Assembly (NCBI GenBank): GCA_045125935.1
Contig: JBGVNW010000068.1
Coordinates: 55,323-119,322 of the forward strand
Direction of reading: 5' to 3'
Source of the DNA: Bacilli bacterium
Lineage (GTDB): Bacteria; Bacillota_I; Bacilli_A; RF39; UBA660
Length of the DNA stretch: 64,000 nt
Shown here: positions 1 through 64,000 of the stretch, piece by piece
How the letters are laid out: each line of letters opens with the position of its first letter
How positions within the stretch are numbered: the stretch's first letter is position 1
Notes under the pieces: generated by a model
What the model was told of the DNA's origin: nothing
Database searches by the model: none
Seen by the model: only the letters and a program-made list of their open reading frames with translations
Program-made: the position numbers and the translations under genes

Positions 1-468
1 TACTATAAGTCCTTGATTTTTATTAAGATAACGCTCGTCTTTACGAGAACACTTGAAGTGAATATCTTTTAAAGTCTTAATAATGTTTATCCTATTACCT
101 TTAATTCCAGATATAGCATCTTTTGGAAAACGACAACTCTGTTTATTATCTTTCTTTGACTTGAATTTTGGGAAATCTGATTTTTTAGTAAAGAAATTCT
201 TAAATGCAACATCTTGATTCATAAGAGTTTGCTGGATCACTTTTGAATGAGTGTCTGTTTTTAAGAAAGAAAAATCTTCCATTTCTTTTAATTCACAGAA
301 ATACTTATAACTCTTTGATAATGAACCACTTTCTTTTGTTTCTTCGTATATTTTATTTCTATGTTCGAGACATTTATTATAGACAAAGCGACAGCAACCC
401 AACAATTTATTTATAGTAATTTGCTGTGTTTCAGTAGGATATAATCTTATTTTTACTGCCTTTATCAT
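1..468 (-). CDS. tnpB: TnpB-like RuvC nuclease (IS200/IS605 OrfB family), N-terminal 156 codons; gene continues past the left edge
   Basis: Not in the ORF track because there is no stop inside the window. My reverse-strand translation from the ATG at 468-466 reads MIKAVKIRLYPTETQQITINKLLGCCRFVYNKCLEHRNKIY...SDFPKFKSKKDNKQSCRFPKD. This is the canonical TnpB N-terminal signature. It is the only convincing minus-strand gene. Confidence 0.75.
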   Translation of the reverse strand, partial: MIKAVKIRLYPTETQQITINKLLGCCRFVYNKCLEHRNKIYEETKESGSLSKSYKYFCELKEMEDFSFLKTDTHSKVIQQTLMNQDVAFKNFFTKKSDFPKFKSKKDNKQSCRFPKDAISGIKGNRINIIKTLKDIHFKCSRKDERYLNKNQGLIV

Positions 469-499
469 ACAGTATTTATGAAAATAATTATTATTTTTA

Positions 500-531
500 T
501 TTGGATATTTTATTTTTTATTGTTATATTTG
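500..531 (+). promoter_or_regulatory. Bacteroidota-type promoter opening the + strand gene array
   Basis: TTTG(500-503)-N20-TATATTTG(524-531). It lies in the divergent spacer between the minus-strand tnpB and the + strand genes. Confidence 0.6.
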
Positions 532-648
532 TAATAGAAAATAAAAATATATAATATACAATATAAAAATATTTTTACAAATTATTAAATATTTTTCTAT
601 AAAAACAATGAACAATTATAATACATAAAAAATTATAAAAACACGAGT

Positions 649-786
649 ATGAACACCGCTGATTTAAAAAAGAATTCAAAGGAAGAACTTATTATTTATA
701 TAGAAAAGTTGAGCAGAGATATGATGAATATTCAAGAAGAAAATCTTGAGTTAAGAAAAGCAAATCAACAAATGCAAGATTATATT
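649..786 (+). CDS. small hypothetical protein (45 aa, coiled-coil-like)
   Basis: My own translation: MNTADLKKNSKEELIIYIEKLSRDMMNIQEENLELRKANQQMQDY*. It lies downstream of the promoter at 500-531 and is below the track size cutoff. Confidence 0.3.
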
Positions 787-847
787 AATCAACTTGATAG
801 TACAAACAAATTTGAAAAAATAAATTAACATTTAAAAATATTTTATT

Positions 848-1165
848 ATGGTAGAAAACAACGCAAAAGTAAATTATTCAGACCTAATTGAACTCGGTTT
901 TAAAAAAATTAATTGTAGTAGTGATACAGTTTTCCTTTCTCAATATGGTTATCCATACTTCTTTCTTGCATATGGAGAAGAAGGTGATCAAGTTACATTG
1001 GAATGGAGTCCAGTAGATCGTAATGTAAATCTTTATCTCAATTCACACACATATCAATCAGGATTGTCACTATCAGAAGTCAAAAAGATTGTAAATATGT
1101 TGAAAGATGATGTGTGGGAAAATATATCTGCTGCTATCAACAATATTACGCCTGAAAATGAATAA
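848..1165 (+). CDS. hypothetical protein (105 aa)
   Basis: ORF track. First long ORF after the promoter at 500-531. No recognisable motif. Confidence 0.55.
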   Translation: MVENNAKVNYSDLIELGFKKINCSSDTVFLSQYGYPYFFLAYGEEGDQVTLEWSPVDRNVNLYLNSHTYQSGLSLSEVKKIVNMLKDDVWENISAAINNITPENE

Positions 1166-1385
1166 TTTAAAAAACATCCCTGTTGAACAATACAACAGAC
1201 CTGCTATATGTTGTCATCTTGATGAGTTCGATCCTATATTTGCAAATGAAAGCGACTTCGTTGAAGTTTGTGAGTGGAAAAACGGAGAAGGATATGACAT
1301 CACAATCAACGAAAGACAATATGCATTTACACACGGTGAGTTGGATGCTATCAATTATTTAATAACACAACTAAATAAAATTTAA
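1158..1385 (+). CDS. hypothetical protein (75 aa)
   Basis: Track ORF 1107..1385. I moved the start to the internal ATG (MNNLKNIPVEQ...), which overlaps the upstream stop and avoids a 59-nt overlap. Confidence 0.5.
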   Translation: MNNLKNIPVEQYNRPAICCHLDEFDPIFANESDFVEVCEWKNGEGYDITINERQYAFTHGELDAINYLITQLNKI

Positions 1386-1390
1386 AAATT

Positions 1391-1834
1391 ATGAGTCAAT
1401 ATTTAGGTTTTGAATTGGTCAATAAGGCAAATCCTGAAATCAAAGTTGATTTAGGTTATTGGTGTACTTCTATCGCAAGAGGTATCAGTTATAACTTCGC
1501 AGGTATCTTCCCTTATACCGATAGCGATGTCAAGTTGGATTATGAAAAATTGAAATCTTGGATTGAAATTCTACACGAAGGCATTGACGACTATAAGAAA
1601 AATCTCCGTAAGCAACAAGACAAGAAGAAAGAAAATATTGAACTATTACTCAAAGCACAATCAGAAGCAGCGGTGATTGCTATCAAGGAAGATATTCAAT
1701 ATAATGAGGAGTCTATTGCTGACTGGGAGCAAGAAATTGAAGATTGGACAATGGTAGAAAACAAATTGGAATTCATTCTGAATATTCTTGATGAGAATAA
1801 AGAAGAATGGTATGTAACTTATTGTAATTCATAA
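1391..1834 (+). CDS. hypothetical protein (147 aa)
   Basis: ORF track. Starts 5 nt after the upstream stop and ends at an AT palindrome. Confidence 0.6.
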   Translation: MSQYLGFELVNKANPEIKVDLGYWCTSIARGISYNFAGIFPYTDSDVKLDYEKLKSWIEILHEGIDDYKKNLRKQQDKKKENIELLLKAQSEAAVIAIKEDIQYNEESIADWEQEIEDWTMVENKLEFILNILDENKEEWYVTYCNS

Positions 1835-1852
1835 AATAATAATTATTTTTAT

Positions 1853-2230
1853 ATGTGTAGTGACGAATTAGTAAACGCAAATTTAAAACAAGAGTGGTTA
1901 GATGCGATAAAACCATATGTTATTGCACAAGGATTTCAGGATGCGGAATTCGGATTTGAGTATGTTCAAATCGGTAGATTACCTGGTCAAACAATTTCTA
2001 TCAACGGGCGTGTAATGCAAAAACCTGGTAAAGAAATTAAGATTAAGTATATAATTGAGTTTGTGGGTGACGGTTGGGTTGCTAATGTGGATGAAACCAA
2101 TAAAGAAGAATTCACACAAGTAAAATTTGAATCATATCAAGACAATGAATTGATATCAGAATATGAAGAAGCATTTTTTTGGGATAATCCTAACTATTTT
2201 ATTGAATCTTTTAATCGAATATTTAGATAA
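1853..2230 (+). CDS. hypothetical protein (125 aa)
   Basis: ORF track. Follows the palindrome at about 1834-1852. Confidence 0.6.
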   Translation: MCSDELVNANLKQEWLDAIKPYVIAQGFQDAEFGFEYVQIGRLPGQTISINGRVMQKPGKEIKIKYIIEFVGDGWVANVDETNKEEFTQVKFESYQDNELISEYEEAFFWDNPNYFIESFNRIFR

Positions 2231-2263
2231 AAAAATTATTAACAATTTAAAAAAAAATTAAAA

Positions 2264-3763
2264 ATGAGTATTGCAGTATTAATTAGTGTTATTATTGGAG
2301 TTGTTCTCCTATTATGTGTAATCCTATCATCTTATGTAAAGGCTCCCCCTTCGGTAGCATTTCTAATCTCTGGTCTTTCAAAAGAACCAAGAGTTTTAAT
2401 TGGTAAAGGTGGATTTAGGATTCCTTTCTTTGAACGAATTGATAAAGTTTTTCTAGGTCAAATGTCTGTGGATATCAAGACCAGTGTTGCTGTACCCACA
2501 AAGGATTTTATTAATGTGAATGTGGATGCAGTAGCAAAAGTTAGAGTAGTTCCAAATCAAGAGGGAATCAGGTTGGCAGGGAAGAACTTCCTGAACATGA
2601 CTCAAACCGATATTCAACATCAATTGAAGGATTCTCTTGAAGGTAATATGCGTGAGATTATTGGAACGCTTGATCTTGTTTCTTTGAATACAGACCGAGA
2701 CTCATTCTCTGACCAAATTGCACAAAAGGCGGGAAAGGATATGAACAAGTTGGGCATTGAGATTCTTTCTTGTAACATTCAAAATGTAACAGATGAACAA
2801 AATCTAATCAAAGACCTTGGTGCAGATAATACATGGCGAATTAAAAAGGACGCTGCTGTCACAAAAGCACAATCTGAGAAGGAAATAGCTATTGCACAGG
2901 CAGAGGCGAACAAAGAGGCGAATGATGCACGAGTAACTTCAGAAACTGCTATCGCAGAGCGTAACAACGAACTCGAAATTAAACGAGCAGACTTGAAGAA
3001 AGAAGCAGATGTGAAAAAAGCTATGTCAGATGCCGCATATGCTATTCAAGAACAAGAACAACAAAAACTCATAAATGAGAGAACTGTCGAAGCACATATT
3101 GCCAGAACAAAAAAAGAACAAGAACTCACAGAAGAAATGATTAAGGTTCGTGAGAATAATCTTCAAGCAGAGATCGCAAAACAAGCTGATGCTGAACGAT
3201 ATAAGTTAGAGGTTGAAGCTGCTGCAGATAAAAAGAAAACAGAGTTGGATGCAGAAGCAGAACTTACATTGAGAAAGCGTCAAGCAGAAGCGGAAGCATA
3301 TGAAGCAGAACAAAAAGCAAAGGCAGTTAAAGCAGAAGCAGATGCTATCAAATATAAGATGTTAATGGAAGCAGAAGGTATCAAGGCAGTTGGTGAAGCA
3401 GAAGCTGCCAAAATCAAGGCAGTTGGTGAAGCAGAAGCGAAAGCTCTCGATGCAAAAGCGAAGGCATATAAGAATTACAATGACACAATCAAGTTGCAAG
3501 AAGCACTTGTGGAAGTGCTACCAGAAGTTGCAAAGAATGTTGCTGCACCTATCGCTGCTCTTAAAGATGTAACTTTATATGGTGGTGGAATGAGTCAGGT
3601 TTCGGAGAATGTTCCAGTTATGACACAAATGGTTTATGACACAATGTCTGCTGCAACAGGTGTGGACATGAAGGAAATTCTTAAAACAAAGACACTCACT
3701 GCACAAACAGATAGAAATGTTAATGTGAATGGTGCGGAAGATGTAATTATTACAACAAAATAA
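2264..3763 (+). CDS. flotillin-like SPFH/band-7 membrane protein (FloT/YuaG/YqiK family)
   Basis: N-terminal TM helix, then an SPFH core (GKGGFRIPFFERIDKV...VDAVAKVRV). This is followed by a long A/E/K-rich flotillin coiled coil (AEADAIKYKMLMEAEGIKAVGEAEAAK...) and a tail (VLPEVAKNVAAPIAALKDVTLYGGG). The whole layout is co-linear with B. subtilis FloT as I remember it. Confidence 0.85.
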   Translation: MSIAVLISVIIGVVLLLCVILSSYVKAPPSVAFLISGLSKEPRVLIGKGGFRIPFFERIDKVFLGQMSVDIKTSVAVPTKDFINVNVDAVAKVRVVPNQEGIRLAGKNFLNMTQTDIQHQLKDSLEGNMREIIGTLDLVSLNTDRDSFSDQIAQKAGKDMNKLGIEILSCNIQNVTDEQNLIKDLGADNTWRIKKDAAVTKAQSEKEIAIAQAEANKEANDARVTSETAIAERNNELEIKRADLKKEADVKKAMSDAAYAIQEQEQQKLINERTVEAHIARTKKEQELTEEMIKVRENNLQAEIAKQADAERYKLEVEAAADKKKTELDAEAELTLRKRQAEAEAYEAEQKAKAVKAEADAIKYKMLMEAEGIKAVGEAEAAKIKAVGEAEAKALDAKAKAYKNYNDTIKLQEALVEVLPEVAKNVAAPIAALKDVTLYGGGMSQVSENVPVMTQMVYDTMSAATGVDMKEILKTKTLTAQTDRNVNVNGAEDVIITTK

Positions 3764-3782
3764 TAATTATTATTTCTAATGA

Positions 3783-3816
3783 GAAATGGTCGTTGTGAAA
3801 CGACCATTTCTTTTTT
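3783..3816 (+). terminator. intrinsic terminator after the flotillin gene
   Basis: Perfect 12-bp stem GAAATGGTCGTT/AACGACCATTTC with a GTGA (GNRA) loop, followed by T6. Confidence 0.8.
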
Positions 3817-3856
3817 ATATTCATAAATATGGTGAAGATATATTATATCTATATTA

Positions 3857-4102
3857 ATGAACATTTCGTTTAATCAAAATTATCACCAAAAGGTTCCTGT
3901 AAAAAATAAACACAAACGCTGTCATTATTATAAGAAAGATGGTAAATGGAAACCTAAAATCAAATTCGAAACATATCAAGAAGCAGAAGCGTATCTTAAA
4001 GAAAAAAACAAACTTGAAGAATACAATATATATTGCTGTCCGATCTGTGGAAAATATCACATCGGACATCTGGATGAGAACCAGAAAAAGGAGAATGTGT
4101 AA
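3857..4102 (+). CDS. small basic protein with C-terminal CxxC (81 aa)
   Basis: ORF track, contains CCPICGKYHIGH. The terminator hairpin overlaps its stop codon. Confidence 0.55.
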   Translation: MNISFNQNYHQKVPVKNKHKRCHYYKKDGKWKPKIKFETYQEAEAYLKEKNKLEEYNIYCCPICGKYHIGHLDENQKKENV

Positions 4103-4117
4103 CCGTTCTCCTTTTTT
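4090..4117 (+). terminator. intrinsic terminator
   Basis: GGAGAA...TTCTCC hairpin followed by T6. The perfect AT palindrome follows directly at 4123. Confidence 0.6.
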
Positions 4118-4122
4118 ATTTT

Positions 4123-4142
4123 AAAATAATAATTATTATTTT
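4123..4142. repeat. perfect 20-bp A/T palindrome AAAATAATAATTATTATTTT
   Basis: Read directly from the sequence and equal to its own reverse complement. One of nine perfect copies in the window. Confidence 0.95.
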
Positions 4143-4182
4143 CTAATTTTATTGTTTTATTGATGAAAAAGTTTGAAATAAA

Positions 4183-4214
4183 GTTGGATATTAGAAAAAA
4201 ATATGTTATATTTG
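4183..4214 (+). promoter_or_regulatory. Bacteroidota-type promoter (-33 GTTG, -7 TATATTTG)
   Basis: GTTG-N20-TATATTTG followed by TAGTGTAAA. The gene start is at 4268. Confidence 0.6.
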
Positions 4215-4267
4215 TAGTGTAAAGAATTAAGAAAAGTAACAATAGAAGAATTTTAAAAAATAAAATT

Positions 4268-4567
4268 ATGGGAAAAATATGTAGAAACAGGTGCGGGGAT
4301 TTTGTGTTATTTAAAAATTCTGCAACACCAGAACATTGTAAAAGAGAAATATATACAGTTGAACGTGGTTCATATAATAACTATTATAATGACTATGAAG
4401 AAATACGACATTATACTGGCAAATACGAAGATTTGGGATTCTGGGAATATCTTGATGATGGTGTTCATATAAATATTGAAAATGTACCAGAAAAATATTT
4501 GGATATGACATATGATTCTGAACCAAGAATATTTAAATTATGGCATTTATACAACCTTGTTTTATAA
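4268..4567 (+). CDS. hypothetical protein (99 aa)
   Basis: ORF track. First ORF after the promoter at 4183-4214. Confidence 0.55.
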   Translation: MGKICRNRCGDFVLFKNSATPEHCKREIYTVERGSYNNYYNDYEEIRHYTGKYEDLGFWEYLDDGVHINIENVPEKYLDMTYDSEPRIFKLWHLYNLVL

Positions 4568-4965
4568 GAAATAATACTTCTGAACTTATGAAGAAGTTAG
4601 AGGAGTTGGGGTATTTCTATACATACTATCATGATGGTAATGGTATATATTGTTATAATAATATAGCACAAACATTTACATATAATAATGAAATACCTAA
4701 AGAATGTATTGGAATTTCTAAAAATAACGAAGGACTATTTCTTGCGTTAGCAGCATTGAGAGATGATACTGATATAAATCAAATATATTTGTGGAATGAA
4801 AGACATTTAGTTAAATGTATTAGAGATTATTCATGTACACTAAACATAGAAGCAACACCTTATTATATGTGTCAATTGATTAATAATTCGGATATTAAAT
4901 TTGAAATACCCTGTAAAGAATTAAGAAAAGCAACAGTAAAAGAAATAATTGAACATTTTAAGTAA
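4540..4965 (+). CDS. hypothetical protein (141 aa)
   Basis: ORF track. Overlaps the upstream gene by 28 nt, so the start is uncertain. Confidence 0.55.
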   Translation: MAFIQPCFIRNNTSELMKKLEELGYFYTYYHDGNGIYCYNNIAQTFTYNNEIPKECIGISKNNEGLFLALAALRDDTDINQIYLWNERHLVKCIRDYSCTLNIEATPYYMCQLINNSDIKFEIPCKELRKATVKEIIEHFK

Positions 4966-4973
4966 TAAGGGAT

Positions 4974-5087
4974 ATGAGTGATATAAAAGAAAAATTAAAT
5001 GAAATTTATAAACTCCAAAATATTAAAAGTAAGGAGTGGGAAAAACTTCGCAAAAAATATCAAAAATATGTTGATGAATATAATTAA
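4974..5087 (+). CDS. small hypothetical protein (37 aa)
   Basis: My own translation: MSDIKEKLNEIYKLQNIKSKEWEKLRKKYQKYVDEYN*. It fills an otherwise empty gap. Confidence 0.35.
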   Translation: MSDIKEKLNEIYKLQNIKSKEWEKLRKKYQKYVDEYN

Positions 5088-5098
5088 AAAGTAAAAAT

Positions 5099-5350
5099 AT
5101 GAATGGATTAATTTGTTTATTAATTATTAGCACTATTTTATGTATAATTGGAATAACTTGCAAAAATTGTGGTGCAGTTGCAGTTTTAGGTGGTGTTCTT
5201 TTATTTTGTAGTGTAAAAGGCATTATAGACTTAAAACAACCTGAACCCACAGCATTAGATGTTTATCGTAATAAAACAACACTACAAATCACATATGTAG
5301 ATTCAATACCAACAGATACTGTGGTAGTATTTAAAGAAGAGTTTAAATAA
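5099..5350 (+). CDS. small membrane protein, paralog of 19025..19294
   Basis: TM segment plus a shared C-terminus: TALDVYRNKTTLQITYVDSIPTDTVVVFKEEFK here versus TAKSVYEGKTTLEITYKDSIPVDTVVVFKDEFKK in the paralog. Confidence 0.65.
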   Translation: MNGLICLLIISTILCIIGITCKNCGAVAVLGGVLLFCSVKGIIDLKQPEPTALDVYRNKTTLQITYVDSIPTDTVVVFKEEFK

Positions 5351-5352
5351 TT

Positions 5353-5543
5353 ATGAAAAGATTTGAGTATCAACAAGTTGATTATAGTAATTATCCATCT
5401 CCAGAAGAACTAAATGAAGAAGGTGATGAGGGTGGGAAATGATTTGTATGGATGAGATTACAAAAAAGTATTTTGATACAGAACTTTCATCATCATATAG
5501 TAAAAAGATATTTAGAGTAACATTTAAACGGGAGATTTTATGA
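5353..5543 (+). pseudogene. DUF4177-like small protein interrupted by a 1-nt frameshift
   Basis: Frame A gives MKRFEYQQVDYSNYPSPEELNEEGDEGGK* (5353..5442). Frame -1 from 5433 gives WEMICMDEITKKYFDTELSSSYSKKIFRVTFKREIL* (to 5543). Re-reading T5433 restores ...LNEEGDEGWEMI..., which resembles the DUF4177 LNELGxEGWELV motif. Confidence 0.45.
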
Positions 5544-5713
5544 CAGTAGCAGAATTAATTGAAAAACTTTCTAAATACGATAAAGATTTGGAAATTATAG
5601 GTATAAGAGGAAGTTTAGAGTTGGAATATAAACAAGTAACAGAAGTGGTTGAAAATAGTGGTTCTGTTAGTTTAACTACAACAGGATGGAAAGATGTTTT
5701 AAGAATTAATTGA
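5540..5713 (+). CDS. small protein, 'MTVAELI' family (57 aa)
   Basis: My own translation: MTVAELIEKLSKYDKDLEIIGIRG... The start forms an ATGA overlap with the upstream stop. Paralogs lie at 16267, 37333 and inside 50932. Confidence 0.5.
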   Translation: MTVAELIEKLSKYDKDLEIIGIRGSLELEYKQVTEVVENSGSVSLTTTGWKDVLRIN

Positions 5714-5715
5714 TT

Positions 5716-6708
5716 ATGGCACAATTAGCAATTAAAGGTCATGAAACAAGAGGAAAAGAAGTCATAGAACTTCTTGAAATGTTGGGTGGAAAGAATAAAA
5801 ACTTAACAGGTGATATAGGTACATGCGTAGTAGATCCAAAAGTCTATTTCATAGAAGATAATAATATTTATTGGTATTATTATGGTGGTCTTGACTGCGA
5901 TGGAAGATTAGAAAATATGTGTGTATTTACTCTTGAAGAATTTGAAGAGAAATATCCATATAAAGTGGGGGATAAAGTAGAAAGAAATATTGATTATGTT
6001 TCGTGTTTTATTAATGGCATGAGGTGGAATTATGATAGAATGCGCGTAGAATATCATTTATGTTCGCTTTATGGTAATGATGCATATGGTTGGCATATTG
6101 CTGAATGTTTTGATAAAGATTTCCCAAATAACACACCTAAAATTATGGAAAAAAGAAAATATTCTGATTTAAGACTTGACTTAGACCAAGATGATAAATT
6201 GGCGACGGAAGCAACTATTGACGGTGATAAAATAACACCGCCAAATAATTATCTAATTGGTAAGATTACCAAAGTGGATAATGGAATGCTTGTAGAGTTT
6301 GTTAAGAAACATCCACAATACCCAAAGACTTATGATGATTGTTGTGATGTGTTGTATATTGAAACGAATAGAACAATTGACTACTGCGATGATTATTTGG
6401 GGTATCGTGATATAACCCAATATGATACTAATTTATTAACGCAATTAAGATATCTTCGCAAACTCCGTATCTGTCGTGATGCCTATTGGAAGATAGCGGG
6501 AGAAGAACTTGGTTTAGGTAAACCTTGGGAACCTGATTGGAGTACGGAAAGTAAAAAGAAATATGTTATTGAAGTTTATCGAAATAATATTAGAACAAAC
6601 TCACAAGGTTATTCTAATACAACATTATCTTTTCCAACAGTCGAAATGAGAGATGCTTTTTTTGAAAATTTCAAGGAGTTAATTGAACAATGTAAAGGAT
6701 TGCTATGA
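5716..6708 (+). CDS. multi-copy phage paralog family 'MAQLAIKGH' (copy 1)
   Basis: Track ORF 5710..6708. I prefer the ATG at 5716 by analogy with the paralogs. Shared blocks with 11732 and 23567: MAQLAIKGHxTRGxEVIxLLEMLGG, FTLEEFxxKYPYKVGD, YPQYPKTYDDCCDVL, AYWKIAGEELGLGKPWEPDW, LSFPTxEMRD. Confidence 0.7.
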   Translation: MAQLAIKGHETRGKEVIELLEMLGGKNKNLTGDIGTCVVDPKVYFIEDNNIYWYYYGGLDCDGRLENMCVFTLEEFEEKYPYKVGDKVERNIDYVSCFINGMRWNYDRMRVEYHLCSLYGNDAYGWHIAECFDKDFPNNTPKIMEKRKYSDLRLDLDQDDKLATEATIDGDKITPPNNYLIGKITKVDNGMLVEFVKKHPQYPKTYDDCCDVLYIETNRTIDYCDDYLGYRDITQYDTNLLTQLRYLRKLRICRDAYWKIAGEELGLGKPWEPDWSTESKKKYVIEVYRNNIRTNSQGYSNTTLSFPTVEMRDAFFENFKELIEQCKGLL

Positions 6709-6944
6709 TAACTATAAGAGATATTGAACAATTCAAATCAATTCAAAAAGAAATTGATTATTTAGTAAAGAAATATTACGATAAACATGTTAAAGGATAT
6801 TCAGGATATGAATATCACGGTTGGCATTTAACAGATGAAAACGAAATAGAAATCTATTATAGTTACACAGACTACCGTGAAGAATATTATCACGATGATG
6901 TAACTATTTCAATTGATGAACTTAATAATTTGAACAACGATTAG
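6705..6944 (+). CDS. hypothetical protein (79 aa)
   Basis: ORF track. ATGA start/stop overlap with the upstream gene. Confidence 0.6.
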   Translation: MITIRDIEQFKSIQKEIDYLVKKYYDKHVKGYSGYEYHGWHLTDENEIEIYYSYTDYREEYYHDDVTISIDELNNLNND

Positions 6945-6964
6945 AAACATTAAATTAAAATAAT

Positions 6965-7255
6965 ATGGATAAAGGAATTCAACGAGTTAAAGAAAGCATT
7001 GTAAAAGACATTAAAAATTACAGAGAAACTTGTAAATTTATCGCTCCGTTGTGTAGAAAATATTTTGAGAAGGTATACGACAGTAGTTGGCAACATTTCA
7101 GTGGCTGGAGATTTAATGACAACTGCAACTTAATCAACATAACATACTGGTATGAGGACTTTTATAGCAACACAGAAACATACACAGAATATGAAGATGT
7201 TATTATACCTTTGGAAGATATCATTAAAATGATGGATGAACCAGATGAAAAATAA
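6965..7255 (+). CDS. hypothetical protein (96 aa)
   Basis: ORF track. Its stop runs into the perfect palindrome at 7255. Confidence 0.6.
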   Translation: MDKGIQRVKESIVKDIKNYRETCKFIAPLCRKYFEKVYDSSWQHFSGWRFNDNCNLINITYWYEDFYSNTETYTEYEDVIIPLEDIIKMMDEPDEK

Positions 7256-7325
7256 AAATAATAATTATTATTTTAAAGAAACTATCAAAAATATTTGGTA
7301 GTTTCATTTTTTTATGTTATATTTG
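7255..7325 (+). promoter_or_regulatory. family-A cassette: palindrome + hairpin/T-run + promoter (copy 1 of 5)
   Basis: Perfect palindrome at 7255-7274. A 12-bp hairpin GAAACTATCAAA-AATA-TTTGGTAGTTTC at 7278-7305 is followed by A-T7. The -33 TTTG (7294-7297) lies inside the 3' arm of the hairpin, and the -7 box TATATTTG (7318-7325) follows after an N20 spacer. Confidence 0.75.
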
Positions 7326-7375
7326 TAGTGTAAAAGTAAATATAAGATATTTAACCTTATAAAAAATAAAAGATT

Positions 7376-7996
7376 ATGTTTGATTGTACAAATTTGAAGA
7401 ACGGTGATGTTATTGTACTCACCAATTATGGTAATAGAACAGTTATAATTAATAAGATCAAGGATGATAAAACATATAGTTCTCCGCAGTTATATACTTA
7501 TGTGGAACTTGATGGAAACACACTAACATTTGAAAATGATGAAACAGAATGTTTCTACCTCATTGAAAATATTAATTTTAGACTCTCAACTATTGAAGAA
7601 AAGACAAAGTTGTATAATGAAATAGGTAAGTACTTCACAGAAGAGTATGATAAGAATTGGTATAATCATTTTACAGATAGTTCATATTTTGATATTCAGG
7701 ATTTTTTATTTGATGTATTTTGTATTAAAGTAGAAGAATATGACAATGATTTAATTTATCCTGATTTTATTAATGATATACATCAATATATTTGGAATAG
7801 ATTATGTGAAGTTACCAATGAAGATGTAGAACATAAGGAAAATAAAATGGTTAATCTGGATGATGCTTGCAAATGGTTGGAAAATAAATTATTATGTGCT
7901 GAAGACCACTATCCGACTTTAGAGTTTTTATCTATTATTGAATATAACTCATTAAAAGAACTTATTAATGATTTTAGAAAAACAATGAATAAATAA
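7376..7996 (+). CDS. hypothetical protein (206 aa)
   Basis: ORF track. Driven by cassette copy 1. Confidence 0.65.
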   Translation: MFDCTNLKNGDVIVLTNYGNRTVIINKIKDDKTYSSPQLYTYVELDGNTLTFENDETECFYLIENINFRLSTIEEKTKLYNEIGKYFTEEYDKNWYNHFTDSSYFDIQDFLFDVFCIKVEEYDNDLIYPDFINDIHQYIWNRLCEVTNEDVEHKENKMVNLDDACKWLENKLLCAEDHYPTLEFLSIIEYNSLKELINDFRKTMNK

Positions 7997-8150
7997 AATG
8001 AAATACAGGATTTGTAGATGTTACTCACCATTAGTAGATTTTAAATAGGAAATGGTGACGATGAGATTAAACGCAATTTGTTTAATCTTAACGACCACTC
8101 GGAGAGATTAATTTTATAAAACTTGGGAATGATTAAATTTGATAAGAGAA

Positions 8151-8390
8151 ATGAAAATAAGTAATATAATATTAAAAAGATACACCGCGGAAAAAGGTAA
8201 ATCCTTAAAGTGGCATGAATGGGTAATGAATCCAAATACAAGAGAAAGCGAAAGAGTGTTGCGATATTCAGAATGCACCGCAGTAATAGACACCAATCAA
8301 CTCGATGGCGATGTTGTGGAAATTCCAAATGAAGAGTATAAAGAATGGTGGGATAAAAATTATCATAGTTTAGGTTTGACAGGATTATGA
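8151..8390 (+). CDS. hypothetical protein (79 aa)
   Basis: Track ORF 8139..8390 starts at TTG. I prefer the first ATG (MKISNIILKRY...). Confidence 0.5.
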   Translation: MKISNIILKRYTAEKGKSLKWHEWVMNPNTRESERVLRYSECTAVIDTNQLDGDVVEIPNEEYKEWWDKNYHSLGLTGL

Positions 8391-8650
8391 CAATCTATAC
8401 AAAGTACAATATCGGTGATGATGATATGGATATTAAAGAACTAATAAAAGAGAGACTAAACCAATTAAATAAAGAAGAATTGGTTGATGCACTCGCAAAT
8501 GTTTGTGTTATATGTGTGTCATCAAATATCAATAAAAAATTAAGCAGCGCAAATTGCATACAGCAGTGCATAAATAATGTGCAGACCAACTTACAGCAAG
8601 TTGATAATGTATTAACGCAAAGATTGAATATTAACTTTAAGAAACTATAA
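8387..8650 (+). CDS. hypothetical protein (87 aa)
   Basis: ORF track. ATGA overlap with the upstream gene. Confidence 0.5.
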   Translation: MTIYTKYNIGDDDMDIKELIKERLNQLNKEELVDALANVCVICVSSNINKKLSSANCIQQCINNVQTNLQQVDNVLTQRLNINFKKL

Positions 8651-8710
8651 CAAAGAATTTAGCATGTGTTTTTATTGTGGTAAGGAAGAATTGAAAAATA
8701 ATATAAAGCA

Positions 8711-8881
8711 ATGAACGAAGTAAGCACAATAATCAACGGAGTACGCTATGATGCGGTGGTAGAAAATGGGAGTAGTTGCCGACAATGTGACTTGATAAAA
8801 GTATGCAACAACTATCGTATTTGTCGAGCATTTTCACTTGATGGAAAAACATTATTTAAAAAATCCGATAAAAAGTTTTGA
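8711..8881 (+). CDS. small Cys-containing protein (56 aa)
   Basis: My own translation: MNEVSTIINGVRYDAVVENGSSCRQCDLIKVCNNYRICRAFSLDGKTLFKKSDKKF*. It fills the gap before 8885. Confidence 0.45.
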   Translation: MNEVSTIINGVRYDAVVENGSSCRQCDLIKVCNNYRICRAFSLDGKTLFKKSDKKF

Positions 8882-8884
8882 AAA

Positions 8885-9187
8885 ATGAAAAAAGAAGAAT
8901 TAATTGAATTGATTAACAACGAGTATTTGTATTCTATTTGGGATGCTGAAGAAATTATGCCAAAAAGTATTGAATGTGTTGCAACTGATTTGGAATTAGA
9001 CAGACATCGTTGGTATAGCACTTGCGTAAATATTTACGCTTGTGAAGATGGATATGTTGGTGTTTTTGGTGTAAATCATTTGTATAGTGAAGGGATGGAT
9101 TATAGCGATTGTGATTGCCATTGTAACGCATCAGAATACGAGGAAGTAACTACTATTACATATAAACCTAAAAAATTTGAAATATGA
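8885..9187 (+). CDS. hypothetical protein (100 aa)
   Basis: ORF track. Confidence 0.6.
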   Translation: MKKEELIELINNEYLYSIWDAEEIMPKSIECVATDLELDRHRWYSTCVNIYACEDGYVGVFGVNHLYSEGMDYSDCDCHCNASEYEEVTTITYKPKKFEI

Positions 9188-9384
9188 AAGGACACCCTAA
9201 ATTCAATTACAATGATGAGGTTAAATTCAACCTCGACGGCGAAATTAAAAAAGGCATAGTATATGTCATTGATAAATACGGAACATTTGAAGATGATTCC
9301 GATGTTAGTTATGATATATTAGTTAAAAACGAAAACGAAAAATGTCTTTATAAACATATAAACGAAAAATTTTTAATAACATGA
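9184..9384 (+). CDS. hypothetical protein (66 aa)
   Basis: ORF track. ATGA overlap. Confidence 0.55.
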   Translation: MKGHPKFNYNDEVKFNLDGEIKKGIVYVIDKYGTFEDDSDVSYDILVKNENEKCLYKHINEKFLIT

Positions 9385-10097
9385 ACACAAAAAATTCAAT
9401 GACAACTGCTGTCAAAAACACTAAAGACGCAGTTGAAAAAGTAGAATCTTTAAAAGTAGAACAATCTATGGATAGAACAATTGATACAATTAAAGATTGG
9501 GCAAAAAAGCACGAATATAAGTTGGCTTCTCACAATACAATGTCTTACCTGACACCAAGAACACTTTTGGATAGAATTATCGCTTTTACGGCAAGATGTC
9601 AATCTAAAACCATATACGAACAAATTGAAAAATATGGCGTTGAATTAGTAGATCTCAGATTTAAATTTAATAATAAAGGTCAAGTTTTCTTTGCTCACGG
9701 TGCTATCGAATATAAATGTAATATTCATGAAATATTGAAATATCTAAATTCTTTTGATGGATTTCCTGCAAGAGTAATGCTTGAAAATAAACCTGGTGAA
9801 AAAGAAGAAGAGTTCAAAGCTTGGTGCGAATATATTGAAAACACTTACACTAACATTAAATTCTTCTGTGGTAGAAATAAATGGAGTTGGGAGCAATTGT
9901 ATAAATTTAAAAACGAAGAACCTACTATGACAGATAAGTATTCTTCTTGCAACACTAATGAACCTGGAAAACCACAAACTGGTACTTATTTAGATGATTT
10001 ATATCCTAAATATTATGCTAAAAAGAATAATAGAATAAATCTTTTAAATGGTACTGATAAAGATTATCTAATGATAGATTTTGTTGAGATAAGATAA
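9381..10097 (+). CDS. hypothetical protein (238 aa)
   Basis: ORF track. ATGA overlap. Ends at an AT palindrome near 10101. Confidence 0.65.
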   Translation: MNTKNSMTTAVKNTKDAVEKVESLKVEQSMDRTIDTIKDWAKKHEYKLASHNTMSYLTPRTLLDRIIAFTARCQSKTIYEQIEKYGVELVDLRFKFNNKGQVFFAHGAIEYKCNIHEILKYLNSFDGFPARVMLENKPGEKEEEFKAWCEYIENTYTNIKFFCGRNKWSWEQLYKFKNEEPTMTDKYSSCNTNEPGKPQTGTYLDDLYPKYYAKKNNRINLLNGTDKDYLMIDFVEIR

Positions 10098-10148
10098 TAT
10101 AAAAATAATTATTATTTTATTGATGTTTAACTTTAAAACTTTATATAA

Positions 10149-10628
10149 ATGAAAAAACTTTTAATTTTTATCTTTACAATTATTTGTGTTTTTACAGCAC
10201 AAGCAAACAGGTCACTCGTTAGAGTAGTTGAACACGAACAACCAAGCATTCAAACAAAGTTCGGAGAATATATTCAAACTAAAATTAATGAGGTCATGAC
10301 AGATACTACAATTTATTTTTACGAAATTGTAAGGAATGATCATCTAAATGCAATGATTGATTATAAAGAATTAACTGTTATTAATAAATATATTCCAGAA
10401 CTCGTATCCAATGCTGAAGAAGATTTGTTAAAGAATTATAAATCTATTGAGTTTAAATATATCACTAAAACAGGTCTGCAAATTGGATATTATATAAAGC
10501 GAACAAAAATTAGTTGGTTTATTCAATTTGGGCGTTCAAAAGATGATATTATATATATTAAAGATAAAGATGCTTTTATCGATGCTTTTGTAAATGCTCA
10601 AAAAACTATCGAAGAACTAATGGAGTAG
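10149..10628 (+). CDS. secreted hypothetical protein (signal peptide)
   Basis: N-terminus MKKLLIFIFTIICVFTAQA looks like a cleavable signal peptide. Confidence 0.65.
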   Translation: MKKLLIFIFTIICVFTAQANRSLVRVVEHEQPSIQTKFGEYIQTKINEVMTDTTIYFYEIVRNDHLNAMIDYKELTVINKYIPELVSNAEEDLLKNYKSIEFKYITKTGLQIGYYIKRTKISWFIQFGRSKDDIIYIKDKDAFIDAFVNAQKTIEELME

Positions 10629-10647
10629 TAATTATAAAATATTAAAT

Positions 10648-11322
10648 ATGGAAAATAAAACAACAAAACATATTAATTTATGGTACACTTTTGTTGGTGT
10701 TATTCTGTCGCTTATTTTAATCTCTTGCACTTCTTTAGCAATAATGGTTGCTGTTGATAAATATAATTCACCAAAAGATGATTACGAATATAAAATTTTC
10801 AGATCTAATATGGAACTCGCTCTATGGAAAAATAAAGCAAACTGTGTAAATTCTATTAACAATTATATTAAATCCATAGCACCGACATCTAGTCTTAATG
10901 GAATTTCTATTTTTGAATCTTGTGATGAATATAATATAGATATTGTGTTTGTATTAACACAGGCACAAATTGAATCTTCTTTTGGAACTGCTGGTGTCGC
11001 CGCAAAAACAAACTCGGTATGGAATGTATTTGCATACGATGGCAAAAATGCAAATGATATTATAACAGATGGTCACGGATATAAACACCCAGATCAATCT
11101 ATTAGACCATATCTGCAACTGCTAAAAGATAAATATCTTGTAAAAAATAAAACAGAATTAGATCTTTTACAAAATTATATAAATAACACTGGTCACAGAT
11201 ATGCATCGAATAAAGAATATGAATCCAGAATGCAAGCACTATACAAATCTATTAAGGAATCTACCGAAATAGACAAATATTATAAAGAATATAAACATTA
11301 TAAAACAATTTTAGGATTTTAA
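10648..11322 (+). CDS. membrane-anchored glucosaminidase-like peptidoglycan hydrolase
   Basis: N-terminal TM segment (LWYTFVGVILSLILISCTSLAIMVAV). LTQAQIESSFGTAGVAAKTNSVWNVFAYDG resembles the FlgJ/LytD glucosaminidase motif AQAxLESGWG...NNLFGI. Confidence 0.6.
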   Translation: MENKTTKHINLWYTFVGVILSLILISCTSLAIMVAVDKYNSPKDDYEYKIFRSNMELALWKNKANCVNSINNYIKSIAPTSSLNGISIFESCDEYNIDIVFVLTQAQIESSFGTAGVAAKTNSVWNVFAYDGKNANDIITDGHGYKHPDQSIRPYLQLLKDKYLVKNKTELDLLQNYINNTGHRYASNKEYESRMQALYKSIKESTEIDKYYKEYKHYKTILGF

Positions 11323-11323
11323 A

Positions 11324-11632
11324 ATGGCATTTAACAAAGAAAAATTTATGGAATTTGTAGATGAAACTCCAAGAATTTCTATATTTAATCCAATAGAAAT
11401 AGAATATAGTTATGGATGTATGTCTAATTCGCTTTCTTGCAATGGCGTTCAAGAAATTGATTTGACAGAAAATGAAAGAAAATATATCATACACAAACTA
11501 ATGATGTGGTATAAAAAACATCCAGAAGAATTAAATAACCTTCTACAATATTTCGTAGAATCTAATTATACAGAAAATGAATCTTGCGAATGTTTTGGAG
11601 ATATAGTATCTACATTTAAAATTACAATTTAA
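11324..11632 (+). CDS. hypothetical protein (102 aa)
   Basis: ORF track. Starts 1 nt after the upstream stop and ends at the perfect palindrome at 11633. Confidence 0.6.
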   Translation: MAFNKEKFMEFVDETPRISIFNPIEIEYSYGCMSNSLSCNGVQEIDLTENERKYIIHKLMMWYKKHPEELNNLLQYFVESNYTENESCECFGDIVSTFKITI

Positions 11633-11703
11633 AAAATAATAATTATTATTTTAAAGAAACTATCAAAAATATTTGGTAGTTTCATTTTTTTATGTTATAT
11701 TTG
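11633..11703 (+). promoter_or_regulatory. family-A cassette (copy 2 of 5)
   Basis: Perfect palindrome 11633-11652. Hairpin 11656-11683 plus T-run. -33 TTTG 11672-11675. -7 TATATTTG 11696-11703 after an N20 spacer. Confidence 0.75.
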
Positions 11704-11731
11704 TAATAGATAAATTTAAAATTAAAAAAAT

Positions 11732-13060
11732 ATGGCAGAATTATCAATTAAAGGACACCCAACCAGAGGAGAAGAAGTAATTAAACTTCTTGAAATGTTG
11801 GGTGGTAACAATAAATACAATTTTAGAGGCGATGAAGATGAATGGTTTGTACTTAACGGAAATATTCAACGCTCTGATAGATTGTTTGACGAAAAAGGTT
11901 TCACTCTTGAAGAATTTCTTAAAAAATATCCTTATAAAGTTGGAGATGAAGTAGAATATAAATCAATTGGTGATGCAAATCTAAAATCTAAAATTATATA
12001 CATGGAGTGGTGCAACGCATTAAATAAAGTTTTATACACGACCGAAGAATCTCATGTAATATCAACAGAAGATATAATAGAAACAAATCAACATCCAAAA
12101 ACTCAAGCAGAGGTAGATAAATACCTTCAAGAACATTCTGTTAAAAATGTAATGAGTGTAATTGATATTGAAACTTGTCTGGAAATAGATGGATTGAAAT
12201 TACCAGAAAATGTTGTTATTAATTCAAAAGGCATTGGTTCAATACAATTTACCGAATGGTATGAAAAATCGCAATATCCAAAGACTTATGATGAGTGTTG
12301 TGAAGTACTTGGATATACAGAAGCACTTGGATATGCAGTTGATGATATTATATTCATAAAAGACACAGGGTGGATAAGAATTACAAAAAAACTTTGGGAT
12401 TGTTATGCTGAAGAGCATGTGTATGAGGGTATTGATATTATAAATGGGCATGAATATAAAGATATTCGCCATCAAAATGTAACAGCAAAATTGCAATTGG
12501 GGCACTTAAAACATTGCAAAGATGTTGATGATGTAAGATATGTTAATAGTATTGCCGATGATATAATGATAAGCCAAATCACCAACAAAGTATCTGTAAT
12601 TAAATTTAAACCTGATGTTTGTGATAATGAAATAGAACTTCATCTTGGTGATTATGAGATTGAGGTTCGAGACGGTAAGACTTATGCAGTAAAGAAGAAA
12701 TCTAAATATCCAAAAACATATAAGGAGTGTTGTGATGTATTAGGTCTTAACACAATGGATAATGATGCTCAAGGATATAAAGCAGACTTGATAATTCGGT
12801 TTCAGGAATTAATTATCGCTCGTAATGCATATTGGAAGATAGCGGGTGAAGAACTTGGTTTAGATAAACCTTGGGAACCCGATTGGAAAGACAGTTCTCA
12901 ACAAAAGTTCACAATTTTTTATTACCAAGATGAAGTAAGTTTATCAAAAGGACCTAATGTTAATAGATTTTTATCCTTTCCAACTGAAGAAATGCGAGAC
13001 ATTTTTTATGAAAATTTTAAAAATTTAATTGAAAATTGTAAAAAAAATATTATAATATGA
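11732..13060 (+). CDS. 'MAQLAIKGH' paralog family (copy 2, expanded)
   Basis: MAELSIKGHPTRGEEVIKLLEMLGG..., with two internal YPKTY(D/K)ECC(E/D)VLG repeats and C-terminal AYWKIAGEELGLDKPWEPDW...LSFPTEEMRD. Confidence 0.7.
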   Translation: MAELSIKGHPTRGEEVIKLLEMLGGNNKYNFRGDEDEWFVLNGNIQRSDRLFDEKGFTLEEFLKKYPYKVGDEVEYKSIGDANLKSKIIYMEWCNALNKVLYTTEESHVISTEDIIETNQHPKTQAEVDKYLQEHSVKNVMSVIDIETCLEIDGLKLPENVVINSKGIGSIQFTEWYEKSQYPKTYDECCEVLGYTEALGYAVDDIIFIKDTGWIRITKKLWDCYAEEHVYEGIDIINGHEYKDIRHQNVTAKLQLGHLKHCKDVDDVRYVNSIADDIMISQITNKVSVIKFKPDVCDNEIELHLGDYEIEVRDGKTYAVKKKSKYPKTYKECCDVLGLNTMDNDAQGYKADLIIRFQELIIARNAYWKIAGEELGLDKPWEPDWKDSSQQKFTIFYYQDEVSLSKGPNVNRFLSFPTEEMRDIFYENFKNLIENCKKNIII

Positions 13061-13308
13061 AAAAGTTACTATCTATTTTAATCCTATCGGTTCTATTCAT
13101 TTCTTGTGATGAACAACCTAAACGAGAAATTGTTGGTAAATGTAACTCTAAAGTGGAGATTATTAATAATGATATTGGTTCCGAAATTGAAGTTCAAACT
13201 TTAACCTATAAAGGTCATGATTATATCATGTTTAAAAAGGGTACAGGGAAATTGGCCACTATGGGGGTCGAACATGACCCAGATTGTAAAACTTGTAAAA
13301 ATAAATAA
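13057..13308 (+). CDS. putative lipoprotein (83 aa)
   Basis: MKKLLSILILSVLFISC: signal peptide with a lipobox-like Cys. ATGA overlap. Confidence 0.65.
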   Translation: MKKLLSILILSVLFISCDEQPKREIVGKCNSKVEIINNDIGSEIEVQTLTYKGHDYIMFKKGTGKLATMGVEHDPDCKTCKNK

Positions 13309-13310
13309 CT

Positions 13311-13703
13311 ATGGATTTCGTAACATTTGAAATAGCAAAGAAACTCAAAGAGAAAGGGTTTATTTTGCAAAAAACAGAAATTTATGGTAAATTTGATAGT
13401 GATGGCTTATTTCATCCACAATTATATTTTAATTATGTTGAAACGATGGATTGTGATGAAATTATAGCTCCAACAATCTCTCAAGTCTTGAAGTGGCTGA
13501 GAAAGGAGAAGCACCTGCACATTGAATTGGTTGCCGCATCCTACGGCTATAATTACATTGTAAGTCAAACACCAGAAGATGGTGGCACAGACTACTATTC
13601 TTCTGCGTGGGAGTATGCAGGTCCGAATGACGGCGGAGCTTGGGATTCTGATGAACAAGCTGCCCTTGCAGGTATTGAATATACACTTAATTATTTAATT
13701 TAA
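13311..13703 (+). CDS. hypothetical protein, paralog of 22392..22775
   Basis: Shared blocks: FxIAKKLKEKGF, APTISQVLKWLRKEK, ALAGIE. Confidence 0.65.
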   Translation: MDFVTFEIAKKLKEKGFILQKTEIYGKFDSDGLFHPQLYFNYVETMDCDEIIAPTISQVLKWLRKEKHLHIELVAASYGYNYIVSQTPEDGGTDYYSSAWEYAGPNDGGAWDSDEQAALAGIEYTLNYLI

Positions 13704-13713
13704 AGTCAAATTT

Positions 13714-13986
13714 ATGTTTAAAACAAAATATCCAGATTTATTCGACTATGTAGTTGAAGAAATAAAACCTTATATCAATGATAGCAATAACAAAGATGAT
13801 ATATATAATCTTTTTATTGACATTGCCGATAAGGCAAGTTTAAAGTATATTATACCAAATAAAGAATTACTCACAATATCTGATACAGCATCTGATATGG
13901 AAGAATATTTTAGATTAACATCAGATAACAACTGGATTGAAAAATTATTTAATGAAGTATATGAAAAGATTCAACTAACTTTATAA
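13714..13986 (+). CDS. hypothetical protein (90 aa)
   Basis: ORF track. Confidence 0.6.
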   Translation: MFKTKYPDLFDYVVEEIKPYINDSNNKDDIYNLFIDIADKASLKYIIPNKELLTISDTASDMEEYFRLTSDNNWIEKLFNEVYEKIQLTL

Positions 13987-14035
13987 GTTGGTTGGTTACA
14001 AAAAAGAAATTATCAAACATTTTAAATAAGAAATT

Positions 14036-14461
14036 ATGAATTTTATCAAATACACAACACAAGAACTTGAGTTTATTATCTCTAATTTTGGTGATTTAAA
14101 AAAAGAGTTAGAAAAACGTAAAATGAAAGAATCAGATGATTTTCCTTTTAAGGTTGGTGATGTTATTCACTCAAAAGTGAGCGATGATAATTTCCTACTT
14201 AAAATTAAGGAAATTGAAAAAGAACATAATAATGTAGTCGTTGATGAAATTATAATTAGAAGTGGTGAATCAACTGACTATTATATTGATGAGTGGTATA
14301 ATTTTGATACTCTCGAATGGCATGAATATACCAAGATAGAAGATTCTGAAATATTTGAAAATCTTCTTAAAATCATTGACAAATATAATGATGATATACA
14401 ACAATTAAATGATGATGTATATCTAAAACTTAAAAATGAAATTGCGCCTTATGTCAATTAA
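14036..14461 (+). CDS. hypothetical protein (141 aa)
   Basis: ORF track. Confidence 0.6.
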   Translation: MNFIKYTTQELEFIISNFGDLKKELEKRKMKESDDFPFKVGDVIHSKVSDDNFLLKIKEIEKEHNNVVVDEIIIRSGESTDYYIDEWYNFDTLEWHEYTKIEDSEIFENLLKIIDKYNDDIQQLNDDVYLKLKNEIAPYVN

Positions 14462-14990
14462 AGATACAATCAAATCAATGATAATTACCTGTCCAAGAAT
14501 ATTTCCGACAAAATTGTCAATATACAATCATTTGTTTTTAACAAATGGAAATGGTTATGAATGGATAGATGGTGAATTGGTTTCTAAGGATGATATAGAA
14601 GATTTTACAATTGAAAATGGTTTAGATATATTGTTTAATGATGAATTTCAATATGAACTTTTAAGTAGTTATTTAGAAATAACTTCAGATAAAGAAGATA
14701 TAATTAATTATTTTAAACGAAGAAATAAAGAAAAGTTTGAACTTGCAAAGGTAATCGTTAATTACGAAAAGATAATAAATGAAAAATTATACCTTACTGA
14801 TGAAGAAGAATTATATCCACTTTGTAAATATGCGAAAATTTTAAACATCCCTGACAATATAAAAGATGATTGGAAAGATGCAATAAAAGAATTCGTATAT
14901 TTTATTATGACCTCCGAAGAAAATAAAATTATAATATATAGAAATCAATATATTAACAAATTATCCGAAATACAATATAATATATTATGA
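14436..14990 (+). CDS. hypothetical protein (about 180 aa; start uncertain, alternative ATG at 14451)
   Basis: ORF track. Overlaps the upstream gene. Confidence 0.6.
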   Translation: MKLRLMSIKDTIKSMIITCPRIFPTKLSIYNHLFLTNGNGYEWIDGELVSKDDIEDFTIENGLDILFNDEFQYELLSSYLEITSDKEDIINYFKRRNKEKFELAKVIVNYEKIINEKLYLTDEEELYPLCKYAKILNIPDNIKDDWKDAIKEFVYFIMTSEENKIIIYRNQYINKLSEIQYNIL

Positions 14991-15322
14991 CACGAGAAGA
15001 AGAAATCAATCTATACTTAAAGGAACATAATATTCCAATTACAAGTTTAGAGGCTAATTCAATTATTGAAGGAATTAAATGGGCAGACGAACATCCAAAT
15101 CTTTATAATGATGAAAAATATCATACAGTTAAAGTATCTTGTTTGGATGAGTTATACAGAAAATCTGGATTGCTTGATACATTTATGGAAAAGGCTTGCG
15201 AATATATTAGAACTCATTTATGGACAAATGTAGATGATGATAATGACCCAAAAATAGAATCTGTTCAGAATATAACTTTAGATAATTTTATTAAAAATTT
15301 TAAAAAATACTTGGATGAATAA
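14987..15322 (+). CDS. hypothetical protein (111 aa)
   Basis: ORF track. ATGA overlap. Confidence 0.6.
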   Translation: MTREEEINLYLKEHNIPITSLEANSIIEGIKWADEHPNLYNDEKYHTVKVSCLDELYRKSGLLDTFMEKACEYIRTHLWTNVDDDNDPKIESVQNITLDNFIKNFKKYLDE

Positions 15323-15324
15323 TT

Positions 15325-15771
15325 ATGGAACTTAAGCTTTGGATAGCAAGAGATAAAGATAATGAAACTTTATGGTTATTTTTTGATGAACCAAAACTTG
15401 ATAAAGATACATTGTTATGGAATGGTACTAAATTATATTGTGGAGCAGCAAGTCCAGGATTGGACAAACACAAAGAAATTCTACCAGAACTAACATTTGA
15501 AAATTCACCTAAAAAAGTTGCTTTAAACCTATTACCACAAACAATAAAAGAAGGTGATGAATGTTTAGAACCTATAACTTATATTGGCTATCAAAAATTA
15601 TTTAAGGGATTTAAAGTTGGCGATGAAGTGATGACAGCAAAAGGCTCAAAGGGAGTAAAAACAACTATTAATGGTTTCGTTAAAATAGCAACAGGTAATG
15701 GTAAAGAAGAAATCAACGCAAGAACAACACACGGCTGGATAGCAATTGATCAACTTGTAAAAATAAAATAA
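15325..15771 (+). CDS. hypothetical protein (148 aa)
   Basis: ORF track. Ends at a palindrome (15765-15781). Confidence 0.6.
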   Translation: MELKLWIARDKDNETLWLFFDEPKLDKDTLLWNGTKLYCGAASPGLDKHKEILPELTFENSPKKVALNLLPQTIKEGDECLEPITYIGYQKLFKGFKVGDEVMTAKGSKGVKTTINGFVKIATGNGKEEINARTTHGWIAIDQLVKIK

Positions 15772-15802
15772 TTATTATTTTTTGAAAAAAACCTCCAAAA
15801 TT

Positions 15803-15834
15803 TTTGGAGGTTTAATTTTTTTATATTATATTTG
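15803..15834 (+). promoter_or_regulatory. Bacteroidota-type promoter with hairpin over the -33 box
   Basis: TTTG(15803-06)-N20-TATATTTG(15827-34). The inverted repeat AACCTCCAAAA/TTTTGGAGGTT (15790-15812) plus a T-run covers the -33 box, as in family A. Confidence 0.7.
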
Positions 15835-15859
15835 TAGTGTAAAACTTAAATAACACATT

Positions 15860-16264
15860 ATGGAAAAAGAATTTTTTACAGAGTTAAAAAAGAAATGCAA
15901 TATTCACGGAATTGATATTGACATTATATGTGATGAGGAGATTAATCTAATATATAATGGTACAACTTTCGATGTGCAATGTTGTGAATATGACGGTAAA
16001 ATAGAAGTACCCATCACTATTGTAAGTATGTCTATTAAAGGTAAAGATTATGATTGGGAAACTTATAGTTTTGTAGATATAGATTTCACTGATACATATA
16101 ATACAGTTAATGAAGCAGTAGAAGATGTAATAGATATTGTGTTGAATAGTGACGATAGAAGAAAAGTATTAAAAATTATAAATTCTTTTGAATCTTTTAT
16201 TGAAGATATGCCAGAAGACGATTTGGAAGTTTTGGTTAGTTATATTAAAAATACTTACGATTAA
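15860..16264 (+). CDS. hypothetical acidic protein (134 aa)
   Basis: ORF track. Confidence 0.6.
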   Translation: MEKEFFTELKKKCNIHGIDIDIICDEEINLIYNGTTFDVQCCEYDGKIEVPITIVSMSIKGKDYDWETYSFVDIDFTDTYNTVNEAVEDVIDIVLNSDDRRKVLKIINSFESFIEDMPEDDLEVLVSYIKNTYD

Positions 16265-16266
16265 TT

Positions 16267-16431
16267 ATGACAGTAGAAAAATTAATTGAGTTCTTGCAGA
16301 CTCTACCAAAAGATACAAAAGTAGTTAAACTATCAAACGAAAAAAATTGTATATACAGAGAAGTGGCATTTAACTATTTTCAAGCAATCAACGCAGATGG
16401 TTCTATTGCAAAACGATTAGAAGTAAAATAA
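16267..16431 (+). CDS. small protein, 'MTVAELI' family (54 aa)
   Basis: My own translation: MTVEKLIEFLQTLPKDTKVVKLSNEKN... Confidence 0.45.
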   Translation: MTVEKLIEFLQTLPKDTKVVKLSNEKNCIYREVAFNYFQAINADGSIAKRLEVK

Positions 16432-16452
16432 CAAAGACAAATATAATTAATT

Positions 16453-16732
16453 ATGACAGGAAATATCATAGCACTAATATTTGTAGTTTTTTTGTTGGAT
16501 AGCAACATACATATTGTGTCTGATTGCTATCAGAAAGTATTTGAAGGAGGCATGTTTCAATACTTGGTATTATGGAAAAAAGTTTAAAGACAATCGAATG
16601 CCAAATGATAGAATCACAGACATCAATTCAATATCGTTTAGTAAAATTGGATATTGGGTTTGGGGATGTTGGGTGGCAACAAGTTTATGGGTAGCAATCA
16701 TATTATCATTGATTACACTTATGTCAAACTAA
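16453..16732 (+). pseudogene. small two-TM membrane protein split at a T7 run
   Basis: ATG at 16453 gives MTGNIIALIFVVFLLDSNIH.... The track ORF 16514..16732 is in the +1 frame, which opens after a TAG at 16484. A 1-nt slip in T7 (16487-16493) would join them as MTGNIIALIFVVF-FCWIATYILCLIAIRKY.... Confidence 0.4.
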
Positions 16733-16744
16733 TAAAACAAAATT

Positions 16745-16984
16745 ATGAAAAATCTATTAAAAGAGGCAAACGACAACATTATGGAACTCATTGATGAGGT
16801 TATAAAGACCAGGTGTGCCGACAATCGTGGTAAAGACTTTTGTGCAAAAATGTTGTATCCAGAGATTGATATTAAGTGTGAGTGTAATGGCAACTGCTGT
16901 CAAAATTGTAAAGTGTCAGCAATGCTTGAGTTTAGATGTATTATGATGGAAAAATATTTTGTAGATATACCAAAAAATGAATAG
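16745..16984 (+). CDS. Cys-rich hypothetical protein (79 aa)
   Basis: ORF track. Confidence 0.55.
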   Translation: MKNLLKEANDNIMELIDEVIKTRCADNRGKDFCAKMLYPEIDIKCECNGNCCQNCKVSAMLEFRCIMMEKYFVDIPKNE

Positions 16985-17261
16985 TTCAGAAAAGAAGACA
17001 TGTTATATAATTGACTATACCAACAGGTATCATAGTGTGAGTGGTATAGCATTGTCCAAATGGGAATTGATTAAACGATTTATATCATTTTTGAGAAACC
17101 CAGAAGACCTTCAACTACTAATAACCAAAACCAATAACATACTCATATCCCAAAATCAAACTTGGGAGTATGATGAAGAAAAAGAAGAATACATACTCGA
17201 AACAGATTTAAGAGGTAGTGTAAATCATGAGTTATATCACAAAGACAAATATATTAAATAA
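16977..17261 (+). CDS. hypothetical protein (94 aa)
   Basis: ORF track. Confidence 0.55.
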   Translation: MNSSEKKTCYIIDYTNRYHSVSGIALSKWELIKRFISFLRNPEDLQLLITKTNNILISQNQTWEYDEEKEEYILETDLRGSVNHELYHKDKYIK

Positions 17262-17269
17262 TATAATTT

Positions 17270-17533
17270 ATGGATAAATTGAGCCAATTAAAAGATAATA
17301 TTAAAATAGCAAATACATATTTAAGTGAGTGTGAAAAAATATGTAATCAAATAAAAAGATTATTGAAATTTAAGGGTATTAAGAAAAATGATGTAGATAT
17401 ATATATTGATACTTCTAATAATTGCATAAACCTATCTTATTGTCTTTCCGAAATAAATGTTGAAGAAGCATTATCTATTATGGAAGCAAATGGTTATATA
17501 ACCGAAAAAGATTTCGGATTTGAACCTTGGTAA
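17270..17533 (+). CDS. hypothetical protein (87 aa)
   Basis: ORF track. Confidence 0.55.
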   Translation: MDKLSQLKDNIKIANTYLSECEKICNQIKRLLKFKGIKKNDVDIYIDTSNNCINLSYCLSEINVEEALSIMEANGYITEKDFGFEPW

Positions 17534-17560
17534 AATAATATTAAATAATATAGAAAATTT

Positions 17561-17854
17561 ATGAGCGAGAAAATAAGAATTGATATTTGTAAAAGTCCTG
17601 TAAAAAGATACCACACTTTATATATAAACGACATACGAGTTTACGGTGTTGAACCTTTATTTGAACCGCCTGTGATGAGTTTTATGGTGGAAAAAGACTA
17701 TATTTTGGGAGCATTAGATGGACTTTCATGTTATGAATTGAAAAAACTTCAAAAAGACACAGTTAATCTTGAAGATGTTTGTGCTTGGCTATCCGAAAAT
17801 ACAAACTTCTCTTTGGAAGATATTGAAGAATTTAAAAAAGCAATGGAGAAATAA
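17561..17854 (+). CDS. hypothetical protein (97 aa)
   Basis: ORF track. Confidence 0.55.
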   Translation: MSEKIRIDICKSPVKRYHTLYINDIRVYGVEPLFEPPVMSFMVEKDYILGALDGLSCYELKKLQKDTVNLEDVCAWLSENTNFSLEDIEEFKKAMEK

Positions 17855-17857
17855 ATT

Positions 17858-18748
17858 ATGAAACAAAAAATTAACATAACGGAATTGCTTAAAGACTACC
17901 CAAAAGGTTTGGAATTATATAGTCCGATATTTGGAGAAGTGTATTTAGATAAAATTAAACCAAATTTAGGAATCTTGGTTAGTACTGATAAATATAAAGA
18001 GGAATTCCTATATGATGGTAGGTATGGAATAAATGGGGAGTGTATGCTTTTCCCATCAAAAGACCAACGAGATTGGAGTAAATTTCAACGACCATTTAAG
18101 GATGGGGATATAATAACTTATCGTTTTGGAGGTTCTATGGTGGCAGGGATATATAAAGAGAGAATATCAAGGTCCATTATAAATTGCCATTTCATATTAT
18201 ATATCAAATGTATGGGATTTTCTTTGAATCAAGATATTGCTATTAGAGATGATGAGATTAGATTTGCTACCGAAGAAGAAAAACAAAAATTATTTGATGC
18301 AATAAAGTCAAATGGTTATAAATGGAACGAAGAAACAAAAACATTGGAAAAGTTGGTTAAACCGAAGTTTAAGGTCGGTGATAAAATTGTCAAGAAAAAT
18401 GGTGCTCGTGTTCCATTTGTAATCACAGGAGTAAGTGATGACTACTACTCTTCTAACACAGGTAAATATGTTGAAATATTATCTGTTGCAGACCAAGATG
18501 ATTGGGAATTAGTCCCAGATAAATTTGACATCACAACATTGAAGCCATTTGAAAGTAAAGTGTTGGTTAGAGATAATGTTGACGAAATTTGGTTTCCATG
18601 TTTCTTTGGAGGTTTAAGTAATGATAATGAGGACTATCCATATATGGTAATTGGTTGTGAAAGTTGGAAATACTGTATCCCATACGAAGGAAACGAACAC
18701 TTACTTAACACTAATAAAGATTGCGATGAATATTATAAAAATTGGTAA
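17858..18748 (+). CDS. hypothetical protein, full-length paralog of 35305..36042
   Basis: Shared blocks: RFATEEEKQKLFDAIKSNGYKWNEETKTLEKL, KFKVGD, VPDKFDITTLKPFESKVLVR, CIPYEGNEHLL...DCDEYYK. Confidence 0.7.
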   Translation: MKQKINITELLKDYPKGLELYSPIFGEVYLDKIKPNLGILVSTDKYKEEFLYDGRYGINGECMLFPSKDQRDWSKFQRPFKDGDIITYRFGGSMVAGIYKERISRSIINCHFILYIKCMGFSLNQDIAIRDDEIRFATEEEKQKLFDAIKSNGYKWNEETKTLEKLVKPKFKVGDKIVKKNGARVPFVITGVSDDYYSSNTGKYVEILSVADQDDWELVPDKFDITTLKPFESKVLVRDNVDEIWFPCFFGGLSNDNEDYPYMVIGCESWKYCIPYEGNEHLLNTNKDCDEYYKNW

Positions 18749-18758
18749 AATATTAATT

Positions 18759-18989
18759 ATGATTAAAGATAAAATATATATTACAGAAAGACAGACATTT
18801 ATAGAGTGGAAAAGAAATTATACTACTAGTGACGGCAAATTTTATGCTAAATGCAAAAGTGAAAAAGAGCCTAATTCATATCCTTGTATTCTATTGGAGT
18901 TAGAAGAATATAATTGTACATTTGATGATTTTGACCGTTTCTATTATTTTGTTTATTTAACTGATTTTATCAGTGATTACGGAAAATAA
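18759..18989 (+). CDS. hypothetical protein (76 aa)
   Basis: Track ORF 18651..18989. I moved the start to the ATG at 18759 (MIKDKIYITERQ...), downstream of the stop of the preceding gene. Confidence 0.5.
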   Translation: MIKDKIYITERQTFIEWKRNYTTSDGKFYAKCKSEKEPNSYPCILLELEEYNCTFDDFDRFYYFVYLTDFISDYGK

Positions 18990-19024
18990 TTATGATAACA
19001 ATTTTATATAAAACTTGGTAAGAT

Positions 19025-19294
19025 ATGGTAATAGCAATGATAGTATTCGGGCTATTGTATGGAATAGCCTTCTTTTGGAATCTTTCAACGGACGATAGCA
19101 ATAGTAAAGCATCTTCCGTGTGTCTTTCAACAGTATCAGCAATTATATTCTTTGCATTATTTTCAACATACGAAAGTAGAAATACACCCACAGCGAAATC
19201 TGTTTACGAAGGAAAAACAACACTTGAAATAACCTACAAAGATAGTATTCCTGTTGATACAGTTGTAGTTTTTAAAGACGAATTTAAAAAATAA
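19025..19294 (+). CDS. small membrane protein, paralog of 5099..5350
   Basis: See 5099..5350. Its stop codon lies inside the perfect palindrome at 19288. Confidence 0.65.
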   Translation: MVIAMIVFGLLYGIAFFWNLSTDDSNSKASSVCLSTVSAIIFFALFSTYESRNTPTAKSVYEGKTTLEITYKDSIPVDTVVVFKDEFKK

Positions 19295-19307
19295 TAATTA
19301 TTATTTT
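19288..19307. repeat. perfect 20-bp A/T palindrome bridging a stop and a start codon
   Basis: AAAATAATAATTATTATTTT. It contains the TAA of 19025..19294 and abuts the ATG at 19308. There is no promoter in between. Confidence 0.95.
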
Positions 19308-19538
19308 ATGAAAGTTTTAATCGCAGTAATATTAATAGTTCTTATTTTCTCATCGTTTATCATTTACGCTGTTTATAATGACTATAAAGATTTCAACAAA
19401 GGTGTTTGCCCTCGTTGTGGAAAGAAATTACACCTATTTGATATTGATAGTCAAGGTGGTAAACGATATTGTTGTCACAAATGTCCAAATTTCACTTGGA
19501 TTAGTTATGATTATGTAGATAAAAATTATAAAGGATAA
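19308..19538 (+). CDS. membrane-anchored zinc-ribbon protein (76 aa)
   Basis: N-terminal TM segment, then CPRCG...CCHKC. Confidence 0.6.
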   Translation: MKVLIAVILIVLIFSSFIIYAVYNDYKDFNKGVCPRCGKKLHLFDIDSQGGKRYCCHKCPNFTWISYDYVDKNYKG

Positions 19539-19544
19539 AGAACG

Positions 19545-19859
19545 ATGGATAGAATAGATAAAGTTAATAAAATTATCGTATGTGAATGTGGCGATGTCGC
19601 ACATCAATTAGTGCTTTCTTGGTTTAAACAACAAACTCCAATGGATTATGATTCAGATGAATATGTTTATTTATCTGTACATTTGAATAAACTACCTTTC
19701 TGGAAAAGACTAAAAGTTGCTATCCAATATTTGTTTGGAAAGCAATCAAAATATGGTGCTTTTGATGAGGTAATAATTGATTCTTCGGAATATAAAAAGT
19801 TTCAAGATATGGTTGATTTCATGAAAGATGTGGAGTTATATAAAATGACAAAAGAATAA
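19545..19859 (+). CDS. hypothetical protein (104 aa)
   Basis: ORF track. Confidence 0.6.
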   Translation: MDRIDKVNKIIVCECGDVAHQLVLSWFKQQTPMDYDSDEYVYLSVHLNKLPFWKRLKVAIQYLFGKQSKYGAFDEVIIDSSEYKKFQDMVDFMKDVELYKMTKE

Positions 19860-19951
19860 TGGTGAGATTTAGAGTTGTAATTCTTGACGAATCGGATAGA
19901 ATACAAGAAGTAATATATGAATCGAAAGAATATAAAGACCGATGGGAATAA
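19859..19951 (+). CDS. very small ORF (30 aa)
   Basis: My own translation: MVRFRVVILDESDRIQEVIYESKEYKDRWE*. TAATG overlap with the upstream stop. Confidence 0.3.
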   Translation: MVRFRVVILDESDRIQEVIYESKEYKDRWE

Positions 19952-20034
19952 ATCAGTAATTAAGAAAAGTATTAAAAAATATTAAAATATATACAAAAAT
20001 ATTCAATTTTTTTTATTTTTAAAGATATTTATAT

Positions 20035-20265
20035 ATGAAAGGAAACATAAATAATAAAAAGATTATTGAAAATATGGAACAGAAAAATATAAAAGTTGTT
20101 TCTATTGATGTAGACAATATGCTTTATATGTGTGATGATGGAAATGAATATCCATTAATGGATGGACTTGAAAATCTATCTGTAGAAGAACTTCAAGAGC
20201 ATATTAATAAAGCAAGATTAACTACAATAAACATATTGAAAGAAATGGAAATTGATAATGGATAG
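20035..20265 (+). CDS. hypothetical protein (76 aa)
   Basis: ORF track. Its upstream spacer lacks both the palindrome and a consensus promoter. Confidence 0.5.
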   Translation: MKGNINNKKIIENMEQKNIKVVSIDVDNMLYMCDDGNEYPLMDGLENLSVEELQEHINKARLTTINILKEMEIDNG

Positions 20266-20551
20266 ATTATTAACTATTAAAGAAACAGGAAAACTTCTTA
20301 ATGTAAGCAAACAAACACTTCAACGATGGGATAATAGTGGTAAACTAATAGCTATTAGAACAGAAGGTGGGCATAGAAGATATAAATTATCTGATATTGA
20401 AAAAATAATTAATATGAAAGATAAACAACAAGAAATATTAAATAAGGTGGAAGACTATCTTAGAGAAACATATATATCCGCAATAGGAGAAAAAGATTAT
20501 TCAATTGATGATATGATTGAACATTTTAGAAATTATTTTAATATAAAATAA
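20258..20551 (+). CDS. MerR/excisionase-type HTH protein resembling the N-terminal DNA-binding domain of IS607 TnpA, without the serine-recombinase domain
   Basis: MDRLLTIKETGKLLNVSKQTLQRWDNSGKLIAIRTEGGHRRYKLSDIEKI matches the IS607 TnpA N-terminus (..TLRRWDKEGKL..RTPGGHRRY..). No YARVSS-type catalytic block follows. It sits directly upstream of a tnpB-like gene. Confidence 0.7.
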   Translation: MDRLLTIKETGKLLNVSKQTLQRWDNSGKLIAIRTEGGHRRYKLSDIEKIINMKDKQQEILNKVEDYLRETYISAIGEKDYSIDDMIEHFRNYFNIK

Positions 20552-20560
20552 ACTTTAATT

Positions 20561-21373
20561 ATGATAATACAGAGTAAGTACACAAAAATATTTAAATCGT
20601 ATAATATGACTCGTTTAAAATATAATGAGTTATATGACTTCGCTGTGCTTATTCGTAATCATAAGAATACAGTTTCTGAATATGTTAATCAAAACCTTCT
20701 ACATTTCTTAGAATATAGCAAATTTACTTTCCTTAAAGAAATGAGAGAACACTTTAAGGGTTGTGTTCCAAGTTCATTTGATGCTCAATTATACACACAA
20801 ATATTTGATTGTTATCAAAATAAATTTGATGCAATACAGAAACGATTGAAATTTGAACATATAACATATTTTGGTTGTGAATTATATAAACGAACAACAA
20901 AGAAACATAAGAAAGGTGATTTCAAGAAAGTAATAACTGATAAGAAACAAACACCATTATCTAATTGTTTAACATATCTTGTTCGTTACGGTAATGAAAA
21001 TACTATTGAGTATATAACAAAACAGTTAGAAGCTTGTGATGATAAAAAACGAGATTTCTATAACAATATTTTACGATGTGTTGATAAATTTGGTTTTGAT
21101 AGACTACTAATTCTTGCAACACAGAAACGAAATAGAGTTATATCAAGATATTCAGAGAAACCAATAGAGTTTAAGTCGTTATCGTTTAGTGGTAGATGTA
21201 GAAAAACAAAGATTATTGGTTATAATTCGAAATTTGGTTCAGTTATAAACTCATTTATTAGTTTATCTGGATTAGGAAGAAAATCATTTGATATACCTGT
21301 TAAATTTAATAAGGATTGGCATGGTAATATTAAAAACTATTATAAAAAAATCCCGATTATGAATATACATTAA
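20561..21373 (+). CDS. tnpB: TnpB/Cas12-like nuclease, N-terminal segment (before the frameshift)
   Basis: ORF track. Contiguous with 21469..22197 if a -1 shift occurs in the A7 run at 21344-21350 (...NYYKK|NPDYEYTLTFNEKE...). Confidence 0.7.
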   Translation: MIIQSKYTKIFKSYNMTRLKYNELYDFAVLIRNHKNTVSEYVNQNLLHFLEYSKFTFLKEMREHFKGCVPSSFDAQLYTQIFDCYQNKFDAIQKRLKFEHITYFGCELYKRTTKKHKKGDFKKVITDKKQTPLSNCLTYLVRYGNENTIEYITKQLEACDDKKRDFYNNILRCVDKFGFDRLLILATQKRNRVISRYSEKPIEFKSLSFSGRCRKTKIIGYNSKFGSVINSFISLSGLGRKSFDIPVKFNKDWHGNIKNYYKKIPIMNIH

Positions 21374-21468
21374 CATTCAATGAAAAAGAACATCAGGTTA
21401 ATATACATTTATGTGCTGATGGTGAACGATATATACCACAAGCAGGTAACAACATAGTAGGTATAGAT

Positions 21469-22197
21469 GTGAATTGTAAACATAACTTATTTGCTTTATC
21501 TAATGAAACAACATATGATTATGATAGAAAGTTAGTTAATGATTTCTGTAAATTATCATTAGAAATTGATAAACTTAAAAAGAATAAATCATATATAGTT
21601 GGTAAACGTAAACAATGGAAGTTAGATACGTTGAAACGTAAAATAATTCATTCAGAACAACAGATGATTGCATCAATGTGTAAGGAACTACATAATCAAG
21701 GTGTTAATCATATTGTGATGGAAGATTTGGATAATGGTTTTGGTAAATGTTATGTTAAAGATAGTGATAATGAAGATATAAACTATAATAGAAAGATTAA
21801 ATTTCTTGGATTATCATCATTGAAACAAGAAGTAGAACATATTGCGAGGAAATATGATATAGCTGTATCGACTGTACATAGTAGTTATACTAGTAAAATG
21901 TGTCCTATATGTGGATGTATTGAGGATGAGAATCGTCCAAATCAAGAAACCTTTGAATGCATTGAATGTGAATATAAAAGTAATGCAGATTTCAATGCCG
22001 CAAATAACATAAAAAACAGAGTGAGCATAACCGTGTTATGTAATTCACTCTTAAAACAATTGGATAATGGTGCTTATGAACCAAAGAAACTTAAAAGGGA
22101 AAAGGTAAAGGAAGTGCTATTATCGTTTCGAAGAAGCCTACGAAATGTAGGTAGTGAATGTATAGAATGTAGTTTGACTACATTTGACTATGTTTAA
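21469..22197 (+). CDS. tnpB: TnpB/Cas12-like nuclease, RuvC + zinc-finger segment (frame open from 21346)
   Basis: RuvC-I is in the open frame just upstream (NIVGIDVNCKHN). RuvC-II is HIVMEDLDN. The YTS motif and zinc finger read SSYTSKMCPICGC...FECIECEY. RuvC-III is NADFNAANNIKNR. Confidence 0.8.
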   Translation: MNCKHNLFALSNETTYDYDRKLVNDFCKLSLEIDKLKKNKSYIVGKRKQWKLDTLKRKIIHSEQQMIASMCKELHNQGVNHIVMEDLDNGFGKCYVKDSDNEDINYNRKIKFLGLSSLKQEVEHIARKYDIAVSTVHSSYTSKMCPICGCIEDENRPNQETFECIECEYKSNADFNAANNIKNRVSITVLCNSLLKQLDNGAYEPKKLKREKVKEVLLSFRRSLRNVGSECIECSLTTFDYV

Positions 22198-22378
22198 TTC
22201 TTCGGATCCAGAATGGAATAATGATTACTACCTTACATTGATAGATTTGAATAAAAAATATGATCTATCAGATTGGGAAAACGCACCCTATTTAGAAACT
22301 CAAATTTTAGAAGATGTAATTAATGAAGGAATATGGCACTTTCATTCAAGCGTAATAGAAGATTGGTTTAATTTATAA
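22184..22378 (+). CDS. hypothetical protein (64 aa)
   Basis: ORF track. Overlaps the tnpB 3' end by 14 nt. Confidence 0.45.
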   Translation: MTMFNSSDPEWNNDYYLTLIDLNKKYDLSDWENAPYLETQILEDVINEGIWHFHSSVIEDWFNL

Positions 22379-22391
22379 TAATTAAAAAAAT

Positions 22392-22775
22392 ATGGAAGAT
22401 TTTGTAAATTTTAAAATATCCCAGAAACTCAAAGAAAAGGGGTTTCCACAAAGTCCTGATTATTTTAACTACAGTAGTTATTATGATTGGGATGGTTTAA
22501 GAAAAATACACTCATTATCTAACGCAAGTGTGTGGTTTGATCCCAATATAAGTAGAGATAATATTTATTTTGCTCCCACCATTTCCCAAGTCTTGAAATG
22601 GTTAAGAAAGGAGAAGAAAATACATATATGTATTGATTTTGGCGGAGATATGAATTGGTACTATCAAATAGCAATTTATGGTTCAACAGATATTGCTGCT
22701 GATGGTTATGGATATAATGATTATGAAATATCTGCATTAGCAGGAATTGAATGTGTTTTAGATAATTTTATTTGA
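22392..22775 (+). CDS. hypothetical protein, paralog of 13311..13703
   Basis: Shared blocks: FKISQKLKEKGF, APTISQVLKWLRKEK, ALAGIE. Confidence 0.65.
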   Translation: MEDFVNFKISQKLKEKGFPQSPDYFNYSSYYDWDGLRKIHSLSNASVWFDPNISRDNIYFAPTISQVLKWLRKEKKIHICIDFGGDMNWYYQIAIYGSTDIAADGYGYNDYEISALAGIECVLDNFI

Positions 22776-22814
22776 TGACATTAGAAATATTAAAATTAAA
22801 AATTAAAAATAAAT

Positions 22815-23003
22815 ATGACACAAGAAGAATGGAAAAAAGAAGATCGTAAGCATAATATAAAATTAACTTTTCAAATTATATGCTTTATCATTCTGTTATG
22901 GATTAGCATAACATCAACAATTTGTGTATTCAAAAATCCTGAAATGACCGAAACACAATTGTTCTTACATATCCCTAAATCATTTATTTTAGATTTTAAT
23001 TAA
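22815..23003 (+). CDS. small membrane protein (62 aa)
   Basis: ORF track. One TM segment. Confidence 0.5.
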   Translation: MTQEEWKKEDRKHNIKLTFQIICFIILLWISITSTICVFKNPEMTETQLFLHIPKSFILDFN

Positions 23004-23005
23004 TT

Positions 23006-23257
23006 ATGTACAGAGACGAAACAGATTATGTAAAAAACATCAGGAACACCCATTGTAAAGGTTGTATGAATGAAGGTGATGATAACTTTCATTTTTGTGA
23101 TGGTAAATCCGTGATCAATTGCTATCTGCGAAAAACATATTTACCAGAAGGCGAATGGCAACAAACATCTATGAACGACATTCGGATAGCACATTGCAGA
23201 CAGATAACAGAATCTATAAATAAAAAAATATTAGAAAAGATAACAGTAAAGAAATAA
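23006..23257 (+). CDS. Cys-rich hypothetical protein (83 aa)
   Basis: ORF track. Confidence 0.55.
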   Translation: MYRDETDYVKNIRNTHCKGCMNEGDDNFHFCDGKSVINCYLRKTYLPEGEWQQTSMNDIRIAHCRQITESINKKILEKITVKK

Positions 23258-23260
23258 ATT

Positions 23261-23452
23261 ATGATTAAAACAGTTGATGATCTAATTAATGTTCTGACAG
23301 ATTGCAAAAATCGCTATCCAGAATTTGGCAAATATATTATTTGTGTAAATGCGTCTAATCCAGATGATATTATACCAACATTAAAAGAACCAATGCTATA
23401 TATAAACACAGATATTGGTCAGGTGGAAATATACACGGAAGACGATGACTAA
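23261..23452 (+). CDS. hypothetical protein (63 aa)
   Basis: ORF track. Confidence 0.5.
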   Translation: MIKTVDDLINVLTDCKNRYPEFGKYIICVNASNPDDIIPTLKEPMLYINTDIGQVEIYTEDDD

Positions 23453-23462
23453 AAAAAAATAT

Positions 23463-23533
23463 AAAATAATAATTATTATTTTAAAGAAACTATCAAAAAT
23501 ATTTGGTAGTTTCATTTTTTAATTGTATATTTG
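23463..23533 (+). promoter_or_regulatory. family-A cassette (copy 3 of 5)
   Basis: Perfect palindrome 23463-23482. Hairpin 23486-23513 plus T6. -33 TTTG 23502-05. -7 TATATTTG 23526-33 after an N20 spacer. Confidence 0.75.
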
Positions 23534-23566
23534 TAATGTAAATTAAATTTAAAACTAAAAATAATT

Positions 23567-24490
23567 ATGGCACAATTAGCAATAAAAGGTCACTCAACAA
23601 GAGGCAAAGAAGTTATTCAACTTTTAGAAATGTTGGGTGGACATAATAGTTCAAATTTATTTGGTTATGGATCAAAAAGTGGATATTTTATTACAGATAG
23701 TGGAGATATTGGTAGCAGAGAAATTAACTACATTTTAAGTTACTTTACCCTTGAAGAATTTCTTGAAATATATCCTTATAAAGTTGGTGACAGGGTGTCT
23801 TATCGATCTGATAAACTACTCGAAACCCAAGTAATAACTCATATGCGTTGGGATTCTAATTATGATTGTGTTCTATATTATCTTGATAATTGTAATATAA
23901 TCACAGTTGATGATATTCTTTATAAAATTGGAAGTCCTGAAGATAATATTCCTACAATACAAGATAAAACTACAGTAGAAACTATGGAAGATAAAGATAT
24001 GAGTGAACATACATCAGAAATAAACCTAAACCATCCTTGTTTTGATGGACATAATAAAATAGAACTAATAATTCCAGAAAATTGGAAATTTGAACAAATA
24101 GATAATAAAATGTTTGGTATTCGTAAATATCCACAATATCCAAAGACTTATGGAGAATGTTGCGATATATTAGGTTATGACCCAAGTGAAGATGAAATAA
24201 ATTGTTATAAAGGTGGGCTTATTGAATCTTTTGTAAGACTTTTAATATGTCGTAATGCCTATTGGAAGATAGCAGGAGAGCAGATGGGGTTGGGCAAACC
24301 TTGGGAACCAGATTGGGGAGAAAACGATGGTGGGTATAGATACTGTATTCGCAATCGATCGAATAAAATTGTACTTAGTAATGAATGGCTTGGTGAAAAC
24401 TATATTTTATCTTTCCCAACCGCAGAAATGCAAGATGAGTTTTATAAGAATTTTAAGGATTTGATAAACAAAGTAAAAGAATTATTGTAA
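23567..24490 (+). CDS. 'MAQLAIKGH' paralog family (copy 3)
   Basis: MAQLAIKGHSTRGKEVIQLLEMLGG...YPQYPKTYGECCDILGY...AYWKIAGEQMGLGKPWEPDW...LSFPTAEMQD. Confidence 0.7.
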   Translation: MAQLAIKGHSTRGKEVIQLLEMLGGHNSSNLFGYGSKSGYFITDSGDIGSREINYILSYFTLEEFLEIYPYKVGDRVSYRSDKLLETQVITHMRWDSNYDCVLYYLDNCNIITVDDILYKIGSPEDNIPTIQDKTTVETMEDKDMSEHTSEINLNHPCFDGHNKIELIIPENWKFEQIDNKMFGIRKYPQYPKTYGECCDILGYDPSEDEINCYKGGLIESFVRLLICRNAYWKIAGEQMGLGKPWEPDWGENDGGYRYCIRNRSNKIVLSNEWLGENYILSFPTAEMQDEFYKNFKDLINKVKELL

Positions 24491-24528
24491 TGACAAAACA
24501 AGAATTTGATAGGAATCACCTAAAATAA

Positions 24529-24596
24529 AAAATAATTATTATTTTAATGAAACTATCAAAAATATTTGGTAGTTTCATTTTTTTATATTATATTTG
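24529..24596 (+). promoter_or_regulatory. family-A cassette (copy 4 of 5; short palindrome form)
   Basis: AAAATAATTATTATTTT at 24529-24545. Hairpin 24549-24576 plus T7. -33 TTTG 24565-68. -7 TATATTTG 24589-96. Confidence 0.75.
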
Positions 24597-24629
24597 TATT
24601 GTAAAAATAAACCAATAAAAAATTTAAAA

Positions 24630-24794
24630 ATGACATCAAGATCTACAATCAACATTATTATAACCATTCTAATATGGTTATGTATACCAATTATTATAAT
24701 TTCAGAAAATGATATGTTAGATTTATTTATCATTGGATTTCAAATAGGAATGGTATTAATGCAAATTATATTAAATCTAATAAACAAAGAATAA
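24630..24794 (+). CDS. small membrane protein (54 aa)
   Basis: Track ORF 24594..24794 starts at a TTG inside the -7 box. I prefer the ATG at 24630 (MTSRSTINIIITILIWLCIPIIII...). Confidence 0.5.
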   Translation: MTSRSTINIIITILIWLCIPIIIISENDMLDLFIIGFQIGMVLMQIILNLINKE

Positions 24795-24798
24795 TATA

Positions 24799-25164
24799 AT
24801 GAAAACATTTAAATATAATTATTGCATTTTAACAAAAGATGTAATTTATCTATCAGAAGAAAAAATTACTTGCAGACCTGCATTTGATACATATTTGGAA
24901 AATGTTAATATAGACATTTATGATAACGGTATTGCAGAAATTTGTGGTGATGAAATTCTTTTTGGTTTTAATTTTGATAAACACAAATTATCAGATATGG
25001 ATGAAATACCACAAGATGATTTTATAAAACACTATAAGGGTTTCAAACTTTTTGGGTTTTATTTAATTAAACCTTATGATTATGTTCCTGCTGGTTGGTA
25101 CAAAATCAAAGAAAGAAAACCAAAAAAGATAATTCTTAACAAATATAAAATTGAATTCATCTAA
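24799..25164 (+). CDS. hypothetical protein (121 aa)
   Basis: ORF track. Confidence 0.6.
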   Translation: MKTFKYNYCILTKDVIYLSEEKITCRPAFDTYLENVNIDIYDNGIAEICGDEILFGFNFDKHKLSDMDEIPQDDFIKHYKGFKLFGFYLIKPYDYVPAGWYKIKERKPKKIILNKYKIEFI

Positions 25165-25192
25165 TATATAAAAATTAAATAAAAAGATTGAA

Positions 25193-25615
25193 ATGACAAG
25201 AGATGAAAAAAATTTACTTTTGATGGATATTTCATCAAGACTTGCTTATGGCGTAAAAGTTGAAGTGGATTTTTATGATGAAAATGGTGACGAATATCAC
25301 ACAGGTTTAGGAACCATTTATCAAATAAACAAAGATGGATATTTTTACATTGAAGAAGACGATGATGAAAGAAACATAGAATTCTGTTTGCCATACTTAT
25401 ATCCGTTACAAAACATCCAAAATATTATAGAGAAACATCAAGAAGAATTTGATGAAATTATAGAAGCTGAACTTGATGATGTGTCTGCAGATGTGGTTAG
25501 TGTTAATGGTTTTATTAAAACGCTAAATTTATATCACAAATATAATGTGGATTACAGAGGTTTGATTGATATTGGCTTGGCAAAAGATATTACTAAACTT
25601 AATGATATAGGATAA
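25193..25615 (+). CDS. hypothetical acidic protein (140 aa)
   Basis: ORF track. Confidence 0.6.
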   Translation: MTRDEKNLLLMDISSRLAYGVKVEVDFYDENGDEYHTGLGTIYQINKDGYFYIEEDDDERNIEFCLPYLYPLQNIQNIIEKHQEEFDEIIEAELDDVSADVVSVNGFIKTLNLYHKYNVDYRGLIDIGLAKDITKLNDIG

Positions 25616-25616
25616 A

Positions 25617-25684
25617 AAAATAATTATTATTTTAAAGAAACTATCAAAAATATTTGGTAGTTTCATTTTTTTATGTTATATTTG
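25617..25684 (+). promoter_or_regulatory. family-A cassette (copy 5 of 5; short palindrome form)
   Basis: AAAATAATTATTATTTT at 25617-25633. Hairpin 25637-25664 plus T7. -33 TTTG 25653-56. -7 TATATTTG 25677-84. Confidence 0.75.
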
Positions 25685-25708
25685 TAGTAGAAATTAAAAC
25701 AAATAATT

Positions 25709-26065
25709 ATGTCAAAGATAACTAAACGCAAAGAAACATATAATACCAACAAAAAATTAAAAGTTGGAGATAAATGTACATGTCCTATTTGCAAATGTGA
25801 ATTTACTAAAACACATTATGCACAAGCATTTTGTTGCAATGATTGTAAAGTAAAATTCCATAATGACAGACAAAGAGGTAAAAGAAATGATTATTATCAC
25901 ATGTATAATATGAAACACCCTGATCGACTTAAAAGAGTTGGTATTGATTTGGAATTTGAAAAATGGAAAGCAAAATACTATAATGATAGTGATTGTTTTG
26001 GCGACATACCATCAGTAACAATAGATGAGAATGAACTATATAGACAATATTTACAAATATATTAA
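25709..26065 (+). CDS. zinc-finger-like protein (118 aa)
   Basis: CTCPICKCEF...FCCNDCKVKFH. Confidence 0.6.
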   Translation: MSKITKRKETYNTNKKLKVGDKCTCPICKCEFTKTHYAQAFCCNDCKVKFHNDRQRGKRNDYYHMYNMKHPDRLKRVGIDLEFEKWKAKYYNDSDCFGDIPSVTIDENELYRQYLQIY

Positions 26066-26089
26066 TTAACAAATAATAATTTTTATTTT

Positions 26090-27682
26090 ATGAAAATTTT
26101 TAGAATCAAAAACAGACGAAATTCGCTAGCAACCAATTCGAGTTCAACACATTCGGTTGTTTATAAAAACAAAGATCAAGTATTTGAAGATTTGAATATC
26201 TTTGATAATAGATATTATGACCGACACACGGAAACTATCGCTGCTAGCCGTGAAGCAAAGATTCGCTATATCTTTGCGAATATCTTCCGTTGGAACGAAC
26301 TTGTCGAATTGATGTCAATGAGATATCCCGAAATGAAGGAATATTATCCTTTGGCAAAGGATTATTACGATATTTACTGTAATGATAAAAAATGGGAAGA
26401 ACTTCGCAAATCCAATGGTGATGAATATTGGGATTTGTGGGAGGAACGAGATAGTTATATGTTCGGAGACCACATGAGAGGTAATCTATATAACCATCAA
26501 GAACTTTATCTTTCTTATGAATTTCTTTGCAATATTATTGATAGTCCAGATATTGTCATTGTCGGTGGTAGCGACGAAGCAGACTTTGTATATGATACTA
26601 TCGATGGGTGTGATGAAATTTCAAGTAGTTTCTCATATATGAAAAATATTACCGAGAAAATAAAAAATGGTAATTACTATATATTGTATGGTAGCACATA
26701 TAACCAAAAGGAAAAGGTAAGATTGCAGGTGGATAGCATTCCAGATATGATACCAGAATATCCAGAACTTGTTGATATGAAAATCACAAATGCATGTGAA
26801 CATAACTGTCCGTTCTGCTATATGGCATCTACACCTAATGGCAAGCATTCAAATTTAAACGACATTTATGAAATTATATCTAAATTTAAAATTAAAACAG
26901 AATTCGCATTGGGTGGCGGAAATGTGTTGCTACATCCTGATTTTGACAAAATTGTAAGATATATCAAAATTAATGAACATATCGCTAACATTACTATCCG
27001 ATATGACGATATTGATACTATTAATAACAATGAGACAATCAAGGATGCTATCGAGAAATATGTAAGTGGTATCGGTCTATCTGTTCAGAAAGCAAATGAT
27101 GTAGATGTTGCAACAGACTTCATTAATAAGATGCTCGATCTTGGAAAGCATGTGTCGCTTCATATCATCCCCGAAATGATTGGAGTTGACGAAACAATTG
27201 CTATCCTTACCAAAATGAATGATATTAACAAACAACGAGTTGCCAATAAGAATTACGATGATCCTTATGCGACAAATAGATGTAAAGTATTATTTCTTGG
27301 TTTGAAGCAATCGGGTAGAGCAAAAAATCTTGAACACAAGTTGCTGTCAGAAGAAAATTTAGATTTATTCGCACAAACATCTGGTTATCAATTTAATGTA
27401 GATACTGCATTTATTAACACATACGAAACGTGGTTCGCAGAAACTTTCAATGGTGATGATGAGTTTTTCTTAACAAAACATGAAGGCGAGTATTCTATGT
27501 TTATTGATGCTGTCAAGATGCAAGCATATACATCATCATATAAAGATGATGGTGGTATTGACCTATACAAATATGATAGCGAATACGACTATGTTAAGGA
27601 TATTAATGAAGTGTTCGGAGAGATTCGTAAAAAGAATGGATTTAAAGTTTTTGAAAAACCTGAACCTTATTATAGAAAATAA
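26090..27682 (+). CDS. radical-SAM domain protein with an N-terminal extension of about 230 aa of unknown type
   Basis: ITNACEHNCPFCYM gives the CxxxCxxC 4Fe-4S/SAM cluster motif. The downstream GGGNVLLHPDF resembles the GGEPLL SAM-binding motif. I do not recognise the N-terminal region. Confidence 0.75.
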   Translation: MKIFRIKNRRNSLATNSSSTHSVVYKNKDQVFEDLNIFDNRYYDRHTETIAASREAKIRYIFANIFRWNELVELMSMRYPEMKEYYPLAKDYYDIYCNDKKWEELRKSNGDEYWDLWEERDSYMFGDHMRGNLYNHQELYLSYEFLCNIIDSPDIVIVGGSDEADFVYDTIDGCDEISSSFSYMKNITEKIKNGNYYILYGSTYNQKEKVRLQVDSIPDMIPEYPELVDMKITNACEHNCPFCYMASTPNGKHSNLNDIYEIISKFKIKTEFALGGGNVLLHPDFDKIVRYIKINEHIANITIRYDDIDTINNNETIKDAIEKYVSGIGLSVQKANDVDVATDFINKMLDLGKHVSLHIIPEMIGVDETIAILTKMNDINKQRVANKNYDDPYATNRCKVLFLGLKQSGRAKNLEHKLLSEENLDLFAQTSGYQFNVDTAFINTYETWFAETFNGDDEFFLTKHEGEYSMFIDAVKMQAYTSSYKDDGGIDLYKYDSEYDYVKDINEVFGEIRKKNGFKVFEKPEPYYRK

Positions 27683-27694
27683 TAATTATTATAT

Positions 27695-28015
27695 ATGAAA
27701 AGAGACATCATAGTTAAAATTTGTGAATGGTTTTTAATTACATCAACATCATTGATAGCAACAATGTCTGCAATCGTTGGTGATTATTTATCGATGGTGT
27801 GGGCGATTTTTGCAATAGTAGCACTTATTGCAATGTCATATATGGAAAAACTTATTGACGAGCGAGATGAAGTTATCATTACACAAGAAAAAGTTATTGA
27901 TGAACTAACTGAATTATATAACACATTAGTGGAAAATTATAACAAGTTAGAAGAAGAAAACAAAGCATTGTTAAACGAAATGGATAATCAATCGTTGTCT
28001 GACAGCAAACAATAA
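27695..28015 (+). CDS. membrane protein with C-terminal coiled coil (106 aa)
   Basis: Two hydrophobic segments, then an E/L-rich helix. Confidence 0.6.
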   Translation: MKRDIIVKICEWFLITSTSLIATMSAIVGDYLSMVWAIFAIVALIAMSYMEKLIDERDEVIITQEKVIDELTELYNTLVENYNKLEEENKALLNEMDNQSLSDSKQ

Positions 28016-28033
28016 AATAATAATTATTATTTT
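28014..28033. repeat. perfect 20-bp A/T palindrome
   Basis: AAAATAATAATTATTATTTT, overlapping the TAA of 27695..28015. Confidence 0.95.
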
Positions 28034-28053
28034 TTAAAACAATCACGAAAATA

Positions 28054-28085
28054 TTTGGCAATTAGAAACAAATGTATTATCTTTG
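28054..28085 (+). promoter_or_regulatory. Bacteroidota-type promoter
   Basis: TTTG-N20-TATCTTTG. The gene start is at 28103. Confidence 0.7.
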
Positions 28086-28102
28086 TAGAAAATAATTAAA
28101 CA

Positions 28103-28480
28103 ATGAGCAAAATGAGCATAGAAGACTATAAGAAAAGAATAGCGTATGGCGAACCATTTATGAAAACTTTATCAAATATTTCTATAAAAGATATAGTTGC
28201 CGTAATAGAAAAAATCTGGGAAAACTCCTGTGGAAATTTTTATTTCACAATTGAAAACGGAGAATATCTTAAAAAAGAATACGCAAATAAAACAATTACT
28301 GTTGAATATAATTCTAATCTTGATATTGAAACTATCATAGTGAAATGGAGTTTTTATGATCAAATAAAGATAGAACTATCAGCGTATGGTCTGACAGCAA
28401 CATATAAACCCGAACATGGTCAGAATAAAATAATATATGACATAACTTGGGTACTTGTTAATAGTTGGTTTCAAAATTAA
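28103..28480 (+). CDS. hypothetical protein, distant paralog of 51278..51559
   Basis: Shared C-terminal block: TATYKPEHGQNKIIYDITW here versus ISITFKPEHRSQEQLVYISW in the paralog. Confidence 0.6.
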   Translation: MSKMSIEDYKKRIAYGEPFMKTLSNISIKDIVAVIEKIWENSCGNFYFTIENGEYLKKEYANKTITVEYNSNLDIETIIVKWSFYDQIKIELSAYGLTATYKPEHGQNKIIYDITWVLVNSWFQN

Positions 28481-28538
28481 TGTTGAATTTAATTTGTAAT
28501 AAATAAAAATTATTTTTTTCGGAATTATCTATTTTAGA

Positions 28539-28570
28539 CTTGGTTTTTAACGAAAAAAATATTATATTTG
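28539..28570 (+). promoter_or_regulatory. Bacteroidota-type promoter (-33 CTTG variant)
   Basis: CTTG-N20-TATATTTG. The gene start is at 28656. Confidence 0.5.
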
Positions 28571-28655
28571 TAATGATAATGATGTTTATATCAAAAGAAT
28601 ATATAAATACAGAAAACAAAATATTTGAGTTATAACATAATAATTTATAGAATAT

Positions 28656-29585
28656 ATGGAATATATTAATAAATTTGATGAATTTCACAACAGCGAAAAA
28701 AATGTTGTGAATGAGACCGAAGTGGGAGAAAATAAATTACAACCAATTAATGTCGGGGAACTTAAAATGCTTTACGAACCAGAAGAAGTTGAAAAGTATT
28801 TACCTTTGGTTTGGGAAATGCTAAAAAAATCCTATGAAGGTATAGGGGGATTGAAGGCATATCGTGGATATAATGATTTTAAGGAAAAAAAACATCTTTT
28901 AATGGTTGTAAGGGATTTTAATAACCAAGATTTATTAGCGTGCGCCGTATTCCGTAGAATAGAAAGTAGTTTAAAAATGACCGCCATTGGTTGTAATCAA
29001 GAAAATAATGGAAAACTCGCTTTACAACAGATAATACAACACACAATATCAGAATTAGAATTACATTATTGGACAGAAGTCAGTGGTGTAATAGAATATT
29101 ATTTCAAAAAACATAAGGGATTTCCAATGCCCAATACTATCGCAAGCAAAATACTAGGAGTGTCTGATAACCTTGTTATACCATCAAAGAAAGATATGGT
29201 TCATTATGATAGAGTCATTGTAAGAGATAGAGAGAAATTCACAAAAATGATATATGGAATAAAATCTGAAGAAATATTCCAAGATGCGATATCTGAGTTT
29301 GATGACTATTATGACTTTATGAAGGAGGTCAATAAAATAGTCAATGAGTCTAAAGAAACTAAATATTCTGTAAAGCAGGCTATTTACATCATTGAGAACT
29401 TATATACGATGCACGAAGATAATGCTATCAACGAACTAACTCCAAAATGGCACGATGCATTGAGAGATAGTGTGGAAGTGTTGAATTTAGTCAAAGAAAA
29501 AGACCAAACCATTTCAGACTATATTGAATATGGTAAATATCTGTTATCGGATATGCAGGTATTGACACTAAATGTTATACAATAA
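28656..29585 (+). CDS. hypothetical protein (309 aa)
   Basis: ORF track. No motif I can name with confidence. Confidence 0.65.
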   Translation: MEYINKFDEFHNSEKNVVNETEVGENKLQPINVGELKMLYEPEEVEKYLPLVWEMLKKSYEGIGGLKAYRGYNDFKEKKHLLMVVRDFNNQDLLACAVFRRIESSLKMTAIGCNQENNGKLALQQIIQHTISELELHYWTEVSGVIEYYFKKHKGFPMPNTIASKILGVSDNLVIPSKKDMVHYDRVIVRDREKFTKMIYGIKSEEIFQDAISEFDDYYDFMKEVNKIVNESKETKYSVKQAIYIIENLYTMHEDNAINELTPKWHDALRDSVEVLNLVKEKDQTISDYIEYGKYLLSDMQVLTLNVIQ

Positions 29586-29695
29586 ACAAAAGATTGACTT
29601 GTTATAATAGAGTATTCTTTGTCGTTTTTATTATGACATAATCCAACAAACACACCTTAATTACAAGTATAAAGTAGATAATTTCGTTTTTTTAT

Positions 29696-30076
29696 ATGTT
29701 TGATAAATCACAGCGGGGAAGTTTTAAATATCACTTTGCACATCTTTTTGCTTTCAATATGACAGCATTAAATCTTGGAGTTTGGAAATTCAAATATTTA
29801 TTTCACGATTTTGAGAAACCTTGGTTGATGTTGATATGGGAAGATTATTCAAGAGTACAGCAATATCACCGAAAGCATAATAATCATCATTTAGAATATA
29901 AAGGAAATTATGATTTTGAAGCAATGGTAATAGACTGGGAATGTAGTCGATTTACAAAATCAGCAATGTCATGGACAGCAAGACAAGAATATGAGCGAGT
30001 ACTTGCAGAATCACCAGAATTACCAAAATGGGTATTTCATGGCATAGAATCAACATTAATTAAATTAGGTTTATAA
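29696..30076 (+). CDS. hypothetical His-rich protein (126 aa)
   Basis: ORF track. Contains HDFEKPW...YHRKHNNHHLEY. Confidence 0.6.
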   Translation: MFDKSQRGSFKYHFAHLFAFNMTALNLGVWKFKYLFHDFEKPWLMLIWEDYSRVQQYHRKHNNHHLEYKGNYDFEAMVIDWECSRFTKSAMSWTARQEYERVLAESPELPKWVFHGIESTLIKLGL

Positions 30077-30528
30077 TGAAAAATTTGAAGTTTAGAGCAA
30101 AACGGTATAGCGATGGTAAATGGGTATATGGTAGTGGAGTTATATTTTGCGATGATTGTTGTTTCATAGATAAACGAGACGAATGCTATATTCAGAGACC
30201 ATATGCTTTCAGGGGAAATACACATTTTATAGAATTAGCATCAGTCATGTGTCTCGATAACACAGTCTGTCAATTTACAGGAATTAAAGATAAAAATGGT
30301 AAAGAAATTTATGACGGAGATATTATTCGAAGTTTTGACAGCAATAACAACGAGATTATACATTATATAACATGGCGAGAAACTGAAGCGAGATTTGTCG
30401 CAGTATATGATTATATCAATAAATGGCATATAGATTTAACATGTGGTCTACATCAAAAGTGGATAGATGAATACGGTAAAGAAATAATTGGAAATATATA
30501 CGATAATCCAGAAATATTAAATAAATAA
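30076..30528 (+). CDS. YopX-family phage protein
   Basis: KFRAKRYSDGKWVYGSG...CQFTGIKDKNGKEIYDGDIIR...IIGNIYDNPEIL is the classic YopX pattern. Confidence 0.75.
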   Translation: MKNLKFRAKRYSDGKWVYGSGVIFCDDCCFIDKRDECYIQRPYAFRGNTHFIELASVMCLDNTVCQFTGIKDKNGKEIYDGDIIRSFDSNNNEIIHYITWRETEARFVAVYDYINKWHIDLTCGLHQKWIDEYGKEIIGNIYDNPEILNK

Positions 30529-30529
30529 A

Positions 30530-30733
30530 ATGAATGTAAAAATCAATACACTACACATGCCAATAGACGATTATATTGGTAAAGACTTATATGAGGTTGC
30601 TGTCGAAATATGTGATAAAAAAGATCCGTTTGGTGTTTATAAATGGAGATGGAAAACATTTGCTGTATATGAGTCAGAATTAATCGCAAACTTTGTTGCT
30701 GAAAGCATACGCAATGGCGATATAGAATTTTAA
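30530..30733 (+). CDS. hypothetical protein (67 aa)
   Basis: ORF track. Confidence 0.5.
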   Translation: MNVKINTLHMPIDDYIGKDLYEVAVEICDKKDPFGVYKWRWKTFAVYESELIANFVAESIRNGDIEF

Positions 30734-30742
30734 TTTATTTTT

Positions 30743-30958
30743 ATGACACAAGAAATTTTTAAACAACAGATAGAACTATTTGTTGATCGCTATCAAGAAA
30801 AAATGCGTAGAGCAAAAACCAAAGCAGAGCAAAATGCTATATTAGATGATATAATTCTAATAAAAGGAACTATTGCCAGAACATTGAGATTGTGCTGTCA
30901 GTATCCAGACCTTGCGAAAGAATATATGGAAAATCAACCGAAAGCAACAATGGATTAA
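30743..30958 (+). CDS. hypothetical protein (71 aa)
   Basis: ORF track. Confidence 0.5.
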   Translation: MTQEIFKQQIELFVDRYQEKMRRAKTKAEQNAILDDIILIKGTIARTLRLCCQYPDLAKEYMENQPKATMD

Positions 30959-30970
30959 AATAATAAAACA

Positions 30971-31660
30971 ATGAGTAAGAAAAAAACTAAAGATGAAATA
31001 ACACTTGAGAATTATAAGAATCATGTTGGTGAATGGGTTTGTAGCATCTGTGCATCGGGAAGTAGTCAACCAGCAAAAAATATACAAAATTTAAGAGGGT
31101 TGGGATATGCTTTCAAAGAAACATCAACAGGTAGATATGCAAAGCAGTGTTTTTGTGAAAAATGTGGATGTAATCGAACACATTATATGTTGCTTTCAGC
31201 AGAACCAACATTTGATGAAAAAACAAGATGTATAATCACTCCTGAACAAAGAGAACGAATAATACCTTTATTTGAAAGCAGAGATGCTTTTACTGGTGCA
31301 AAAATTACTACAAGAGCAGAAATTGATCATAAAAAACCATTTGCCAGATTGGAACAAGATATAGATGTTTCGCTTCTTTCTGATGAAGAAATAAAAAAAC
31401 ATTTTCAACTTTTAACACGAGACCATAATCTATTAAAGGATAGAAAATGCCAACAATGTATTAAAACTAATAAGAGACCTTCTTTCTTAGGTAAAAAATA
31501 TTGGTATGCTGGTGATGAAAAATTCACGGGAGATTGTGAAGGATGTGGATATTACGATGGTGTGAAATGGACAGAAGAATTTAATAAAGAGGAAGTAAGA
31601 GAAATAGCACGAAAAAACTTAATATCATATCTATATAAATATATCGACAGCAATAAATAA
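30971..31660 (+). CDS. zinc-ribbon protein with a possible His-Me (HNH-like) finger; tandem paralog 1
   Basis: CSICASG...CEKCGC, then EIDHKKP...QLLTRDHNLLKDRKCQQC...CEGCGYYDG. Co-linear with 31691..32419. Confidence 0.55.
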   Translation: MSKKKTKDEITLENYKNHVGEWVCSICASGSSQPAKNIQNLRGLGYAFKETSTGRYAKQCFCEKCGCNRTHYMLLSAEPTFDEKTRCIITPEQRERIIPLFESRDAFTGAKITTRAEIDHKKPFARLEQDIDVSLLSDEEIKKHFQLLTRDHNLLKDRKCQQCIKTNKRPSFLGKKYWYAGDEKFTGDCEGCGYYDGVKWTEEFNKEEVREIARKNLISYLYKYIDSNK

Positions 31661-31690
31661 TATTGAGTAAAAATAAATAATAATTATTTT

Positions 31691-32419
31691 ATGGATAAAA
31701 AAAGTCAAGTAGATTCGGCACTTAATATGTGCATTAATAACCTCAACGAATGGGTGTGCAGTTCTTGTGCAACTGACAATTGCGATCAACCAGCAGCAGT
31801 TTTCAAGTTGTTGCGAAATAAAGGATATAAATTTGAGGAAACAGCAAGTGGTAAATTTAGTAAGAAAATATTTTGCCCAATATGTGGTAAAACACAAACA
31901 CATTACAAATTGCTATCAGACGATCCAAATTTTGACGAAAATGATAATAATAATGCAATTCCACAAAGACAATATATTAGAATTCAAAATATTCTGGACA
32001 ATGTAGAAGCATATAATTTGTGGAAAGCATCATCTAAACCACAGGTAGATAAAAAAACACCTGTGTCAAGAGAGAAGGATGTAGAAGATATTTCAACATT
32101 ATCTAATGAAGAAATTAAAAATCGCTATCAACTTTTAACACAAGAACATGTTGCGTTAAAAAATAAGGCGTGCAACCACTGCATGAAATACGGCATCAGA
32201 CCTCCTTTTATGGGAAAGAAATTCTACTATGCTGGAGATGATATTTACAGAGGAACTTGTGAAGGTTGTGGTTGGCACGATGGAGCAAAATGGACAGCAG
32301 AACTTAACAAATTACTTGAGGATTACTATCGCCTTAAGGAACTTGAAGATGAATACACAAAAGAGAAGAATAATTATATCAATTATATCAAATATCTTAC
32401 AAGTTTTAAAAAAGAGTAA
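31691..32419 (+). CDS. tandem paralog 2 of 30971..31660, with the DH/HN positions substituted
   Basis: CSSCATD...CPICGK, then VDKKTP...QLLTQEHVALKNKACNHC...CEGCGWHDG. Confidence 0.55.
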   Translation: MDKKSQVDSALNMCINNLNEWVCSSCATDNCDQPAAVFKLLRNKGYKFEETASGKFSKKIFCPICGKTQTHYKLLSDDPNFDENDNNNAIPQRQYIRIQNILDNVEAYNLWKASSKPQVDKKTPVSREKDVEDISTLSNEEIKNRYQLLTQEHVALKNKACNHCMKYGIRPPFMGKKFYYAGDDIYRGTCEGCGWHDGAKWTAELNKLLEDYYRLKELEDEYTKEKNNYINYIKYLTSFKKE

Positions 32420-32420
32420 C

Positions 32421-32756
32421 ATGGTAAACGAAAAACTTTTAGCATGGGCAAATGACCTCCCAGATAAATTTGATGATGTAGATTTCGATATATTCGTGCC
32501 TCGCTGTCAGACAAAAGAAGATTCTATATTTGTTCAAGATACACTTATTAGACACGGAGCAATTCCCCTACATGAATTGATAGCAGGTAAAACATATATC
32601 GGAACTTGCAGAAACGCCAGCGAAGCAGTGTGGGACGGAGAAGAGTTTGTCTATCAGAGATATAAGTGGGGTGAAACATATCCAGAAAAAATTAACCATT
32701 TTGAGAATGATGATGGTTATGATGTGTTTGTCCCAATTAAATTAAAAGATGAATAA
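32421..32756 (+). CDS. hypothetical protein (111 aa)
   Basis: Track ORF 32229..32756. I moved the start to the ATG at 32421 (MVNEKLLAWANDL...), 1 nt after the upstream stop. Confidence 0.6.
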   Translation: MVNEKLLAWANDLPDKFDDVDFDIFVPRCQTKEDSIFVQDTLIRHGAIPLHELIAGKTYIGTCRNASEAVWDGEEFVYQRYKWGETYPEKINHFENDDGYDVFVPIKLKDE

Positions 32757-32758
32757 TT

Positions 32759-32986
32759 ATGGAAAATATTGTAGTAATTAAACCTTGGTTAGAAAACCTT
32801 CGACATGAAATAAACGAAGCATTGCAAAAATATGTTGGTAAAACAAATTCTCTCAAAGAAAGAGAATGTATATATTTGACAATCAACAACATAGTAGATA
32901 AATATATGCGAGAAGGACATTTTGATAACACATTTAATGTTTGGAAATATTTAGATTTTAATTTAAACAAAAAAATAGAACCGTAA
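32759..32986 (+). CDS. hypothetical protein (75 aa)
   Basis: ORF track. Confidence 0.5.
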   Translation: MENIVVIKPWLENLRHEINEALQKYVGKTNSLKERECIYLTINNIVDKYMREGHFDNTFNVWKYLDFNLNKKIEP

Positions 32987-32987
32987 T

Positions 32988-33203
32988 ATGTCAAGCACAG
33001 AAAAGAAATTAATAAAAGCATATAAGAAATATATCCACTTTCTTTCAGAAGCATATGATGAGGCTTTCCTGATAGCAAACGCTCACGGTTATAATTGTAG
33101 TGAAGCAGAGGTTGCTTTCGGACAGCAGTTGAGAAATGATATCCAAGATTTGGAAAATGAATGTGGCGTACCTGATGAAATTTTGATGGATTATTTATAT
33201 TAA
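32988..33203 (+). CDS. hypothetical protein (71 aa)
   Basis: ORF track. Confidence 0.5.
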   Translation: MSSTEKKLIKAYKKYIHFLSEAYDEAFLIANAHGYNCSEAEVAFGQQLRNDIQDLENECGVPDEILMDYLY

Positions 33204-33360
33204 CAAACTTTTTTTTGCTGTTTGTTATCCGAAAAAAATAATTATTATTTTTTCTATAAATAATATATATAATTAAAATTTACCAGTATGACAGTAAAAG
33301 TTATTAATTCTTATGAAAACTTATTAAATATTTCATAAATATTATATATTAAGTAAATAA

Positions 33361-34743
33361 ATGATAACACTGAAGATTAAATATTCTACAACAGAAGATG
33401 GTTTAAATTTAATTAAGGAGTATAGAAAACAATACTCTTCGGTGCTTCATTTTGCTTATAACAGACGATATGAAGATATTAGTGAAAAAGTTATAGAACA
33501 TCAAATAAATTCATTGAATAATATCCCACTTATTAAATCATACATTAGTAGGTGTGCTGTAAAACATGCTACACAGTTGATTAAAACCGATGATAGAAAA
33601 CGAATATTTGGTGGTAAAAAGAATTTTATTGCTCGTTGTAAAGGAAAAATAACTAAAGATGAGTTTCTAAATAAACGATTAAACAATTTATATATTATTG
33701 GTGAAGCAAACCAACATGGCAATAGATTTATTAAATTAAATGATGATTTAGAATCTTTTACGTTTAAACCAACAAAGAAAGATAAAATTATTTTGTCTAT
33801 TGATGGTATATATAAAAGATATAAGTCAATATTAAATAAATTATATCATTTACAGCAAGATAAGCAAATACCTATAACATATGAGTTGGATAATGAGTAT
33901 ATTTATTTAACTTATGATGAAACATTATTAAACAAATTTGTTGATTATAAACCTATTAAAAACAGGATATTTGCTATTGACTTAAACCCTAATTATATAG
34001 GTTGGTCTGTTGTAGATTGGAAAAGTAGCAGTAAGTTTGAAGTTGTTAAAAGTGGAGTTATTAGTGTAAAAGATATAAATAATATCGACTTTGGTTTAAA
34101 AGGTAAATCAAGCGAATCAAAAGAAAGAATTTATATCAATAACAAAAGAACATTTGAAACATACGAAATAAGTAAGTTATTAGTTAATACTGCTAAATAT
34201 TATAGGTGTGAAATGTTTGGTTTAGAGGAACTTAATATTAAAAGTAAAGACACAGACAAAGGTAAACACTATAATAGGTTAGTTAATAATGTTTGGAATA
34301 GAGATAAACTCGTTAATAATATTAAGAAACGCTGTAACATATATTCTATTAGAGTGATGTTAGCGAAACCTAATTATAGTTCATTCGTAGGTAATTTTTT
34401 ATTTAGAGATTTAAATCTACCAGATATGACACTGGCATCTATAGAAATAGGTAGAAGATGTTATGAGTTTAAAACACAATATATAGATAAAACAAAAGAT
34501 AAAAGAAAAAATATAATTTTACCTGATGTTAATGATTTTAATGATAGATATATTAAGTCGTTGGAAGAATTTAATATACCTGGAGAAACCAAAGAATTAG
34601 TTAAAATATATTATTTCTTAAAAAACGCTAAAAGCAGATATAGGGTTTCTTTAGATGAATTAAATCATCTGGAGTTTTCGAGATGTTTTTCAAACAAAAG
34701 TAAAGTTAAGAAAATTTTAATAACAATACATAAAAACACATAA
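33361..34743 (+). CDS. divergent TnpB/Cas12-like RuvC nuclease without a zinc finger (460 aa)
   Basis: RuvC-I is RIFAIDLNPNYIGWSVVD. RuvC-II is CEMFGLEELNIKS. The YTSQ-like motif is AKPNYSSFVGNF. The RuvC-III-like block is LPDMTLASIEIGRR. There is no CxxC...CxxC between the last two blocks. The N-terminus MITLKIKYSTTEDGLNLIKEYRKQYSSVLHFAYNR is TnpB-like. Confidence 0.7.
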   Translation: MITLKIKYSTTEDGLNLIKEYRKQYSSVLHFAYNRRYEDISEKVIEHQINSLNNIPLIKSYISRCAVKHATQLIKTDDRKRIFGGKKNFIARCKGKITKDEFLNKRLNNLYIIGEANQHGNRFIKLNDDLESFTFKPTKKDKIILSIDGIYKRYKSILNKLYHLQQDKQIPITYELDNEYIYLTYDETLLNKFVDYKPIKNRIFAIDLNPNYIGWSVVDWKSSSKFEVVKSGVISVKDINNIDFGLKGKSSESKERIYINNKRTFETYEISKLLVNTAKYYRCEMFGLEELNIKSKDTDKGKHYNRLVNNVWNRDKLVNNIKKRCNIYSIRVMLAKPNYSSFVGNFLFRDLNLPDMTLASIEIGRRCYEFKTQYIDKTKDKRKNIILPDVNDFNDRYIKSLEEFNIPGETKELVKIYYFLKNAKSRYRVSLDELNHLEFSRCFSNKSKVKKILITIHKNT

Positions 34744-34747
34744 AAAC

Positions 34748-35125
34748 ATGAGTCTGAGTCTGACAGTCAAGTTTAATTTCGATTATGTGCTTAATCTACA
34801 CAGCAGAATCAGTTATATATCCGCTATCGAAAAAGATGGTGTTGATGAAGATGTTGCTTACAAACGATCAACAGTTCAGGTTAATAGATATGACATAAAA
34901 TCAATTACAAGAACAACAGAAGGTGCAGCGGTTATAACAACAAAAAAAGCAGGACCTCCAATTATTACAGTTGAGGATTATGATGAGATTTTAGATACTA
35001 TGGAAAAAGCAAATCTTGCAATTGACATCATGCATAAAGAAAAAGTATATATATTCGATAATTTCGTGGTGGGTGATGATGAATTAAAAGTTTGCGACGG
35101 TTGGAAAGAATTGAAAGCAAATTAA
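34748..35125 (+). CDS. hypothetical protein (125 aa) immediately downstream of the RuvC nuclease gene
   Basis: ORF track. Starts 4 nt after the nuclease stop. A terminator follows. Confidence 0.6.
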   Translation: MSLSLTVKFNFDYVLNLHSRISYISAIEKDGVDEDVAYKRSTVQVNRYDIKSITRTTEGAAVITTKKAGPPIITVEDYDEILDTMEKANLAIDIMHKEKVYIFDNFVVGDDELKVCDGWKELKAN

Positions 35126-35132
35126 TGAAGTT

Positions 35133-35166
35133 GATGGATAGCAATCGCTGTCCATCTTTTTTTTTT
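35133..35166 (+). terminator. intrinsic terminator
   Basis: GATGGATAGC-AATC-GCTGTCCATC, a 10-bp stem including one G.U pair, followed by T10. The stem arms are themselves GATAGC/GCTGTC motifs. Confidence 0.8.
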
Positions 35167-35205
35167 GAAATAATAATTATTATTTTTTATTTGCTGTCAG
35201 AAATA

Positions 35206-35237
35206 TTTGGTAATTACAAAAAATAATATTATATTTG
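35206..35237 (+). promoter_or_regulatory. Bacteroidota-type promoter fused directly to a truncated paralog
   Basis: TTTG-N20-TATATTTG. The reading frame of 35305..36042 is already open from 35227, inside the promoter. Confidence 0.65.
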
Positions 35238-35304
35238 TAGTGTAAATAAAAAAAAAATAAATTGTTATGTAACAAGATTTGCCACGGAAGAAGAAAAACA
35301 AAAA

Positions 35305-36042
35305 TTGTTTGATGCTATAAAGTCTCATGGGTACAAGTGGAATGATAATACTAAAACTCTGGAAAAGTTGGAACAAACTTGGACTATTCAATATGCGAAG
35401 GATGGTGATGTACTTGCTTTTGATGATGAAACAATCGTTATATTTAAAGATTTATATAATAACACATCTTTTCATTCCTATTGTCATATTGAAGATGGAA
35501 TATTTACAATTAGTAAAGAAGATATGCCTGATTGGTGGCAAGCAAAAGGATTTTATCCATCCACCGAAGAACAATGTACTCTCTTGTTTAGAAAAATAAA
35601 AGAAGCAGGTTATCATTGGAATGCTGAAACAAAGACTTTGGAGAAGTTGCCGAAGTTTAAGGTTGGTGACAGAATAATTAAACGAGATTCTATAGTAAAT
35701 TCGTGGATTGTCAACAGCGTTAGTTCTGAATATTATGGATTAAAATCACCAAATGGTAGTGAGTGTATTGGTGTAATGTCTATTGCAGAACAAGATGAAT
35801 ATGAATTAGTTCCAACTAAATTTGACATCACTACATTGAAACCTTTTAAAAGTGAGGTTTTGGTAAGAAATTATAAATCAGATTATTGGAAACCAGCAAT
35901 ATTCGGATTTACTGAAAAAGATAAAAATGCTCCATTTTATGTAGTAGTAGGGGGTAATTTCTATTATAATTGTATTCCATACGAAGGAAACGAACACCTA
36001 TTAGGTAAAACAGATGACTGCGATGATTACTATAAATTATAA
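35305..36042 (+). CDS. 5'-truncated paralog of 17858..18748 (start codon uncertain; TTG in the track)
   Basis: In-frame homology begins upstream of the called start, with RFATEEEKQKLFDAIKSHGYKWNDNTKTLEKL from about 35275. No in-frame ATG is available. Contains two GY(K/H)WNxxTKTLEKL modules. Confidence 0.6.
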   Translation: MFDAIKSHGYKWNDNTKTLEKLEQTWTIQYAKDGDVLAFDDETIVIFKDLYNNTSFHSYCHIEDGIFTISKEDMPDWWQAKGFYPSTEEQCTLLFRKIKEAGYHWNAETKTLEKLPKFKVGDRIIKRDSIVNSWIVNSVSSEYYGLKSPNGSECIGVMSIAEQDEYELVPTKFDITTLKPFKSEVLVRNYKSDYWKPAIFGFTEKDKNAPFYVVVGGNFYYNCIPYEGNEHLLGKTDDCDDYYKL

Positions 36043-36106
36043 ACGTTCATTATATTGTCCCTGAAAATATTATTGTGAAATTGGCTGACAGCAATTTCTA
36101 AAAAAA

Positions 36107-36126
36107 AAAATAATAATTATTATTTT
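36107..36126. repeat. perfect 20-bp A/T palindrome
   Basis: AAAATAATAATTATTATTTT preceded by a longer A-run. Confidence 0.95.
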
Positions 36127-36146
36127 GAAAAAAAGCATTCATAATA

Positions 36147-36178
36147 TTTGGTGTTTTAATTTTTTTATATTATATTTG
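36147..36178 (+). promoter_or_regulatory. Bacteroidota-type promoter
   Basis: TTTG-N20-TATATTTG. The gene start is at 36205. Confidence 0.7.
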
Positions 36179-36204
36179 TAATAGAAAATTAAATTATTGG
36201 AATT

Positions 36205-36411
36205 ATGGGAAATATGATTAAATGGCAAACTGGAACACCTAATTATAATGGTATGTATCTAATTACTTATAGACATTTTGATTGTAACCTAAAATATGTT
36301 ATGGTTGCTAGAAGAGAAGGTAATAGTTGGTATAACACCACTTATGATAGATTAAGTGTTGATGTTTTAGCTTGGTATCCGATAAACAATATAGAACCAT
36401 ATAAAGAATAA
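36205..36411 (+). CDS. small protein, possibly DUF551-like (68 aa)
   Basis: The C-terminus VLAWYPINNIEPYKE resembles the DUF551 ...W.PLPEPP ending. The similarity is weak. Confidence 0.5.
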   Translation: MGNMIKWQTGTPNYNGMYLITYRHFDCNLKYVMVARREGNSWYNTTYDRLSVDVLAWYPINNIEPYKE

Positions 36412-36415
36412 CACA

Positions 36416-36691
36416 ATGGAAAAAATTAAAAAATTTAGAAAAAAACCTGTTGAGATTGAAGCTATCCAATTTAATGGTTGGAATTTTGGAGAGATAAATG
36501 ATTGGATGTTAGGAAAACCATCCTGGTGTTCAGAAACATATTCAAGTTGTTATAAAGAAACTATGGTTATTGAAACTCTTGAAGGCAATATGACCGCCAA
36601 TGTGGGCGATTATATTATCAAAGGAGTTCAGGGAGAGTTCTATCCTTGCAAACCTGATATTTTTGAGCAAACCTATGATGAATTGACATGA
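36416..36691 (+). CDS. conserved small phage protein (91 aa)
   Basis: KKPVEIEAIQF...GDYIIKGVQGEFYPCKPDIFEQTYDEL is a motif I recognise from many phage hypothetical proteins. Function unknown. Confidence 0.65.
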   Translation: MEKIKKFRKKPVEIEAIQFNGWNFGEINDWMLGKPSWCSETYSSCYKETMVIETLEGNMTANVGDYIIKGVQGEFYPCKPDIFEQTYDELT

Positions 36692-37104
36692 AATATAAAG
36701 TAGGCGATAAAGTGAAAATCAAAAGTCTCGATTGGTATAATGACAACCGAGACTTTTATGGCAATGTCGAATGCGGGGTTTATTATTTCATTGAAGAAAT
36801 GACTAAATACTGCGGAAAGATATTGACAATTGGTAATATCCATAAAAATGGATATGATTTACAAGAAGATGAAAATTTTGCGTGGACAGATGATATGTTT
36901 GACAGCAACATAGAAAAACCCGATGATGTTAAACCAAAAACAACTTCAGAACAAATGGTTAGTCTAAAAATGATATTAGAATATTTGGATAAGGAATTAT
37001 ATACTTCTTATGATTTATTAGGCAATATTCAAACAGTATCTAAAAATGCTGTCAGCAAAGAAGATTTTATCAATAAATTATGTAAAGAAATAGAATTATG
37101 TTAA
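36688..37104 (+). CDS. hypothetical protein (138 aa)
   Basis: ORF track. ATGA overlap. Confidence 0.6.
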   Translation: MKYKVGDKVKIKSLDWYNDNRDFYGNVECGVYYFIEEMTKYCGKILTIGNIHKNGYDLQEDENFAWTDDMFDSNIEKPDDVKPKTTSEQMVSLKMILEYLDKELYTSYDLLGNIQTVSKNAVSKEDFINKLCKEIELC

Positions 37105-37328
37105 AAAAACTAAAAAGATTTTTACCTATCAAAGTTCACAGTATTAAATATGGATATGGGTGGTGGTTTGGAGATAAACTTTTCTTTTTTGAGAAACATT
37201 GGATCCCATGTAATATTATGCCTGTTTCTTATGAAATAAACAATTTGGTATTTGACAGCAATCTCAAATCTATCGAACATGGTTTTTCAAACTCGTGGGA
37301 TAGATATTATGAACAGTTTAAGAAATAA
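37098..37328 (+). CDS. hypothetical protein (76 aa)
   Basis: ORF track. Confidence 0.5.
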   Translation: MLKKLKRFLPIKVHSIKYGYGWWFGDKLFFFEKHWIPCNIMPVSYEINNLVFDSNLKSIEHGFSNSWDRYYEQFKK

Positions 37329-37332
37329 TATT

Positions 37333-37518
37333 ATGACAGTAGCAGAGTTAATTGACCTTTTGCAAGATTTACCAAAGGATGCAGAAGTGGGAAAAATAGT
37401 AACCCGCTCGATTGGAATGAGAGATGAATATGAAGATGTCTTCAAGCCTTTTAAGAAAATGGATTACAAAGTGGAATTTAAAGGTGGTAATTCAGTAAAA
37501 AATGTAATACTTGAATAA
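37333..37518 (+). CDS. small protein, 'MTVAELI' family (61 aa)
   Basis: Track ORF 37252..37518. I moved the start to the ATG at 37333 (MTVAELIDLLQDLPKDAEV...). Confidence 0.5.
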   Translation: MTVAELIDLLQDLPKDAEVGKIVTRSIGMRDEYEDVFKPFKKMDYKVEFKGGNSVKNVILE

Positions 37519-37520
37519 TT

Positions 37521-37877
37521 ATGACGAAAAATGAATTGAAAGAATTTAAATCTTTACTTGAAATCTTTAACGATAGATGTCATGAAATATGTCAATATTT
37601 GAGCAAGATAGATAATGACTATGAAAATCTGACCAGTTTCGATATATGGGATAATAAAATTCATGGAGAAGGTTATTGTCATGATTTAGGTTATATAGGC
37701 AAATCTTTCCCAACAAGATTTATATATGCTCCTAACTCCGAAATTGAAGAATATGTAAATGATATCTTGATTAAAAAATACGAAGAGCGTAAAGAAAGAG
37801 AAAGAAAAAATCAAGAAAATATAGAAAAAAGAGAACGAGAAGAATTGGCAAGACTGAAAGCAAAATATGGCGAGTGA
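37521..37877 (+). CDS. hypothetical protein with K/E/R-rich tail (118 aa)
   Basis: ORF track. Confidence 0.6.
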   Translation: MTKNELKEFKSLLEIFNDRCHEICQYLSKIDNDYENLTSFDIWDNKIHGEGYCHDLGYIGKSFPTRFIYAPNSEIEEYVNDILIKKYEERKERERKNQENIEKREREELARLKAKYGE

Positions 37878-37888
37878 GATTTGACAAC

Positions 37889-37908
37889 AAAATAATAATT
37901 ATTATTTT
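37889..37908. repeat. perfect 20-bp A/T palindrome
   Basis: AAAATAATAATTATTATTTT. Confidence 0.95.
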
Positions 37909-37974
37909 TAAAATTGCTGTCAGGTTTGTTATATTTGCTTATGTAGCAATTAGATATATAAAATAACATAATAT

Positions 37975-38025
37975 AAAAAATGGCGCATTTGTATAATTAT
38001 ATATATTATAGTTTTTTTTAATATA
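37975..38025 (+). promoter_or_regulatory. conserved element AAAAAATGGCGCATTTGTATA... (copy 1 of 2), candidate alternative promoter
   Basis: About 45 nt are nearly identical to 53441-53487. Both copies lie upstream of a gene that lacks the standard cassette. Confidence 0.35.
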
Positions 38026-38055
38026 AATCTTGCGATTTTTTTATAATAAAATCTA

Positions 38056-38409
38056 ATGCTATCGGATAGCACACAAAAAAATTTATTAAATTTAATTATG
38101 GAAAAAGACTTAAATACATTAAACTGTTTAAGAGAAGATTTTATTAAATGGGCTGACAGCAATGAACCAAGTGTTTATGAACTGGAATTAAATAGAATTG
38201 GTGGAAAATTAACAGGATTTGATTCTGTTACTGAACCAACAGTATTGCTTGATTGTAATAAAAGTAAAGGCGATTGGTATCTTTGTGTGAATTGCTCATC
38301 AGAAAATGAAATTGGATGCTATCCGATAGAAAATTTAAATAAAATGCAAATTCATGAAATAAGAAGAATTGTAGAGTCTTGGTTAGTTAGAAAGGATGCT
38401 GTTTTTTAG
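38056..38409 (+). CDS. hypothetical protein (117 aa)
   Basis: ORF track. Confidence 0.6.
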   Translation: MLSDSTQKNLLNLIMEKDLNTLNCLREDFIKWADSNEPSVYELELNRIGGKLTGFDSVTEPTVLLDCNKSKGDWYLCVNCSSENEIGCYPIENLNKMQIHEIRRIVESWLVRKDAVF

Positions 38410-38534
38410 TTCATATAATGCCAAAATATCGTCGATCTCTTTTGAGATGAGTAATTGTCCCACCAGATATGAGATCGTTGAAATTTGACAAATATATAAG
38501 CATAATATTTGAATTTATAAATTAGTTTTAAATT

Positions 38535-39029
38535 ATGAAATATTTGGAGAAATATATTGAAGAAAAAATGAGAATAAAAATTCTCGGTGAATTAACTACG
38601 AGAGAATGTAGCGAAGGAGATGATGTAGGAGTATCATTAGTTATAGATGGATATGAACCTGGTATAGAAATATGGTATGTCGACTATGCAAATTGGTTGG
38701 AGGAAAAAATTGAGAATTCACATTATAAAAACCTGTTCAGTGGTTGTGAAAAACCTAATGTTAACTATAAAAATATGTTCGGTGGTTGTAAAAAACCTAA
38801 TGTTAATAAAATGACATTAGAAGAATTCAGAGACGATGTGCTGACAGCAATGAAAAATAAACCTGAATCATGGCGAGATGGGCAGTTTGTTTTTAATTAT
38901 ATTGATAATATGTATGGTGGTATAAGACAAGCTCTCCAGATATCAAATGTAGATTGTTACAATAATGATAAACATATAGATGAATTTATTAACGCATGTT
39001 TTTCTTATCTAACGACTAAAATAAAATGA
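38535..39029 (+). CDS. hypothetical protein (164 aa) with an internal tandem repeat
   Basis: ORF track. Internal repeat: YKNLFSGCEKPNVN / YKNMFGGCKKPNVN. Confidence 0.6.
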   Translation: MKYLEKYIEEKMRIKILGELTTRECSEGDDVGVSLVIDGYEPGIEIWYVDYANWLEEKIENSHYKNLFSGCEKPNVNYKNMFGGCKKPNVNKMTLEEFRDDVLTAMKNKPESWRDGQFVFNYIDNMYGGIRQALQISNVDCYNNDKHIDEFINACFSYLTTKIK

Positions 39030-39316
39030 TAACAGCGATAGATGCAAAACTTGCAGTAGCACGGACAAAACCATATTATAATATAGTAGATCAAAAAATA
39101 AAAGTGGCGGCGAATAACGGTAATAGTATGTGTGCTATCCAATTGGATGAAATACCAAATGCAACAACTGGCACTTTGTATGAAATCTCAAACCTTCTAT
39201 ATGAACTCGGATATCAGACGCTGATAGCACATCCGAATACATTGACAATATATTGGCATGTAAAAACACCTACATATTATAATATAGATGATGATTTCGA
39301 TATCATTGAAGAATAA
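39026..39316 (+). CDS. hypothetical protein (96 aa)
   Basis: ORF track. ATGA overlap. Confidence 0.6.
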   Translation: MITAIDAKLAVARTKPYYNIVDQKIKVAANNGNSMCAIQLDEIPNATTGTLYEISNLLYELGYQTLIAHPNTLTIYWHVKTPTYYNIDDDFDIIEE

Positions 39317-39415
39317 ATGAAATTGAAAGATATCGGAAAAATATTGAGAAATTGTAGATATAAATAACTTTTTGTTTGTTATTTTTATTTTACAATATTT
39401 AAGGCAATAATATAT

Positions 39416-40225
39416 ATGAATATAAATTATCAATTAATACATGGTGATTGTTTTGAAAAAATGAAAGATTTGCGAGATAATTCTATAGATCTTACAGTTA
39501 CAAGTCCACCTTACGATAATCTTCGCAATTATGGGGGAATAATAGATGGATGGTCTTTCGAGAAATTTCAAGGAATTGCAAAAGAATTATACCGTATCAC
39601 AAAGGATGGCGGAGTGGTTGTATGGGTTGTAGGCGATGCAACTATTAAAGGAAGTGAAACTGGGAGTTCATTTCGTCAAGCGTTGTATTTTAAAGAGTGA
39701 GGGTTTAATTTGCACGACACTATGATATGGACGAAAAATGCTATACCCTACGATCCAAAATGTAACAGATATTGGCAAGGATTTGAATATATGTTTGTGC
39801 TATCCAAAGGTAAACCTAAAACATGCAATTATCTAACAGAACCATGTAAATTAGCAGGAAAACCTAAAACAAATGATTATGGTCAAAAAAGAATAGATGG
39901 AACAAATAGAGAAGACAGGAGAGATGAAAATAGAGTCATAAAAGAAACAAAGGTGAAAACCAATGTGTGGCATTTTGCTCCCGATGGACAGAAGACGAAT
40001 CATCCTGCCGTATTTCCCAGACAATTAGCACTTGACCATATTTTATCTTGGAGTAATGAAGGCGATGTTGTGTTTGATCCTTTCACTGGGAGCGGAACTA
40101 CAGGCATAATGGCAATTCTTAATGATAGAAATTTTATAGGTATAGAACTTAACGAAGAATACTTTAAAATAGCAAAAGAACGAATCGACAATGCTTTCGT
40201 TGAAAATAAAAACAAATTATTCTAA
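39416..40225 (+). CDS. beta-class DNA N6-adenine/N4-cytosine methyltransferase interrupted by an in-frame TGA (39698-39700)
   Basis: Motif IV is DLTVTSPPYDNL (N-terminal). Motif I is VVFDPFTGSGTTG (C-terminal), the beta-class order. The two track ORFs (39416..39700 and 39710..40225) are in the same frame: ...RQALYFKE*GFNLHDTMIWTKN. Confidence 0.8.
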
Positions 40226-40290
40226 TTGAATAATAAATGAAATTGACAGCAAATTGCTATCAGAAAAAAAAATAATTATTATTTTAAAAT

Positions 40291-40716
40291 ATGTATATCG
40301 CAGTAGATTTTGACGGAACTTGTGTGAGTCACGAGTATCCAAATGTGGGTAAAGATATTGGAGCAGTGCCTGTTTTGAAAGCACTTGTTGAAATTGGACA
40401 TAAGATTATTCTCAATACGATGAGGTCTGGTGATGAATTAGCGGATGCTATTCAGTGGTTTATTGATAATGATATTCCGTTATATGGCGTGAATGAAAAT
40501 CCAACCCAAAAAGAATGGACAGCATCACCCAAAGTTTATGCACATATTTATATAGATGATTGTGCATTTGGTTGCCCGCTTAAAATGGATCCTGCTATCG
40601 GCGACAAACCGTTTGTTGATTGGACAGCAGTTGAGAAAAATTTGATGGGAAATTTGAAACTATTATATGGAGATAATTTATCCAAATCTAAAATAATATA
40701 TGGAAATAAAACTTAA
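40291..40716 (+). CDS. HAD-superfamily-like hydrolase (141 aa)
   Basis: MYIAVDFDGTCV gives the DxDGT nucleophile motif at the N-terminus. The size is that of a small Rossmann-like protein. Confidence 0.6.
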   Translation: MYIAVDFDGTCVSHEYPNVGKDIGAVPVLKALVEIGHKIILNTMRSGDELADAIQWFIDNDIPLYGVNENPTQKEWTASPKVYAHIYIDDCAFGCPLKMDPAIGDKPFVDWTAVEKNLMGNLKLLYGDNLSKSKIIYGNKT

Positions 40717-41269
40717 ACTGATAGCAACCGATAATGATCGCAATATCGCCAAGAACATAGTTGAGAATCACCATTCTTATGTACCGACATTTAAAAGTGT
40801 GGGGAGAAGGATAGATTGGTTGATTGCTGTCGATAATGAAGTTGTCGGTATGATAGGAATCGGTTCATCAACATATCCGCCGTGTAAGGATATCTTGACC
40901 AGACTCGGTAAGACCAAGAGTGAATATAGGGAAATCTTCAACAACATTGCTAACAACTGGCGGTTCTGTATGTGTAAGAAAATTCCTAATGTTGGAACCA
41001 GAGTCTTGAAACTCCTCCGCCAGTAAGCACCAATAGAATGGAAAAAGAAATATGGAGATGAGTTGAGGTATTTGATTACATTTGTCGGCGGGGGGCATGA
41101 TGGTGCTGTATATAAAGCCGACAACTGGGAAGTGATTGGGAATACAGCGGGACTGCCGCAGCATAAATCTGTTTCTATGAAGTGGGATGATGCTGTCGGT
41201 TTGAAAGCAAAATTTGTAAAACCAACAGGGGAAAACAAAAAGGTTATATTCTTCAAAGAATTAAAATAA
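40700..41269 (+). CDS. DUF4338 (DruA-like)-resembling protein interrupted by an in-frame TAA (41024-41026)
   Basis: NNWRFCMCKKIPNVGTRVLKLLRQ*APIEWKKKYGDELRYLITFVGGGHDGAVYKADNWEVIGNTAG resembles, from memory, the DUF4338 pattern RF.I.P...NL.S.vL......W...YG....L.TFVD...F.GT.YkAaNW..vG.T.G. Both halves are in one frame. Confidence 0.45.
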
Positions 41270-41282
41270 TAATTATTATTTT
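41263..41282. repeat. perfect 20-bp A/T palindrome
   Basis: AAAATAATAATTATTATTTT, containing the TAA stop of the preceding gene. Confidence 0.95.
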
Positions 41283-41294
41283 TTATTAATTCAC

Positions 41295-41341
41295 TGACAG
41301 CAAACAAGATAGCAGTTGAATATATATGGTGATTGCTGTCA
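41295..41341. repeat. inverted TGACAGCA...TGCTGTCA pair ending in the 16-mer ATGGTGATTGCTGTCA
   Basis: TGACAGCA at 41295-41302. ATGGTGATTGCTGTCA at 41326-41341. Confidence 0.8.
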
Positions 41342-41376
41342 ATAAAAAAAAATATTATAAAAAACCTTCAAAAATA

Positions 41377-41408
41377 TTTGGAGGTTTCATTTTTTATTGC
41401 TATCTTTG
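41377..41408 (+). promoter_or_regulatory. Bacteroidota-type promoter with hairpin over the -33 box
   Basis: TTTG-N20-TATCTTTG. The repeat AAACCTTCAAA/TTTGGAGGTTT plus a T-run covers the -33 box. Confidence 0.7.
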
Positions 41409-41432
41409 TAGTGTAAAACTTAAACAACAACT

Positions 41433-41876
41433 ATGACACGAAAAGAACGAAAAGAATATATCCTCAACTTGGATAAGGTAGTAAGACGATGGAGAACTAA
41501 CTCTAAATTATTCGCAGGAGGTTGTTGCTTCTCATCTGGACAGATAGCAACATTACTTGAAAAGAAAGGTATTGGATATAAAGTGATTTGCTGGCAATGT
41601 GGAGATTTTAATGTGAAAAATCTAAAAGATATAATCTTAAATAACGATTGCTGTCATGTAGCCATTCAAGTCAGAATTGATAATCAGAAATTTATAATAG
41701 GTGGAAGTTTCTACTCTGGATGTAAAACGAATCGCAGAACATATACAGATATCAAAAGCAAAGAAATTATAGATTATGACCTGCTCGGACATTATAAAGG
41801 TTGCTGGAATAGAACATATAACAGAAACCTCAACAGCAGATTTACAAAAACATTGACGAATGCTGTCAATAAATAA
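41433..41876 (+). CDS. hypothetical protein (147 aa)
   Basis: ORF track. Confidence 0.6.
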   Translation: MTRKERKEYILNLDKVVRRWRTNSKLFAGGCCFSSGQIATLLEKKGIGYKVICWQCGDFNVKNLKDIILNNDCCHVAIQVRIDNQKFIIGGSFYSGCKTNRRTYTDIKSKEIIDYDLLGHYKGCWNRTYNRNLNSRFTKTLTNAVNK

Positions 41877-41908
41877 TAATTATTATTTTTATTTTTCTAC
41901 CAGCAAAA

Positions 41909-41940
41909 TTTGGTTATGTCAGAAAAAATGATTATCTTTG
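41909..41940 (+). promoter_or_regulatory. Bacteroidota-type promoter
   Basis: TTTG-N20-TATCTTTG. Confidence 0.7.
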
Positions 41941-41968
41941 TAATATAAAACTTAAAACAATAACGATT

Positions 41969-42229
41969 ATGATTATGATAAGCAATTTGAAAGCAAACGC
42001 AATGAATAAAGTAATGTATTTCATGGCAAACTGTGGTTATGATGCTGGCAAAAAACTGATCTATGATTCTTTTGACAAAAATCTGGCAGATCACATTTTC
42101 GATAAGTATATGGAGATTAGTGAGTATGCTAGCAGACCTTTCTTTGAGTTGTACTTTGCAGTGGACAACGATTGCAAAAAGGCTATCCTTAATTATATTG
42201 AGAACAACTATAACATTCCTGAAATCTAA
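41969..42229 (+). CDS. hypothetical protein (86 aa)
   Basis: ORF track. Confidence 0.55.
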   Translation: MIMISNLKANAMNKVMYFMANCGYDAGKKLIYDSFDKNLADHIFDKYMEISEYASRPFFELYFAVDNDCKKAILNYIENNYNIPEI

Positions 42230-42240
42230 TATATAATAAT

Positions 42241-42558
42241 ATGTATACAGCGAAAGATGCAAGAAATACTGTTATTGATTATGAAAGAAATCGCAATCAG
42301 GAGGAGTTAGAATTTCTATTAGACATAACAGACAATCGGATAGCATACGACATTGTTATTGAGAAAATCAAATCGCTTGCTTATAAAGGAGTGTCTGAAA
42401 TGTTGATTGAAAAAAAGAATAAAAGAGATACTGAACTGATTTCACTTTTTAAAGAAACGAATGTAGGAAAGATTTTGGATTATCTTGGTTATAGAATAGA
42501 AATGAAATTAGACAGTTTTGATCCGACTTTATTAGAATGGGTTAGAATTTCTTGGTAA
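42241..42558 (+). CDS. hypothetical protein (105 aa)
   Basis: ORF track. Confidence 0.6.
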   Translation: MYTAKDARNTVIDYERNRNQEELEFLLDITDNRIAYDIVIEKIKSLAYKGVSEMLIEKKNKRDTELISLFKETNVGKILDYLGYRIEMKLDSFDPTLLEWVRISW

Positions 42559-42573
42559 AAAATCATTAAAAAA

Positions 42574-42605
42574 TTTGGATAATTGAAAAAAAGTTATTAT
42601 CTTTG
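42574..42605 (+). promoter_or_regulatory. Bacteroidota-type promoter
   Basis: TTTG-N20-TATCTTTG. Confidence 0.7.
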
Positions 42606-42634
42606 TAGTGTAAAACTTAAAACAATAAAGCATT

Positions 42635-42826
42635 ATGGCAACAACGAATTATACACTAACAACAAATCGCAGTAAAAAAACCTATACTATCCGTAGATAT
42701 GACAACGGAAAGCTTACCAGCAAATATCGTAGTTATCCACAGGGTGATGAATATTCAGAACACTGGACAGAAAACGACATCAAGAATTTCTTGAAATATT
42801 CTGGAGATTACTATGTTGTTAAGTGA
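42635..42826 (+). CDS. hypothetical protein (63 aa)
   Basis: ORF track. Confidence 0.55.
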   Translation: MATTNYTLTTNRSKKTYTIRRYDNGKLTSKYRSYPQGDEYSEHWTENDIKNFLKYSGDYYVVK

Positions 42827-42888
42827 TTGCTGTCCGATGAGGTAAAATAAAAATAATAATTATTTTTTTCAAGAAAGTTGCTGAAAAA

Positions 42889-42921
42889 TTTGGAAATTCA
42901 AAAAAAAAGTTGTTATATTTG
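42889..42921 (+). promoter_or_regulatory. Bacteroidota-type promoter
   Basis: TTTG-N21-TATATTTG. Confidence 0.7.
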
Positions 42922-42950
42922 TAGTGTAAAACTTAAAACAACAAACAATT

Positions 42951-43196
42951 ATGGCACAAAAAAATCTCATTGAAAAAGACACATATGTATGCGTCTATAA
43001 TATTAAGGACAAAGACGGAAAGCATCTGAACAATTTGGAACTTAATGTTGGTAAAGAGATCCTGAAATCAGATGATGTCTATGAGGAATATGTCGGAAGA
43101 TTATATGTTGAGTCTGAAGATTTGGATAGTGCAGTATTTGATTATGTAAAGGAAATATATCCAGATTTTTTCACTTATGAATATGAAGTAGATTGA
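42951..43196 (+). CDS. hypothetical acidic protein (81 aa)
   Basis: ORF track. Its TGA stop is part of a TGACAGCA motif. Confidence 0.55.
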   Translation: MAQKNLIEKDTYVCVYNIKDKDGKHLNNLELNVGKEILKSDDVYEEYVGRLYVESEDLDSAVFDYVKEIYPDFFTYEYEVD

Positions 43197-43229
43197 CAGC
43201 AACCTGAAATCAAATGGCGAATGCTGTCA
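43194..43229. repeat. inverted TGACAGCA...TGCTGTCA pair with CTGAAATC in the spacer
   Basis: TGACAGCA 43194-43201, CTGAAATC 43204-43211, TGCTGTCA 43222-43229. Confidence 0.8.
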
Positions 43230-43257
43230 GAAAAAAATAAAAAAAGTTTCTGAAAAA

Positions 43258-43289
43258 TTTGGAAAAACAAAATATTTTTGTTATATTTG
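43258..43289 (+). promoter_or_regulatory. Bacteroidota-type promoter of the tRNA cluster
   Basis: TTTG-N20-TATATTTG. The first tRNA starts 30 nt downstream. Confidence 0.7.
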
Positions 43290-43318
43290 TAATGTAGTTC
43301 TTTGATAAGCATTGAAAC

Positions 43319-43699
43319 GGTCCTATAGCTCAGTTGGTTAGAGCATCTGACTTGATGTCCTATAAATTTCTCAAAAATATAAAAGTTTATAGGAGGTGGG
43401 TCGCAATATTGGAAACGATATTGTAGTAAGTGTTAAATTCATTGAAAGTCTTTATGGTAACATATTGTACCAACGATGAGCCAAATCCTTAACAGGAGAG
43501 GTGCAGAGACTATAATACACCACCTAAGTTATAGCACTTAACCAGATATGTGGTCATTCATATTTCTTAATAGGAGAATACCCCACGGTTAGGTGATGTA
43601 ATATGGTGAAGGCATAGTCCAAGTAAATGTATTTGAAATGAGATAGAATATATTTATAGCATAATCAGGAGGTCGTAGGTTCAAGCCCTACTGGGACCA
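43319..43699 (+). tRNA. tRNA with anticodon CAU (Met or lysidine-type Ile2) interrupted by a 307-nt intron between positions 33 and 34
   Basis: Exon 1 (43319-43352) is GGTCCTA-TA-GCTC-AGTTGGTTA-GAGC-A-TCTGA-CT. Exon 2 (43660-43699) is CATAA-TCAGG-AGGTC-GTAGG-TTCAAGC-CCTAC-TGGGACC-A. Joined, they form a canonical class I cloverleaf with anticodon loop CTCATAA. Confidence 0.8.
43353..43659 (+). ncRNA. group I (IC3-like) intron in the tRNA(CAU) anticodon loop
   Basis: The 5' exon ends in U and the intron ends in G. The core strings TATGGTAAC...GATGAGCCAAATCC...GGTGCAGAGACTATAATACACCACCTAAG parallel the Azoarcus tRNA-Ile intron as I remember it (UAUGGCAAC...GCCGAGCCAAGC...GGUGUAGAGACUAGACGGCACCCACCUAAGG). 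Confidence 0.7.
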
Positions 43700-43821
43700 C
43701 AAAATATACTGAAGCAATCTGAAAAATAATGATGATTGCTGTCGGGAAAATAAAAATAATTATTATTTCAGAAATGAAATGATATGAAATGGATAGCAAA
43801 AGAGATTGCTATTTTACAAAT

Positions 43822-44240
43822 GCTCTCTTAGCATAATGGATAATGCAACAGCCTTTAAGCAAATGTTTACATGAAATAGGAGTGCATACCCTGTAAAGGG
43901 TCGCTGGGAAACCAGTTATGTAGAAGTCCCCTAAACGGTGAAACCTTAACGGGTAGTGCTGATGGCAACACCGTGCCAATGTTATTAACGGAGATGACAT
44001 CTCGCAAGAGTTCAGAAAATAAAAGTCGGAGTTATAGACAGTGTGTAGAGAATCTACGGGGACAACCTAAGTTGAAATAGTGTACAGATTTCAATATGGT
44101 TGAGATTGATTCCAGACCACAAACAATTCACAATGTTTATAAAAGTACTTTTGGAAATGAAGACATTGTTAATAATTGGTAGTGAAAACTATAGTGGTAG
44201 GCTAAGCTGTCGATTGCTGGTTCGAGTCCAGCAGAGAGTA
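43822..44240 (+). tRNA. tRNA-Arg(UCU) (most parsimonious reading) interrupted by a 346-nt intron between positions 34 and 35
   Basis: Exon 1 (43822-43855) is GCTCTCT-TA-GCAT-AATGGATA-ATGC-A-ACAGC-CTT. Exon 2 (44202-44240) is CTAA-GCTGT-CGATT-GCTGG-TTCGAGT-CCAGC-AGAGAGT-A. This is a class I cloverleaf. The splice points were chosen so that the 5' exon ends in U, the intron ends in G and the loop has 7 nt (CTTCTAA). Confidence 0.7.
43856..44201 (+). ncRNA. group I (IC3-like) intron in the tRNA-Arg anticodon loop
   Basis: GGGTCGCTGGGAAACCAG parallels GGGTCGC plus a GAAA-loop hairpin in the first intron. The core GTGTAGAGAATCTACGGGGACAACCTAAG...CAATATGG parallels the Azoarcus ...GUAGAGACUAGACGGCACCCACCUAAGG...CUAUGG. 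Confidence 0.65.
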
Positions 44241-44263
44241 CAAAATAAAATTAAAAAACCAGT

Positions 44264-44830
44264 ATGAAAGAATTGAAAGAATGTCCAATTCATGGTTTAA
44301 CAGAATTTACATTTTATAAAACATCTTCACACAATGGACAATTTAAGTGTAATAAATGTGAAGTAGAGTTATCAACTTTAAAAAACCAAAAAAGAAAAAT
44401 TAAAGCGGTTGAATATAAAGGTGGAAAATGTGAATTGTGTAAGTATGATAAAAATATATCTGCTTTGGAGTTTCACCACTTAAATCCAGACGAAAAGGAT
44501 TTTACAATTTCTGGATTTAAATGTGGTTGGGAAGACTTAAAAAAAGAATTAGACAAATGTATAATGGTTTGTGCTAATTGTCATAGGGAAATACACAACC
44601 CACATTCAACTATACAGAATATTAAAGAACTGATAGAAAAACATGAAATTGACATTAAGATTAAACAGGAAACATATAAGCGAAATAGACCTTCAAAATA
44701 CAAATTTACTTTAGATGAAGTTAATAAAAAAAGATTGGAGTGTTCTAACTGGGAAGAAGTTGCAGATTTTTATGATATGAGTATATCAACTTTAAAAAGA
44801 CATCGCAAAGAATTAAAAAATAAAAAATAA
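44264..44830 (+). CDS. free-standing HNH endonuclease (homing-endonuclease-like)
   Basis: CELCKYDKNISALEFHHLNPDEKDF...MVCANCHREIHN is the HNH motif. Zinc-ribbon N-terminus (CPIHG...CNKC) and HTH-like C-terminal tail. Located 24 nt after the intron-containing tRNA-Arg. Confidence 0.8.
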   Translation: MKELKECPIHGLTEFTFYKTSSHNGQFKCNKCEVELSTLKNQKRKIKAVEYKGGKCELCKYDKNISALEFHHLNPDEKDFTISGFKCGWEDLKKELDKCIMVCANCHREIHNPHSTIQNIKELIEKHEIDIKIKQETYKRNRPSKYKFTLDEVNKKRLECSNWEEVADFYDMSISTLKRHRKELKNKK

Positions 44831-44835
44831 AATTT

Positions 44836-44893
44836 TGTCAGCAATCTGAAATCTAATGATGATTGTTATGAAATCAGATGGTGATTGCTGTCA
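44836..44893. repeat. composite intergenic repeat (TGTCAGCA, CTGAAATC, ATGGTGATTGCTGTCA)
   Basis: CTGAAATC at 44846-44853. Exact 16-mer ATGGTGATTGCTGTCA at 44878-44893. Confidence 0.8.
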
Positions 44894-44923
44894 AAAAAGA
44901 TATTTGAAATATTTGATAAGGAG

Positions 44924-45007
44924 GCAGGAATGTTGTAATAGGTAGCCAAGAGGCACTTAAAATGCCTTGACCATTTGGTCGTGCGGGTTCGAGTCCCGCT
45001 TCCTGTA
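44924..45007 (+). tRNA. tRNA-Leu(UAA), uninterrupted
   Basis: GCAGGAA-TG-TTG..CAA-G-AGGCA-CTTAAAA-TGCCT, then the long variable arm TGACCATTTGGTCGT, then GCGGG-TTCGAGT-CCCGC-TTCCTGT-A. Class II cloverleaf of 84 nt. Confidence 0.85.
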
Positions 45008-45030
45008 CAAAAAAATTAAATAAACTATAT

Positions 45031-45101
45031 TGACAGCAAACGCCAATTTTATGCAGTCAAATGAAATCAAATGAAGATTGATGTTATGGTGATTGCTGTC
45101 A
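45031..45101. repeat. inverted TGACAGCA...ATGGTGATTGCTGTCA pair
   Basis: TGACAGCA at 45031-45038. Exact 16-mer at 45086-45101. Confidence 0.8.
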
Positions 45102-45125
45102 GAACATTAAAAAACTGAAAGCATT

Positions 45126-45740
45126 ATGTTAAATTTTCTGAAATCAAAAACAAAGTATGAATATGTAGAAAAATATGCATACTTTACAAATGGCAAAAAA
45201 ATCTATAGAGTATCATTGGAAGAATTCATTGATAAGAAAGACCTTCAACTATCTCGTGATGAATTGTTCAACAAGTATGGTTTTTATGTGAGTGAATATT
45301 CTCTTGACAGCGGCATCTTTGAAGACTGGAATGCTATTGGATCACATGATAATCTATCAGATTATATCGGAGGAGACATGAAGGAAATTAATTCAACAGA
45401 ATTGCAATTTGCTATCAACAGTATTAAAAATAACTTTCAAAAGAAATTTGATGAATTGCAATTAGATGGGACATTATATACTTATAATGTATATGCCCTT
45501 TATGAAACATCTTGCTTTCAAAAGATCGCAAAGGTTAAGAGAAAGTTGGTCAATAAAGAAAGAAATGACGATTACAGACTTTTTCTTGAAATCGAAATCC
45601 TTGATGGAAAATCAGCAGAGACTAAACGAGAATTCATTCCGTTCGTTGAATTTATTACGGAATATAAATCAGGTTGTGATCTTGAAGTAGTTGACAGCGG
45701 TGATAAATGGATCACCAAAGTTGAAGAGTATTTTGATTGA
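45126..45740 (+). CDS. hypothetical protein (204 aa)
   Basis: ORF track. Confidence 0.6.
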   Translation: MLNFLKSKTKYEYVEKYAYFTNGKKIYRVSLEEFIDKKDLQLSRDELFNKYGFYVSEYSLDSGIFEDWNAIGSHDNLSDYIGGDMKEINSTELQFAINSIKNNFQKKFDELQLDGTLYTYNVYALYETSCFQKIAKVKRKLVNKERNDDYRLFLEIEILDGKSAETKREFIPFVEFITEYKSGCDLEVVDSGDKWITKVEEYFD

Positions 45741-45821
45741 ATCTGAAATCAAAAGATAGCGAATGCTAACGGAGAGAAAAAAAAAATAATTATTATTTCT
45801 GAAATCAAAAGCAATTTACTT

Positions 45822-46082
45822 ATGGTAAAGATATCATATTATTATGATCCTATTATGAAATCGTATGAAGAACGATACTATATGGATTATTATTGTTCGG
45901 ACGGTAAAACCCGCTTGTGGGCAGGTAGATGTATATCAGACACGCCGACAGCATTATTAAAAGATATCCGAAATATTGTGGCAGGTCTTAATAAACCGAG
46001 AGCATTATTTGGGCAGAATGGTAAATTGTCTCAATGGTTCTGGTGGAGGCGGGTCATCAGAAATCAAAAGAAATTAAGATAG
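45822..46082 (+). CDS. hypothetical protein (86 aa)
   Basis: ORF track. Confidence 0.5.
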   Translation: MVKISYYYDPIMKSYEERYYMDYYCSDGKTRLWAGRCISDTPTALLKDIRNIVAGLNKPRALFGQNGKLSQWFWWRRVIRNQKKLR

Positions 46083-46096
46083 AAGATGGGGATAGA

Positions 46097-46133
46097 GGGC
46101 GATAGCGTTGTGAAACGACATCGCTCTTTTTTT
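46097..46133 (+). terminator. intrinsic terminator (CGTT-GTGA-AACG loop family)
   Basis: GGGCGATAGCGTT-GTGA-AACGACATCGCTC with a 2-nt internal mismatch, followed by T7. Confidence 0.7.
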
Positions 46134-46235
46134 ATATCAACAAAAAAATAAAATTGCTGTCGACATAAATAATATAGAGATGATAATTTAAGAGCAATAT
46201 TAGCAATTTCCATAAATAATTTTATTGTTGTATGA

Positions 46236-46273
46236 GGGTGATGCCAAATTTTTGGTGTCGCCCTTTTTTTTTT
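46236..46273 (+). terminator. intrinsic terminator
   Basis: GGGTGATGCCAAA..TTTGGTGTCGCCC followed by T10. Confidence 0.7.
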
Positions 46274-46361
46274 GACAGCAATCGTCAATTATTTTCGTTT
46301 GCTATTAGAAATAATAATTATTTTTTGTTATATTTAATATGTAATTAAATGAAATCAGAAG

Positions 46362-46676
46362 ATGGAGGACAACAATTTTTACAACCCGATTAACAATCCG
46401 AAATTCAATACAGTGGAAGAACTTTGCGAATACCTGGAAGCACAAGGTCATGAAGGGACTGTATTTTTTGAGAATCCAAGTTTCGTCAAAGCGATCATTG
46501 GAATCACTGACAGCGAGCAGTTGATATATGATTATGATCTGATGATAGCAGCGGCGATGGAAGAAGAAGGATGGGATGTTGAGGGTGCTATCGAGTGGAT
46601 AGATTACAACACGCTACGATCAATACCATATATGGGAAATTATCATCCGATAGTTATCTTTCCCATAAACTGGTAA
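46362..46676 (+). CDS. conserved small phage/plasmid protein (104 aa)
   Basis: ...YDYDLMIAAAMEEEGWDVEGAIEWIDYNTLRSIPYMG is a pattern I recognise from many phage hypothetical proteins. Function unknown. Confidence 0.6.
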   Translation: MEDNNFYNPINNPKFNTVEELCEYLEAQGHEGTVFFENPSFVKAIIGITDSEQLIYDYDLMIAAAMEEEGWDVEGAIEWIDYNTLRSIPYMGNYHPIVIFPINW

Positions 46677-46767
46677 AGACACTATATATACTTTCTCCGA
46701 ATGGTGGTGGATGCTGGCAGTATGTCACTCCGTCACCATTTGTTAATAATAATTATTTTTATTTTTT

Positions 46768-48405
46768 ATGAAATCAACAGACAAACTTAATCTTTTTGGC
46801 GAACCGCTATCAGATGAAATTGAAAGAAATGTGGTGAAAAACAAGACATTATCTTTTAAAAAGAAATACAAGGCAACCCAAGACTATCACTATATGCCGA
46901 TTAAGAATATGAAACATCGGAAAGCAACCAAACAGTTTTTATCTGAAATGCTTGGACTTCAGACAGCAGGTTGGACAACTGACCAGATTTTGTATGCTAT
47001 CGGACGGGAATTGACAGCAGGTAAGCAATTACCAGACTTTCATCTGAAATCCAAAAGCAATTTGAAGATATCTATACCAGATGATGTTCGAGAAGAGCAT
47101 GATCTAATTGGTGGTTGCTATCAATATTTGAGCACAAAACACGAGAGACTCAAAAAAGGATCCTTTTATACTACAGAAAGAATTATTGAAAGAATCGTTA
47201 TTGGTCTTGATATTGATGGAGACACTTCTGTATTTGATCCATCTTGTGGGAGTGGGAATCTAATATTGAACAGTAAGGTTATTAACCCAAAACAAGTACA
47301 TGGCATTGATATTGATCCACTGGCAGTGATGTGCTGTCAGTTCAATTACTATCTGAAATTTGGGAACGACGCACCTGAACCTGATATCAGATGTATGAAC
47401 TTCTCGGATCTGGTGAAACAGGGATGTGATCTGAAATTTGATGTAATCCTGTGCAATCCACCGTATGGGGCGGAGATGAATATATCTGGAGTGAATTCTG
47501 AAATCAGAAGCACTGACTGTTTGGATTTCTTCGTAGAGCATGCGAGCAAGATGGCGGCGGAGTCTGTCTTCGTGCTACCAGAAACTGTAATCAATGTAAA
47601 GAAGCACGAGAACTTGAGATCTTGGATTCTACAGAAAAAGAAATTGTCTGCAATTCAAAGCTTTGGGGCTGGAATTGATAGCACATTATATAATATAGTA
47701 TCATTGACCTTAAATCATAAAGAAAAAAATAATTATTTTTTTGATGGAAAGCAGGTAGATTATGATTTTACCATCAATGTGTTGGACAGCAAATTTCGTC
47801 CGATCGGAGGAGATGAGATGGAATTCATTCGAAAGATGTATGCTATACCTCATCAGACATTAGAGAAGTGTAAACATGTAACGGGAATAGTAACTGGGGA
47901 TGATGAGAAGTTTTTATTAGATGAACCGACAGCAAGTTCTGAACCAGTGATTACTGGGAAGCACATAGAACCATATAAGATCACAGGAGAGAAATATATT
48001 AATTACGAAGATGTTCGTGGGCAGTTGGCGATCGCTGTCAAGGACTCATATTTCCGAACACCAGAAAAACTCATTTATCATACAGTATCCAGAAATTTAG
48101 AGTTTGCTATCGACACTGACAGCAGGCTTACTACCTGCACTGCGAATTTCTTTTTGGTGAAAGATATCAGGGTGAGTACTAAATGTATTATGGCGATGTT
48201 TAACTCTCGGATATATAATCGCATCAACGAGTTACTCTTCGGTGACAAAGTGAATCGTGGAGGCAATATTAAAAAATTACCTATCCCGATTCTGGATGAA
48301 GACCAGCAGCGGCGGATGGAGAAATATGTGGATGATGAGAATTACGCAGCGATTGAAGAGATGCTCGCTGATTTCTTTCAGATTTATGATAGCAAAATAA
48401 AATAA
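46768..48405 (+). CDS. gamma-class N6-adenine DNA methyltransferase (Eco57I/TaqI-like), apparently orphan
   Basis: Motif I is SVFDPSCGSGNLIL. Motif IV is DVILCNPPYG. There is a large C-terminal TRD-like region. No endonuclease partner is nearby. Confidence 0.85.
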   Translation: MKSTDKLNLFGEPLSDEIERNVVKNKTLSFKKKYKATQDYHYMPIKNMKHRKATKQFLSEMLGLQTAGWTTDQILYAIGRELTAGKQLPDFHLKSKSNLKISIPDDVREEHDLIGGCYQYLSTKHERLKKGSFYTTERIIERIVIGLDIDGDTSVFDPSCGSGNLILNSKVINPKQVHGIDIDPLAVMCCQFNYYLKFGNDAPEPDIRCMNFSDLVKQGCDLKFDVILCNPPYGAEMNISGVNSEIRSTDCLDFFVEHASKMAAESVFVLPETVINVKKHENLRSWILQKKKLSAIQSFGAGIDSTLYNIVSLTLNHKEKNNYFFDGKQVDYDFTINVLDSKFRPIGGDEMEFIRKMYAIPHQTLEKCKHVTGIVTGDDEKFLLDEPTASSEPVITGKHIEPYKITGEKYINYEDVRGQLAIAVKDSYFRTPEKLIYHTVSRNLEFAIDTDSRLTTCTANFFLVKDIRVSTKCIMAMFNSRIYNRINELLFGDKVNRGGNIKKLPIPILDEDQQRRMEKYVDDENYAAIEEMLADFFQIYDSKIK

Positions 48406-48528
48406 AAATTATTATTTTTTGGATACCTTTTTGTTCTAAAAGTCAGATTTATTTCGGGCTGTTTGAAAAATCATAGGGAAAAAATAAAAATCATTGATCT
48501 AAAAGTCGGATTTTGATTTTTAAAAGTA

Positions 48529-48561
48529 GCACAAGGGAATAAACACTCTTGTGCTTTTTTT
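48529..48561 (+). terminator. intrinsic terminator
   Basis: GCACAAG-GGAATAAACACT-CTTGTGC followed by T7. Confidence 0.7.
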
Positions 48562-49132
48562 ATTATAAAAAGGATCCTTTTCTCAAGTTTGCTATCGACA
48601 GCAGGTCGTCGATAAAAGGATCCTTATGGATGTGAGATAACTGTAATGTACTACATTAGCAAATTATTGATATTCTTATAGATAATATTTTATATGTTTT
48701 TTTTGAAATTTGACATTTGTTATAAAAAAAAATTATTATTATTTCGGAGAGATGAAGGAGAGATGATGATTTGCTATCGGAAAGCAACCCTTGAAATTCA
48801 CACACGCATATATTATATAAGGTGTATCCATCCTGATAGCAAAACCTGCAACTACCTGATCACCTGCTATCACCTGATATCAGAAGGATGAAACAGGATA
48901 CCTGTTTTAAGGTCCTATAGTATTACAAAAATTTCAACGATCACCCTTCGGGTGGTATATTTGGTCGTCTGAAAAATTTAAAGCGATTTTAGGACATTTA
49001 TGTGCGTCTTTTAAATCTGCTATCTGAAATCCGACAGCAAAATAAAAAAATAATTATTATTTTTCTCATAAATGTCTGATTTTCAATCAGATAAAAAATA
49101 ACATTATTTTTTGAAAAAAAGTTGGTAAAAAA

Positions 49133-49164
49133 TTTGGTAGAATGAAAAAAAAGCAGTAACTTTG
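49133..49164 (+). promoter_or_regulatory. Bacteroidota-type promoter (family B)
   Basis: TTTG-N20-TAACTTTG followed by TAGTGTAAA. Confidence 0.7.
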
Positions 49165-49200
49165 TAGTGTAAATGATAAACAACTAAAAAACAACGAATT

Positions 49201-49431
49201 ATGAAGTATCACGCAAATTACAACGCAAATAACGGAACTCGCCTTATGGTTGATATGATAAGCGATAACAAAAAACAACTGATGAAAGATATCCGAGAGA
49301 TAGCAACGGCAGAATGTTTTGATAGCAATCACGCAATTTGGTGGGTTGTGGACAGAAAAGGACACTATATCTATTCTGGTATGGTGGTAAAAGAAAATGG
49401 TAAAATATATTATTATCGCAATCAACACTAA
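49201..49431 (+). CDS. hypothetical protein (76 aa)
   Basis: ORF track. Confidence 0.55.
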   Translation: MKYHANYNANNGTRLMVDMISDNKKQLMKDIREIATAECFDSNHAIWWVVDRKGHYIYSGMVVKENGKIYYYRNQH

Positions 49432-49446
49432 AAACAAATAAAGATT

Positions 49447-49635
49447 ATGTATAGCAAATGTACAGAGTGGTGTCACCACTGCGAAACCGAAGTGATGCTG
49501 TCAGCAGAAATGACAATTCAGAAATGTCCTAATTGTGGCAAGTATATTATCCCTTGCTGTATGTGTGATTGGGACAATAGTGATTGTGGTGAGTGTGAGT
49601 TAGCAAAAATTTGTGAAACTAAAAATAAAAAATAA
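49447..49635 (+). CDS. Cys-rich zinc-ribbon-like protein (62 aa)
   Basis: CHHCE...CPNCG...CCMC...CGEC. Confidence 0.55.
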   Translation: MYSKCTEWCHHCETEVMLSAEMTIQKCPNCGKYIIPCCMCDWDNSDCGECELAKICETKNKK

Positions 49636-49666
49636 TTATTTTTTTCTGAAAAAAGTTTGGAAAAAG

Positions 49667-49698
49667 CTTGCAGGATTAAAAAAATTGTTGTAACTTTG
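49667..49698 (+). promoter_or_regulatory. Bacteroidota-type promoter (sub-family B2, -33 CTTG)
   Basis: GGAAAAAGCTTGCAGGATTAAAAAA...TAACTTTG. The same cassette occurs at 50080 and 51597. Confidence 0.65.
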
Positions 49699-49732
49699 TA
49701 GTAGAAAAATAAACAACTAAACAATATAAGAT

Positions 49733-50047
49733 ATGAGAACGAAAGAACAATGGTTGAAAGATTTCACACACAAATGCTTTAAGGATAATAGATATGAATT
49801 TCACCCTTATGGTTGTATGGTGGTAAAACCAAATAAGAAAGAGGTAGTTTGTTTCTATCCTATTCTATCAGAATCTGGTGAAGAAGTATTTTCTTTTGTG
49901 GTTAATACATTCAAGGTTAAATATCTTGACGAAAACACTTGGTATAGAGATTGCTCTAATGTAAATTATTCAGAGAATTGCACAAAACATCGCTTATATG
50001 ATGTAGATAAAGCATATAAGATTTACTCAAAGTATGCCAAAAAATAA
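49733..50047 (+). CDS. hypothetical protein (104 aa)
   Basis: ORF track. Confidence 0.6.
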   Translation: MRTKEQWLKDFTHKCFKDNRYEFHPYGCMVVKPNKKEVVCFYPILSESGEEVFSFVVNTFKVKYLDENTWYRDCSNVNYSENCTKHRLYDVDKAYKIYSKYAKK

Positions 50048-50079
50048 TTATTATTTTTGAAAAAAAAATTTGGAAAAAG

Positions 50080-50111
50080 CTTGCAGGATTAAAAAATAAT
50101 TGCTAACTTTG
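50080..50111 (+). promoter_or_regulatory. Bacteroidota-type promoter (sub-family B2)
   Basis: CTTG-N20-TAACTTTG. Confidence 0.65.
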
Positions 50112-50157
50112 TAGTACAAAACTAAACATAGTAATAACAACTAAAAACAACAGCAAA

Positions 50158-50817
50158 ATGGAAAATAAGAATTGTATAGAAATCGCAAAAAACATTCCAG
50201 AAAGAATCCAACAAAAATTTCTCGAAAAAGTAAGGAATGAGTATCCAAATCTTGATCCTGAAGGTTTTTTCTATGTGGGAAATAATCTCAAGCATACAGG
50301 AAAAAAAGCAAAAACAACAGCAAAAAAGGAAAAGATTGTCAGAAAGGAAGGTGAAAGCAATGCAAGTTTTGCACAAAGACTTTCCAAAGTCGACAGCAAA
50401 TTCTCGAAAGAATATAAGAAACACGAGAATGAAATTTTCCGACCTATCGAAAATGTAATGAATCGATTGCTTGGTGGTAATGTCGACTATACAGATACAT
50501 TTGAAGTATCTAATATGAGAACTTTCAGGGTTATGAATGGAAATGAAGGTTGGGGAACTTATCCAAAACCTTATCTTCAAAAGAAACACGGCAAGGCGTT
50601 TGAATATCAAGTTCATTTGAATAAAGAGAATGACGGATGTTTTGTGGTAAAAAATATAGTCGCTTTCGCATTTCCTGAAAGCGTAAAACAACCATTCAAT
50701 ATATCAGATTATCAATCATATTCTCAATTTGTAAAACATTGGGGAATTGAACATATCGATGGTGATAAATCTAATAACTCTGCTGAAAACCTTAAATGGG
50801 TTGCAAGAAAATCTTAA
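50158..50817 (+). CDS. free-standing HNH (HNH_3-type) endonuclease-like protein
   Basis: The C-terminus HWGIEHIDGDKSNNSAENLKWV matches the phage homing-HNH motif (vdHiDgnk.NN...NLrwv). Confidence 0.7.
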   Translation: MENKNCIEIAKNIPERIQQKFLEKVRNEYPNLDPEGFFYVGNNLKHTGKKAKTTAKKEKIVRKEGESNASFAQRLSKVDSKFSKEYKKHENEIFRPIENVMNRLLGGNVDYTDTFEVSNMRTFRVMNGNEGWGTYPKPYLQKKHGKAFEYQVHLNKENDGCFVVKNIVAFAFPESVKQPFNISDYQSYSQFVKHWGIEHIDGDKSNNSAENLKWVARKS

Positions 50818-50931
50818 ATTGTCCGTTATGTCAATGTCCCTAAAATAGAATTAGGGGCATTGATAGAAAACGACAATTGCTAATATCGGATAGCAAAAAA
50901 AATAATTATTATTTTTAAAACAATTAAGATT

Positions 50932-51132
50932 ATGAAACCGATTGTAACTTTAAAGACAAATAGAGATTTTTATGAAGCAAAAGAGTGTGCAGAAAACTCA
51001 ATGACAGTAGGAGAGTTTATGAATATGCTATCAACATATCCAAATGATGCGAAGATAGTATTTTCAAATGATAATGGATATACTTATGGTGTAGTAGGTA
51101 AATTTGGATGTGTCTTTGCAGTAGAACAATAA
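50932..51132 (+). CDS. small protein containing the 'MTVxE(F/L)' motif (66 aa)
   Basis: ORF track. Contains ...NSMTVGEFMNMLSTYPNDAKIVFS... Confidence 0.5.
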   Translation: MKPIVTLKTNRDFYEAKECAENSMTVGEFMNMLSTYPNDAKIVFSNDNGYTYGVVGKFGCVFAVEQ

Positions 51133-51277
51133 CATTAAAACAATAACGACTATGTTTATGGATTTGGGAAAAAATTATTTGGAAAAACTTGATTTGGGAA
51201 AAATTGAGTAGGCATATAAAGATGGTCTTGCTATCAGAGAGAAACTCACCGATAGCAATCCAAAATTTATCAAGAGC

Positions 51278-51559
51278 GTGCTTGACAAGATTGCGAGTTA
51301 TTATATGAGTATTCCAACAATGCGTAAGGGTGAGGAGTATTACGAAAAAGGAAATTTACAACTCAATTACGGTAAAGAGAAAACTAAAGATTTTATATTG
51401 ACAGAAGCATCTTGGTATTGGGGGAGTTATGATTATTGGTCAGTAAAGATTGACAGCATTGGTATATCTATCACCTTCAAACCAGAACACAGAAGTCAAG
51501 AACAGTTGGTTTATATTAGTTGGAGTATGTATTGCGAACTCACAAGTCTATTTGACTAA
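51278..51559 (+). CDS. hypothetical protein; possibly extends from ATG 51152 through an in-frame TAG (51209-51211)
   Basis: The track ORF starts at GTG. The same frame is open upstream except for one TAG: MFMDLGKNYLEKLDLGKIE*AYKDGLAIREKLTDSNPKFIKSVLDKI.... The 145-nt gap has no cassette. Confidence 0.5.
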   Translation: MLDKIASYYMSIPTMRKGEEYYEKGNLQLNYGKEKTKDFILTEASWYWGSYDYWSVKIDSIGISITFKPEHRSQEQLVYISWSMYCELTSLFD

Positions 51560-51596
51560 AAAATAATTATTATTTTTAAAAAAAGTTTGGAAAAAG

Positions 51597-51628
51597 CTTG
51601 CAGGAATAAAAAATAATTGCTAACTTTG
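51597..51628 (+). promoter_or_regulatory. Bacteroidota-type promoter (sub-family B2) of the sigma factor gene
   Basis: CTTG-N20-TAACTTTG. Confidence 0.65.
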
Positions 51629-51663
51629 TAGTGTAAATAATAAACAACTAAACAACAACCGAT

Positions 51664-52503
51664 ATGAAATATTCAACAATTTATAGAACAGAAAATACTC
51701 AACGATATTTCAAAGATATCAGCAGTTCAAAATATGATCCTATCGAAGAAGATGATGATGTTAGAAAAATGTTCAGAGATAGAGAACAATACAGAGATAT
51801 TATCATAAACGCTCATATCAGATTGGTAGCAACACTCGCAAAGGAGTATGATGCTAATGATAAGTTTATGGACTACAACCAAGAAGGTATAGAAGGTTTG
51901 TTGGGAGCTTTCGAAAAATACGATCCAGATAGCAATGCTAAATTTTCTACTTACGCATCATATTGGATTAAGGCAAAGATGTCTATGCTCTGTAAAGATT
52001 TCAATGTGGTGCAACGAAGTAATCAATCAAAGATTGGTTCAAAAGCACAGAAGTTCAAAGAAAAATTCTTCGCAGAAAATATGCGAGAAGCATCAACAGA
52101 TGAAATCGTTGAACATCTTTCGAAAGAACACAACATCGATATTCTGTATGATACTGAAATACACAACATTTCAGTGAAAAGTATCAACGACGAGTTAGAT
52201 GATGACGGACTCACACCTGAAACAAGTGGAGAGTTCGCAGTAAAAACAGCGTGCGAAAACGATTTCGTCAAAACTATATATGACGAAGATCTAAAAGCTG
52301 CTGTCAGCAAAATGATGAAAGTTCTCAACGCAAAAGAAATGGAATACATTACAAGACATATCTTTAACGAAGAAACTTATAATAGTATTGCAGATACTGC
52401 TGGTTGTACTAATGAGCGAGTTCGCCAGATTGTTGAAGGTGGATTGCGTAAAATGAGAAAGTGTGAATTTACACAAAAACATTTCGCTTGCTTCTTAAAA
52501 TAA
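51664..52503 (+). CDS. phage-encoded sigma-70 family RNA polymerase sigma factor
   Basis: Region 2 is IINAHIRLVATLAKEY...YNQEGIEGLLGAFEKYDPDSNAKFSTYASYWIKAKM. Region 4 is YNSIADTAGCTNERVRQIVEGGLRKMRK. Confidence 0.85.
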   Translation: MKYSTIYRTENTQRYFKDISSSKYDPIEEDDDVRKMFRDREQYRDIIINAHIRLVATLAKEYDANDKFMDYNQEGIEGLLGAFEKYDPDSNAKFSTYASYWIKAKMSMLCKDFNVVQRSNQSKIGSKAQKFKEKFFAENMREASTDEIVEHLSKEHNIDILYDTEIHNISVKSINDELDDDGLTPETSGEFAVKTACENDFVKTIYDEDLKAAVSKMMKVLNAKEMEYITRHIFNEETYNSIADTAGCTNERVRQIVEGGLRKMRKCEFTQKHFACFLK

Positions 52504-52539
52504 AAAAAATTATTATTTTGAGAAAAAAATGGTCAGAAA

Positions 52540-52571
52540 TTTGGTAGATTCAAAAATAATCACTACCTTTG
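52540..52571 (+). promoter_or_regulatory. Bacteroidota-type promoter
   Basis: TTTG-N20-TACCTTTG. Confidence 0.65.
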
Positions 52572-52608
52572 TAATAGAAATAATAATAACAACTAAATAG
52601 GAAACAAA

Positions 52609-52950
52609 ATGGAAAATGAAGTTATGACAAAGAAATTTGGTGCTTCCAGCATCAACCGTGAGATGTTCAACGACTGTTTCAACCCTGCTATCGATATGTC
52701 AAATGTGTCCGATGAATTCATGCAAGACCTTGCAGACACAACTGAAGACTACTTGAAAAAGAAATACGGTAGCGACGCAGATAAGATGTTTTCTATCTGG
52801 TCTGATGACTACTTGACAGATGACAACTCTATCATCATTGCAACAGAATACAAAAACATCTGGGAAGAATATTGGAATGTGCTTGAAGAACTCGCTCCTA
52901 AATTTGGAGGCGTAGTATCAAACAACAATTCAGAGAGTGCTGTCGAATAA
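52609..52950 (+). CDS. hypothetical acidic protein (113 aa)
   Basis: ORF track. Confidence 0.6.
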   Translation: MENEVMTKKFGASSINREMFNDCFNPAIDMSNVSDEFMQDLADTTEDYLKKKYGSDADKMFSIWSDDYLTDDNSIIIATEYKNIWEEYWNVLEELAPKFGGVVSNNNSESAVE

Positions 52951-53001
52951 GCACTCTCTAAAAAAAATAATTATTATTTTTAGAAAAAAATCATCTGAAA
53001 A

Positions 53002-53033
53002 TTTGGTTATTTCAAAAAAAGTTATTATCTTTG
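53002..53033 (+). promoter_or_regulatory. Bacteroidota-type promoter
   Basis: TTTG-N20-TATCTTTG. Confidence 0.7.
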
Positions 53034-53067
53034 TAATATAAAAACAACAACAAACAACAGAAACATT

Positions 53068-53442
53068 ATGACACACTTAAATTCACTTATCGACAGCAAA
53101 CGCAACTATTCAAAGAAATATTCTGAATTGCTAACAGCAAAGAATGCGTTGATAACAGAACAAGAAAATACTTTGACAGCAATCGTCAAAGAAGCACAGC
53201 AATCCGATGTTGAAGGAATTGACATCAAATCTCTGGGTATAACAGTCGAACTTGACGGCAATGAACCACTATTGGTGGAAGCTATCCGAGTGGTAAATCA
53301 AACAAACTATGTGGAACTAAAAGTGAATACATTGGATTCATATAAGTTTGATGATGAGTGGATTAGCATCTATGACTTCTATTCCGATACTGCTGAAAAA
53401 ATCCTCTTCGGAATAATGGAAATAATGGAGTTAATTAAATAA
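53068..53442 (+). CDS. hypothetical protein (124 aa)
   Basis: ORF track. Confidence 0.6.
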   Translation: MTHLNSLIDSKRNYSKKYSELLTAKNALITEQENTLTAIVKEAQQSDVEGIDIKSLGITVELDGNEPLLVEAIRVVNQTNYVELKVNTLDSYKFDDEWISIYDFYSDTAEKILFGIMEIMELIK

Positions 53443-53487
53443 AAAATGGCGCATTTGTATATTATATAATATATAGTTTTTAAAGAA
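53441..53487 (+). promoter_or_regulatory. conserved element AAAAAATGGCGCATTTGTATA... (copy 2 of 2)
   Basis: Nearly identical to 37975-38025. It replaces the usual palindrome/promoter cassette in front of 53501. Confidence 0.35.
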
Positions 53488-53500
53488 TATACTTTGACCT

Positions 53501-53902
53501 ATGGTTGATATAAGAAACTTAACGAGATTCCCTATATTAGACTTAAAAGAAGAACTTACTAATAATGGGGTTAAGAGTGGAAAGCACTCGGAGATTTTTA
53601 ACTACTTTAAGAAGCATCTTGATGATACAGAGTTTTATTGTATCTCTCAATATAATCCTGTACAAAAGAATATTACTTTCGGTCGTTGCGAGAGTATTAG
53701 TAGAATTTTTTTAACAAATGATTATTCTAACTTTTTTATTACAGCACCTTGTGATGTTGAAGGTTTAAAGACTAAAGCTGTCATTCAGGGAATCGAACCT
53801 AAAAATGGAAGACAACTTCAAATAGCGAGAGATTTTAGGGTAGTATATCTGTCAAAGAAAGCAGTCGATATCTACTTATCAAAATGTGAAGAACAAAAAT
53901 AA
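53501..53902 (+). CDS. hypothetical protein (133 aa)
   Basis: ORF track. Confidence 0.6.
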   Translation: MVDIRNLTRFPILDLKEELTNNGVKSGKHSEIFNYFKKHLDDTEFYCISQYNPVQKNITFGRCESISRIFLTNDYSNFFITAPCDVEGLKTKAVIQGIEPKNGRQLQIARDFRVVYLSKKAVDIYLSKCEEQK

Positions 53903-53915
53903 TAATTATTTTTTT

Positions 53916-54107
53916 ATGAAAGGATATATAGTTAAGATTTTATCTTTAATTCTAAAATTTATATTTGCTGTGTATAGCATTCCGTTTATTGTTATTTTAG
54001 CAACAGCAATTATAGCAGTTATATTATTTGTATGTGCGTTTGGCATATTAATCTCTCCATTATTTTTGTTATATTGTGTAATTTATTGGTTAAGTGAATT
54101 GGATTAG
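53916..54107 (+). CDS. small two-TM membrane protein (63 aa)
   Basis: Track ORF 53886..54107. I moved the start to the ATG at 53916, after the palindrome. Confidence 0.55.
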   Translation: MKGYIVKILSLILKFIFAVYSIPFIVILATAIIAVILFVCAFGILISPLFLLYCVIYWLSELD

Positions 54108-54110
54108 ATT

Positions 54111-54395
54111 ATGGAAAATAAAAATGAAAACATGCTGCCAGAATCTGACAGCAATACGGCAACTGTTGATGAATCAAATGAAATGGTTCAACTGTTAGAG
54201 AACGATCCTGATGTTCTGAAATTAAAAGAGCAACAGGCAGAACTGATGAGGTTGATTGATGACTCAAGAGTGATGAAATCTTATAAGAAGGTCAGAAATG
54301 AAATATATGGTATCGGGATCCGAAAACCCGTAAGTAAGAAAGAAAAGAAAAAGAAAAAGGCAAAGCGTCGTATGGCGAAGCAATCAAAACGATAA
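54111..54395 (+). CDS. hypothetical protein with Lys-rich tail (94 aa)
   Basis: ORF track. Confidence 0.55.
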   Translation: MENKNENMLPESDSNTATVDESNEMVQLLENDPDVLKLKEQQAELMRLIDDSRVMKSYKKVRNEIYGIGIRKPVSKKEKKKKKAKRRMAKQSKR

Positions 54396-54444
54396 GAAAG
54401 ATATTATATTAATTTAATTTTCTATTTTAAATATATTTATATAG

Positions 54445-54485
54445 GATAGACATCGTCGGGATGATGAGGTCTATCTTTTTTTTTT
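54445..54485 (+). terminator. intrinsic terminator (CATCGTCG..GATGAGG family)
   Basis: GATAGACATCGTC-GGG-ATGATGAGGTCTATC followed by T10. Confidence 0.75.
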
Positions 54486-54522
54486 AATAATAATTATTTT
54501 TTTGAAAAAAGTTGCTGAAAAA

Positions 54523-54554
54523 TTTGGTGGAATGAAAAATAATCACTAACTTTG
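54523..54554 (+). promoter_or_regulatory. Bacteroidota-type promoter (family B)
   Basis: GTTGCTGAAAAATTTGG...TAACTTTG with an N20 spacer. Confidence 0.7.
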
Positions 54555-54589
54555 TAGTGTAGATAATAAACAACTAAACAAATACAAAT

Positions 54590-55162
54590 ATGGGACAAAC
54601 ATTAGCAACTCGTACTTTCGGTAAGAAAGCATCAGAAATTACAAAAGAAGAATTTGTATATATGATGCTTGAAGACATTCAACTTGCAAAAGAAGCATAC
54701 ACAAAGTCTATCAATGAGCAAGCAGAGAAATGGCATCAAGATGTTATATCAAGAAAGACATCTGAAATCATTGCGTCTTCTTTCAAGAAATACAAGCGTG
54801 AGAGTTATCGTCTGCGTTGGGTTGAATCTGAAATCGCAAAGATTTCTGGAACTTTCACAAAGGAATATTTCGGATTCGGCGGACAGTTGCTATCAATATA
54901 TTGGAATATCAAACCTTGGTCTTTTGACGGAGGAACATCTATTTCACTGAACACCGATAAACTCGAACAAACTTTACATCGTATCTACGACGAAGCATCT
55001 CGTAACAAGTATTTTATCAACTGCTCTGGTTGGGACATTATAGATAAAAAAATTGTGCTTCATCTATCAGACGAGTTGACAGCAGAATGGACAGCAGATG
55101 CAAAGATGTTGAGCGATTCAGTATCAAGATTCTATGAAGGAACTAAATATTGGGGAGATTAA
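54590..55162 (+). CDS. hypothetical protein (190 aa)
   Basis: ORF track. Confidence 0.6.
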   Translation: MGQTLATRTFGKKASEITKEEFVYMMLEDIQLAKEAYTKSINEQAEKWHQDVISRKTSEIIASSFKKYKRESYRLRWVESEIAKISGTFTKEYFGFGGQLLSIYWNIKPWSFDGGTSISLNTDKLEQTLHRIYDEASRNKYFINCSGWDIIDKKIVLHLSDELTAEWTADAKMLSDSVSRFYEGTKYWGD

Positions 55163-55212
55163 TTTCTCCCTAATAAAAAAATAATTATTATTTTGAAAAA
55201 AGTTGCTGAAAA

Positions 55213-55244
55213 ATTTGGTGCTTTCAGAAATAATTGCTAACTTT
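55213..55244 (+). promoter_or_regulatory. Bacteroidota-type promoter (family B)
   Basis: TTTG-N20-TAACTTTG. Confidence 0.7.
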
Positions 55245-55280
55245 GTAGTGTAAATAATAAACAACTAAACAACAATCGTT

Positions 55281-55790
55281 ATGAAAAAGATTACTTATAG
55301 AGAAATGCCTATTTTGAGCGAACCTACATATCGCTTTCATATTTTGCCAGACGGCACTATGGTAGATGTATATGCTGTTAGATATGACAGCAAGGTCGAC
55401 ATTGAAAACCACAAATATCTTTCACCTGGTGATGATGGTTATAATGAGTCTGAATTACCAACACTAAATGACTTGTATGCTAACGGCACTATGGGTAAAG
55501 AAGGAAGTTGTATTGAAAACGAACACCGAGTAGATTTGGGATATAGACCAACTTTGTCTGACAGCAAAATCAAAAAGATTATTGCAGAGTTTAAGAAAAA
55601 TGGTTTCAACATAACAAAGGAGGCGATCCTACACAACTACGATGCGTGGAGATATGATATGAAAAGTGGCTATCGTGATGATGTAAACAATTATCATTTG
55701 TTCAGTCCTTGTGGTTGCAATCCACTTTCTTTCCGAGCAACTACACTTCATGAAAAATGTTCTGATTGGCAAAATACATATACTTGCTAA
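55281..55790 (+). CDS. hypothetical protein (169 aa)
   Basis: ORF track. Confidence 0.6.
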   Translation: MKKITYREMPILSEPTYRFHILPDGTMVDVYAVRYDSKVDIENHKYLSPGDDGYNESELPTLNDLYANGTMGKEGSCIENEHRVDLGYRPTLSDSKIKKIIAEFKKNGFNITKEAILHNYDAWRYDMKSGYRDDVNNYHLFSPCGCNPLSFRATTLHEKCSDWQNTYTC

Positions 55791-55809
55791 ATTTATGAAT
55801 ATATTTTCA

Positions 55810-55901
55810 CTCTGACAGCATTTCTCTTATCAAGTGGTATAAAGTATCACCTGAAAAATTTGAGGGGCTTAAATCGCATTAAATTGCGTTTGCTGTCAGA
55901 G
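55810..55901. repeat. 11-bp inverted repeat CTCTGACAGCA...TGCTGTCAGAG flanking an 70-nt spacer
   Basis: Arms at 55810-55820 and 55891-55901, read directly from the sequence. Confidence 0.8.
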
Positions 55902-55948
55902 CGAAAAAATAATTATTATTTTTGAAAAAAGTTAAATCAAATACAATT

Positions 55949-56650
55949 ATGGCTAACAACATTTCAAATCAACTTATCGTTACTGCTAACACTAACGAAG
56001 AACTTCAAAACTTTTTGAGTGCTATCAAAGGTAATAATATTATGGATAGACAGCAACAGGTCATAGATTTTAATATGATTATACCTATGCCATTACCTTT
56101 GCGCGATACAGAGGCATCTTCGTATATTGATGATGCTATCCATTACTATAAGGCTAAAAACAATCTTGTTGAATATGACAGACAGAAAATGGACAGATTG
56201 AAGAAATCTAAAAAAGAACTGCAGGAACTATACAAGATTGGTGAGCAATATGTTGGATATGAAAAAGAGTTTGGGGCAAAAGATTGGTATGATTGGAGTC
56301 GTGCAAATTGGGGAACTAAATGGAACGCTTATCACACGAGTGTAAAAATGCTTTCGGACACAACTGCTGAAATTGATTTTGACACTGCTTGGAGTGGAGT
56401 ACCAGACATCATACTGAAATTGATAGAAATGTTTCCTTCGCTAAAATTTGAATACCTATTCGCAGATGAGGACATGGGATATAATTGTGGTGAAGGATAT
56501 TCAAAAAATGGTGAGTTTTATTTTGAAATGCTTGAACCTTGCAGTGTAGAAGCGATGAGAACTTATGCAATTTGTAAGGGATATGAAATTGAAGATTTCT
56601 ATCAAGATAGCGACGGTCATTGGCACAATCGTGAATGGGAAGATGATTAA
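55949..56650 (+). CDS. hypothetical protein, possibly DUF1281-like (233 aa)
   Basis: Track ORF 55922..56650 starts at TTG. I prefer the ATG at 55949. I associate the motif ANWGTKWNAYH...DTAWSGVP with DUF1281/Api92-like proteins, but my recollection is weak. Confidence 0.6.
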   Translation: MANNISNQLIVTANTNEELQNFLSAIKGNNIMDRQQQVIDFNMIIPMPLPLRDTEASSYIDDAIHYYKAKNNLVEYDRQKMDRLKKSKKELQELYKIGEQYVGYEKEFGAKDWYDWSRANWGTKWNAYHTSVKMLSDTTAEIDFDTAWSGVPDIILKLIEMFPSLKFEYLFADEDMGYNCGEGYSKNGEFYFEMLEPCSVEAMRTYAICKGYEIEDFYQDSDGHWHNREWEDD

Positions 56651-56694
56651 GATTAAAAAATAATTATTATTTCTAACATTAAACAATAGACATT

Positions 56695-57042
56695 ATGAAT
56701 ATCTTTGAATATGCTTCGTCTTGTGAATATTGCTTTGAGCAATTTCTTCAAGCAGTTGGTAAGGAACGCAAAACTACTTTCTACTCGGATCTGTCGATAG
56801 CAGAGTGGTGTGGTACATCTGCTATTAAGGATACTTATAGACAAGTTATGGATTCTTGGGGATATGACCTTGAATATATGTGTGAATGGGTGATTGCTCT
56901 CAACCAGAAAATCTGGCAACACAATAATAGCAATCCAGAAATTGGAAAGTTATATGATTTGCTCTGGAGATCTGCTGACGAGTATTGTATGAATCACTTT
57001 AAGGGTGATGACCTGACAGCATACCTGCGATATGTAGATTAA
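56695..57042 (+). CDS. hypothetical protein (115 aa)
   Basis: ORF track. Confidence 0.6.
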   Translation: MNIFEYASSCEYCFEQFLQAVGKERKTTFYSDLSIAEWCGTSAIKDTYRQVMDSWGYDLEYMCEWVIALNQKIWQHNNSNPEIGKLYDLLWRSADEYCMNHFKGDDLTAYLRYVD

Positions 57043-57078
57043 AAAAATAATTATTTTTTGAAAAAAACCACCAAAAAA

Positions 57079-57110
57079 TTTGGTGGTTTCATTTTTTATT
57101 GCTAACTTTG
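57079..57110 (+). promoter_or_regulatory. Bacteroidota-type promoter with hairpin over the -33 box
   Basis: AAACCACCAAA-AAA-TTTGGTGGTTT plus a T-run. TTTG-N20-TAACTTTG. Confidence 0.7.
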
Positions 57111-57150
57111 TAGTGTCAATAAGACATAAAACAACTAAACAACAATCGAT

Positions 57151-57522
57151 ATGAAAAAACTTTCTTTACAATGTGTGATTGAAGAGGAAATCTTGTTCAC
57201 AAACAAAAAAATATTTAAGGATAACGAAGAATATTCGTACACATGTAAATGCTATGACGGTGTTGCAATTTGTACTCCAACTCCTGATGATGAAGAAGAA
57301 GATGAAACAAATCTACCTATGATTATCGCAACTTATCCAAAACGTAAAGATGTACTATTGGACAGCGAATTGTGTAGAAGTATTCTTGACTATCGTGGTT
57401 TATATGATTTGAGAAAAAATCAAATTACATTTGGCGACATAATGCTAAAATTGGGCAAACTCACAAAAGTCAAAGATTCTGAAATAGAGTTAGCATTACA
57501 ACTGTTTTCTGCTAATATCTGA
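57151..57522 (+). CDS. hypothetical protein (123 aa)
   Basis: ORF track. Confidence 0.6.
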   Translation: MKKLSLQCVIEEEILFTNKKIFKDNEEYSYTCKCYDGVAICTPTPDDEEEDETNLPMIIATYPKRKDVLLDSELCRSILDYRGLYDLRKNQITFGDIMLKLGKLTKVKDSEIELALQLFSANI

Positions 57523-57559
57523 AAAATAATTATTATTTTGGAAAAAAGATAGCAAATAA

Positions 57560-57591
57560 TTTGGTGCTTTCAGTTTTATTTGCTATCTTTG
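57560..57591 (+). promoter_or_regulatory. Bacteroidota-type promoter
   Basis: TTTG-N20-TATCTTTG. Confidence 0.7.
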
Positions 57592-57626
57592 TAGTAGAAA
57601 TAACAACAACTAAAACAATTGAAGAT

Positions 57627-57911
57627 ATGAAACTTACAAACAAAGACAAGTTTTATTTGCTATCAAAAGGTTATAGCAATGAAGATTTCACAGCAATCGA
57701 AGATGCTTCAAAAAATATGGTATATACAATATTCGACACACAAGACGAATTTGCACCAGAAGCAAAAATCAAAAAAACAACTGCTATCGAGTTGTTGGGC
57801 AGAGAACGCTATCTGTTAGCAATCGCAAGAGCAACATTTCATAACTCTGCTGTCAGAACACATAGCACGATAGAGAGAATGGGAATTTTATTTGAAAGAA
57901 CTAACTTCTAA
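57627..57911 (+). CDS. hypothetical protein (94 aa)
   Basis: Track ORF 57561..57911 starts inside the promoter. I prefer the ATG at 57627 (MKLTNKDKFYLL...). Confidence 0.55.
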   Translation: MKLTNKDKFYLLSKGYSNEDFTAIEDASKNMVYTIFDTQDEFAPEAKIKKTTAIELLGRERYLLAIARATFHNSAVRTHSTIERMGILFERTNF

Positions 57912-57927
57912 AAAATAATTATTTTTT

Positions 57928-58128
57928 ATGGCAACAACTACTTATAGAGTAAAATATTGCCCGCCGAATCCAGGATGGAACTCAAGAAAACTAAAAGAAA
58001 ACAGGTGGTTCACATCCCTGAAAGATTTACAGGAATATGTTGAGAGCAATCCTTCTGTTATCAATGAAATCTGGGTTAGTAATAATGGAAAGAAATTTGT
58101 TAAATTTAATTATAATGAAATAATATGA
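57928..58128 (+). CDS. hypothetical protein (66 aa)
   Basis: ORF track. The palindrome abuts the ATG. Confidence 0.5.
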   Translation: MATTTYRVKYCPPNPGWNSRKLKENRWFTSLKDLQEYVESNPSVINEIWVSNNGKKFVKFNYNEII

Positions 58129-58901
58129 TAACATCAGTATATAAATATCGCACATTACACGGAATTATAGAATATAAAATAATCAATGGTGAATTTGGAA
58201 TTGACAGCACACTACATTTACAAGACACAAGTTGCGAACATTCAGGTCCAAATTGTGAGATTGAAGTAGTGAAGTGTGAAAGTGGTAATTGCTATCAGTT
58301 CTCAAAGTCGTTGAACCAATCTGCAAAATATTATGAATATTTTCATACTTTGGAGAAATACTGGGAAACAAAGGAAGATGCTTATGTCGAAGTATTGATG
58401 TCAAGCATCAATTCATATCAAGAAAGAATTGAAGAGCAGAAAACTCGAATATCAAATGCAGAGGCGAAGTTGAAAGGAATGGAAGTAAAAGAAGTAAATT
58501 ACTTAATGCCAGATTCCGTAACAAACACTTGCTATATAGATGATATTGGTGTATGCGATATAATTGGGACTATTCGGTTTAAGGATGGTTCAGAAGGATA
58601 TCTCACCGACAGTAATTATTCAACATATTGCGACGGTGAATATATTGACGGCGATCGCATTATTCTCGTTGAAAATAAGAATAATGGCAGAATGGAAACA
58701 GAGCGAGGAGATATTGTGTTCTTGACAAAAGTTGATTCTGACAATTACAAGTTTGACAATAAAATAAAAGACACTATTAAGATTATCGTTGATAGCAATA
58801 AAGCAATATCCACATATAGAGAGCGAATTGAGAAATGTAAAAACATCATTGATAATAAGGATAGTTTGAACATAGACCAAATGAGAGAAATGACAAAATA
58901 A
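58125..58901 (+). CDS. hypothetical protein (258 aa)
   Basis: ORF track. ATGA overlap. Confidence 0.6.
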   Translation: MITSVYKYRTLHGIIEYKIINGEFGIDSTLHLQDTSCEHSGPNCEIEVVKCESGNCYQFSKSLNQSAKYYEYFHTLEKYWETKEDAYVEVLMSSINSYQERIEEQKTRISNAEAKLKGMEVKEVNYLMPDSVTNTCYIDDIGVCDIIGTIRFKDGSEGYLTDSNYSTYCDGEYIDGDRIILVENKNNGRMETERGDIVFLTKVDSDNYKFDNKIKDTIKIIVDSNKAISTYRERIEKCKNIIDNKDSLNIDQMREMTK

Positions 58902-58940
58902 AAAAAAATAATTATTATTTTGAAAAAAGTTCTCAAAATA

Positions 58941-58972
58941 TTTGGTAGTTTCAGAAAAAATGATTAACTTTG
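58941..58972 (+). promoter_or_regulatory. Bacteroidota-type promoter (first of a tandem pair)
   Basis: TTTG-N20-TAACTTTG. The cassette ...CAGAAAAAATGATTAACTTTGTA(A/G)TGTAAAACAA is duplicated 89 nt downstream. Confidence 0.65.
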
Positions 58973-59029
58973 TAATGTAAAACAAAAGCAATAAAAGCAA
59001 GAAAAAAAATAAAAAAAGTTGGTCAAAAA

Positions 59030-59061
59030 TTTGGAAGTTACAGAAAAAATGATTAACTTTG
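59030..59061 (+). promoter_or_regulatory. Bacteroidota-type promoter (second of the tandem pair)
   Basis: TTTG-N20-TAACTTTG. The gene start is at 59126. Confidence 0.7.
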
Positions 59062-59125
59062 TAGTGTAAAACAAATCAAGAGAGTAAATAAACAATAATA
59101 GTAACAATTAAAAATCTAAAAGATT

Positions 59126-59377
59126 ATGGCAAATTTTAAGACAACATCAGTAGAAGAATTAAACAAAATGCTTCACGAAGGTATCGTAGAGTTCGAGTTC
59201 ATCAAGAAAGACGGCAGTGTTCGTCAAGCAAAAGGCACATTGCTAACAGAACATCTTCCTGCACCGAAAGCAGACGCAACTCCTCGCAAGAAGAACGATA
59301 ATGTGTTGGTCTATTTTGACCTTGACAAGAAGTCATTCCGTTCTTTCGTTAAGGCAAGTTTCGTAGGAGCATACTAA
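59126..59377 (+). CDS. small beta-rich protein, possibly DUF2693-like (83 aa)
   Basis: FEFIKKDGSVRQAKGTLLTEHLP resembles the KKDG..R...GTL pattern of SH3-like Bacteroides phage proteins. My recollection of this family is weak. Confidence 0.55.
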   Translation: MANFKTTSVEELNKMLHEGIVEFEFIKKDGSVRQAKGTLLTEHLPAPKADATPRKKNDNVLVYFDLDKKSFRSFVKASFVGAY

Positions 59378-59391
59378 TTCTTGAGAGAAAA

Positions 59392-59426
59392 CAAGTGTGG
59401 GTTGAACACCGAAAGCAACCCACACT
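59392..59426 (+). terminator. 12-bp hairpin after 59126..59377 (no U-tract)
   Basis: AAGTGTGGGTTG...CAACCCACACTT. The palindrome follows at about 59445. Confidence 0.4.
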
Positions 59427-59462
59427 TTCCAAACCAAAAACAAAAAATAATAATTATTTTTT

Positions 59463-59723
59463 ATGAAGAATACAGAATATTCGCAACTATACAGAGAATA
59501 TCGCTCATTGGTAGAAAACTTTAACACAATCGTCGAACGCATCATCAAGACAAAGTTTGAAATGGATTATCTATGGAAGTATAAGAAAGATTATCCATCC
59601 GACTGGAAGCGAATGGCAGAGAAACTCACATCTGATAGAAATGATTCAAAATCAATTCGATTTGCTATCAGAGAACTAAAGTTAAAAATGAGAGAAGTCA
59701 ATTCAAATTTCACTAAAAAATAA
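59463..59723 (+). CDS. hypothetical protein (86 aa)
   Basis: ORF track. Confidence 0.55.
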   Translation: MKNTEYSQLYREYRSLVENFNTIVERIIKTKFEMDYLWKYKKDYPSDWKRMAEKLTSDRNDSKSIRFAIRELKLKMREVNSNFTKK

Positions 59724-59730
59724 TATAGCA

Positions 59731-60141
59731 ATGAAACGCAAATATACGATAAAACTTATGGGAACCAATTGCTACTTGAAAAACACTGGTCAAAATGGCA
59801 TAAATTTTACGACCGACATCAAGAAAGCAAAAGTGTTTGAATATAGCGAAAAGGAAGACATCATTGATAAATTGAGGTCTGGAAATTTTAAGGTGAAAGG
59901 TGAGCGACATGTAACAGATCATGTACGACTTACAATGGACAAAGAAACCTGGCAATATCTATATAATAAACACCTTGATAAAATTCAAGACATTTCAGAT
60001 TGTAGACTCGCTATACACCAGTTCTCAATAACATTGGTCGATAAGTTTAAAACCAAAGCATTGTCGTATAGCAAAACAGGAGAGTATCCTAATTTCAATT
60101 GCGATTATTATGGTGAAGATTTCGAAAGAGAAACAATCTAA
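59731..60141 (+). CDS. hypothetical protein (136 aa)
   Basis: ORF track. Confidence 0.6.
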   Translation: MKRKYTIKLMGTNCYLKNTGQNGINFTTDIKKAKVFEYSEKEDIIDKLRSGNFKVKGERHVTDHVRLTMDKETWQYLYNKHLDKIQDISDCRLAIHQFSITLVDKFKTKALSYSKTGEYPNFNCDYYGEDFERETI

Positions 60142-60159
60142 AAAATAATAATTATTATT

Positions 60160-60399
60160 ATGATAAAAGAAGGTACAATGTTTTCGATGAAAGCAAACTA
60201 CGACGAAAACAAGGAATATAAATATGTGGTCATAGAACGACTTGACAATATTGCTTGTGGCAGAGGAGGTTGGTTGTGTGTTGAGCAGGAAGCAATATCA
60301 AAAAAACCTGATAACATCTCACCATTTGATTGCTGGCGAGTAACAGATAAGTTTCTTGAAACCCAAATACAACGAGGCGTAATTAAAATCATTAACTAA
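60160..60399 (+). CDS. hypothetical protein (79 aa)
   Basis: ORF track. The palindrome abuts the ATG. Confidence 0.55.
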   Translation: MIKEGTMFSMKANYDENKEYKYVVIERLDNIACGRGGWLCVEQEAISKKPDNISPFDCWRVTDKFLETQIQRGVIKIIN

Positions 60400-60413
60400 A
60401 AAACAACAACCAA

Positions 60414-60833
60414 ATGAAAACTCAAATCAAAGTAACAGCATTAGAACACGAAGAATTAGTAGATTTGCTATCAACAGCACTTTACGGAAGTTCTTGGTTC
60501 GGAGCAGGTTATAATAAAGATAAGTATAATGCTATCAAAGAAAAACATGGCGAATGCTTTGAAGATGCACTGGCAGATATGCTGATCGCTGGGCATAAGA
60601 TTGAGATTACAGATTTTGAAGCAGAAGGTGAAAAGTATTCTAATAAGTTTGTGAGATTTGATGGTAAGTATGAAAGTGCTGTTTATGAAGTTGGTTTGGA
60701 AGATTTTCTTAAAGTCGCATCTACTAAACGAGGATATCAATTAGTTGATGATGTGCTATCAGGTGAAGGTGATTATTGGACAGCAGACGCTTTCCTTCAA
60801 CGAGTTGTGTTTGGTGAAGAAGTGTATGGATAA
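60414..60833 (+). CDS. hypothetical protein (139 aa)
   Basis: ORF track. Confidence 0.6.
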   Translation: MKTQIKVTALEHEELVDLLSTALYGSSWFGAGYNKDKYNAIKEKHGECFEDALADMLIAGHKIEITDFEAEGEKYSNKFVRFDGKYESAVYEVGLEDFLKVASTKRGYQLVDDVLSGEGDYWTADAFLQRVVFGEEVYG

Positions 60834-60896
60834 TCTTTATCTTTATTATTAAATTTATTTATATAAACCGATATAAGTGAAAGTATATCGGGTTCC

Positions 60897-60938
60897 GAAT
60901 GAGCATCGTCGTGAAGATGAGGTTCATTCTTTTTTTTT
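60897..60938 (+). terminator. intrinsic terminator (CATCGTCG..GATGAGG family)
   Basis: GAATGAGCATCGTC-GTGA-AGATGAGGTTCATTC followed by T9. It is preceded by a second hairpin, CCGATATA..TATATCGG. Confidence 0.75.
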
Positions 60939-60982
60939 AAAAAAAAAAATAATTATTATTTTGAAAAAAAGTTCTCAAAAAA

Positions 60983-61014
60983 TTTGGTGGAATGAAAAAT
61001 ATGTTGTATCTTTG
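60983..61014 (+). promoter_or_regulatory. Bacteroidota-type promoter
   Basis: TTTG-N20-TATCTTTG. Confidence 0.7.
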
Positions 61015-61040
61015 TAGTGTAAAACTAAAACAACAACGAT

Positions 61041-61325
61041 ATGAAACGAAAAGACATCATCAACGAAGTAGAAAAAGCATTGGTTACAAGATATGCTTGG
61101 AATAAGAATTATGACAACGGCACTATGCTCACTCAATATGCAATTTACTACAACAAGAGAGCAAAAAAACCTCTCGGTTGGTTACAAGTCGGATATTATA
61201 TCGATAGCGATGAGGTAATTGGTGCAAGTATCGATTTTAACAATGCTGAAAGAACTGAAGTAGAAATCGAAAAAATTGAAGACATTGAAAAAATAATCCC
61301 AAATTTATTTGGAAAATCAAAATAA
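61041..61325 (+). CDS. hypothetical protein (94 aa)
   Basis: ORF track. Confidence 0.55.
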   Translation: MKRKDIINEVEKALVTRYAWNKNYDNGTMLTQYAIYYNKRAKKPLGWLQVGYYIDSDEVIGASIDFNNAERTEVEIEKIEDIEKIIPNLFGKSK

Positions 61326-61339
61326 AAACATTATCTTTG
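61308..61339 (+). promoter_or_regulatory. Bacteroidota-type promoter whose -33 box lies inside the upstream coding sequence
   Basis: TTTG(61308-11)-N20-TATCTTTG(61332-39). No palindrome is present here. Confidence 0.6.
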
Positions 61340-61376
61340 TAATAGAAAAATAAGTTAAACTAAAAACATAAAAACA

Positions 61377-61709
61377 ATGAATTACAACGAAAAACTTGAA
61401 AGTCTTGCAAAAGAATTTGACGCAACTGTAAATCACGCAGTAGAAGTAATGGAAGAGTTTATGGCAACTGCTATCGAAAAAGAAGTAATGGATGCTATCA
61501 ACAGACTATCTCCTGAAGAAAAGGAAATGCTCTTGGTATTCACTATGCTCGACGAATTGATGCAATCTCAACCAGAACCAGAACCAGAAAAGGATGATGA
61601 TGATGACATCTGGGCAAAGATTTACAAGGAAGAAAAGGAACAAATGGAGCAAGAGCAATTGATGCAAAAACAAATCACAGAAGAAATGCTAAAATATCTA
61701 TTTAGATAG
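61377..61709 (+). CDS. hypothetical acidic protein (110 aa)
   Basis: ORF track. Confidence 0.6.
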   Translation: MNYNEKLESLAKEFDATVNHAVEVMEEFMATAIEKEVMDAINRLSPEEKEMLLVFTMLDELMQSQPEPEPEKDDDDDIWAKIYKEEKEQMEQEQLMQKQITEEMLKYLFR

Positions 61710-61716
61710 CAATATA

Positions 61717-61752
61717 TGTATCCTCCCTCAAATATTTGGGGGAGGACATACA
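61717..61752 (+). terminator. hairpin after 61377..61709
   Basis: TGTATCCTCCC...GGGAGGA(CA)TACA. An A-run and the palindrome follow. Confidence 0.4.
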
Positions 61753-61792
61753 AAAAAAAAATTATTATTTTGTTATATTTAAGTAGAAAACA

Positions 61793-61999
61793 ATGAAAGG
61801 GTGTTTAACATTAATAATAATTATAGCAATTCTTACCTGTTTGGTAGGTTGGATGTTTTCAACTGATTGTTTATTGCTGGAAATTTTGATAGCAATCATA
61901 TCATTTGTATTAATCATAGTTGCTGTAATCGTAGTAGGAATTGCAATAATATTTCTAATTGCATTTGCTATTTGGTTATTGATAGAAATCCTTTGGTAA
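61793..61999 (+). CDS. small two-TM membrane protein (68 aa)
   Basis: ORF track. Almost entirely hydrophobic. Confidence 0.5.
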   Translation: MKGCLTLIIIIAILTCLVGWMFSTDCLLLEILIAIISFVLIIVAVIVVGIAIIFLIAFAIWLLIEILW

Positions 62000-62020
62000 A
62001 AAAAAAATAATTATTATTTT

Positions 62021-62347
62021 ATGGAGAAATTTTTGAAAACAATTGGTGTTTGTGTTGTTGGATTGATAGCACTTTTCGTAAATGCTTTTGCGTTTCAAGT
62101 TTTTTGGAATGAAGTGATCCTAAATATCTGGCAGTTATTTGAACCTGTCGATGTAATTAATACAATGAAACTTTCGTATGGTGCATTTATTGTACTGGCA
62201 CTTGGTCTGGTGATGGTTCGTAGTAACAACAATAAAACAGAACCCGACAAAAATTACGAAGAAATTCTTAAAATTGCTATCGGAAAGATATTGACGAAGT
62301 TGGTTTATATTGGTCTAACATTATTAGCAGTAGCAATTATATTTTAA
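62021..62347 (+). CDS. membrane protein (108 aa)
   Basis: ORF track. Three hydrophobic segments. Confidence 0.55.
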   Translation: MEKFLKTIGVCVVGLIALFVNAFAFQVFWNEVILNIWQLFEPVDVINTMKLSYGAFIVLALGLVMVRSNNNKTEPDKNYEEILKIAIGKILTKLVYIGLTLLAVAIIF

Positions 62348-62535
62348 AGATGCGATAAATTGATATACCTTCCATGATAAAGAGTGATATAATGTGGTGA
62401 ACTCCGAGTAGGGAAATTGGCATATCAGGTGGATAATAATTTTGGAAAACCCACATTAAAGTCCATAACAATCAACCTTAATAAGACAAGCGCGATGTCG
62501 TGAGGAAGAATGATTCCACCCGCTCTTTTTTTTAT

Positions 62536-62636
62536 GACAATTTAGTAGTCAAGGCGACACACCTTATGCTTGATCAGGATCCCAGTTTTCTGTCAGCATA
62601 ATGGAAAGAGTGGTTCAATTCCACTAATTGTCACCA
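62536..62636 (+). ncRNA. tRNA-like element (101 nt) with a canonical acceptor stem, T-arm and encoded CCA but a non-canonical body
   Basis: GACAATT (62536-42) pairs with AATTGTC (62626-32). The T-arm is AGTGG-TTCAATT-CCACT, followed by A-CCA. G18G19 lie at the expected positions. However, the D-stem is poor, and the centre folds either as an irregular hairpin of about 12 bp or as a weak anticodon arm plus a 30-nt variable region. Confidence 0.35.
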
Positions 62637-62663
62637 AGTTTCATAGTTGTTTGTTTTTGTTGT

Positions 62664-62706
62664 GGTTGAGGTGCTGTCTTGAAAGATGACACCTCACCCT
62701 TTTTTT
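62664..62706 (+). terminator. intrinsic terminator after the tRNA-like element
   Basis: GGTTGAGGTGCTGTCTT..AAGATGACACCTCACCC followed by T7. Confidence 0.65.
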
Positions 62707-62746
62707 AAAAAAATAATTATTATTTTGAAAAAAAGTTGCCGAAAAA

Positions 62747-62778
62747 TTTGCGTAATTGAAAAATATGTTGTATCTTTG
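62747..62778 (+). promoter_or_regulatory. Bacteroidota-type promoter
   Basis: TTTG-N20-TATCTTTG. Confidence 0.7.
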
Positions 62779-62806
62779 TAGTGTAAAACTAAAACAACAA
62801 GTAATT

Positions 62807-63058
62807 ATGGAAAGTATCAGAAAACACATTTACAGTTGGTCTGAAGAAGGCAAGGTAAACCTCATCAATGAGTTGATGTCTTACATTGAACAATCTGAAA
62901 TCGGAGAGCAAATCGGATATATGGAGGAACTCAATGAAGTCAAAAGCAATTGGTGGAATTTGATTCATAGTGGAATTTACCACGATGCTATCGGTAAAGT
63001 AGTAGATGCTCAATTCAGAGGGTCGTTAATAATAGTAAATGTAGCAGAAGAATATTAA
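62807..63058 (+). CDS. hypothetical protein (83 aa)
   Basis: Track ORF 62756..63058 starts inside the promoter. I prefer the ATG at 62807 (MESIRKHIYSW...). Confidence 0.55.
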   Translation: MESIRKHIYSWSEEGKVNLINELMSYIEQSEIGEQIGYMEELNEVKSNWWNLIHSGIYHDAIGKVVDAQFRGSLIIVNVAEEY

Positions 63059-63095
63059 AAAATAATTATTATTTTGAAAAAAAGTTGCTGAAAAA

Positions 63096-63127
63096 TTTGG
63101 TAGATTGAAAAAAAAGCAGTAACTTTG
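63096..63127 (+). promoter_or_regulatory. Bacteroidota-type promoter (family B)
   Basis: TTTG-N20-TAACTTTG. Confidence 0.7.
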
Positions 63128-63176
63128 TAGTGTAAATAATAAACAAAGCAATTAACAACAATTAAATGAAATCGTT

Positions 63177-63383
63177 ATGAAAGCAAAAATTCAAACAATC
63201 GCAACAATCATAATAGGAGTAGTAGTAGCACTTCCTTGTGTTATGATATTCAATGACAACGAAAGTTTTTTGCCTAATTTTATTGGTATGGCATACTTCG
63301 CTGGTTTGATAGCATTTTGCAAATACACCAAACTCGGCAAACGCTTCGCTAAAAGGTTAGAAGAAATAAATGATAAATTTTGA
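63177..63383 (+). CDS. small membrane protein (68 aa)
   Basis: ORF track. Confidence 0.5.
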   Translation: MKAKIQTIATIIIGVVVALPCVMIFNDNESFLPNFIGMAYFAGLIAFCKYTKLGKRFAKRLEEINDKF

Positions 63384-63402
63384 AAAAAAAGTTACCGAAA
63401 AA

Positions 63403-63434
63403 TTTGGTAGTTACAAAAATAATCACTAACTTTG
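63403..63434 (+). promoter_or_regulatory. Bacteroidota-type promoter (family B, without a palindrome)
   Basis: TTTG-N20-TAACTTTG. Confidence 0.7.
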
Positions 63435-63478
63435 TAGCAGAAAAAAGAAACAATAACAACAACTAAATAATAGAAACT

Positions 63479-63925
63479 ATGACAAAGATTTATTTGACAA
63501 TCGCAGAAAGTCTTGGAACAGACAACGAATTTTCAACAGAAGTGTTCGTTTATATGACACCACAAGAAGCAGGCGAAATGGCATCATCGCTCATCGCCGA
63601 TATGATTAAAACAATGTATGACGGAGAGCAAGAAATCGATCCAACAAGACATTGGGAACTTGAAGGAGATGGATGGTTCTTTAGAGTGAGAGTTGAAGAA
63701 GCAAAAATCCCAGTAGAAGTGAAAAGAACAAAGAGATTTGCTTCAAACATTTCGTGGGACACGGACACCGAGTCTGAAACTATCTTCGACGTGCTCTATG
63801 TCAACGACTTGCCTTCATTGGTAGAAATCCCAGAGTGTGTAGATGATGAAAGCATCGCCGACTATCTGTCAGATGAATTTGGATTCACTGTAATGTCGTT
63901 TGTAATTAAACACGAAAATCTCTAA
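63479..63925 (+). CDS. hypothetical acidic protein (148 aa)
   Basis: ORF track. Confidence 0.6.
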   Translation: MTKIYLTIAESLGTDNEFSTEVFVYMTPQEAGEMASSLIADMIKTMYDGEQEIDPTRHWELEGDGWFFRVRVEEAKIPVEVKRTKRFASNISWDTDTESETIFDVLYVNDLPSLVEIPECVDDESIADYLSDEFGFTVMSFVIKHENL

Positions 63926-63934
63926 ATATAAAAA

Positions 63935-63967
63935 CTAATCGGGGGATATATGAAATCCCCCGATTAG
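63935..63967 (+). terminator. 13-bp hairpin after the last gene
   Basis: CTAATCGGGGGAT-ATATGAA-ATCCCCCGATTAG. A palindrome-like A/T run follows. Confidence 0.5.
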
Positions 63968-64000
63968 AAAAATAATAATTTTTTTTTCAAGAAACATATA

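What the first reader, a model, noticed from the sequence alone, without database searches (positions are those of the whole stretch)
41288..46310. Composite intergenic repeat around the tRNA cluster: TGACAGCA ... CTGAAATC ... ATGGTGATTGCTGTCA
The spacers at 41295-41341, 43194-43229, 43716-43744, 44836-44893, 45031-45101 and 45741-45770 share one plan. A left TGACAGCA(A) arm is followed by a spacer that usually contains (T)CTGAAATC(A)AATG. A right arm then ends the unit.

The right arm is an exact 16-mer, ATGGTGATTGCTGTCA, in three copies (41326, 44878, 45086).

Close variants occur elsewhere:
- ATGATGATTGCTGTCG at 43729
- ATGGCGAATGCTGTCA at 43214
- ATGATGATTTGCTATCG at 48763

The arms can pair, so each unit could be an RNA or DNA hairpin of 35-70 nt.

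Read as coding sequence, the right arm would start mini-ORFs such as MVIAV(K/R/N)..., MMIAVG... and MANAVR....

The same arm logic recurs at 55810-55901 with 11-bp arms (CTCTGACAGCA/TGCTGTCAGAG).

These look like a family of small structured elements, either MITE/REP-like or regulatory. They frame the intron-containing tRNAs and the HNH gene.
Basis: seen in the sequence. Interest (0 to 1): 0.65.

Follow-up and report, generated by a model that had tools for sequence, protein, structure and literature searches.

The report
Conserved hairpin spacers between phage cassettes
A short, strongly conserved, one-way-oriented DNA unit sits between small genes and tRNA genes of an uncultured cattle-gut phage. 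Its two arms are copies of a 10-letter word that this phage family keeps all over its genome, and gene cassettes are gained and lost at these units, but what reads them is still unknown.

Summary
The 16-mer ATGGTGATTGCTGTCA occurs exactly three times. The general GAYAGCA enrichment does not explain this (1 of 5000 flank shuffles).

**The unit is a real family in related phages.** Relatives from rumen and gut metagenomes carry the same unit. Its consensus is ttcTGACAGCAATC-TGAAATCyrATGACGG-TTGCTGTCAgaaa. It always points the same way as the genes. It fills whole spacers between small ORFs or sits just before an AATAATTATT palindrome plus a host-type promoter.

**The window has four good copies:** 43191, 43707, 44833 and 45028. 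The copy at 41292 is a half copy and 45741 is a decayed one. The site at 48763 lies inside a gene. The element at 55810 is different and shares only the arms.

**The arms are not private to the unit.** They are the best version of a family-wide duplex-DNA word, T-TGCTRTC-A-R. The word is equally common on both strands, is kept at matching positions inside genes, and tends to occur in inverted pairs.

**Features that are not supported:**
- Pairing shows no covariation, and the left arm is often missing.
- The mini-ORFs are not supported.
- No transposase or integrase is present.

**Recombination.** Insertion and deletion breakpoints between relatives fall in the units.

**Best reading:** a PeSL-like cassette-boundary module. 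The reader protein and the role of the conserved core are unknown.

The parts
43191..43234 (+). Canonical unit: TGACAGCAA / CCTGAAATCAAATGGCGAA / TGCTGTCA. Its first TGA is the stop codon of ORF 42951-43196.
   Evidence: Covariance model R1 gives 59.1 bits on the + strand and 23.4 on the - strand. Fold is -11.2 kcal/mol, z -2.7.
43707..43749 (+). Unit with a decayed left arm (TGAAGCAAT). It starts 7 nt after the tRNA-Met 3' exon and is followed by the AATAATTATT palindrome at 43756.
   Evidence: R1 gives 40.1 bits on + and 15.6 on -. Fold z -4.6.
44833..44898 (+). Unit with a tandem-duplicated core (GAAATCTAATGATGATTGTTAT / GAAATCAGATGGTGATTGCTGTC). It starts 3 nt after the HNH stop codon and lies 26 nt before tRNA-Leu.
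   Evidence: R1 gives 52.7 bits on + and 22.7 on -. Alignment A1. The left edge of a strain indel is at 44892.
45028..45106 (+). Unit with an expanded interior. It lies 20 nt after tRNA-Leu and 20 nt before ORF 45126-45740.
   Evidence: R1 gives 38 bits on + and 31 on -. Fold is -24.5 kcal/mol, z -4.3.
45741..45775 (+). Decayed remnant of a unit (CTGAAATC, GATAGCG, TGCTAAC). It is the right edge of the tRNA-Leu plus ORF204 indel.
   Evidence: Sequence. Not found by R1 at E<=1. No fold signal, z 0.05. Joint 44892->45776 in RNA contigs.
41292..41346 (+). Half unit: both arms plus ATGGTGATT but no TGAAATC core. It lies after, not before, the palindrome at 41269.
   Evidence: R1 gives 31.3 bits on + and 32.4 on -, so no strand preference. 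Holds the exact 16-mer.
55806..55905 (+). A different structured spacer clamped by 11-bp arms made of the same word (CTCTGACAGCA / TGCTGTCAGAG).
   Evidence: Fold is -36 kcal/mol, z -5.8. Conserved in L133 at 5809-5902. R1 gives only 19-24 bits.
43319..43700 (+). Flanked cassette: tRNA-Met(CAT) split by a 307-nt intron (43353-43659).
   Evidence: RNA contigs join 43352 to 43660 in three runs. ARAGORN calls tRNA-Met on the spliced sequence.
43820..44830 (+). Flanked cassette: a second split tRNA (halves at about 43822-43858 and 44196-44243) followed by HNH ORF 44264-44830.
   Evidence: Sequence. Weak HNH Pfam hit. The anticodon could not be resolved.
44924..45008 (+). Flanked cassette: tRNA-Leu(TAA).
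   Evidence: ARAGORN and Rfam at 49.6 bits.
43753..43772 (.). One example of the A/T palindrome AAATAATTATTATTT that follows units and precedes promoter modules. The window has 50 copies of ATAATTATT.

Best explanation
**What it is.** The units are boundary modules between early-gene and tRNA cassettes of an uncultured rumen phage lineage with Bacteroidota-type promoters. Functionally they resemble the promoter-early stem-loop (PeSL) cassettes of T4-type phages.

**Anatomy.** Each unit has two parts.
- Two inverted, near-consensus copies of a 10-bp word, T-TGCTRTC-A-R. The whole lineage keeps this word under selection on duplex DNA.
- An oriented core held at fixed spacing from the right-hand word: TGAAATC-N2-ATG-N6-TGCTGTC.

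**Proposed working.**
- The word is read on double-stranded DNA by a phage-encoded factor. This is inferred. DNA-level selection on the word is shown.
- The unit is the two-site, polar version of the word placed between cassettes.
- Copies within one genome are kept alike, and they provide at least 30 nt of homology at which cassettes are inserted, deleted and duplicated. Breakpoints in the units are shown.
- When transcribed, a full unit can also fold into a 9-14 bp stem-loop that may insulate neighbouring cistrons. This is possible but not required, because the left arm is dispensable.
For: **Family and orientation.**
- The same 44-nt unit occurs in L136, L147-L152 and L158, only in the sense orientation.
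- Covariance-model scores are about 30 bits higher on the sense strand.
- The spacing from core to right arm is fixed even when the core is duplicated in tandem.

**Position.** Units fill whole spacers of about 64 nt between small ORFs, or sit 5-8 nt before the AATAATTATT palindrome plus promoter. In the window they start 0-20 nt after a stop codon or a tRNA end.

**The arms are a duplex-DNA word.**
- The window has 155 sites against about 9 expected.
- Density is 3.7 per kb in coding sequence and 4.8 per kb in spacers.
- Across the family there are 276 sense and 278 antisense sites, with the same flank preferences on both.
- The same enrichment appears in all relatives, including those at 39% GC.
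- 39% of sites are kept at matching positions in relatives of 65-76% DNA identity, against 11-13% of control 7-mers.
- Neighbours within 60 nt are inverted 46 times and direct 11 times. With units excluded the counts are 32 and 11.

**Recombination at units.**
- L149 lacks ORF70 through unit-by-unit recombination.
- L149, L150 and L151 carry insertions next to a unit, with the core plus right arm duplicated.
- A strain variant lacks tRNA-Leu plus ORF204, with its edges at 44892 and about 45776.
- The three identical 16-mers in the window differ from the relatives' ATGACGGTTGCTGTCA, which points to homogenisation within a genome.

**Synteny blocks** between the window and L132/L133 end at the palindrome and promoter modules.

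**PeSL properties** were taken from PMC2839356 and PMC4122927.
Against: - No binding protein has been identified, and nothing shows that the word is bound or modified.
- All genes in the region lie on one strand. Orientation relative to transcription therefore cannot be separated from orientation relative to the genome axis.
- The breakpoints could come from ordinary homologous recombination at any repeat. The commoner breakpoints are in the palindrome and promoter modules, not in the units.
- The conserved core (TGAAATC..ATG) has no explanation in this model.
- The RNA evidence consists of assembled contigs from related strains, which cannot show transcript ends.
Confidence: 0.4

Rival explanations
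1. The unit works mainly as an RNA stem-loop between cistrons. It would be a processing site, a 3'-end protector or an attenuator, and a nuclease or RNA-binding protein would read the conserved loop. Comparable cases are the RNase III sites between T7 early genes and the stem-loop of PeSLs.
For: - Stable predicted hairpins: the relatives' consensus folds at -20.4 kcal/mol, z -6.7, and the window copies have z from -2.3 to -4.6.
- Intercistronic or 3'-UTR position and sense orientation.
- The units are contained in metatranscriptome contigs.
- A KH-domain protein is encoded nearby in relatives.
Against: - No covariation, and pairing is no better than in shuffles.
- No excess of G.U over A.C.
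- The left arm is missing or decayed in about 8 of 30 units, while the core plus right arm is always kept.
- There is no T-run after the stem. True hairpin-plus-T-run terminators exist elsewhere, for example at 46234-46265 and 41362-41387.
- The arms are a word selected on both strands inside genes, which an RNA signal does not explain.
Confidence: 0.25
2. The core plus right arm is a promoter for the phage's own sigma factor (ORF 51664-52503). TGAAAT would be the -35-like box and the TCAGAAA region the -10-like box. This would give promoter-less cassettes a middle-phase promoter.
For: - A two-box motif with fixed spacing, oriented with the genes.
- It lies 13-30 nt upstream of start codons or tRNAs that lack a host-type TAnnTTTG promoter.
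- The left arm is dispensable.
- A conserved phage sigma factor exists.
Against: - Many units are followed at once by the palindrome, a hairpin with a T-run and a host-type promoter, which is an odd place for a promoter.
- RNA contigs run through the units from upstream, for example from 45026.
- The word that forms the supposed -10 region is equally common in antisense and inside genes.
- No other upstream regions share the TGAAATC box.
Confidence: 0.1
3. The units are small non-autonomous mobile elements (MITE- or REP-like), or attC-like recombination sites moved by a recombinase encoded elsewhere in the genome.
For: - Inverted 9-14 bp ends, small size, many copies and similarity between copies within a genome.
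- Cassette indels at units, with a duplicated core plus right arm.
- Seven-base inverted cores around a variable spacer at cassette 3' ends recall attC sites.
Against: - No integrase and no genuine Y1 transposase among the 131 ORFs of the window.
- No target-site duplications were seen.
- Orthologous units keep their place between close relatives.
- The pattern is absent from 185,579 reference genomes apart from chance hits, and absent from IMG/VR.
- Single arms are abundant and conserved inside genes.
Confidence: 0.08
4. The right arm starts translated mini-ORFs (MVIAVK..., MANAVR...) that act as leader peptides.
For: The ATG is invariant in all 16 aligned units. An in-frame stop follows within 7-10 codons in most copies.
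Against: - The variable positions are codon positions 1 and 2 of codons 2 and 3, while position 3 is fixed. This is the reverse of coding constraint.
- L152_6479 reads ATG TAA.
- Three of the four window copies are followed by tRNA genes, not ORFs.
- The ATG is part of a repeating 10-nt TGAAATCNRA/TGA pattern.
Confidence: 0.02
5. The units are a chance by-product of the general GAYAGCA enrichment and its tendency to form inverted pairs.
For: Inverted pairs of the word at all spacings from 7 to 60 nt are common even without the core. The sites at 41292 and 55810 share only the arms.
Against: - Three identical 16-mers arose in 1 of 5000 flank shuffles.
- The core and its spacing are conserved in relatives whose DNA is otherwise not alignable, and only in the sense orientation.
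Confidence: 0.03

Closest known systems
PeSL (promoter-early stem-loop) cassettes of T4-type phages (Arbiol et al. 2010, PMC2839356; Comeau et al. 2014, PMC4122927)
   Same: - Repeated composite intergenic modules (stem-loop, A/T-rich stretch, host-type early promoter) concentrated among small orphan early genes.
- Indels and replacements between related phages have their edges in the modules.
- Copies within a genome resemble each other.
- The authors also speculated that the conserved stem might be a protein target.
   Different: - Here the stem arms are a specific 10-bp word that is also kept all over the genome inside genes.
- The loop is conserved, oriented and at fixed spacing, and the left arm is dispensable.
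- No T-run follows. The hairpin with a T-run sits separately inside the promoter module.
- The promoters are of the Bacteroidota -33/-7 type.
- Terminator activity and mini-circles have not been tested here.
DNA uptake sequences of Neisseria (DUS) and Pasteurellaceae (USS); comparison from my own knowledge of that literature
   Same: A short asymmetric word, about 1-4 per kb, equally frequent on both strands, found in genes and spacers. It often occurs as inverted pairs that form stem-loops at gene ends.
   Different: - A phage has no uptake machinery.
- The word is not enriched in 33 kb of rumen Bacteroidota chromosome or in a Bacteroides plasmid.
- The units add an oriented conserved core.
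REP/BIME elements with RAYT transposases (from my own knowledge)
   Same: Imperfect palindromes of about 35-45 nt with conserved stems, found after genes in many copies.
   Different: No RAYT or Y1 transposase in the window. There is no GTAG head. Single arms are abundant and conserved within coding sequence.
Integron attC sites (from my own knowledge)
   Same: Inverted 7-bp cores around a variable spacer at the 3' end of each cassette, with fixed orientation. Cassettes are gained and lost at the sites.
   Different: - No integrase or attI was found.
- The core sequence is different (attC has GTTRRRY).
- The cores occur hundreds of times inside genes.
- Many cassettes have their own promoter.
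RNase III processing hairpins between T7 early genes (from my own knowledge)
   Same: Conserved hairpins between early cistrons on one strand.
   Different: There is no evidence of cleavage here. Pairing is not under detectable selection, and the arms are sequence-constrained rather than structure-constrained.

Membership tests
PeSL-like regulatory cassette | Composite intergenic module that combines a stem-loop with a host-type early promoter and is repeated many times | tested here: met
   The window holds 50 ATAATTATT palindromes, most followed by a TTG...TAnnTTTG promoter module. Units sit 5-8 nt upstream of these modules in the window and in relatives.
PeSL-like regulatory cassette | Indel and replacement edges between related phages fall in the modules | tested here: met
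   unit-by-unit deletion of ORF70, insertions beside units, the tRNA-Leu plus ORF204 variant, and synteny blocks that end at palindromes.
PeSL-like regulatory cassette | The stem-loop terminates transcription, and mini-circles form by recombination | not testable with these tools
   This needs reporter assays and inverse PCR. The unit has no T-run.
Intrinsic (Rho-independent) terminator | G+C-rich hairpin followed directly by a T-run | tested here: not met
   The terminator scan over 40000-47000 flags 46234-46265, 41362-41387 and others, but none of the units. The units are followed by A-rich sequence.
Structured RNA family | Base pairs maintained by compensatory changes | tested here: not met
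   Two cells show double changes, which is no more than in shuffles. 86.2% of cells pair against 87.1% in shuffles. Five of the 14 stem pairs never vary, and the rest change no more than in shuffles, so the test has little power.
Known Rfam family | Match to a curated covariance model | tested here: not met
   Only tRNA-Leu reaches threshold. At E<=1 nothing overlaps a unit.
REP/RAYT | A cognate Y1 (HUH) transposase encoded in the genome | tested here: not met
   Pfam scan of all 131 ORFs. The only Y1_Tnp hit (10149-10625) scores 20.7 bits against a cut-off of 23, has a signal peptide and lacks the HUH motif. Only 64 kb of the genome was seen.
MITE | Terminal inverted repeats with target-site duplication, and presence/absence of the element alone | tested here: inconclusive
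   Inverted ends are present. No target-site duplication was seen. The polymorphisms observed involve whole cassettes, not the unit alone.
Integron attC / cassette array | Tyrosine recombinase IntI plus attI, and attC with a GTTRRRY core | tested here: not met
   No Phage_integrase domain in the window's ORFs. The core sequence differs.
Uptake-sequence-like or Chi-like host word | The same word is enriched in the host genome | tested here: inconclusive
   No enrichment in L163 plus L164 (10 sites against 7.9 expected) or in plasmid p5482 (5 against 8). The true host is unknown and only about 66 kb was sampled.
Leader-peptide ORF | Conservation pattern typical of coding sequence, and an intact ORF in all copies | tested here: not met
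   Variation lies at codon positions 1 and 2. One copy reads ATG TAA.

The most novel reading that the evidence does not exclude
The 10-bp word T-TGCTRTC-A-R is a 'self' mark of this phage lineage, read on duplex DNA by a phage factor. One candidate is the orphan Eco57I/TaqI_C-type N6-adenine methyltransferase, which is 66-97% conserved across the lineage and encoded a few kb from the tRNA cluster. Under this reading the core-bearing units are polar, attC-like boundary and recombination sites of a phage-borne gene-cassette system.
Probability: 0.15. Interest if true: 0.85.

Novelty: new variant of a known kind. Interest (0 to 1): 0.55.

Why it matters
**What is known already.** Large phages keep banks of small orphan early genes that turn over quickly. 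For T4-type phages the only described vehicle for that turnover is the PeSL module.

**What this adds.** An unrelated, uncultured rumen lineage has an analogous but more elaborate boundary element. It is tied to a genome-wide selected word and to an oriented conserved core. Contigs of this lineage reach 305 kb, and its promoters are of the Bacteroidota type.

**If the word is bound or methylated.** The word reaches about 3.5 sites per kb, is strand-symmetric and tends to occur in inverted pairs. If a phage factor binds or methylates it, this would be a phage counterpart of uptake-sequence-like self-marking. The units would then give a handle on how cassettes are exchanged.

**Practical use.** The 44-nt unit and the word are cheap sequence signatures for recognising this phage lineage in metagenomes.

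Tried and rejected
**Searches for close relatives that found nothing.**
- Megablast of 41000-46600 against 50,697 phage records gave no match.
- tblastn of the sigma factor found only hits below 30% identity.
- The IMG/VR scan with the 16-mer gave only single chance hits.
- The IMG/VR scan with the A/T palindrome gave only AT-rich giant-virus chance hits.
- The IMG/VR scan with the core-plus-arm pattern gave nothing.
- The sigma-factor peptide scan of IMG/VR gave nothing.

**GTDB genomes.** The scan with the unit pattern gave 7 hits. None has a left arm or word enrichment, so they are chance.

**Literature.** A search for the motif strings returned only primer noise.

**Y1 transposase.** I traced a weak Y1_Tnp hit through four further Pfam searches. 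It is a false positive.

**Host-word mimicry.** Chi-like or uptake-like mimicry of a host word is not supported by the small Bacteroidota samples available.

**Conversion drive.** A very-short-patch-repair-like drive is rejected because one-mismatch neighbours of the word are not depleted; several are enriched.

**Fixed-spacing dimer operator.** This is not supported as a general model. Inverted pairs occur at every spacing from 7 to 60 nt, with only small peaks at 7-8 and 27.

**Selection for pairing at the R/Y position.** This is not seen. The mismatched pair TGCTATC...GACAGCA is the commonest.

**RNA contigs.** They are too chimeric at repeats to map transcript ends. One read-laying run failed on a filter.

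**Promoter box.** A search for TGAAATC as a general upstream box found none.

Full report
**Setting.** The window is AT-rich (30% G+C), and nearly all ORFs lie on the + strand. Its spacers follow one plan. A stop codon is followed by the A/T palindrome AAATAATAATTATTATTT (50 copies of ATAATTATT). Next comes a small hairpin with a T-run that overlaps a TTG box. Then comes a TAnnTTTG box with a conserved leader, TAGTGTAAAAC. From my own knowledge this is the Bacteroidota -33/-7 promoter type.

Recognisable genes include:
- a sigma-70-family factor (51664-52503);
- an Eco57I/TaqI_C-type N6-adenine methyltransferase (46768-48405);
- an HNH gene, a radical-SAM protein and an SPFH protein;
- a MerR-HTH ORF next to a TnpB-like fragment.

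No isolated phage is close. The sequence is held by bovine gut metagenome runs. Sigma-factor homologues of 60-97% identity are numerous in ENA, Logan and JGI assemblies.

**Observation.** The 16-mer ATGGTGATTGCTGTCA is present exactly at 41326, 44878 and 45086, and the quoted variants are present too. TGCTRTC/GAYAGCA occurs 155 times (76 on +, 79 on -) against about 9 expected. I therefore asked whether the composite is more than this background. I shuffled the flanks of all 155 sites column by column. A 16-mer present three times appeared in 1 of 5000 runs. The units fold as predicted.

**The unit is a conserved, oriented family.** I fetched relatives through the sigma factor (L132, L133, L136, L156, L158, L160). 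I also scanned metagenome contigs for the pattern CTGAAATCNNATGNNGNNTGCTGTC, which returned L146-L153. These relatives carry the same plan.

The consensus is ttcTGACAGCAATC TGAAATCyrATGACGG TTGCTGTCAgaaa. It is 44 nt long and has a potential 14-bp stem at -20.4 kcal/mol.

- L136 has a sigma factor only 67% identical and 39% G+C, and its DNA is otherwise hardly alignable to the window. It still has three units.
- In an alignment of 16 units the invariant columns are GACAGCAA, C-TG-AAT, ATG and GCTGTC.
- Longer units contain one to three tandem copies of about 10 nt, TGAAATCNRA. The copy nearest the right arm always keeps the same spacing to it.
- All 28 core-bearing units point the same way as the genes, against one spurious antisense match.
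- A covariance model scores them about 30 bits higher on the sense strand.

In the window the model finds four good copies, all in the tRNA cluster: 43191, 43707, 44833 and 45028. The copy at 41292 scores the same on both strands because it has no core. The copy at 45741 is too decayed to be found. The site at 48763 is inside ORF 48694-48891. The element at 55810-55901 shares only the arms and is conserved as a separate structured spacer in L133.

**Position.** In relatives the unit often makes up the whole spacer of about 64 nt between two small ORFs. It starts 4-9 nt after the stop codon and ends 13-25 nt before the next ATG. Otherwise it sits 5-8 nt before the palindrome and promoter module. 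In one conserved 114-aa ORF the coding sequence runs into the unit (...GTC AAG CAA TCT GAA ATC TGA), and there the left arm is decayed.

In the window:
- the unit at 43191 contains the stop codon of ORF 42951-43196;
- the others start 3-20 nt after the HNH gene, tRNA-Met and tRNA-Leu.

**What the arms are.** The word is a property of duplex DNA across the whole lineage.
- **Where it lies.** It is as dense in coding sequence (3.7 per kb) as in spacers (4.8 per kb) between 36 and 64 kb, and it occurs in all usable reading frames.
- **Precise form.** It is YGCT(G>A>T)TC with T before it and A-R after it.
- **Strand balance.** Across the family there are 276 sites in sense and 278 in antisense, with the same flank preferences.
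- **Relatives.** Every relative shows the same enrichment, 2-5.8 per kb.
- **Controls.** 1.15 Mb of unrelated viral loci, a Bacteroides plasmid and 33 kb of rumen Bacteroidota chromosome show no enrichment.
- **Retention.** Sites inside orthologous genes are kept far more often than control 7-mers: 27 of 70 against 11-13% at 65-76% DNA identity. New sites also arise.
- **Pairing of neighbours.** Neighbouring sites within 60 nt are mostly inverted: 46 against 11 in a non-redundant set, and 32 against 11 with units removed. Both head-to-head and tail-to-tail pairs occur, over a broad range of spacings.
- **No selection for pairing.** The variable R/Y position is not matched for pairing. TGCTATC...GACAGCA is the commonest combination.

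The arms of the units are therefore two near-consensus copies of this word.

**Is the hairpin the point?** The evidence says probably not.
- There is no covariation.
- There is no excess of G.U over A.C.
- The left arm is decayed or absent in about 8 of 30 units. TGAAATC..ATG......TGCTGTC is always kept.
- No T-run follows, whereas canonical hairpin-plus-T-run terminators exist nearby.

One caveat applies. All genes share one strand, so the constant orientation does not by itself show an RNA function.

**Mini-ORFs.** The variable positions are the first and second positions of codons 2 and 3, while the third positions are fixed. One unit reads ATG TAA. Three of the four window copies precede tRNAs. 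I reject this reading.

**Mobility.** Pfam scans of all 131 ORFs found no integrase. The only Y1_Tnp hit is below threshold and lies in a signal-peptide protein without an HUH motif. Orthologous units stay in place among L147, L149, L151 and L152, differing only by loop duplications.

**Recombination.** Three kinds of event place cassette edges in units.
- L149 lacks ORF70, and the single remaining unit combines the left flank of one unit with the right flank of the next.
- L149, L150 and L151 have one or two extra ORFs beside a unit, with the core plus right arm duplicated.
- Metatranscriptome contigs of a related strain join 44892 (the last base of TGCTGTC) to about 45776. This removes tRNA-Leu, the 45028 unit and ORF204.

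Synteny blocks between the window and L132/L133 mostly end at the palindrome and promoter modules. Copies within a genome share lineage-specific letters: the window has ATGGTGATT and the L15x group has ATGACGGTT. This indicates homogenisation within a genome.

**Interpretation.** The whole arrangement behaves like the PeSL cassettes of T4-type phages. Those are repeated stem-loop-plus-early-promoter modules among orphan early genes that mediate modular shuffling (PMC2839356, PMC4122927). It differs in three ways:
- the stem is made of a genome-wide selected word;
- the loop is a conserved, polar core at fixed spacing;
- the left arm is dispensable.

I therefore favour a DNA-level boundary and recombination module whose reader is unknown (confidence 0.4). 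Next come a purely RNA role (0.25), a promoter for the phage sigma factor (0.1), a mobile or attC-like element (0.08), chance (0.03) and leader peptides (0.02).

**Possible link to the methyltransferase.** The methyltransferase is 66-97% conserved across the lineage. Its nearest cellular homologues (42-44% identity) lie in rumen Bacteroidota chromosomes. A link to the word is attractive but untested.

**Limits.**
- No raw reads were available.
- The RNA contigs come from related strains and are chimeric at repeats.
- The host is unknown.
- Only 64 kb of a genome that may exceed 300 kb was seen.

Noticed in passing
whole window; densest 36000-64000: A genome-wide word, T-TGCTRTC-A-R (GAYAGCA), occurs 155 times against about 9 expected. 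It is balanced between strands, lies in genes and spacers, is kept at matching positions in relatives and prefers inverted neighbours. Density rises from 1-7 per 4 kb (0-36 kb) to 13-21 per 4 kb (36-64 kb). Its function is unknown.
   Followed up: partly
window, 50 sites, e.g. 7261, 11639, 23469, 25620, 49632, 55181, 63062: The palindrome AAATAATAATTATTATTT is followed by an almost invariant promoter module of about 100 nt: a hairpin with a T-run overlapping TTG, then TAnnTTTG and TAGTGTAAAAC. The module is shared with relatives and coincides with the ends of synteny blocks.
   Followed up: partly
window 43319-43700: tRNA-Met(CAT) is interrupted by a 307-nt intron (43353-43659) between positions 33 and 34. 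The spliced form is present in three metatranscriptome runs. No Rfam intron model matches it even at E<=1.
   Followed up: partly
window 43820-44245: A second split tRNA carries an insert of about 340 nt, and its anticodon could not be resolved. Metatranscriptome contig depth over 43921-44174 reaches the thousands. This may reflect an abundant intron RNA or cross-matching to related introns.
   Followed up: partly
window 46768-48405; L156, L158, L160, L163, L164: An orphan Eco57I/TaqI_C-type N6-adenine methyltransferase is 66-97% identical across the phage lineage and sits next to the sigma factor. The next-best homologues (42-44%) lie in rumen Bacteroidota chromosomes beside housekeeping genes. 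It appears deleted in the close relative L132.
   Followed up: partly
window 20258-22197: A MerR/HTH_17 ORF (20258-20548), a 270-aa ORF and a TnpB-like ORF with a Cas12f1-like TNB domain (21469-22197) lie together. This looks like an IS607-type remnant.
   Followed up: no
window 55806-55905; L133 5809-5902: A 100-nt spacer upstream of the DUF1281_C/Api92-like ORF folds at -36 kcal/mol (z -5.8). It is closed by 11-bp arms made of the word and is conserved in L133 with several substitutions.
   Followed up: partly
window 46090-46332: RNA contigs of two runs skip 241 nt here. The skipped stretch holds two canonical terminators and a TGACAGCAA copy, which suggests another strain-level indel.
   Followed up: no
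window 38057, 48590; L132 7652; L156 14962, 17566; L158 1399: Tail-to-tail word pairs with a gap of 0-1 nt form 14-15 bp palindromes (TGCTATC-N-GAYAGCA). Some lie inside genes. This gives a small peak in the spacing distribution.
   Followed up: no
window 40700-41023, 30076-30525, 2264-3763, 26090-27682: Other domain hits: DruA-like (weak), YopX, SPFH/flotillin and radical SAM. Relatives carry Acb3, KH_2 and WYL_2 proteins near the sigma factor.
   Followed up: no
protein P0180: One methyltransferase homologue (75% identity) lies on a 305,537-nt contig, so the lineage may be a jumbo phage.
   Followed up: no

What the first reader, a model, noticed from the sequence alone, without database searches (positions are those of the whole stretch)
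43319..45007. Two phage tRNA genes each split by a group I intron, next to a free-standing HNH endonuclease
Both tRNA(CAU) and tRNA-Arg(UCU) fold into canonical cloverleaves only after removing 307 nt and 346 nt from the anticodon loop.

The removed segments carry the catalytic-core strings of the bacterial tRNA IC3 introns:
- GGTGCAGAGACTATAATACACCACCTAAG in the first intron
- GTGTAGAGAATCTACGGGGACAACCTAAG in the second
- Azoarcus, from memory: GGUGUAGAGACUAGACGGCACCCACCUAAGG

The chosen boundaries obey the rule that the 5' exon ends in U and the intron ends in G.

The insertion points differ (33/34 versus 34/35), which argues for independent insertions.

Both introns carry roughly 100 extra nt 3' of the point where an Azoarcus-type core would end.

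The neighbouring tRNA-Leu(UAA), which is the classic intron host in cyanobacteria and plastids, is intact here.

An HNH gene sits between the interrupted and intact tRNAs.

Phage group I introns are classically found in protein-coding genes, so intron-bearing phage tRNAs are unusual.
Basis: partly seen in the sequence, partly recalled or inferred. Interest (0 to 1): 0.8.

Follow-up and report, generated by a model that had tools for sequence, protein, structure and literature searches.

The report
Self-splicing introns inside two phage tRNA genes
Two transfer-RNA genes of a large, uncultured phage are each interrupted in the anticodon loop by a self-splicing (group I) intron. Reviews say this does not occur in phages, yet the same intron family turns up in tRNA genes of more than a hundred other viral contigs.

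Summary

**The split genes**
- tRNA(CAU) is exons 43319-43352 and 43660-43699. tRNA-Arg(UCU) is exons 43822-43855 and 44202-44240.
- They are split by 307 nt (43353-43659, after U33) and 346 nt (43856-44201, after U34).

**Evidence that these are group I introns**
- Rfam's group I model is weak here: 46.6 and 13.5 bits against a cut-off of 50.
- A covariance model built only from introns in other viral contigs scores 72 bits (E 1e-16) and 105 bits (E 9e-25).
- Intron 2 forms 46 of 48 family base pairs and intron 1 forms 34 of 36 core pairs, including the P3/P7 pseudoknot.
- In each intron the internal guide pairs with the ligated anticodon loop, with U·G at the 5' splice site, and the intron ends in G.
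- The spliced products align end to end with hundreds of uninterrupted phage tRNAs.
- A 96%-identical variant carries a compensatory change (C4-G69 to U4-A69) that spans the intron.

**How common this is**
- A 22-nt P9 motif of intron 2 hits more than 120 viral contigs. About 100 of the 123 hits lie in tRNA genes.
- The motif also hits 86 stretches of bacterial genomes.

**Novelty**
- These are new members of the known IC3-type tRNA intron kind, in a host context I found undescribed.

**The HNH gene**
- It is real and free-standing. Its link to the introns is only a hypothesis.

The parts
43278..43291 (+). Promoter-like motif TTGTTATATTTGTA, 27 nt upstream of tRNA(CAU). It is the likely start of the tRNA transcript.
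   Evidence: There are 19 matches in the window (up to 2 mismatches) against 4.6 expected, 18 of them on the + strand. That it contains a Bacteroidota-type -7 box (TAnnTTTG) is from my own knowledge. Its function is inferred.
43319..43352 (+). tRNA(CAU) 5' exon, positions 1-33, ending in U33.
   Evidence: ARAGORN. Joined to the 3' exon, it aligns over 1-74 with uninterrupted phage tRNA(CAU) genes.
43353..43659 (+). Group I intron 1: 307 nt, no ORF, inserted at 33/34.
   Evidence: Rfam RF00028 gives 46.6 bits in a local scan. Model R1 gives 72.1 bits, E 1.4e-16. 34 of 36 core family pairs form.
43396..43403 (+). Intron 1 internal guide sequence GUGGGUCG. P1 pairs with exon UGACU (43348-43352), with U43352·G43399 at the splice site. 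P10 pairs with CAU (43660-62).
   Evidence: ViennaRNA folds the P1 domain this way on its own. The variant L125 changes U43397 to C, turning a G·U pair of the P1 extension into G-C.
43406..43421 (+). Intron 1 P2 hairpin with a GAAA tetraloop.
43506..43512 (+). Intron 1 P7 5' strand G[A]GACUA. It pairs with 43615-43620 (UAGUCC).
   Evidence: 6 of 6 pairs form. P7 is 100% paired across the family, with covariation. That this is the guanosine-binding helix is from my own knowledge.
43521..43608 (+). Intron 1 P8, with CCUAAG/UAUGG (the 11-nt tetraloop-receptor motif) at its base and an insertion of about 70 nt.
   Evidence: Recognising the receptor motif rests on my own knowledge.
43623..43659 (+). 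Intron 1 P9: a single 12-bp hairpin, unlike the family's P9 module. The terminal G43659 is omega-G.
   Evidence: ViennaRNA fold. R1 does not align this part.
43660..43699 (+). tRNA(CAU) 3' exon, starting at C34.
   Evidence: It is 88% identical to the uninterrupted tRNA(CAU) of Lak-A1. G69 covaries with C4 in L125.
43822..43855 (+). tRNA-Arg(UCU) 5' exon, positions 1-34, ending in U34.
43856..44201 (+). Group I intron 2: 346 nt, no ORF, inserted at 34/35.
   Evidence: R1 gives 104.8 bits, E 8.9e-25, and the match ends exactly at G44201. 46 of 48 family pairs form. Rfam gives only 13.5 bits.
43877..43882 (+). Intron 2 internal guide sequence UAGGAG. P1 pairs GAG with CUU (43853-55), with U43855·G43880. 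P10 pairs UAG with CUA (44202-04).
   Evidence: The 13-nt stretch GAAAUAGGAGUGC is identical to that of the tRNA-Arg 34/35 intron in L052. The complementarity alone is not significant: 26% of shuffles reach it.
43883..43922 (+). Intron 2 branched P2 domain: stem UGCAUA/UAUGUA enclosing a GUAA hairpin and a GAAA hairpin.
44048..44054 (+). Intron 2 P7 5' strand G[A]GAAUC. It pairs with 44108-44113 (GAUUCC).
   Evidence: 6 of 6 pairs form. Two pairs are changed on both sides relative to the family consensus (C-G to A-U, and A-U to C-G).
44064..44101 (+). Intron 2 P8 with the CCUAAG/UAUGG receptor motif.
44116..44201 (+). Intron 2 P9 domain: P9.0, P9 with a 50-nt hairpin insertion, P9a, the 22-nt motif GGUAGUGAAAACUAUAGUGGUA at 44177-44198, then GG ending in omega-G44201.
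   Evidence: 29 of 29 nt are identical to the DnaB intron of crAss-like Kolpuevirus 'frurule'.
44202..44240 (+). tRNA-Arg(UCU) 3' exon, starting at C35.
   Evidence: Positions 8-65 of the spliced tRNA are 58/58 identical to an uninterrupted tRNA-Arg in L304.
44264..44830 (+). Free-standing HNH endonuclease gene (188 aa), starting 24 nt after tRNA-Arg.
   Evidence: phrog_2255, E 4.4e-26. Pfam HNH is below its cut-off. Homologues lie in tRNA arrays of other viral contigs and of Lak-A1.
44924..45008 (+). Uninterrupted tRNA-Leu(UAA).
   Evidence: ARAGORN. Rfam tRNA gives 49.6 bits.

Best explanation
Two tRNA genes of a large AT-rich phage each carry an ORF-less group I intron of the bacterial tRNA (IC3-like) type in the anticodon loop. 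The host is probably a Bacteroidota.

**How it most likely works**
1. The tRNA cluster is transcribed. A promoter-like motif lies 27 nt upstream of tRNA(CAU).
2. In each precursor, the last bases of the 5' exon pair with the intron's internal guide to form P1, with a U·G wobble at the cleavage site. These bases are UGACU for tRNA(CAU) and CUU for tRNA-Arg.
3. The intron core folds: P3-P8 with the P3/P7 pseudoknot, an L2 GAAA loop and a receptor motif in P8.
4. A free guanosine bound in P7 attacks after U33 (intron 1) or U34 (intron 2).
5. The terminal G of the intron (G43659 or G44201) takes its place, P10 aligns the 3' exon, and the exons are ligated.
6. This restores the anticodon loops CU-CAU-AA and CU-UCU-AA.
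7. End-processing and CCA addition then give working tRNAs. CCA is not encoded.

**What the tRNAs are for**
- tRNA-Arg(UCU) would read AGA, the phage's dominant Arg codon.
- tRNA(CAU) would read AUG or, if lysidine-modified, AUA.

**Shown and inferred**
- Shown: homology, structure, boundaries and exon co-evolution.
- Inferred: catalysis, expression, and whether any protein cofactor is needed.

The introns are best seen as tolerated selfish elements that spread among tRNA genes of phages and bacteria. The neighbouring HNH gene is a separate, free-standing endonuclease typical of phage tRNA arrays.
For: **The exons encode real tRNAs.**
- The spliced products give canonical cloverleaves.
- They align without gaps across the junction to uninterrupted phage tRNAs. 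At least 80% of the query is covered in 572 records for CAU and 193 for Arg, and the listed Arg matches are annotated tRNA-Arg.
- The junction 21-mers occur contiguously in 8 and 67 viral contigs. L304 is 58/58 identical.

**The inserts belong to a covarying intron family.**
- Model R1 was built from 31 tRNA introns of other viral contigs. It scores the two inserts at 72.1 and 104.8 bits and finds nothing else in the window.
- Across 66 sequences, 97.2% of cells are paired, against 33-40% when the partners are slid. 40 of 48 pairs change on both sides, and 0 of 500 shuffles reach the observed values.
- The window introns form 34 of 36 core pairs and 46 of 48 pairs. Intron 2 has two compensatory pairs in P7.

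**The guide sequence tracks the exon across tRNA types.**

| tRNA and site | Exons | Guide |
|---|---|---|
| Leu | ACUU\|AAA | UUUGAGU |
| Arg 33/34 | GCCU\|UCU | AGGGGGC |
| Arg 34/35 | CUU\|CUA | UAGGAG |
| CAU | GACU\|C | GGGUC |
| Asn | GCUGU\|UA | UAGCAGC |

Both window introns obey this rule at the homologous position.

**The split tRNA is under selection.**
- A 96%-identical variant (L125) changes C4-G69 to U4-A69, a compensatory change in the acceptor stem across the 307-nt intron.
- The remaining intron 1 differences fall in the enlarged P1 stem-loop or the P8 insertion. One of them improves a P1 pair.

**Codon use fits.**
- AGA is 54% of Arg codons, UUA 34% of Leu and AUA 33% of Ile.
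Against: - There is no RNA evidence. Splicing, expression and aminoacylation are untested.
- Rfam RF00028 is below its gathering score for both introns (46.6 and 13.5 against 50).
- Both introns are 100-150 nt larger than the roughly 200-nt family norm, with insertions in the P1 stem-loop, P2, P5, P6, P8 or P9 that could slow folding or make it depend on a protein.
- P1 of intron 2 has only 3 exon pairs. Its guide complementarity alone is not significant: 26% of shuffles reach it.
- P3 of intron 1 has only 4 clean pairs.
- No intron-less allele of the same tRNA was found in a close relative of this phage. The nearest empty sites are in distant contigs.
Confidence: 0.85

Rival explanations
1. 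Collaborative homing or immunity. The free-standing HNH endonuclease cuts intron-less tRNA-Arg(UCU) and/or tRNA(CAU) genes of competing phages. The introns split its recognition sites, so the carrier genome is immune. Repair of the cut copies the intron and the HNH gene together into the recipient. On this reading, introns and HNH form one mobile unit.
For: - In five viral contigs from two lineages (L255, L256, L282; L268, L297), an HNH homologue (49-52% identical) sits exactly between an intron-less tRNA-Met(CAU) and an intron-less tRNA-Arg(UCU). Its 3' end overlaps the tRNA-Arg 5' end. These are the same two tRNA types that carry introns here.
- Between the window and variant L125, the block 43814-44613 (tRNA-Arg, intron 2 and the first 350 nt of the HNH gene) has no differences, while the flanks and intron 1 differ by 2-4%.
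- In L128 the same block sits next to different upstream DNA.
- Related tRNA introns do carry HNH or PD-(D/E)XK ORFs, so endonuclease-driven mobility occurs in this family.
- Free-standing endonucleases that mobilise ORF-less phage introns have been described (cyanophage psbA, Aeromonas phage nrdA). This is from my own memory and was not checked here.
Against: - HNH homologues sit in tRNA arrays next to other tRNAs (Asn, Lys, Leu), and none of the 13 loci has an R1 hit. Lak-A1 has the HNH with an intron-less tRNA-Arg.
- The identical block is partly an artefact of how the variants were retrieved, which was by exact HNH protein match.
- The intron-encoded HNH ORFs are only weakly similar to this one (best E 2e-4 in a small database).
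- No cleavage site is known.
Confidence: 0.25
2. Dead introns in tRNA pseudogenes. The inserts descend from group I introns but no longer splice, and the two tRNA genes are inactivated relics.
For: Both introns are unusually large for the family, score lowest among family members and fall below the Rfam cut-off. Nothing shows expression.
Against: - Nearly all core pairs are intact, including P7 with its bulged A, and the terminal G and the guide sequences are in place.
- Intron 2's P7 differs from the consensus only through compensatory changes.
- The acceptor-stem pair 4-69 changed on both sides in L125.
- tRNA-Arg plus intron 2 is identical in three diverged contexts.
- AGA is the main Arg codon of the phage.
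Confidence: 0.06
3. Splicing depends on a protein. The introns are true group I introns, but their enlarged peripheral domains mean they splice efficiently only with a host or phage cofactor, or only under particular conditions. That would make the supply of tRNA(CAU) and tRNA-Arg(UCU) a regulated step of infection.
For: - Insertions relative to the family model are 71 nt in P8 of intron 1, and 48 nt in P6, 50 nt in P9 and a branched P2 in intron 2.
- The P5-to-P8 stretch of intron 2, which includes the P6 insertion, is 86% identical over 117 nt in L018. This suggests the insertion is retained and not decaying.
Against: No candidate cofactor was identified. Most neighbouring ORFs have no family match. 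Peripheral insertions are common in self-splicing introns (own knowledge).
Confidence: 0.15

Closest known systems
Bacterial IC3 tRNA introns: cyanobacterial and plastid tRNA-Leu(UAA), Azoarcus tRNA-Ile(CAU), Agrobacterium tRNA-Arg(CCU), cyanobacterial tRNA-fMet
   Same: - ORF-less, inserted in the anticodon loop, with a short P1 formed with anticodon-loop bases, a U·G splice site and a terminal G.
- P2 has a GAAA loop, P8 has CCUAAG/UAUGG, and there is no P5abc.
- The same family model hits tRNA-Leu(UAA) introns of Leptolyngbya and tRNA-Arg(UCU) 34/35 introns of Lysinibacillus chromosomes.
   Different: - The genes are carried by a phage, not a cell.
- The insertion sites are 33/34 in tRNA(CAU) and 34/35 in tRNA-Arg(UCU). 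From memory, the Azoarcus intron follows position 36.
- The introns are 307 and 346 nt against roughly 200-250 nt, with extra peripheral hairpins.
- Subgroup IC3 was assigned by resemblance, not by a classifier.
Classical phage group I introns in protein-coding genes (T4 td, nrdB and sunY; crAss-like phage introns)
   Same: [quoted passage not shown]
- Intron 2's 3' end is 29/29 nt identical to the GIY-YIG-carrying DnaB intron of Kolpuevirus 'frurule'.
- Intron 1's core is 95% identical over 41 nt to an intron next to the capsid genes of a marine podophage.
   Different: - The host gene is a tRNA, not an mRNA, so there is no reading frame to restore.
- The 2014 review states that all phage introns then known were in protein-coding genes (PMC3984707). 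A 2025 paper still describes phage group I introns that way (PMC12350094).
Free-standing homing endonucleases in phage tRNA clusters (T4 SegB)
   Same: A stand-alone endonuclease gene embedded among phage tRNA genes. SegB in the T4/T6 tRNA region is discussed in PMC13096335 (seen only in its abstract). Homologues of this HNH recur in tRNA arrays.
   Different: The protein is HNH, whereas SegB is GIY-YIG (own knowledge). Target and activity are unknown, and here it lies next to intron-bearing tRNAs.
The same intron family in sequenced GenBank phages
   Same: R1 scores:
- 203.9 bits in the tRNA-Leu(UAA) of the 735-kb phage LR756501
- 165.2 bits in the tRNA-Leu(UAA) of Agrobacterium phage Atu_ph07
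- 134.5 bits in the tRNA-Arg(CCU) of Microcoleus phage My-WqHQDG
   Different: - These introns are not annotated as introns. In Atu_ph07 neither the tRNA gene nor the intron is annotated, and a 'hypothetical protein' CDS runs over the 3' exon. The Microcoleus record lists a 286-nt 'tRNA-Arg'.
- I found no paper that discusses them.

Membership tests
Group I intron (Rfam RF00028) | Score at or above the curated gathering threshold (50 bits) | tested here: not met
   Intron 1 scores 46.6 bits (E 1.8e-10) and intron 2 scores 13.5 bits (E 1.5) in a local scan. Whole-window scans report neither. Verified relatives do pass: L003 scores 78 and 76.9 bits.
Group I intron | Conserved core helices P3-P8 with the P3/P7 pseudoknot, supported by covariation | tested here: met
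   Across the family, 97.2% of cells are paired and 40 of 48 pairs change on both sides. The window introns form 34 of 36 core pairs and 46 of 48 pairs. R1 gives E 1.4e-16 and 8.9e-25.
Group I intron | P1 between the 5' exon and an internal guide, with U·G at the 5' splice site; terminal G at the 3' end; P10 with the 3' exon | tested here: met
   - Intron 1: UGACU/GGUCG with U43352·G43399, and P10 CAU/GUG.
- Intron 2: CUU/GAG with U43855·G43880, and P10 CUA/UAG.
- Terminal Gs are G43659 and G44201.
- The guide covaries with the exon across tRNA types.
Group I intron | Guanosine-dependent self-splicing | not testable with these tools
   This needs in vitro transcription and splicing, or RNA sequencing of infected cells.
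IC3-type bacterial tRNA introns | Insertion in the anticodon loop of a tRNA gene, with excision restoring a canonical 7-nt loop | tested here: met
IC3-type bacterial tRNA introns | Compact architecture: P2 with a GNRA (GAAA) loop, the 11-nt receptor motif CCUAAG/UAUGG in P8, no P5abc, and a P9.0/P9 domain | tested here: inconclusive
   The motifs are present in both introns. The architecture is expanded, however, and intron 1 lacks the family P9 module. No formal subgroup classifier was run, and the comparison with Azoarcus and Anabaena rests on memory.
IC3-type bacterial tRNA introns | Homology to introns in bacterial tRNA genes | tested here: met
   The 22-nt P9 motif occurs in 86 bacterial genome stretches, and 68 of its 81 occurrences there lie inside tRNA genes. 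R1 scores 116.8 bits on the Lysinibacillus tRNA-Arg intron and 74.1 bits on the Leptolyngbya tRNA-Leu intron.
HNH endonuclease | HNH (beta-beta-alpha-metal) domain | tested here: met
   phrog_2255, E 4.4e-26, plus five further PHROG HNH families. The motifs CxxC...HH...N...CxxCH are visible in the sequence. Pfam PF01844 scores 17 bits, below its 21.4 cut-off.
Homing endonuclease | Site-specific cleavage of endonuclease-less or intron-less alleles, with super-Mendelian inheritance | not testable with these tools
   Only context is available. Homologues recur in tRNA arrays, and in five contigs they lie between tRNA-Met(CAU) and tRNA-Arg(UCU).

The most novel reading that the evidence does not exclude
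Phage-encoded tRNA genes are a large, overlooked reservoir of IC3-type group I introns that exchange with bacterial tRNA genes. In this phage the two introns work together with the adjacent free-standing HNH endonuclease. The enzyme would cut intron-less tRNA(CAU) and tRNA-Arg(UCU) genes of rival phages, while the introns shield the carrier's own copies and are copied across along with the HNH gene. That would be an intron-endonuclease partnership acting on tRNA arrays.
Probability: 0.2. Interest if true: 0.8.

Novelty: new member of a known kind. Interest (0 to 1): 0.62.

Why it matters
**It contradicts the standard account.**
- The standard review says that every phage group I intron known was in a protein-coding gene, despite the many phage tRNA genes (PMC3984707).
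- This window, more than 100 IMG/VR contigs and at least three GenBank phages show otherwise.

**Routine annotation misses these genes.**
- Default ARAGORN and a whole-window Rfam scan report one tRNA here instead of three.
- Phage tRNA counts and codon-supply analyses are therefore biased, especially for huge phages.

**It links phage and bacterial introns.**
- The family shares near-identical modules between phage tRNA introns, phage protein-gene introns and bacterial chromosomal tRNA introns.
- This gives a concrete route for intron traffic between cells and viruses.

**It may be useful.**
- The family is a set of compact natural ribozymes with varied guide sequences. Ribozymes of this type are used in circular-RNA engineering.

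**It makes a hypothesis testable.**
- The recurrent HNH / tRNA(CAU) / tRNA-Arg(UCU) neighbourhood allows a direct test of endonuclease-intron cooperation.

Tried and rejected
**Rfam as arbiter**
- The gathering-threshold scan found no intron.
- A local E-value scan gave a near-threshold hit for intron 1 and noise-level for intron 2.
- A whole-window E-value scan lost both.
- I rejected Rfam as the deciding test because it also missed the bona fide DnaB intron in L002.

**Alternative splice registers for tRNA-Arg**
- ARAGORN's choice gives anticodon GCU, meaning a 'tRNA-Ser' without a long variable arm.
- An alternative P1 (GCCUUU/AAGGGU) would put the wobble pair at U33.
- I rejected both. AAGGGU belongs to a local GUAA hairpin of the P2 domain. 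The family rule is GGUA-N-G|exon. Homologues read CCTTCTAAG.

**Close relatives of the window in GenBank phages**
- Megablast of 24 kb found nothing.
- Only short tRNA, HNH and intron-core matches were found.

**Other introns in the window**
- None were found with R1, Rfam or intron-aware ARAGORN.

**Introns next to HNH homologues**
- None were found in 13 loci.

**Met or Ile2 identity of tRNA(CAU)**
- This is unresolved. It is not an initiator: 1-72 is paired and the anticodon stem lacks three G-C pairs.
- Its phiKZ homologue is annotated tRNA-Met in most records and tRNA-Ile in one.
- C4-G69 and C5-G68 resemble E. coli tRNA-Ile2 (from memory), but L125 has U4-A69.

**Literature**
- Ten searches found no report of group I introns in phage tRNA genes.
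- The library holds only open-licence papers and bioRxiv, so this is not proof of absence.

**Not used**
- The metagenome-collection scan, protein structure prediction and the large protein searches would not have decided anything here.

Full report
**1. What is in the sequence**

Standard tools see one tRNA in the 64-kb window, tRNA-Leu(UAA) at 44924-45008 (ARAGORN; Rfam tRNA 49.6 bits). With introns allowed, ARAGORN finds two more and nothing else on either strand:
- tRNA(CAU) at 43319-43699, with 307 nt removed
- a tRNA at 43822-44240, with 346 nt removed

The inserts are 43353-43659 (after U33) and 43856-44201 (after U34). Each 5' exon ends in U and each insert ends in G. An ORF at 44264-44830 between tRNA-Arg and tRNA-Leu matches PHROG HNH endonuclease families (phrog_2255, E 4.4e-26). 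Pfam HNH is below its cut-off.

**2. Are the exons real tRNA halves?**

The spliced tRNA(CAU) does not exist contiguously in the window, yet it aligns over 1-74 with uninterrupted tRNA(CAU) genes.
- Identity is 86.7% to Prevotella megaphage Lak-A1 and 83.8% to phiKZ-like phages.
- At least 80% of the query is covered in 572 phage records.

The spliced tRNA-Arg aligns across its junction with tRNA genes annotated tRNA-Arg.
- Identity is 93% over positions 8-65 to a Synechococcus phage, and 193 records cover at least 80% of the query.
- The loop CCTTCTAAG is invariant in the four sequences aligned.

The junction 21-mers occur as uninterrupted DNA in 67 (Arg) and 8 (CAU) viral contigs. One uninterrupted tRNA-Arg (L304) is 58/58 identical over positions 8-65.

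A 96%-identical variant of this locus (L125) has C4 changed to U in the 5' exon and G69 changed to A in the 3' exon. This keeps acceptor pair 4-69 intact across the 307-nt insert. That is the signature of a tRNA that still has to function.

**3. Are the inserts group I introns?**

Rfam's RF00028 is weak here.
- In a 1.1-kb scan it gives 46.6 bits (E 1.8e-10; cut-off 50) for intron 1 and 13.5 bits (E 1.5) for intron 2.
- In whole-window scans it reports neither.

Two short BLAST matches gave the lead.
- 41 nt of intron 1's core are 95% identical to an intron next to the capsid genes of a marine podophage. That intron passes Rfam at 76.9 bits.
- 29 nt at the 3' end of intron 2 are identical to the end of the GIY-YIG-carrying intron that splits DnaB in crAss-like Kolpuevirus 'frurule'.

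I then scanned IMG/VR for the 22-nt motif GGTAGTGAAAACTATAGTGGTA. Together with the copy in the Kolpuevirus locus already held, that makes 123 occurrences. About 100 of these lie inside tRNA genes:
- mostly tRNA-Leu(UAA) at 34/35
- tRNA-Arg(UCU) at 33/34 (7) and at 34/35 (6)
- tRNA-Met(CAU) at 33/34 (7)
- Asn(GUU) and others

A few lie in protein-coding genes.

I aligned 31 non-redundant introns from these contigs.
- RNAalifold predicted P2, P3, P4, P5, P6, P6a, P8, P9.0, P9 and P9a, and 26 of the 42 pairs had compensatory changes.
- The covariance model R1 built from this alignment contains nothing from the window.
- R1 scores intron 2 at 104.8 bits (E 8.9e-25), with the match ending exactly at G44201.
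- R1 scores intron 1 at 72.1 bits (E 1.4e-16), and hits nothing else in the window.

I then tested a 66-sequence model-guided alignment, with P7 added as a pseudoknot. Being fitted to the model, this alignment leans towards its structure, so the slid-partner control is the fairer comparison.
- 97.2% of cells are paired, against 33-40% when the partners are slid.
- 40 of 48 pairs change on both sides.
- No shuffle out of 500 reaches the observed values.

Intron 2 forms 46 of the 48 pairs. Its P7 (G[A]GAAUC/GAUUCC) differs from the consensus (G[A]GACUA/UAGUCC) by two double, pair-preserving changes. Intron 1 forms 34 of the 36 core pairs (P2-P8 and P7). Its P9 is a single 12-bp hairpin in place of the family module. 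Both introns have a GAAA loop on P2 and CCUAAG/UAUGG at the base of P8. From my own knowledge, CCUAAG/UAUGG is the 11-nt tetraloop-receptor motif used in Azoarcus-type IC3 introns.

**4. Splice sites**

Across the family, the bases just 5' of P2 pair with the ligated exons, and they change with the tRNA.

| tRNA and site | Exons | Guide |
|---|---|---|
| Leu | ACUU\|AAA | UUUGAGU |
| Arg 33/34 | GCCU\|UCU | AGGGGGC |
| Arg 34/35 | CUU\|CUA | UAGGAG |
| CAU | GACU\|C | GGGUC |
| Asn | GCUGU\|UA | UAGCAGC |

The exon's last U always faces a G.

Intron 1 has GUGGGUCG at 43396-43403.
- P1 is UGACU/GGUCG with U43352·G43399. P10 is CAU/GUG.
- Only 2% of shuffles reach this complementarity.
- It sits at the top of a long P1 stem-loop that ViennaRNA folds unaided.

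Intron 2 has UAGGAG at 43877-43882.
- P1 is CUU/GAG with U43855·G43880. P10 is CUA/UAG.
- Taken alone this is not significant, since 26% of shuffles reach it.
- However, it sits at the homologous position, and the 13-nt stretch GAAAUAGGAGUGC is identical to that of the tRNA-Arg 34/35 intron in L052.

The family's 3' rule is GGUA, one base, then G|exon. This puts the 3' splice site at 44201|44202 and gives anticodon UCU. ARAGORN's GCU reading would be a tRNA-Ser without the long variable arm, and I reject it.

**5. Where else the family occurs**

The same motif occurs in 86 stretches of bacterial genomes, and 68 of its 81 occurrences there lie within tRNA genes:
- Lysinibacillus tRNA-Arg(UCU) at 34/35
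- Clostridia tRNA-Tyr
- Patescibacteria tRNA-Met
- Thiotrichales tRNA-Arg
- Leptolyngbya tRNA-Leu(UAA)

Some of these MAG contigs may be binned phages.

In GenBank phages, R1 scores are as follows.

| Phage | Host tRNA gene | R1 bits | Annotation in the record |
|---|---|---|---|
| 735-kb phage LR756501 | tRNA-Leu(UAA) | 203.9 | record has no annotation |
| Agrobacterium phage Atu_ph07 | tRNA-Leu(UAA) | 165.2 | tRNA and intron not annotated; a 'hypothetical protein' CDS runs over the 3' exon |
| Microcoleus phage My-WqHQDG | tRNA-Arg(CCU) | 134.5 | listed as a 286-nt tRNA-Arg |

Some longer family members carry HNH or PD-(D/E)XK ORFs inside the tRNA intron. The two window introns belong to different lineages.
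- Intron 1 is nearest the 'GGGUC' guide lineage, found at 33/34 of tRNAs with GACU at positions 30-33 (L238, L075).
- Intron 2 is nearest L018, at 86% over 117 nt.

This supports independent insertion.

**6. What is known**

- A 2025 paper on phage introns still describes phage group I introns as favouring nucleotide- and DNA-metabolism genes (PMC12350094).
- The crAss-like phage survey reports introns only in protein genes (PMC7886860).
- The huge-phage paper does not mention introns (PMC7162821).
- Ten full-text searches found no report of group I introns in phage tRNA genes. The library covers only open-licence papers and bioRxiv.

I therefore file these as new members of the known IC3-type tRNA intron kind, in a host context that appears undescribed but is common in the data.

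**7. The HNH gene**

It is free-standing, starting 63 nt after the end of intron 2 and 24 nt after tRNA-Arg.
- 13 related loci were found in viral contigs. Eight lie in tRNA arrays, and none has an R1 hit.
- Lak-A1 has a homologue, with in-frame TAG codons, after an intact tRNA-Asn. Its tRNA-Met and tRNA-Arg are uninterrupted.

So the HNH family belongs to tRNA arrays whether or not introns are present, like SegB in T4.

Two observations keep a functional link open.
- In five contigs that I had picked only for the tRNA-Arg anticodon-arm 21-mer, an HNH homologue (49-52% identical) sits between intron-less tRNA-Met(CAU) and tRNA-Arg(UCU) and overlaps the latter's 5' end. These are the same two tRNA types that carry introns here.
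- The block from tRNA-Arg through intron 2 into the HNH gene (43814-44613) is identical between the window and L125, while the flanks differ by 2-4%. The same block sits in a different upstream context in L128. This is partly a retrieval bias, because the variants were found by exact HNH protein match.

I give the cooperative homing or immunity model about 0.25.

**8. Context**

- The window is 26-36% G+C, and nearly all its ORFs are on the + strand.
- It has no close relative in GenBank phages.
- Seven of the ten ORFs tested against PHROGs have no match.
- One contig that encodes the same HNH protein is 0.2-1 Mb long, probably the window's source.
- The promoter-like motif and the tRNA and HNH similarity to Lak phages suggest a Bacteroidota host. 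This is an inference.
- AGA, UUA and AUA are heavily used: 54% of Arg, 34% of Leu and 33% of Ile codons. The three clustered tRNAs plausibly serve the phage's A-ending codons.
- Whether tRNA(CAU) is Met or Ile2 is unresolved.

**9. Verdict**

The claim about 'extra' 3' sequence is wrong. The HNH link is unproven. Interest is moderate to high, because the case contradicts a textbook generalisation and exposes a blind spot in annotation. The mechanism itself is ordinary.

Noticed in passing
window, e.g. 43198-43228, 43715-43743, 44837-44892, 45032-45100; 45 sites in all: There is a repeated intergenic inverted repeat, GACAGCAAyC ... GrTTGCTGTC, forming a hairpin and usually followed by an A-rich run. 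GATTGCTGTC with up to 1 mismatch occurs 45 times against 2.4 expected. It flanks each of the tRNA genes and the HNH gene. It could be a terminator, a processing site or a recombination site; its function is unknown.
   Followed up: partly
window 520, 4203, 7314, 11692, 25673, 42910, 43278 and others: The promoter-like motif (A/T)TGTTATATTTGTA occurs 19 times against 4.6 expected, 18 of them on the + strand. Near 42870-42925 and 43238-43293 it is part of a longer repeat...CTGAAAAATTTGGAAA...TTGTTATATTTGTA.
   Followed up: partly
L219 (Agrobacterium phage Atu_ph07, MF403008.1, 112141-113933) 683-1044: This isolated jumbo phage has a tRNA-Leu(UAA) split by a 278-nt intron of the same family (R1 165 bits). 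Neither the tRNA gene nor the intron is annotated in GenBank, and a 'hypothetical protein' CDS runs over the 3' exon.
   Followed up: partly
L218 (Microcoleus phage My-WqHQDG, OR578706.1) 613-898: The GenBank record annotates a 286-nt 'tRNA-Arg'. It is a tRNA-Arg(CCU) with a 213-nt group I intron (R1 134.5 bits). The intron is not named as such.
   Followed up: partly
L060 (IMGVR_UViG_3300031998_003058, 10.3 kb): One 10-kb viral contig holds three copies of the 22-nt motif and four R1 hits, so several intron-bearing tRNA genes lie side by side.
   Followed up: no
L014, L017, L061, L117 (HNH); L056, L057 (PD-(D/E)XK): Longer tRNA introns of the family (590-750 nt) carry ORFs of about 150-160 aa. 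Some match Pfam HNH above its cut-off and one matches PDDEXK_5 (E 2.4e-17). These are likely intron-encoded homing endonucleases inside phage tRNA genes.
   Followed up: partly
L255, L256, L282, L268, L297: The gene order is tRNA-Met(CAU) - HNH homologue - tRNA-Arg(UCU), with no introns. The HNH reading frame runs 10 nt into the tRNA-Arg 5' end.
   Followed up: partly
L128 (ERZ27302950 contig) compared with window 43200-43722: A close variant lacks the whole tRNA(CAU) gene with its intron and has a 495-aa ORF upstream instead. It keeps tRNA-Arg, intron 2 and HNH almost unchanged, with one difference at 44173.
   Followed up: partly
L002 (Kolpuevirus 'frurule', OQ198718.1) 1303-3596: The replicative helicase DnaB is annotated as two separate CDSs with a GIY endonuclease CDS between them. 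This is a group I intron (R1 95 bits at 2303-2531) that Rfam did not detect at E up to 0.01.
   Followed up: partly
L001 (Prevotella phage Lak-A1) 4190-4850: The HNH homologue in Lak-A1 has in-frame TAG codons (for example ...CCTGAATAGAAAGAT...), as expected if TAG is read as an amino acid in that phage. The window's HNH has none.
   Followed up: no
window 26090-27682 and 46768-48405: One ORF resembles radical-SAM / Fe-S oxidoreductases (phrog_16999, E 1.4e-27). Another is an N6 adenine DNA methyltransferase with a TaqI-like specificity domain (Pfam N6_Mtase, E 1.5e-14). Seven of the ten ORFs tested against PHROGs have no match.
   Followed up: no
L141 (Bacteroidales MAG contig, 204 kb), L162 and L206 (Paludibacteraceae MAG): Contigs binned as Bacteroidales genomes carry tRNA introns of the same family: Thr(UGU), Arg(UCU) at 34/35 and Leu(UAA). 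L141 has a second R1 hit 1.7 kb away. These may be host genes or binned phage contigs.
   Followed up: no
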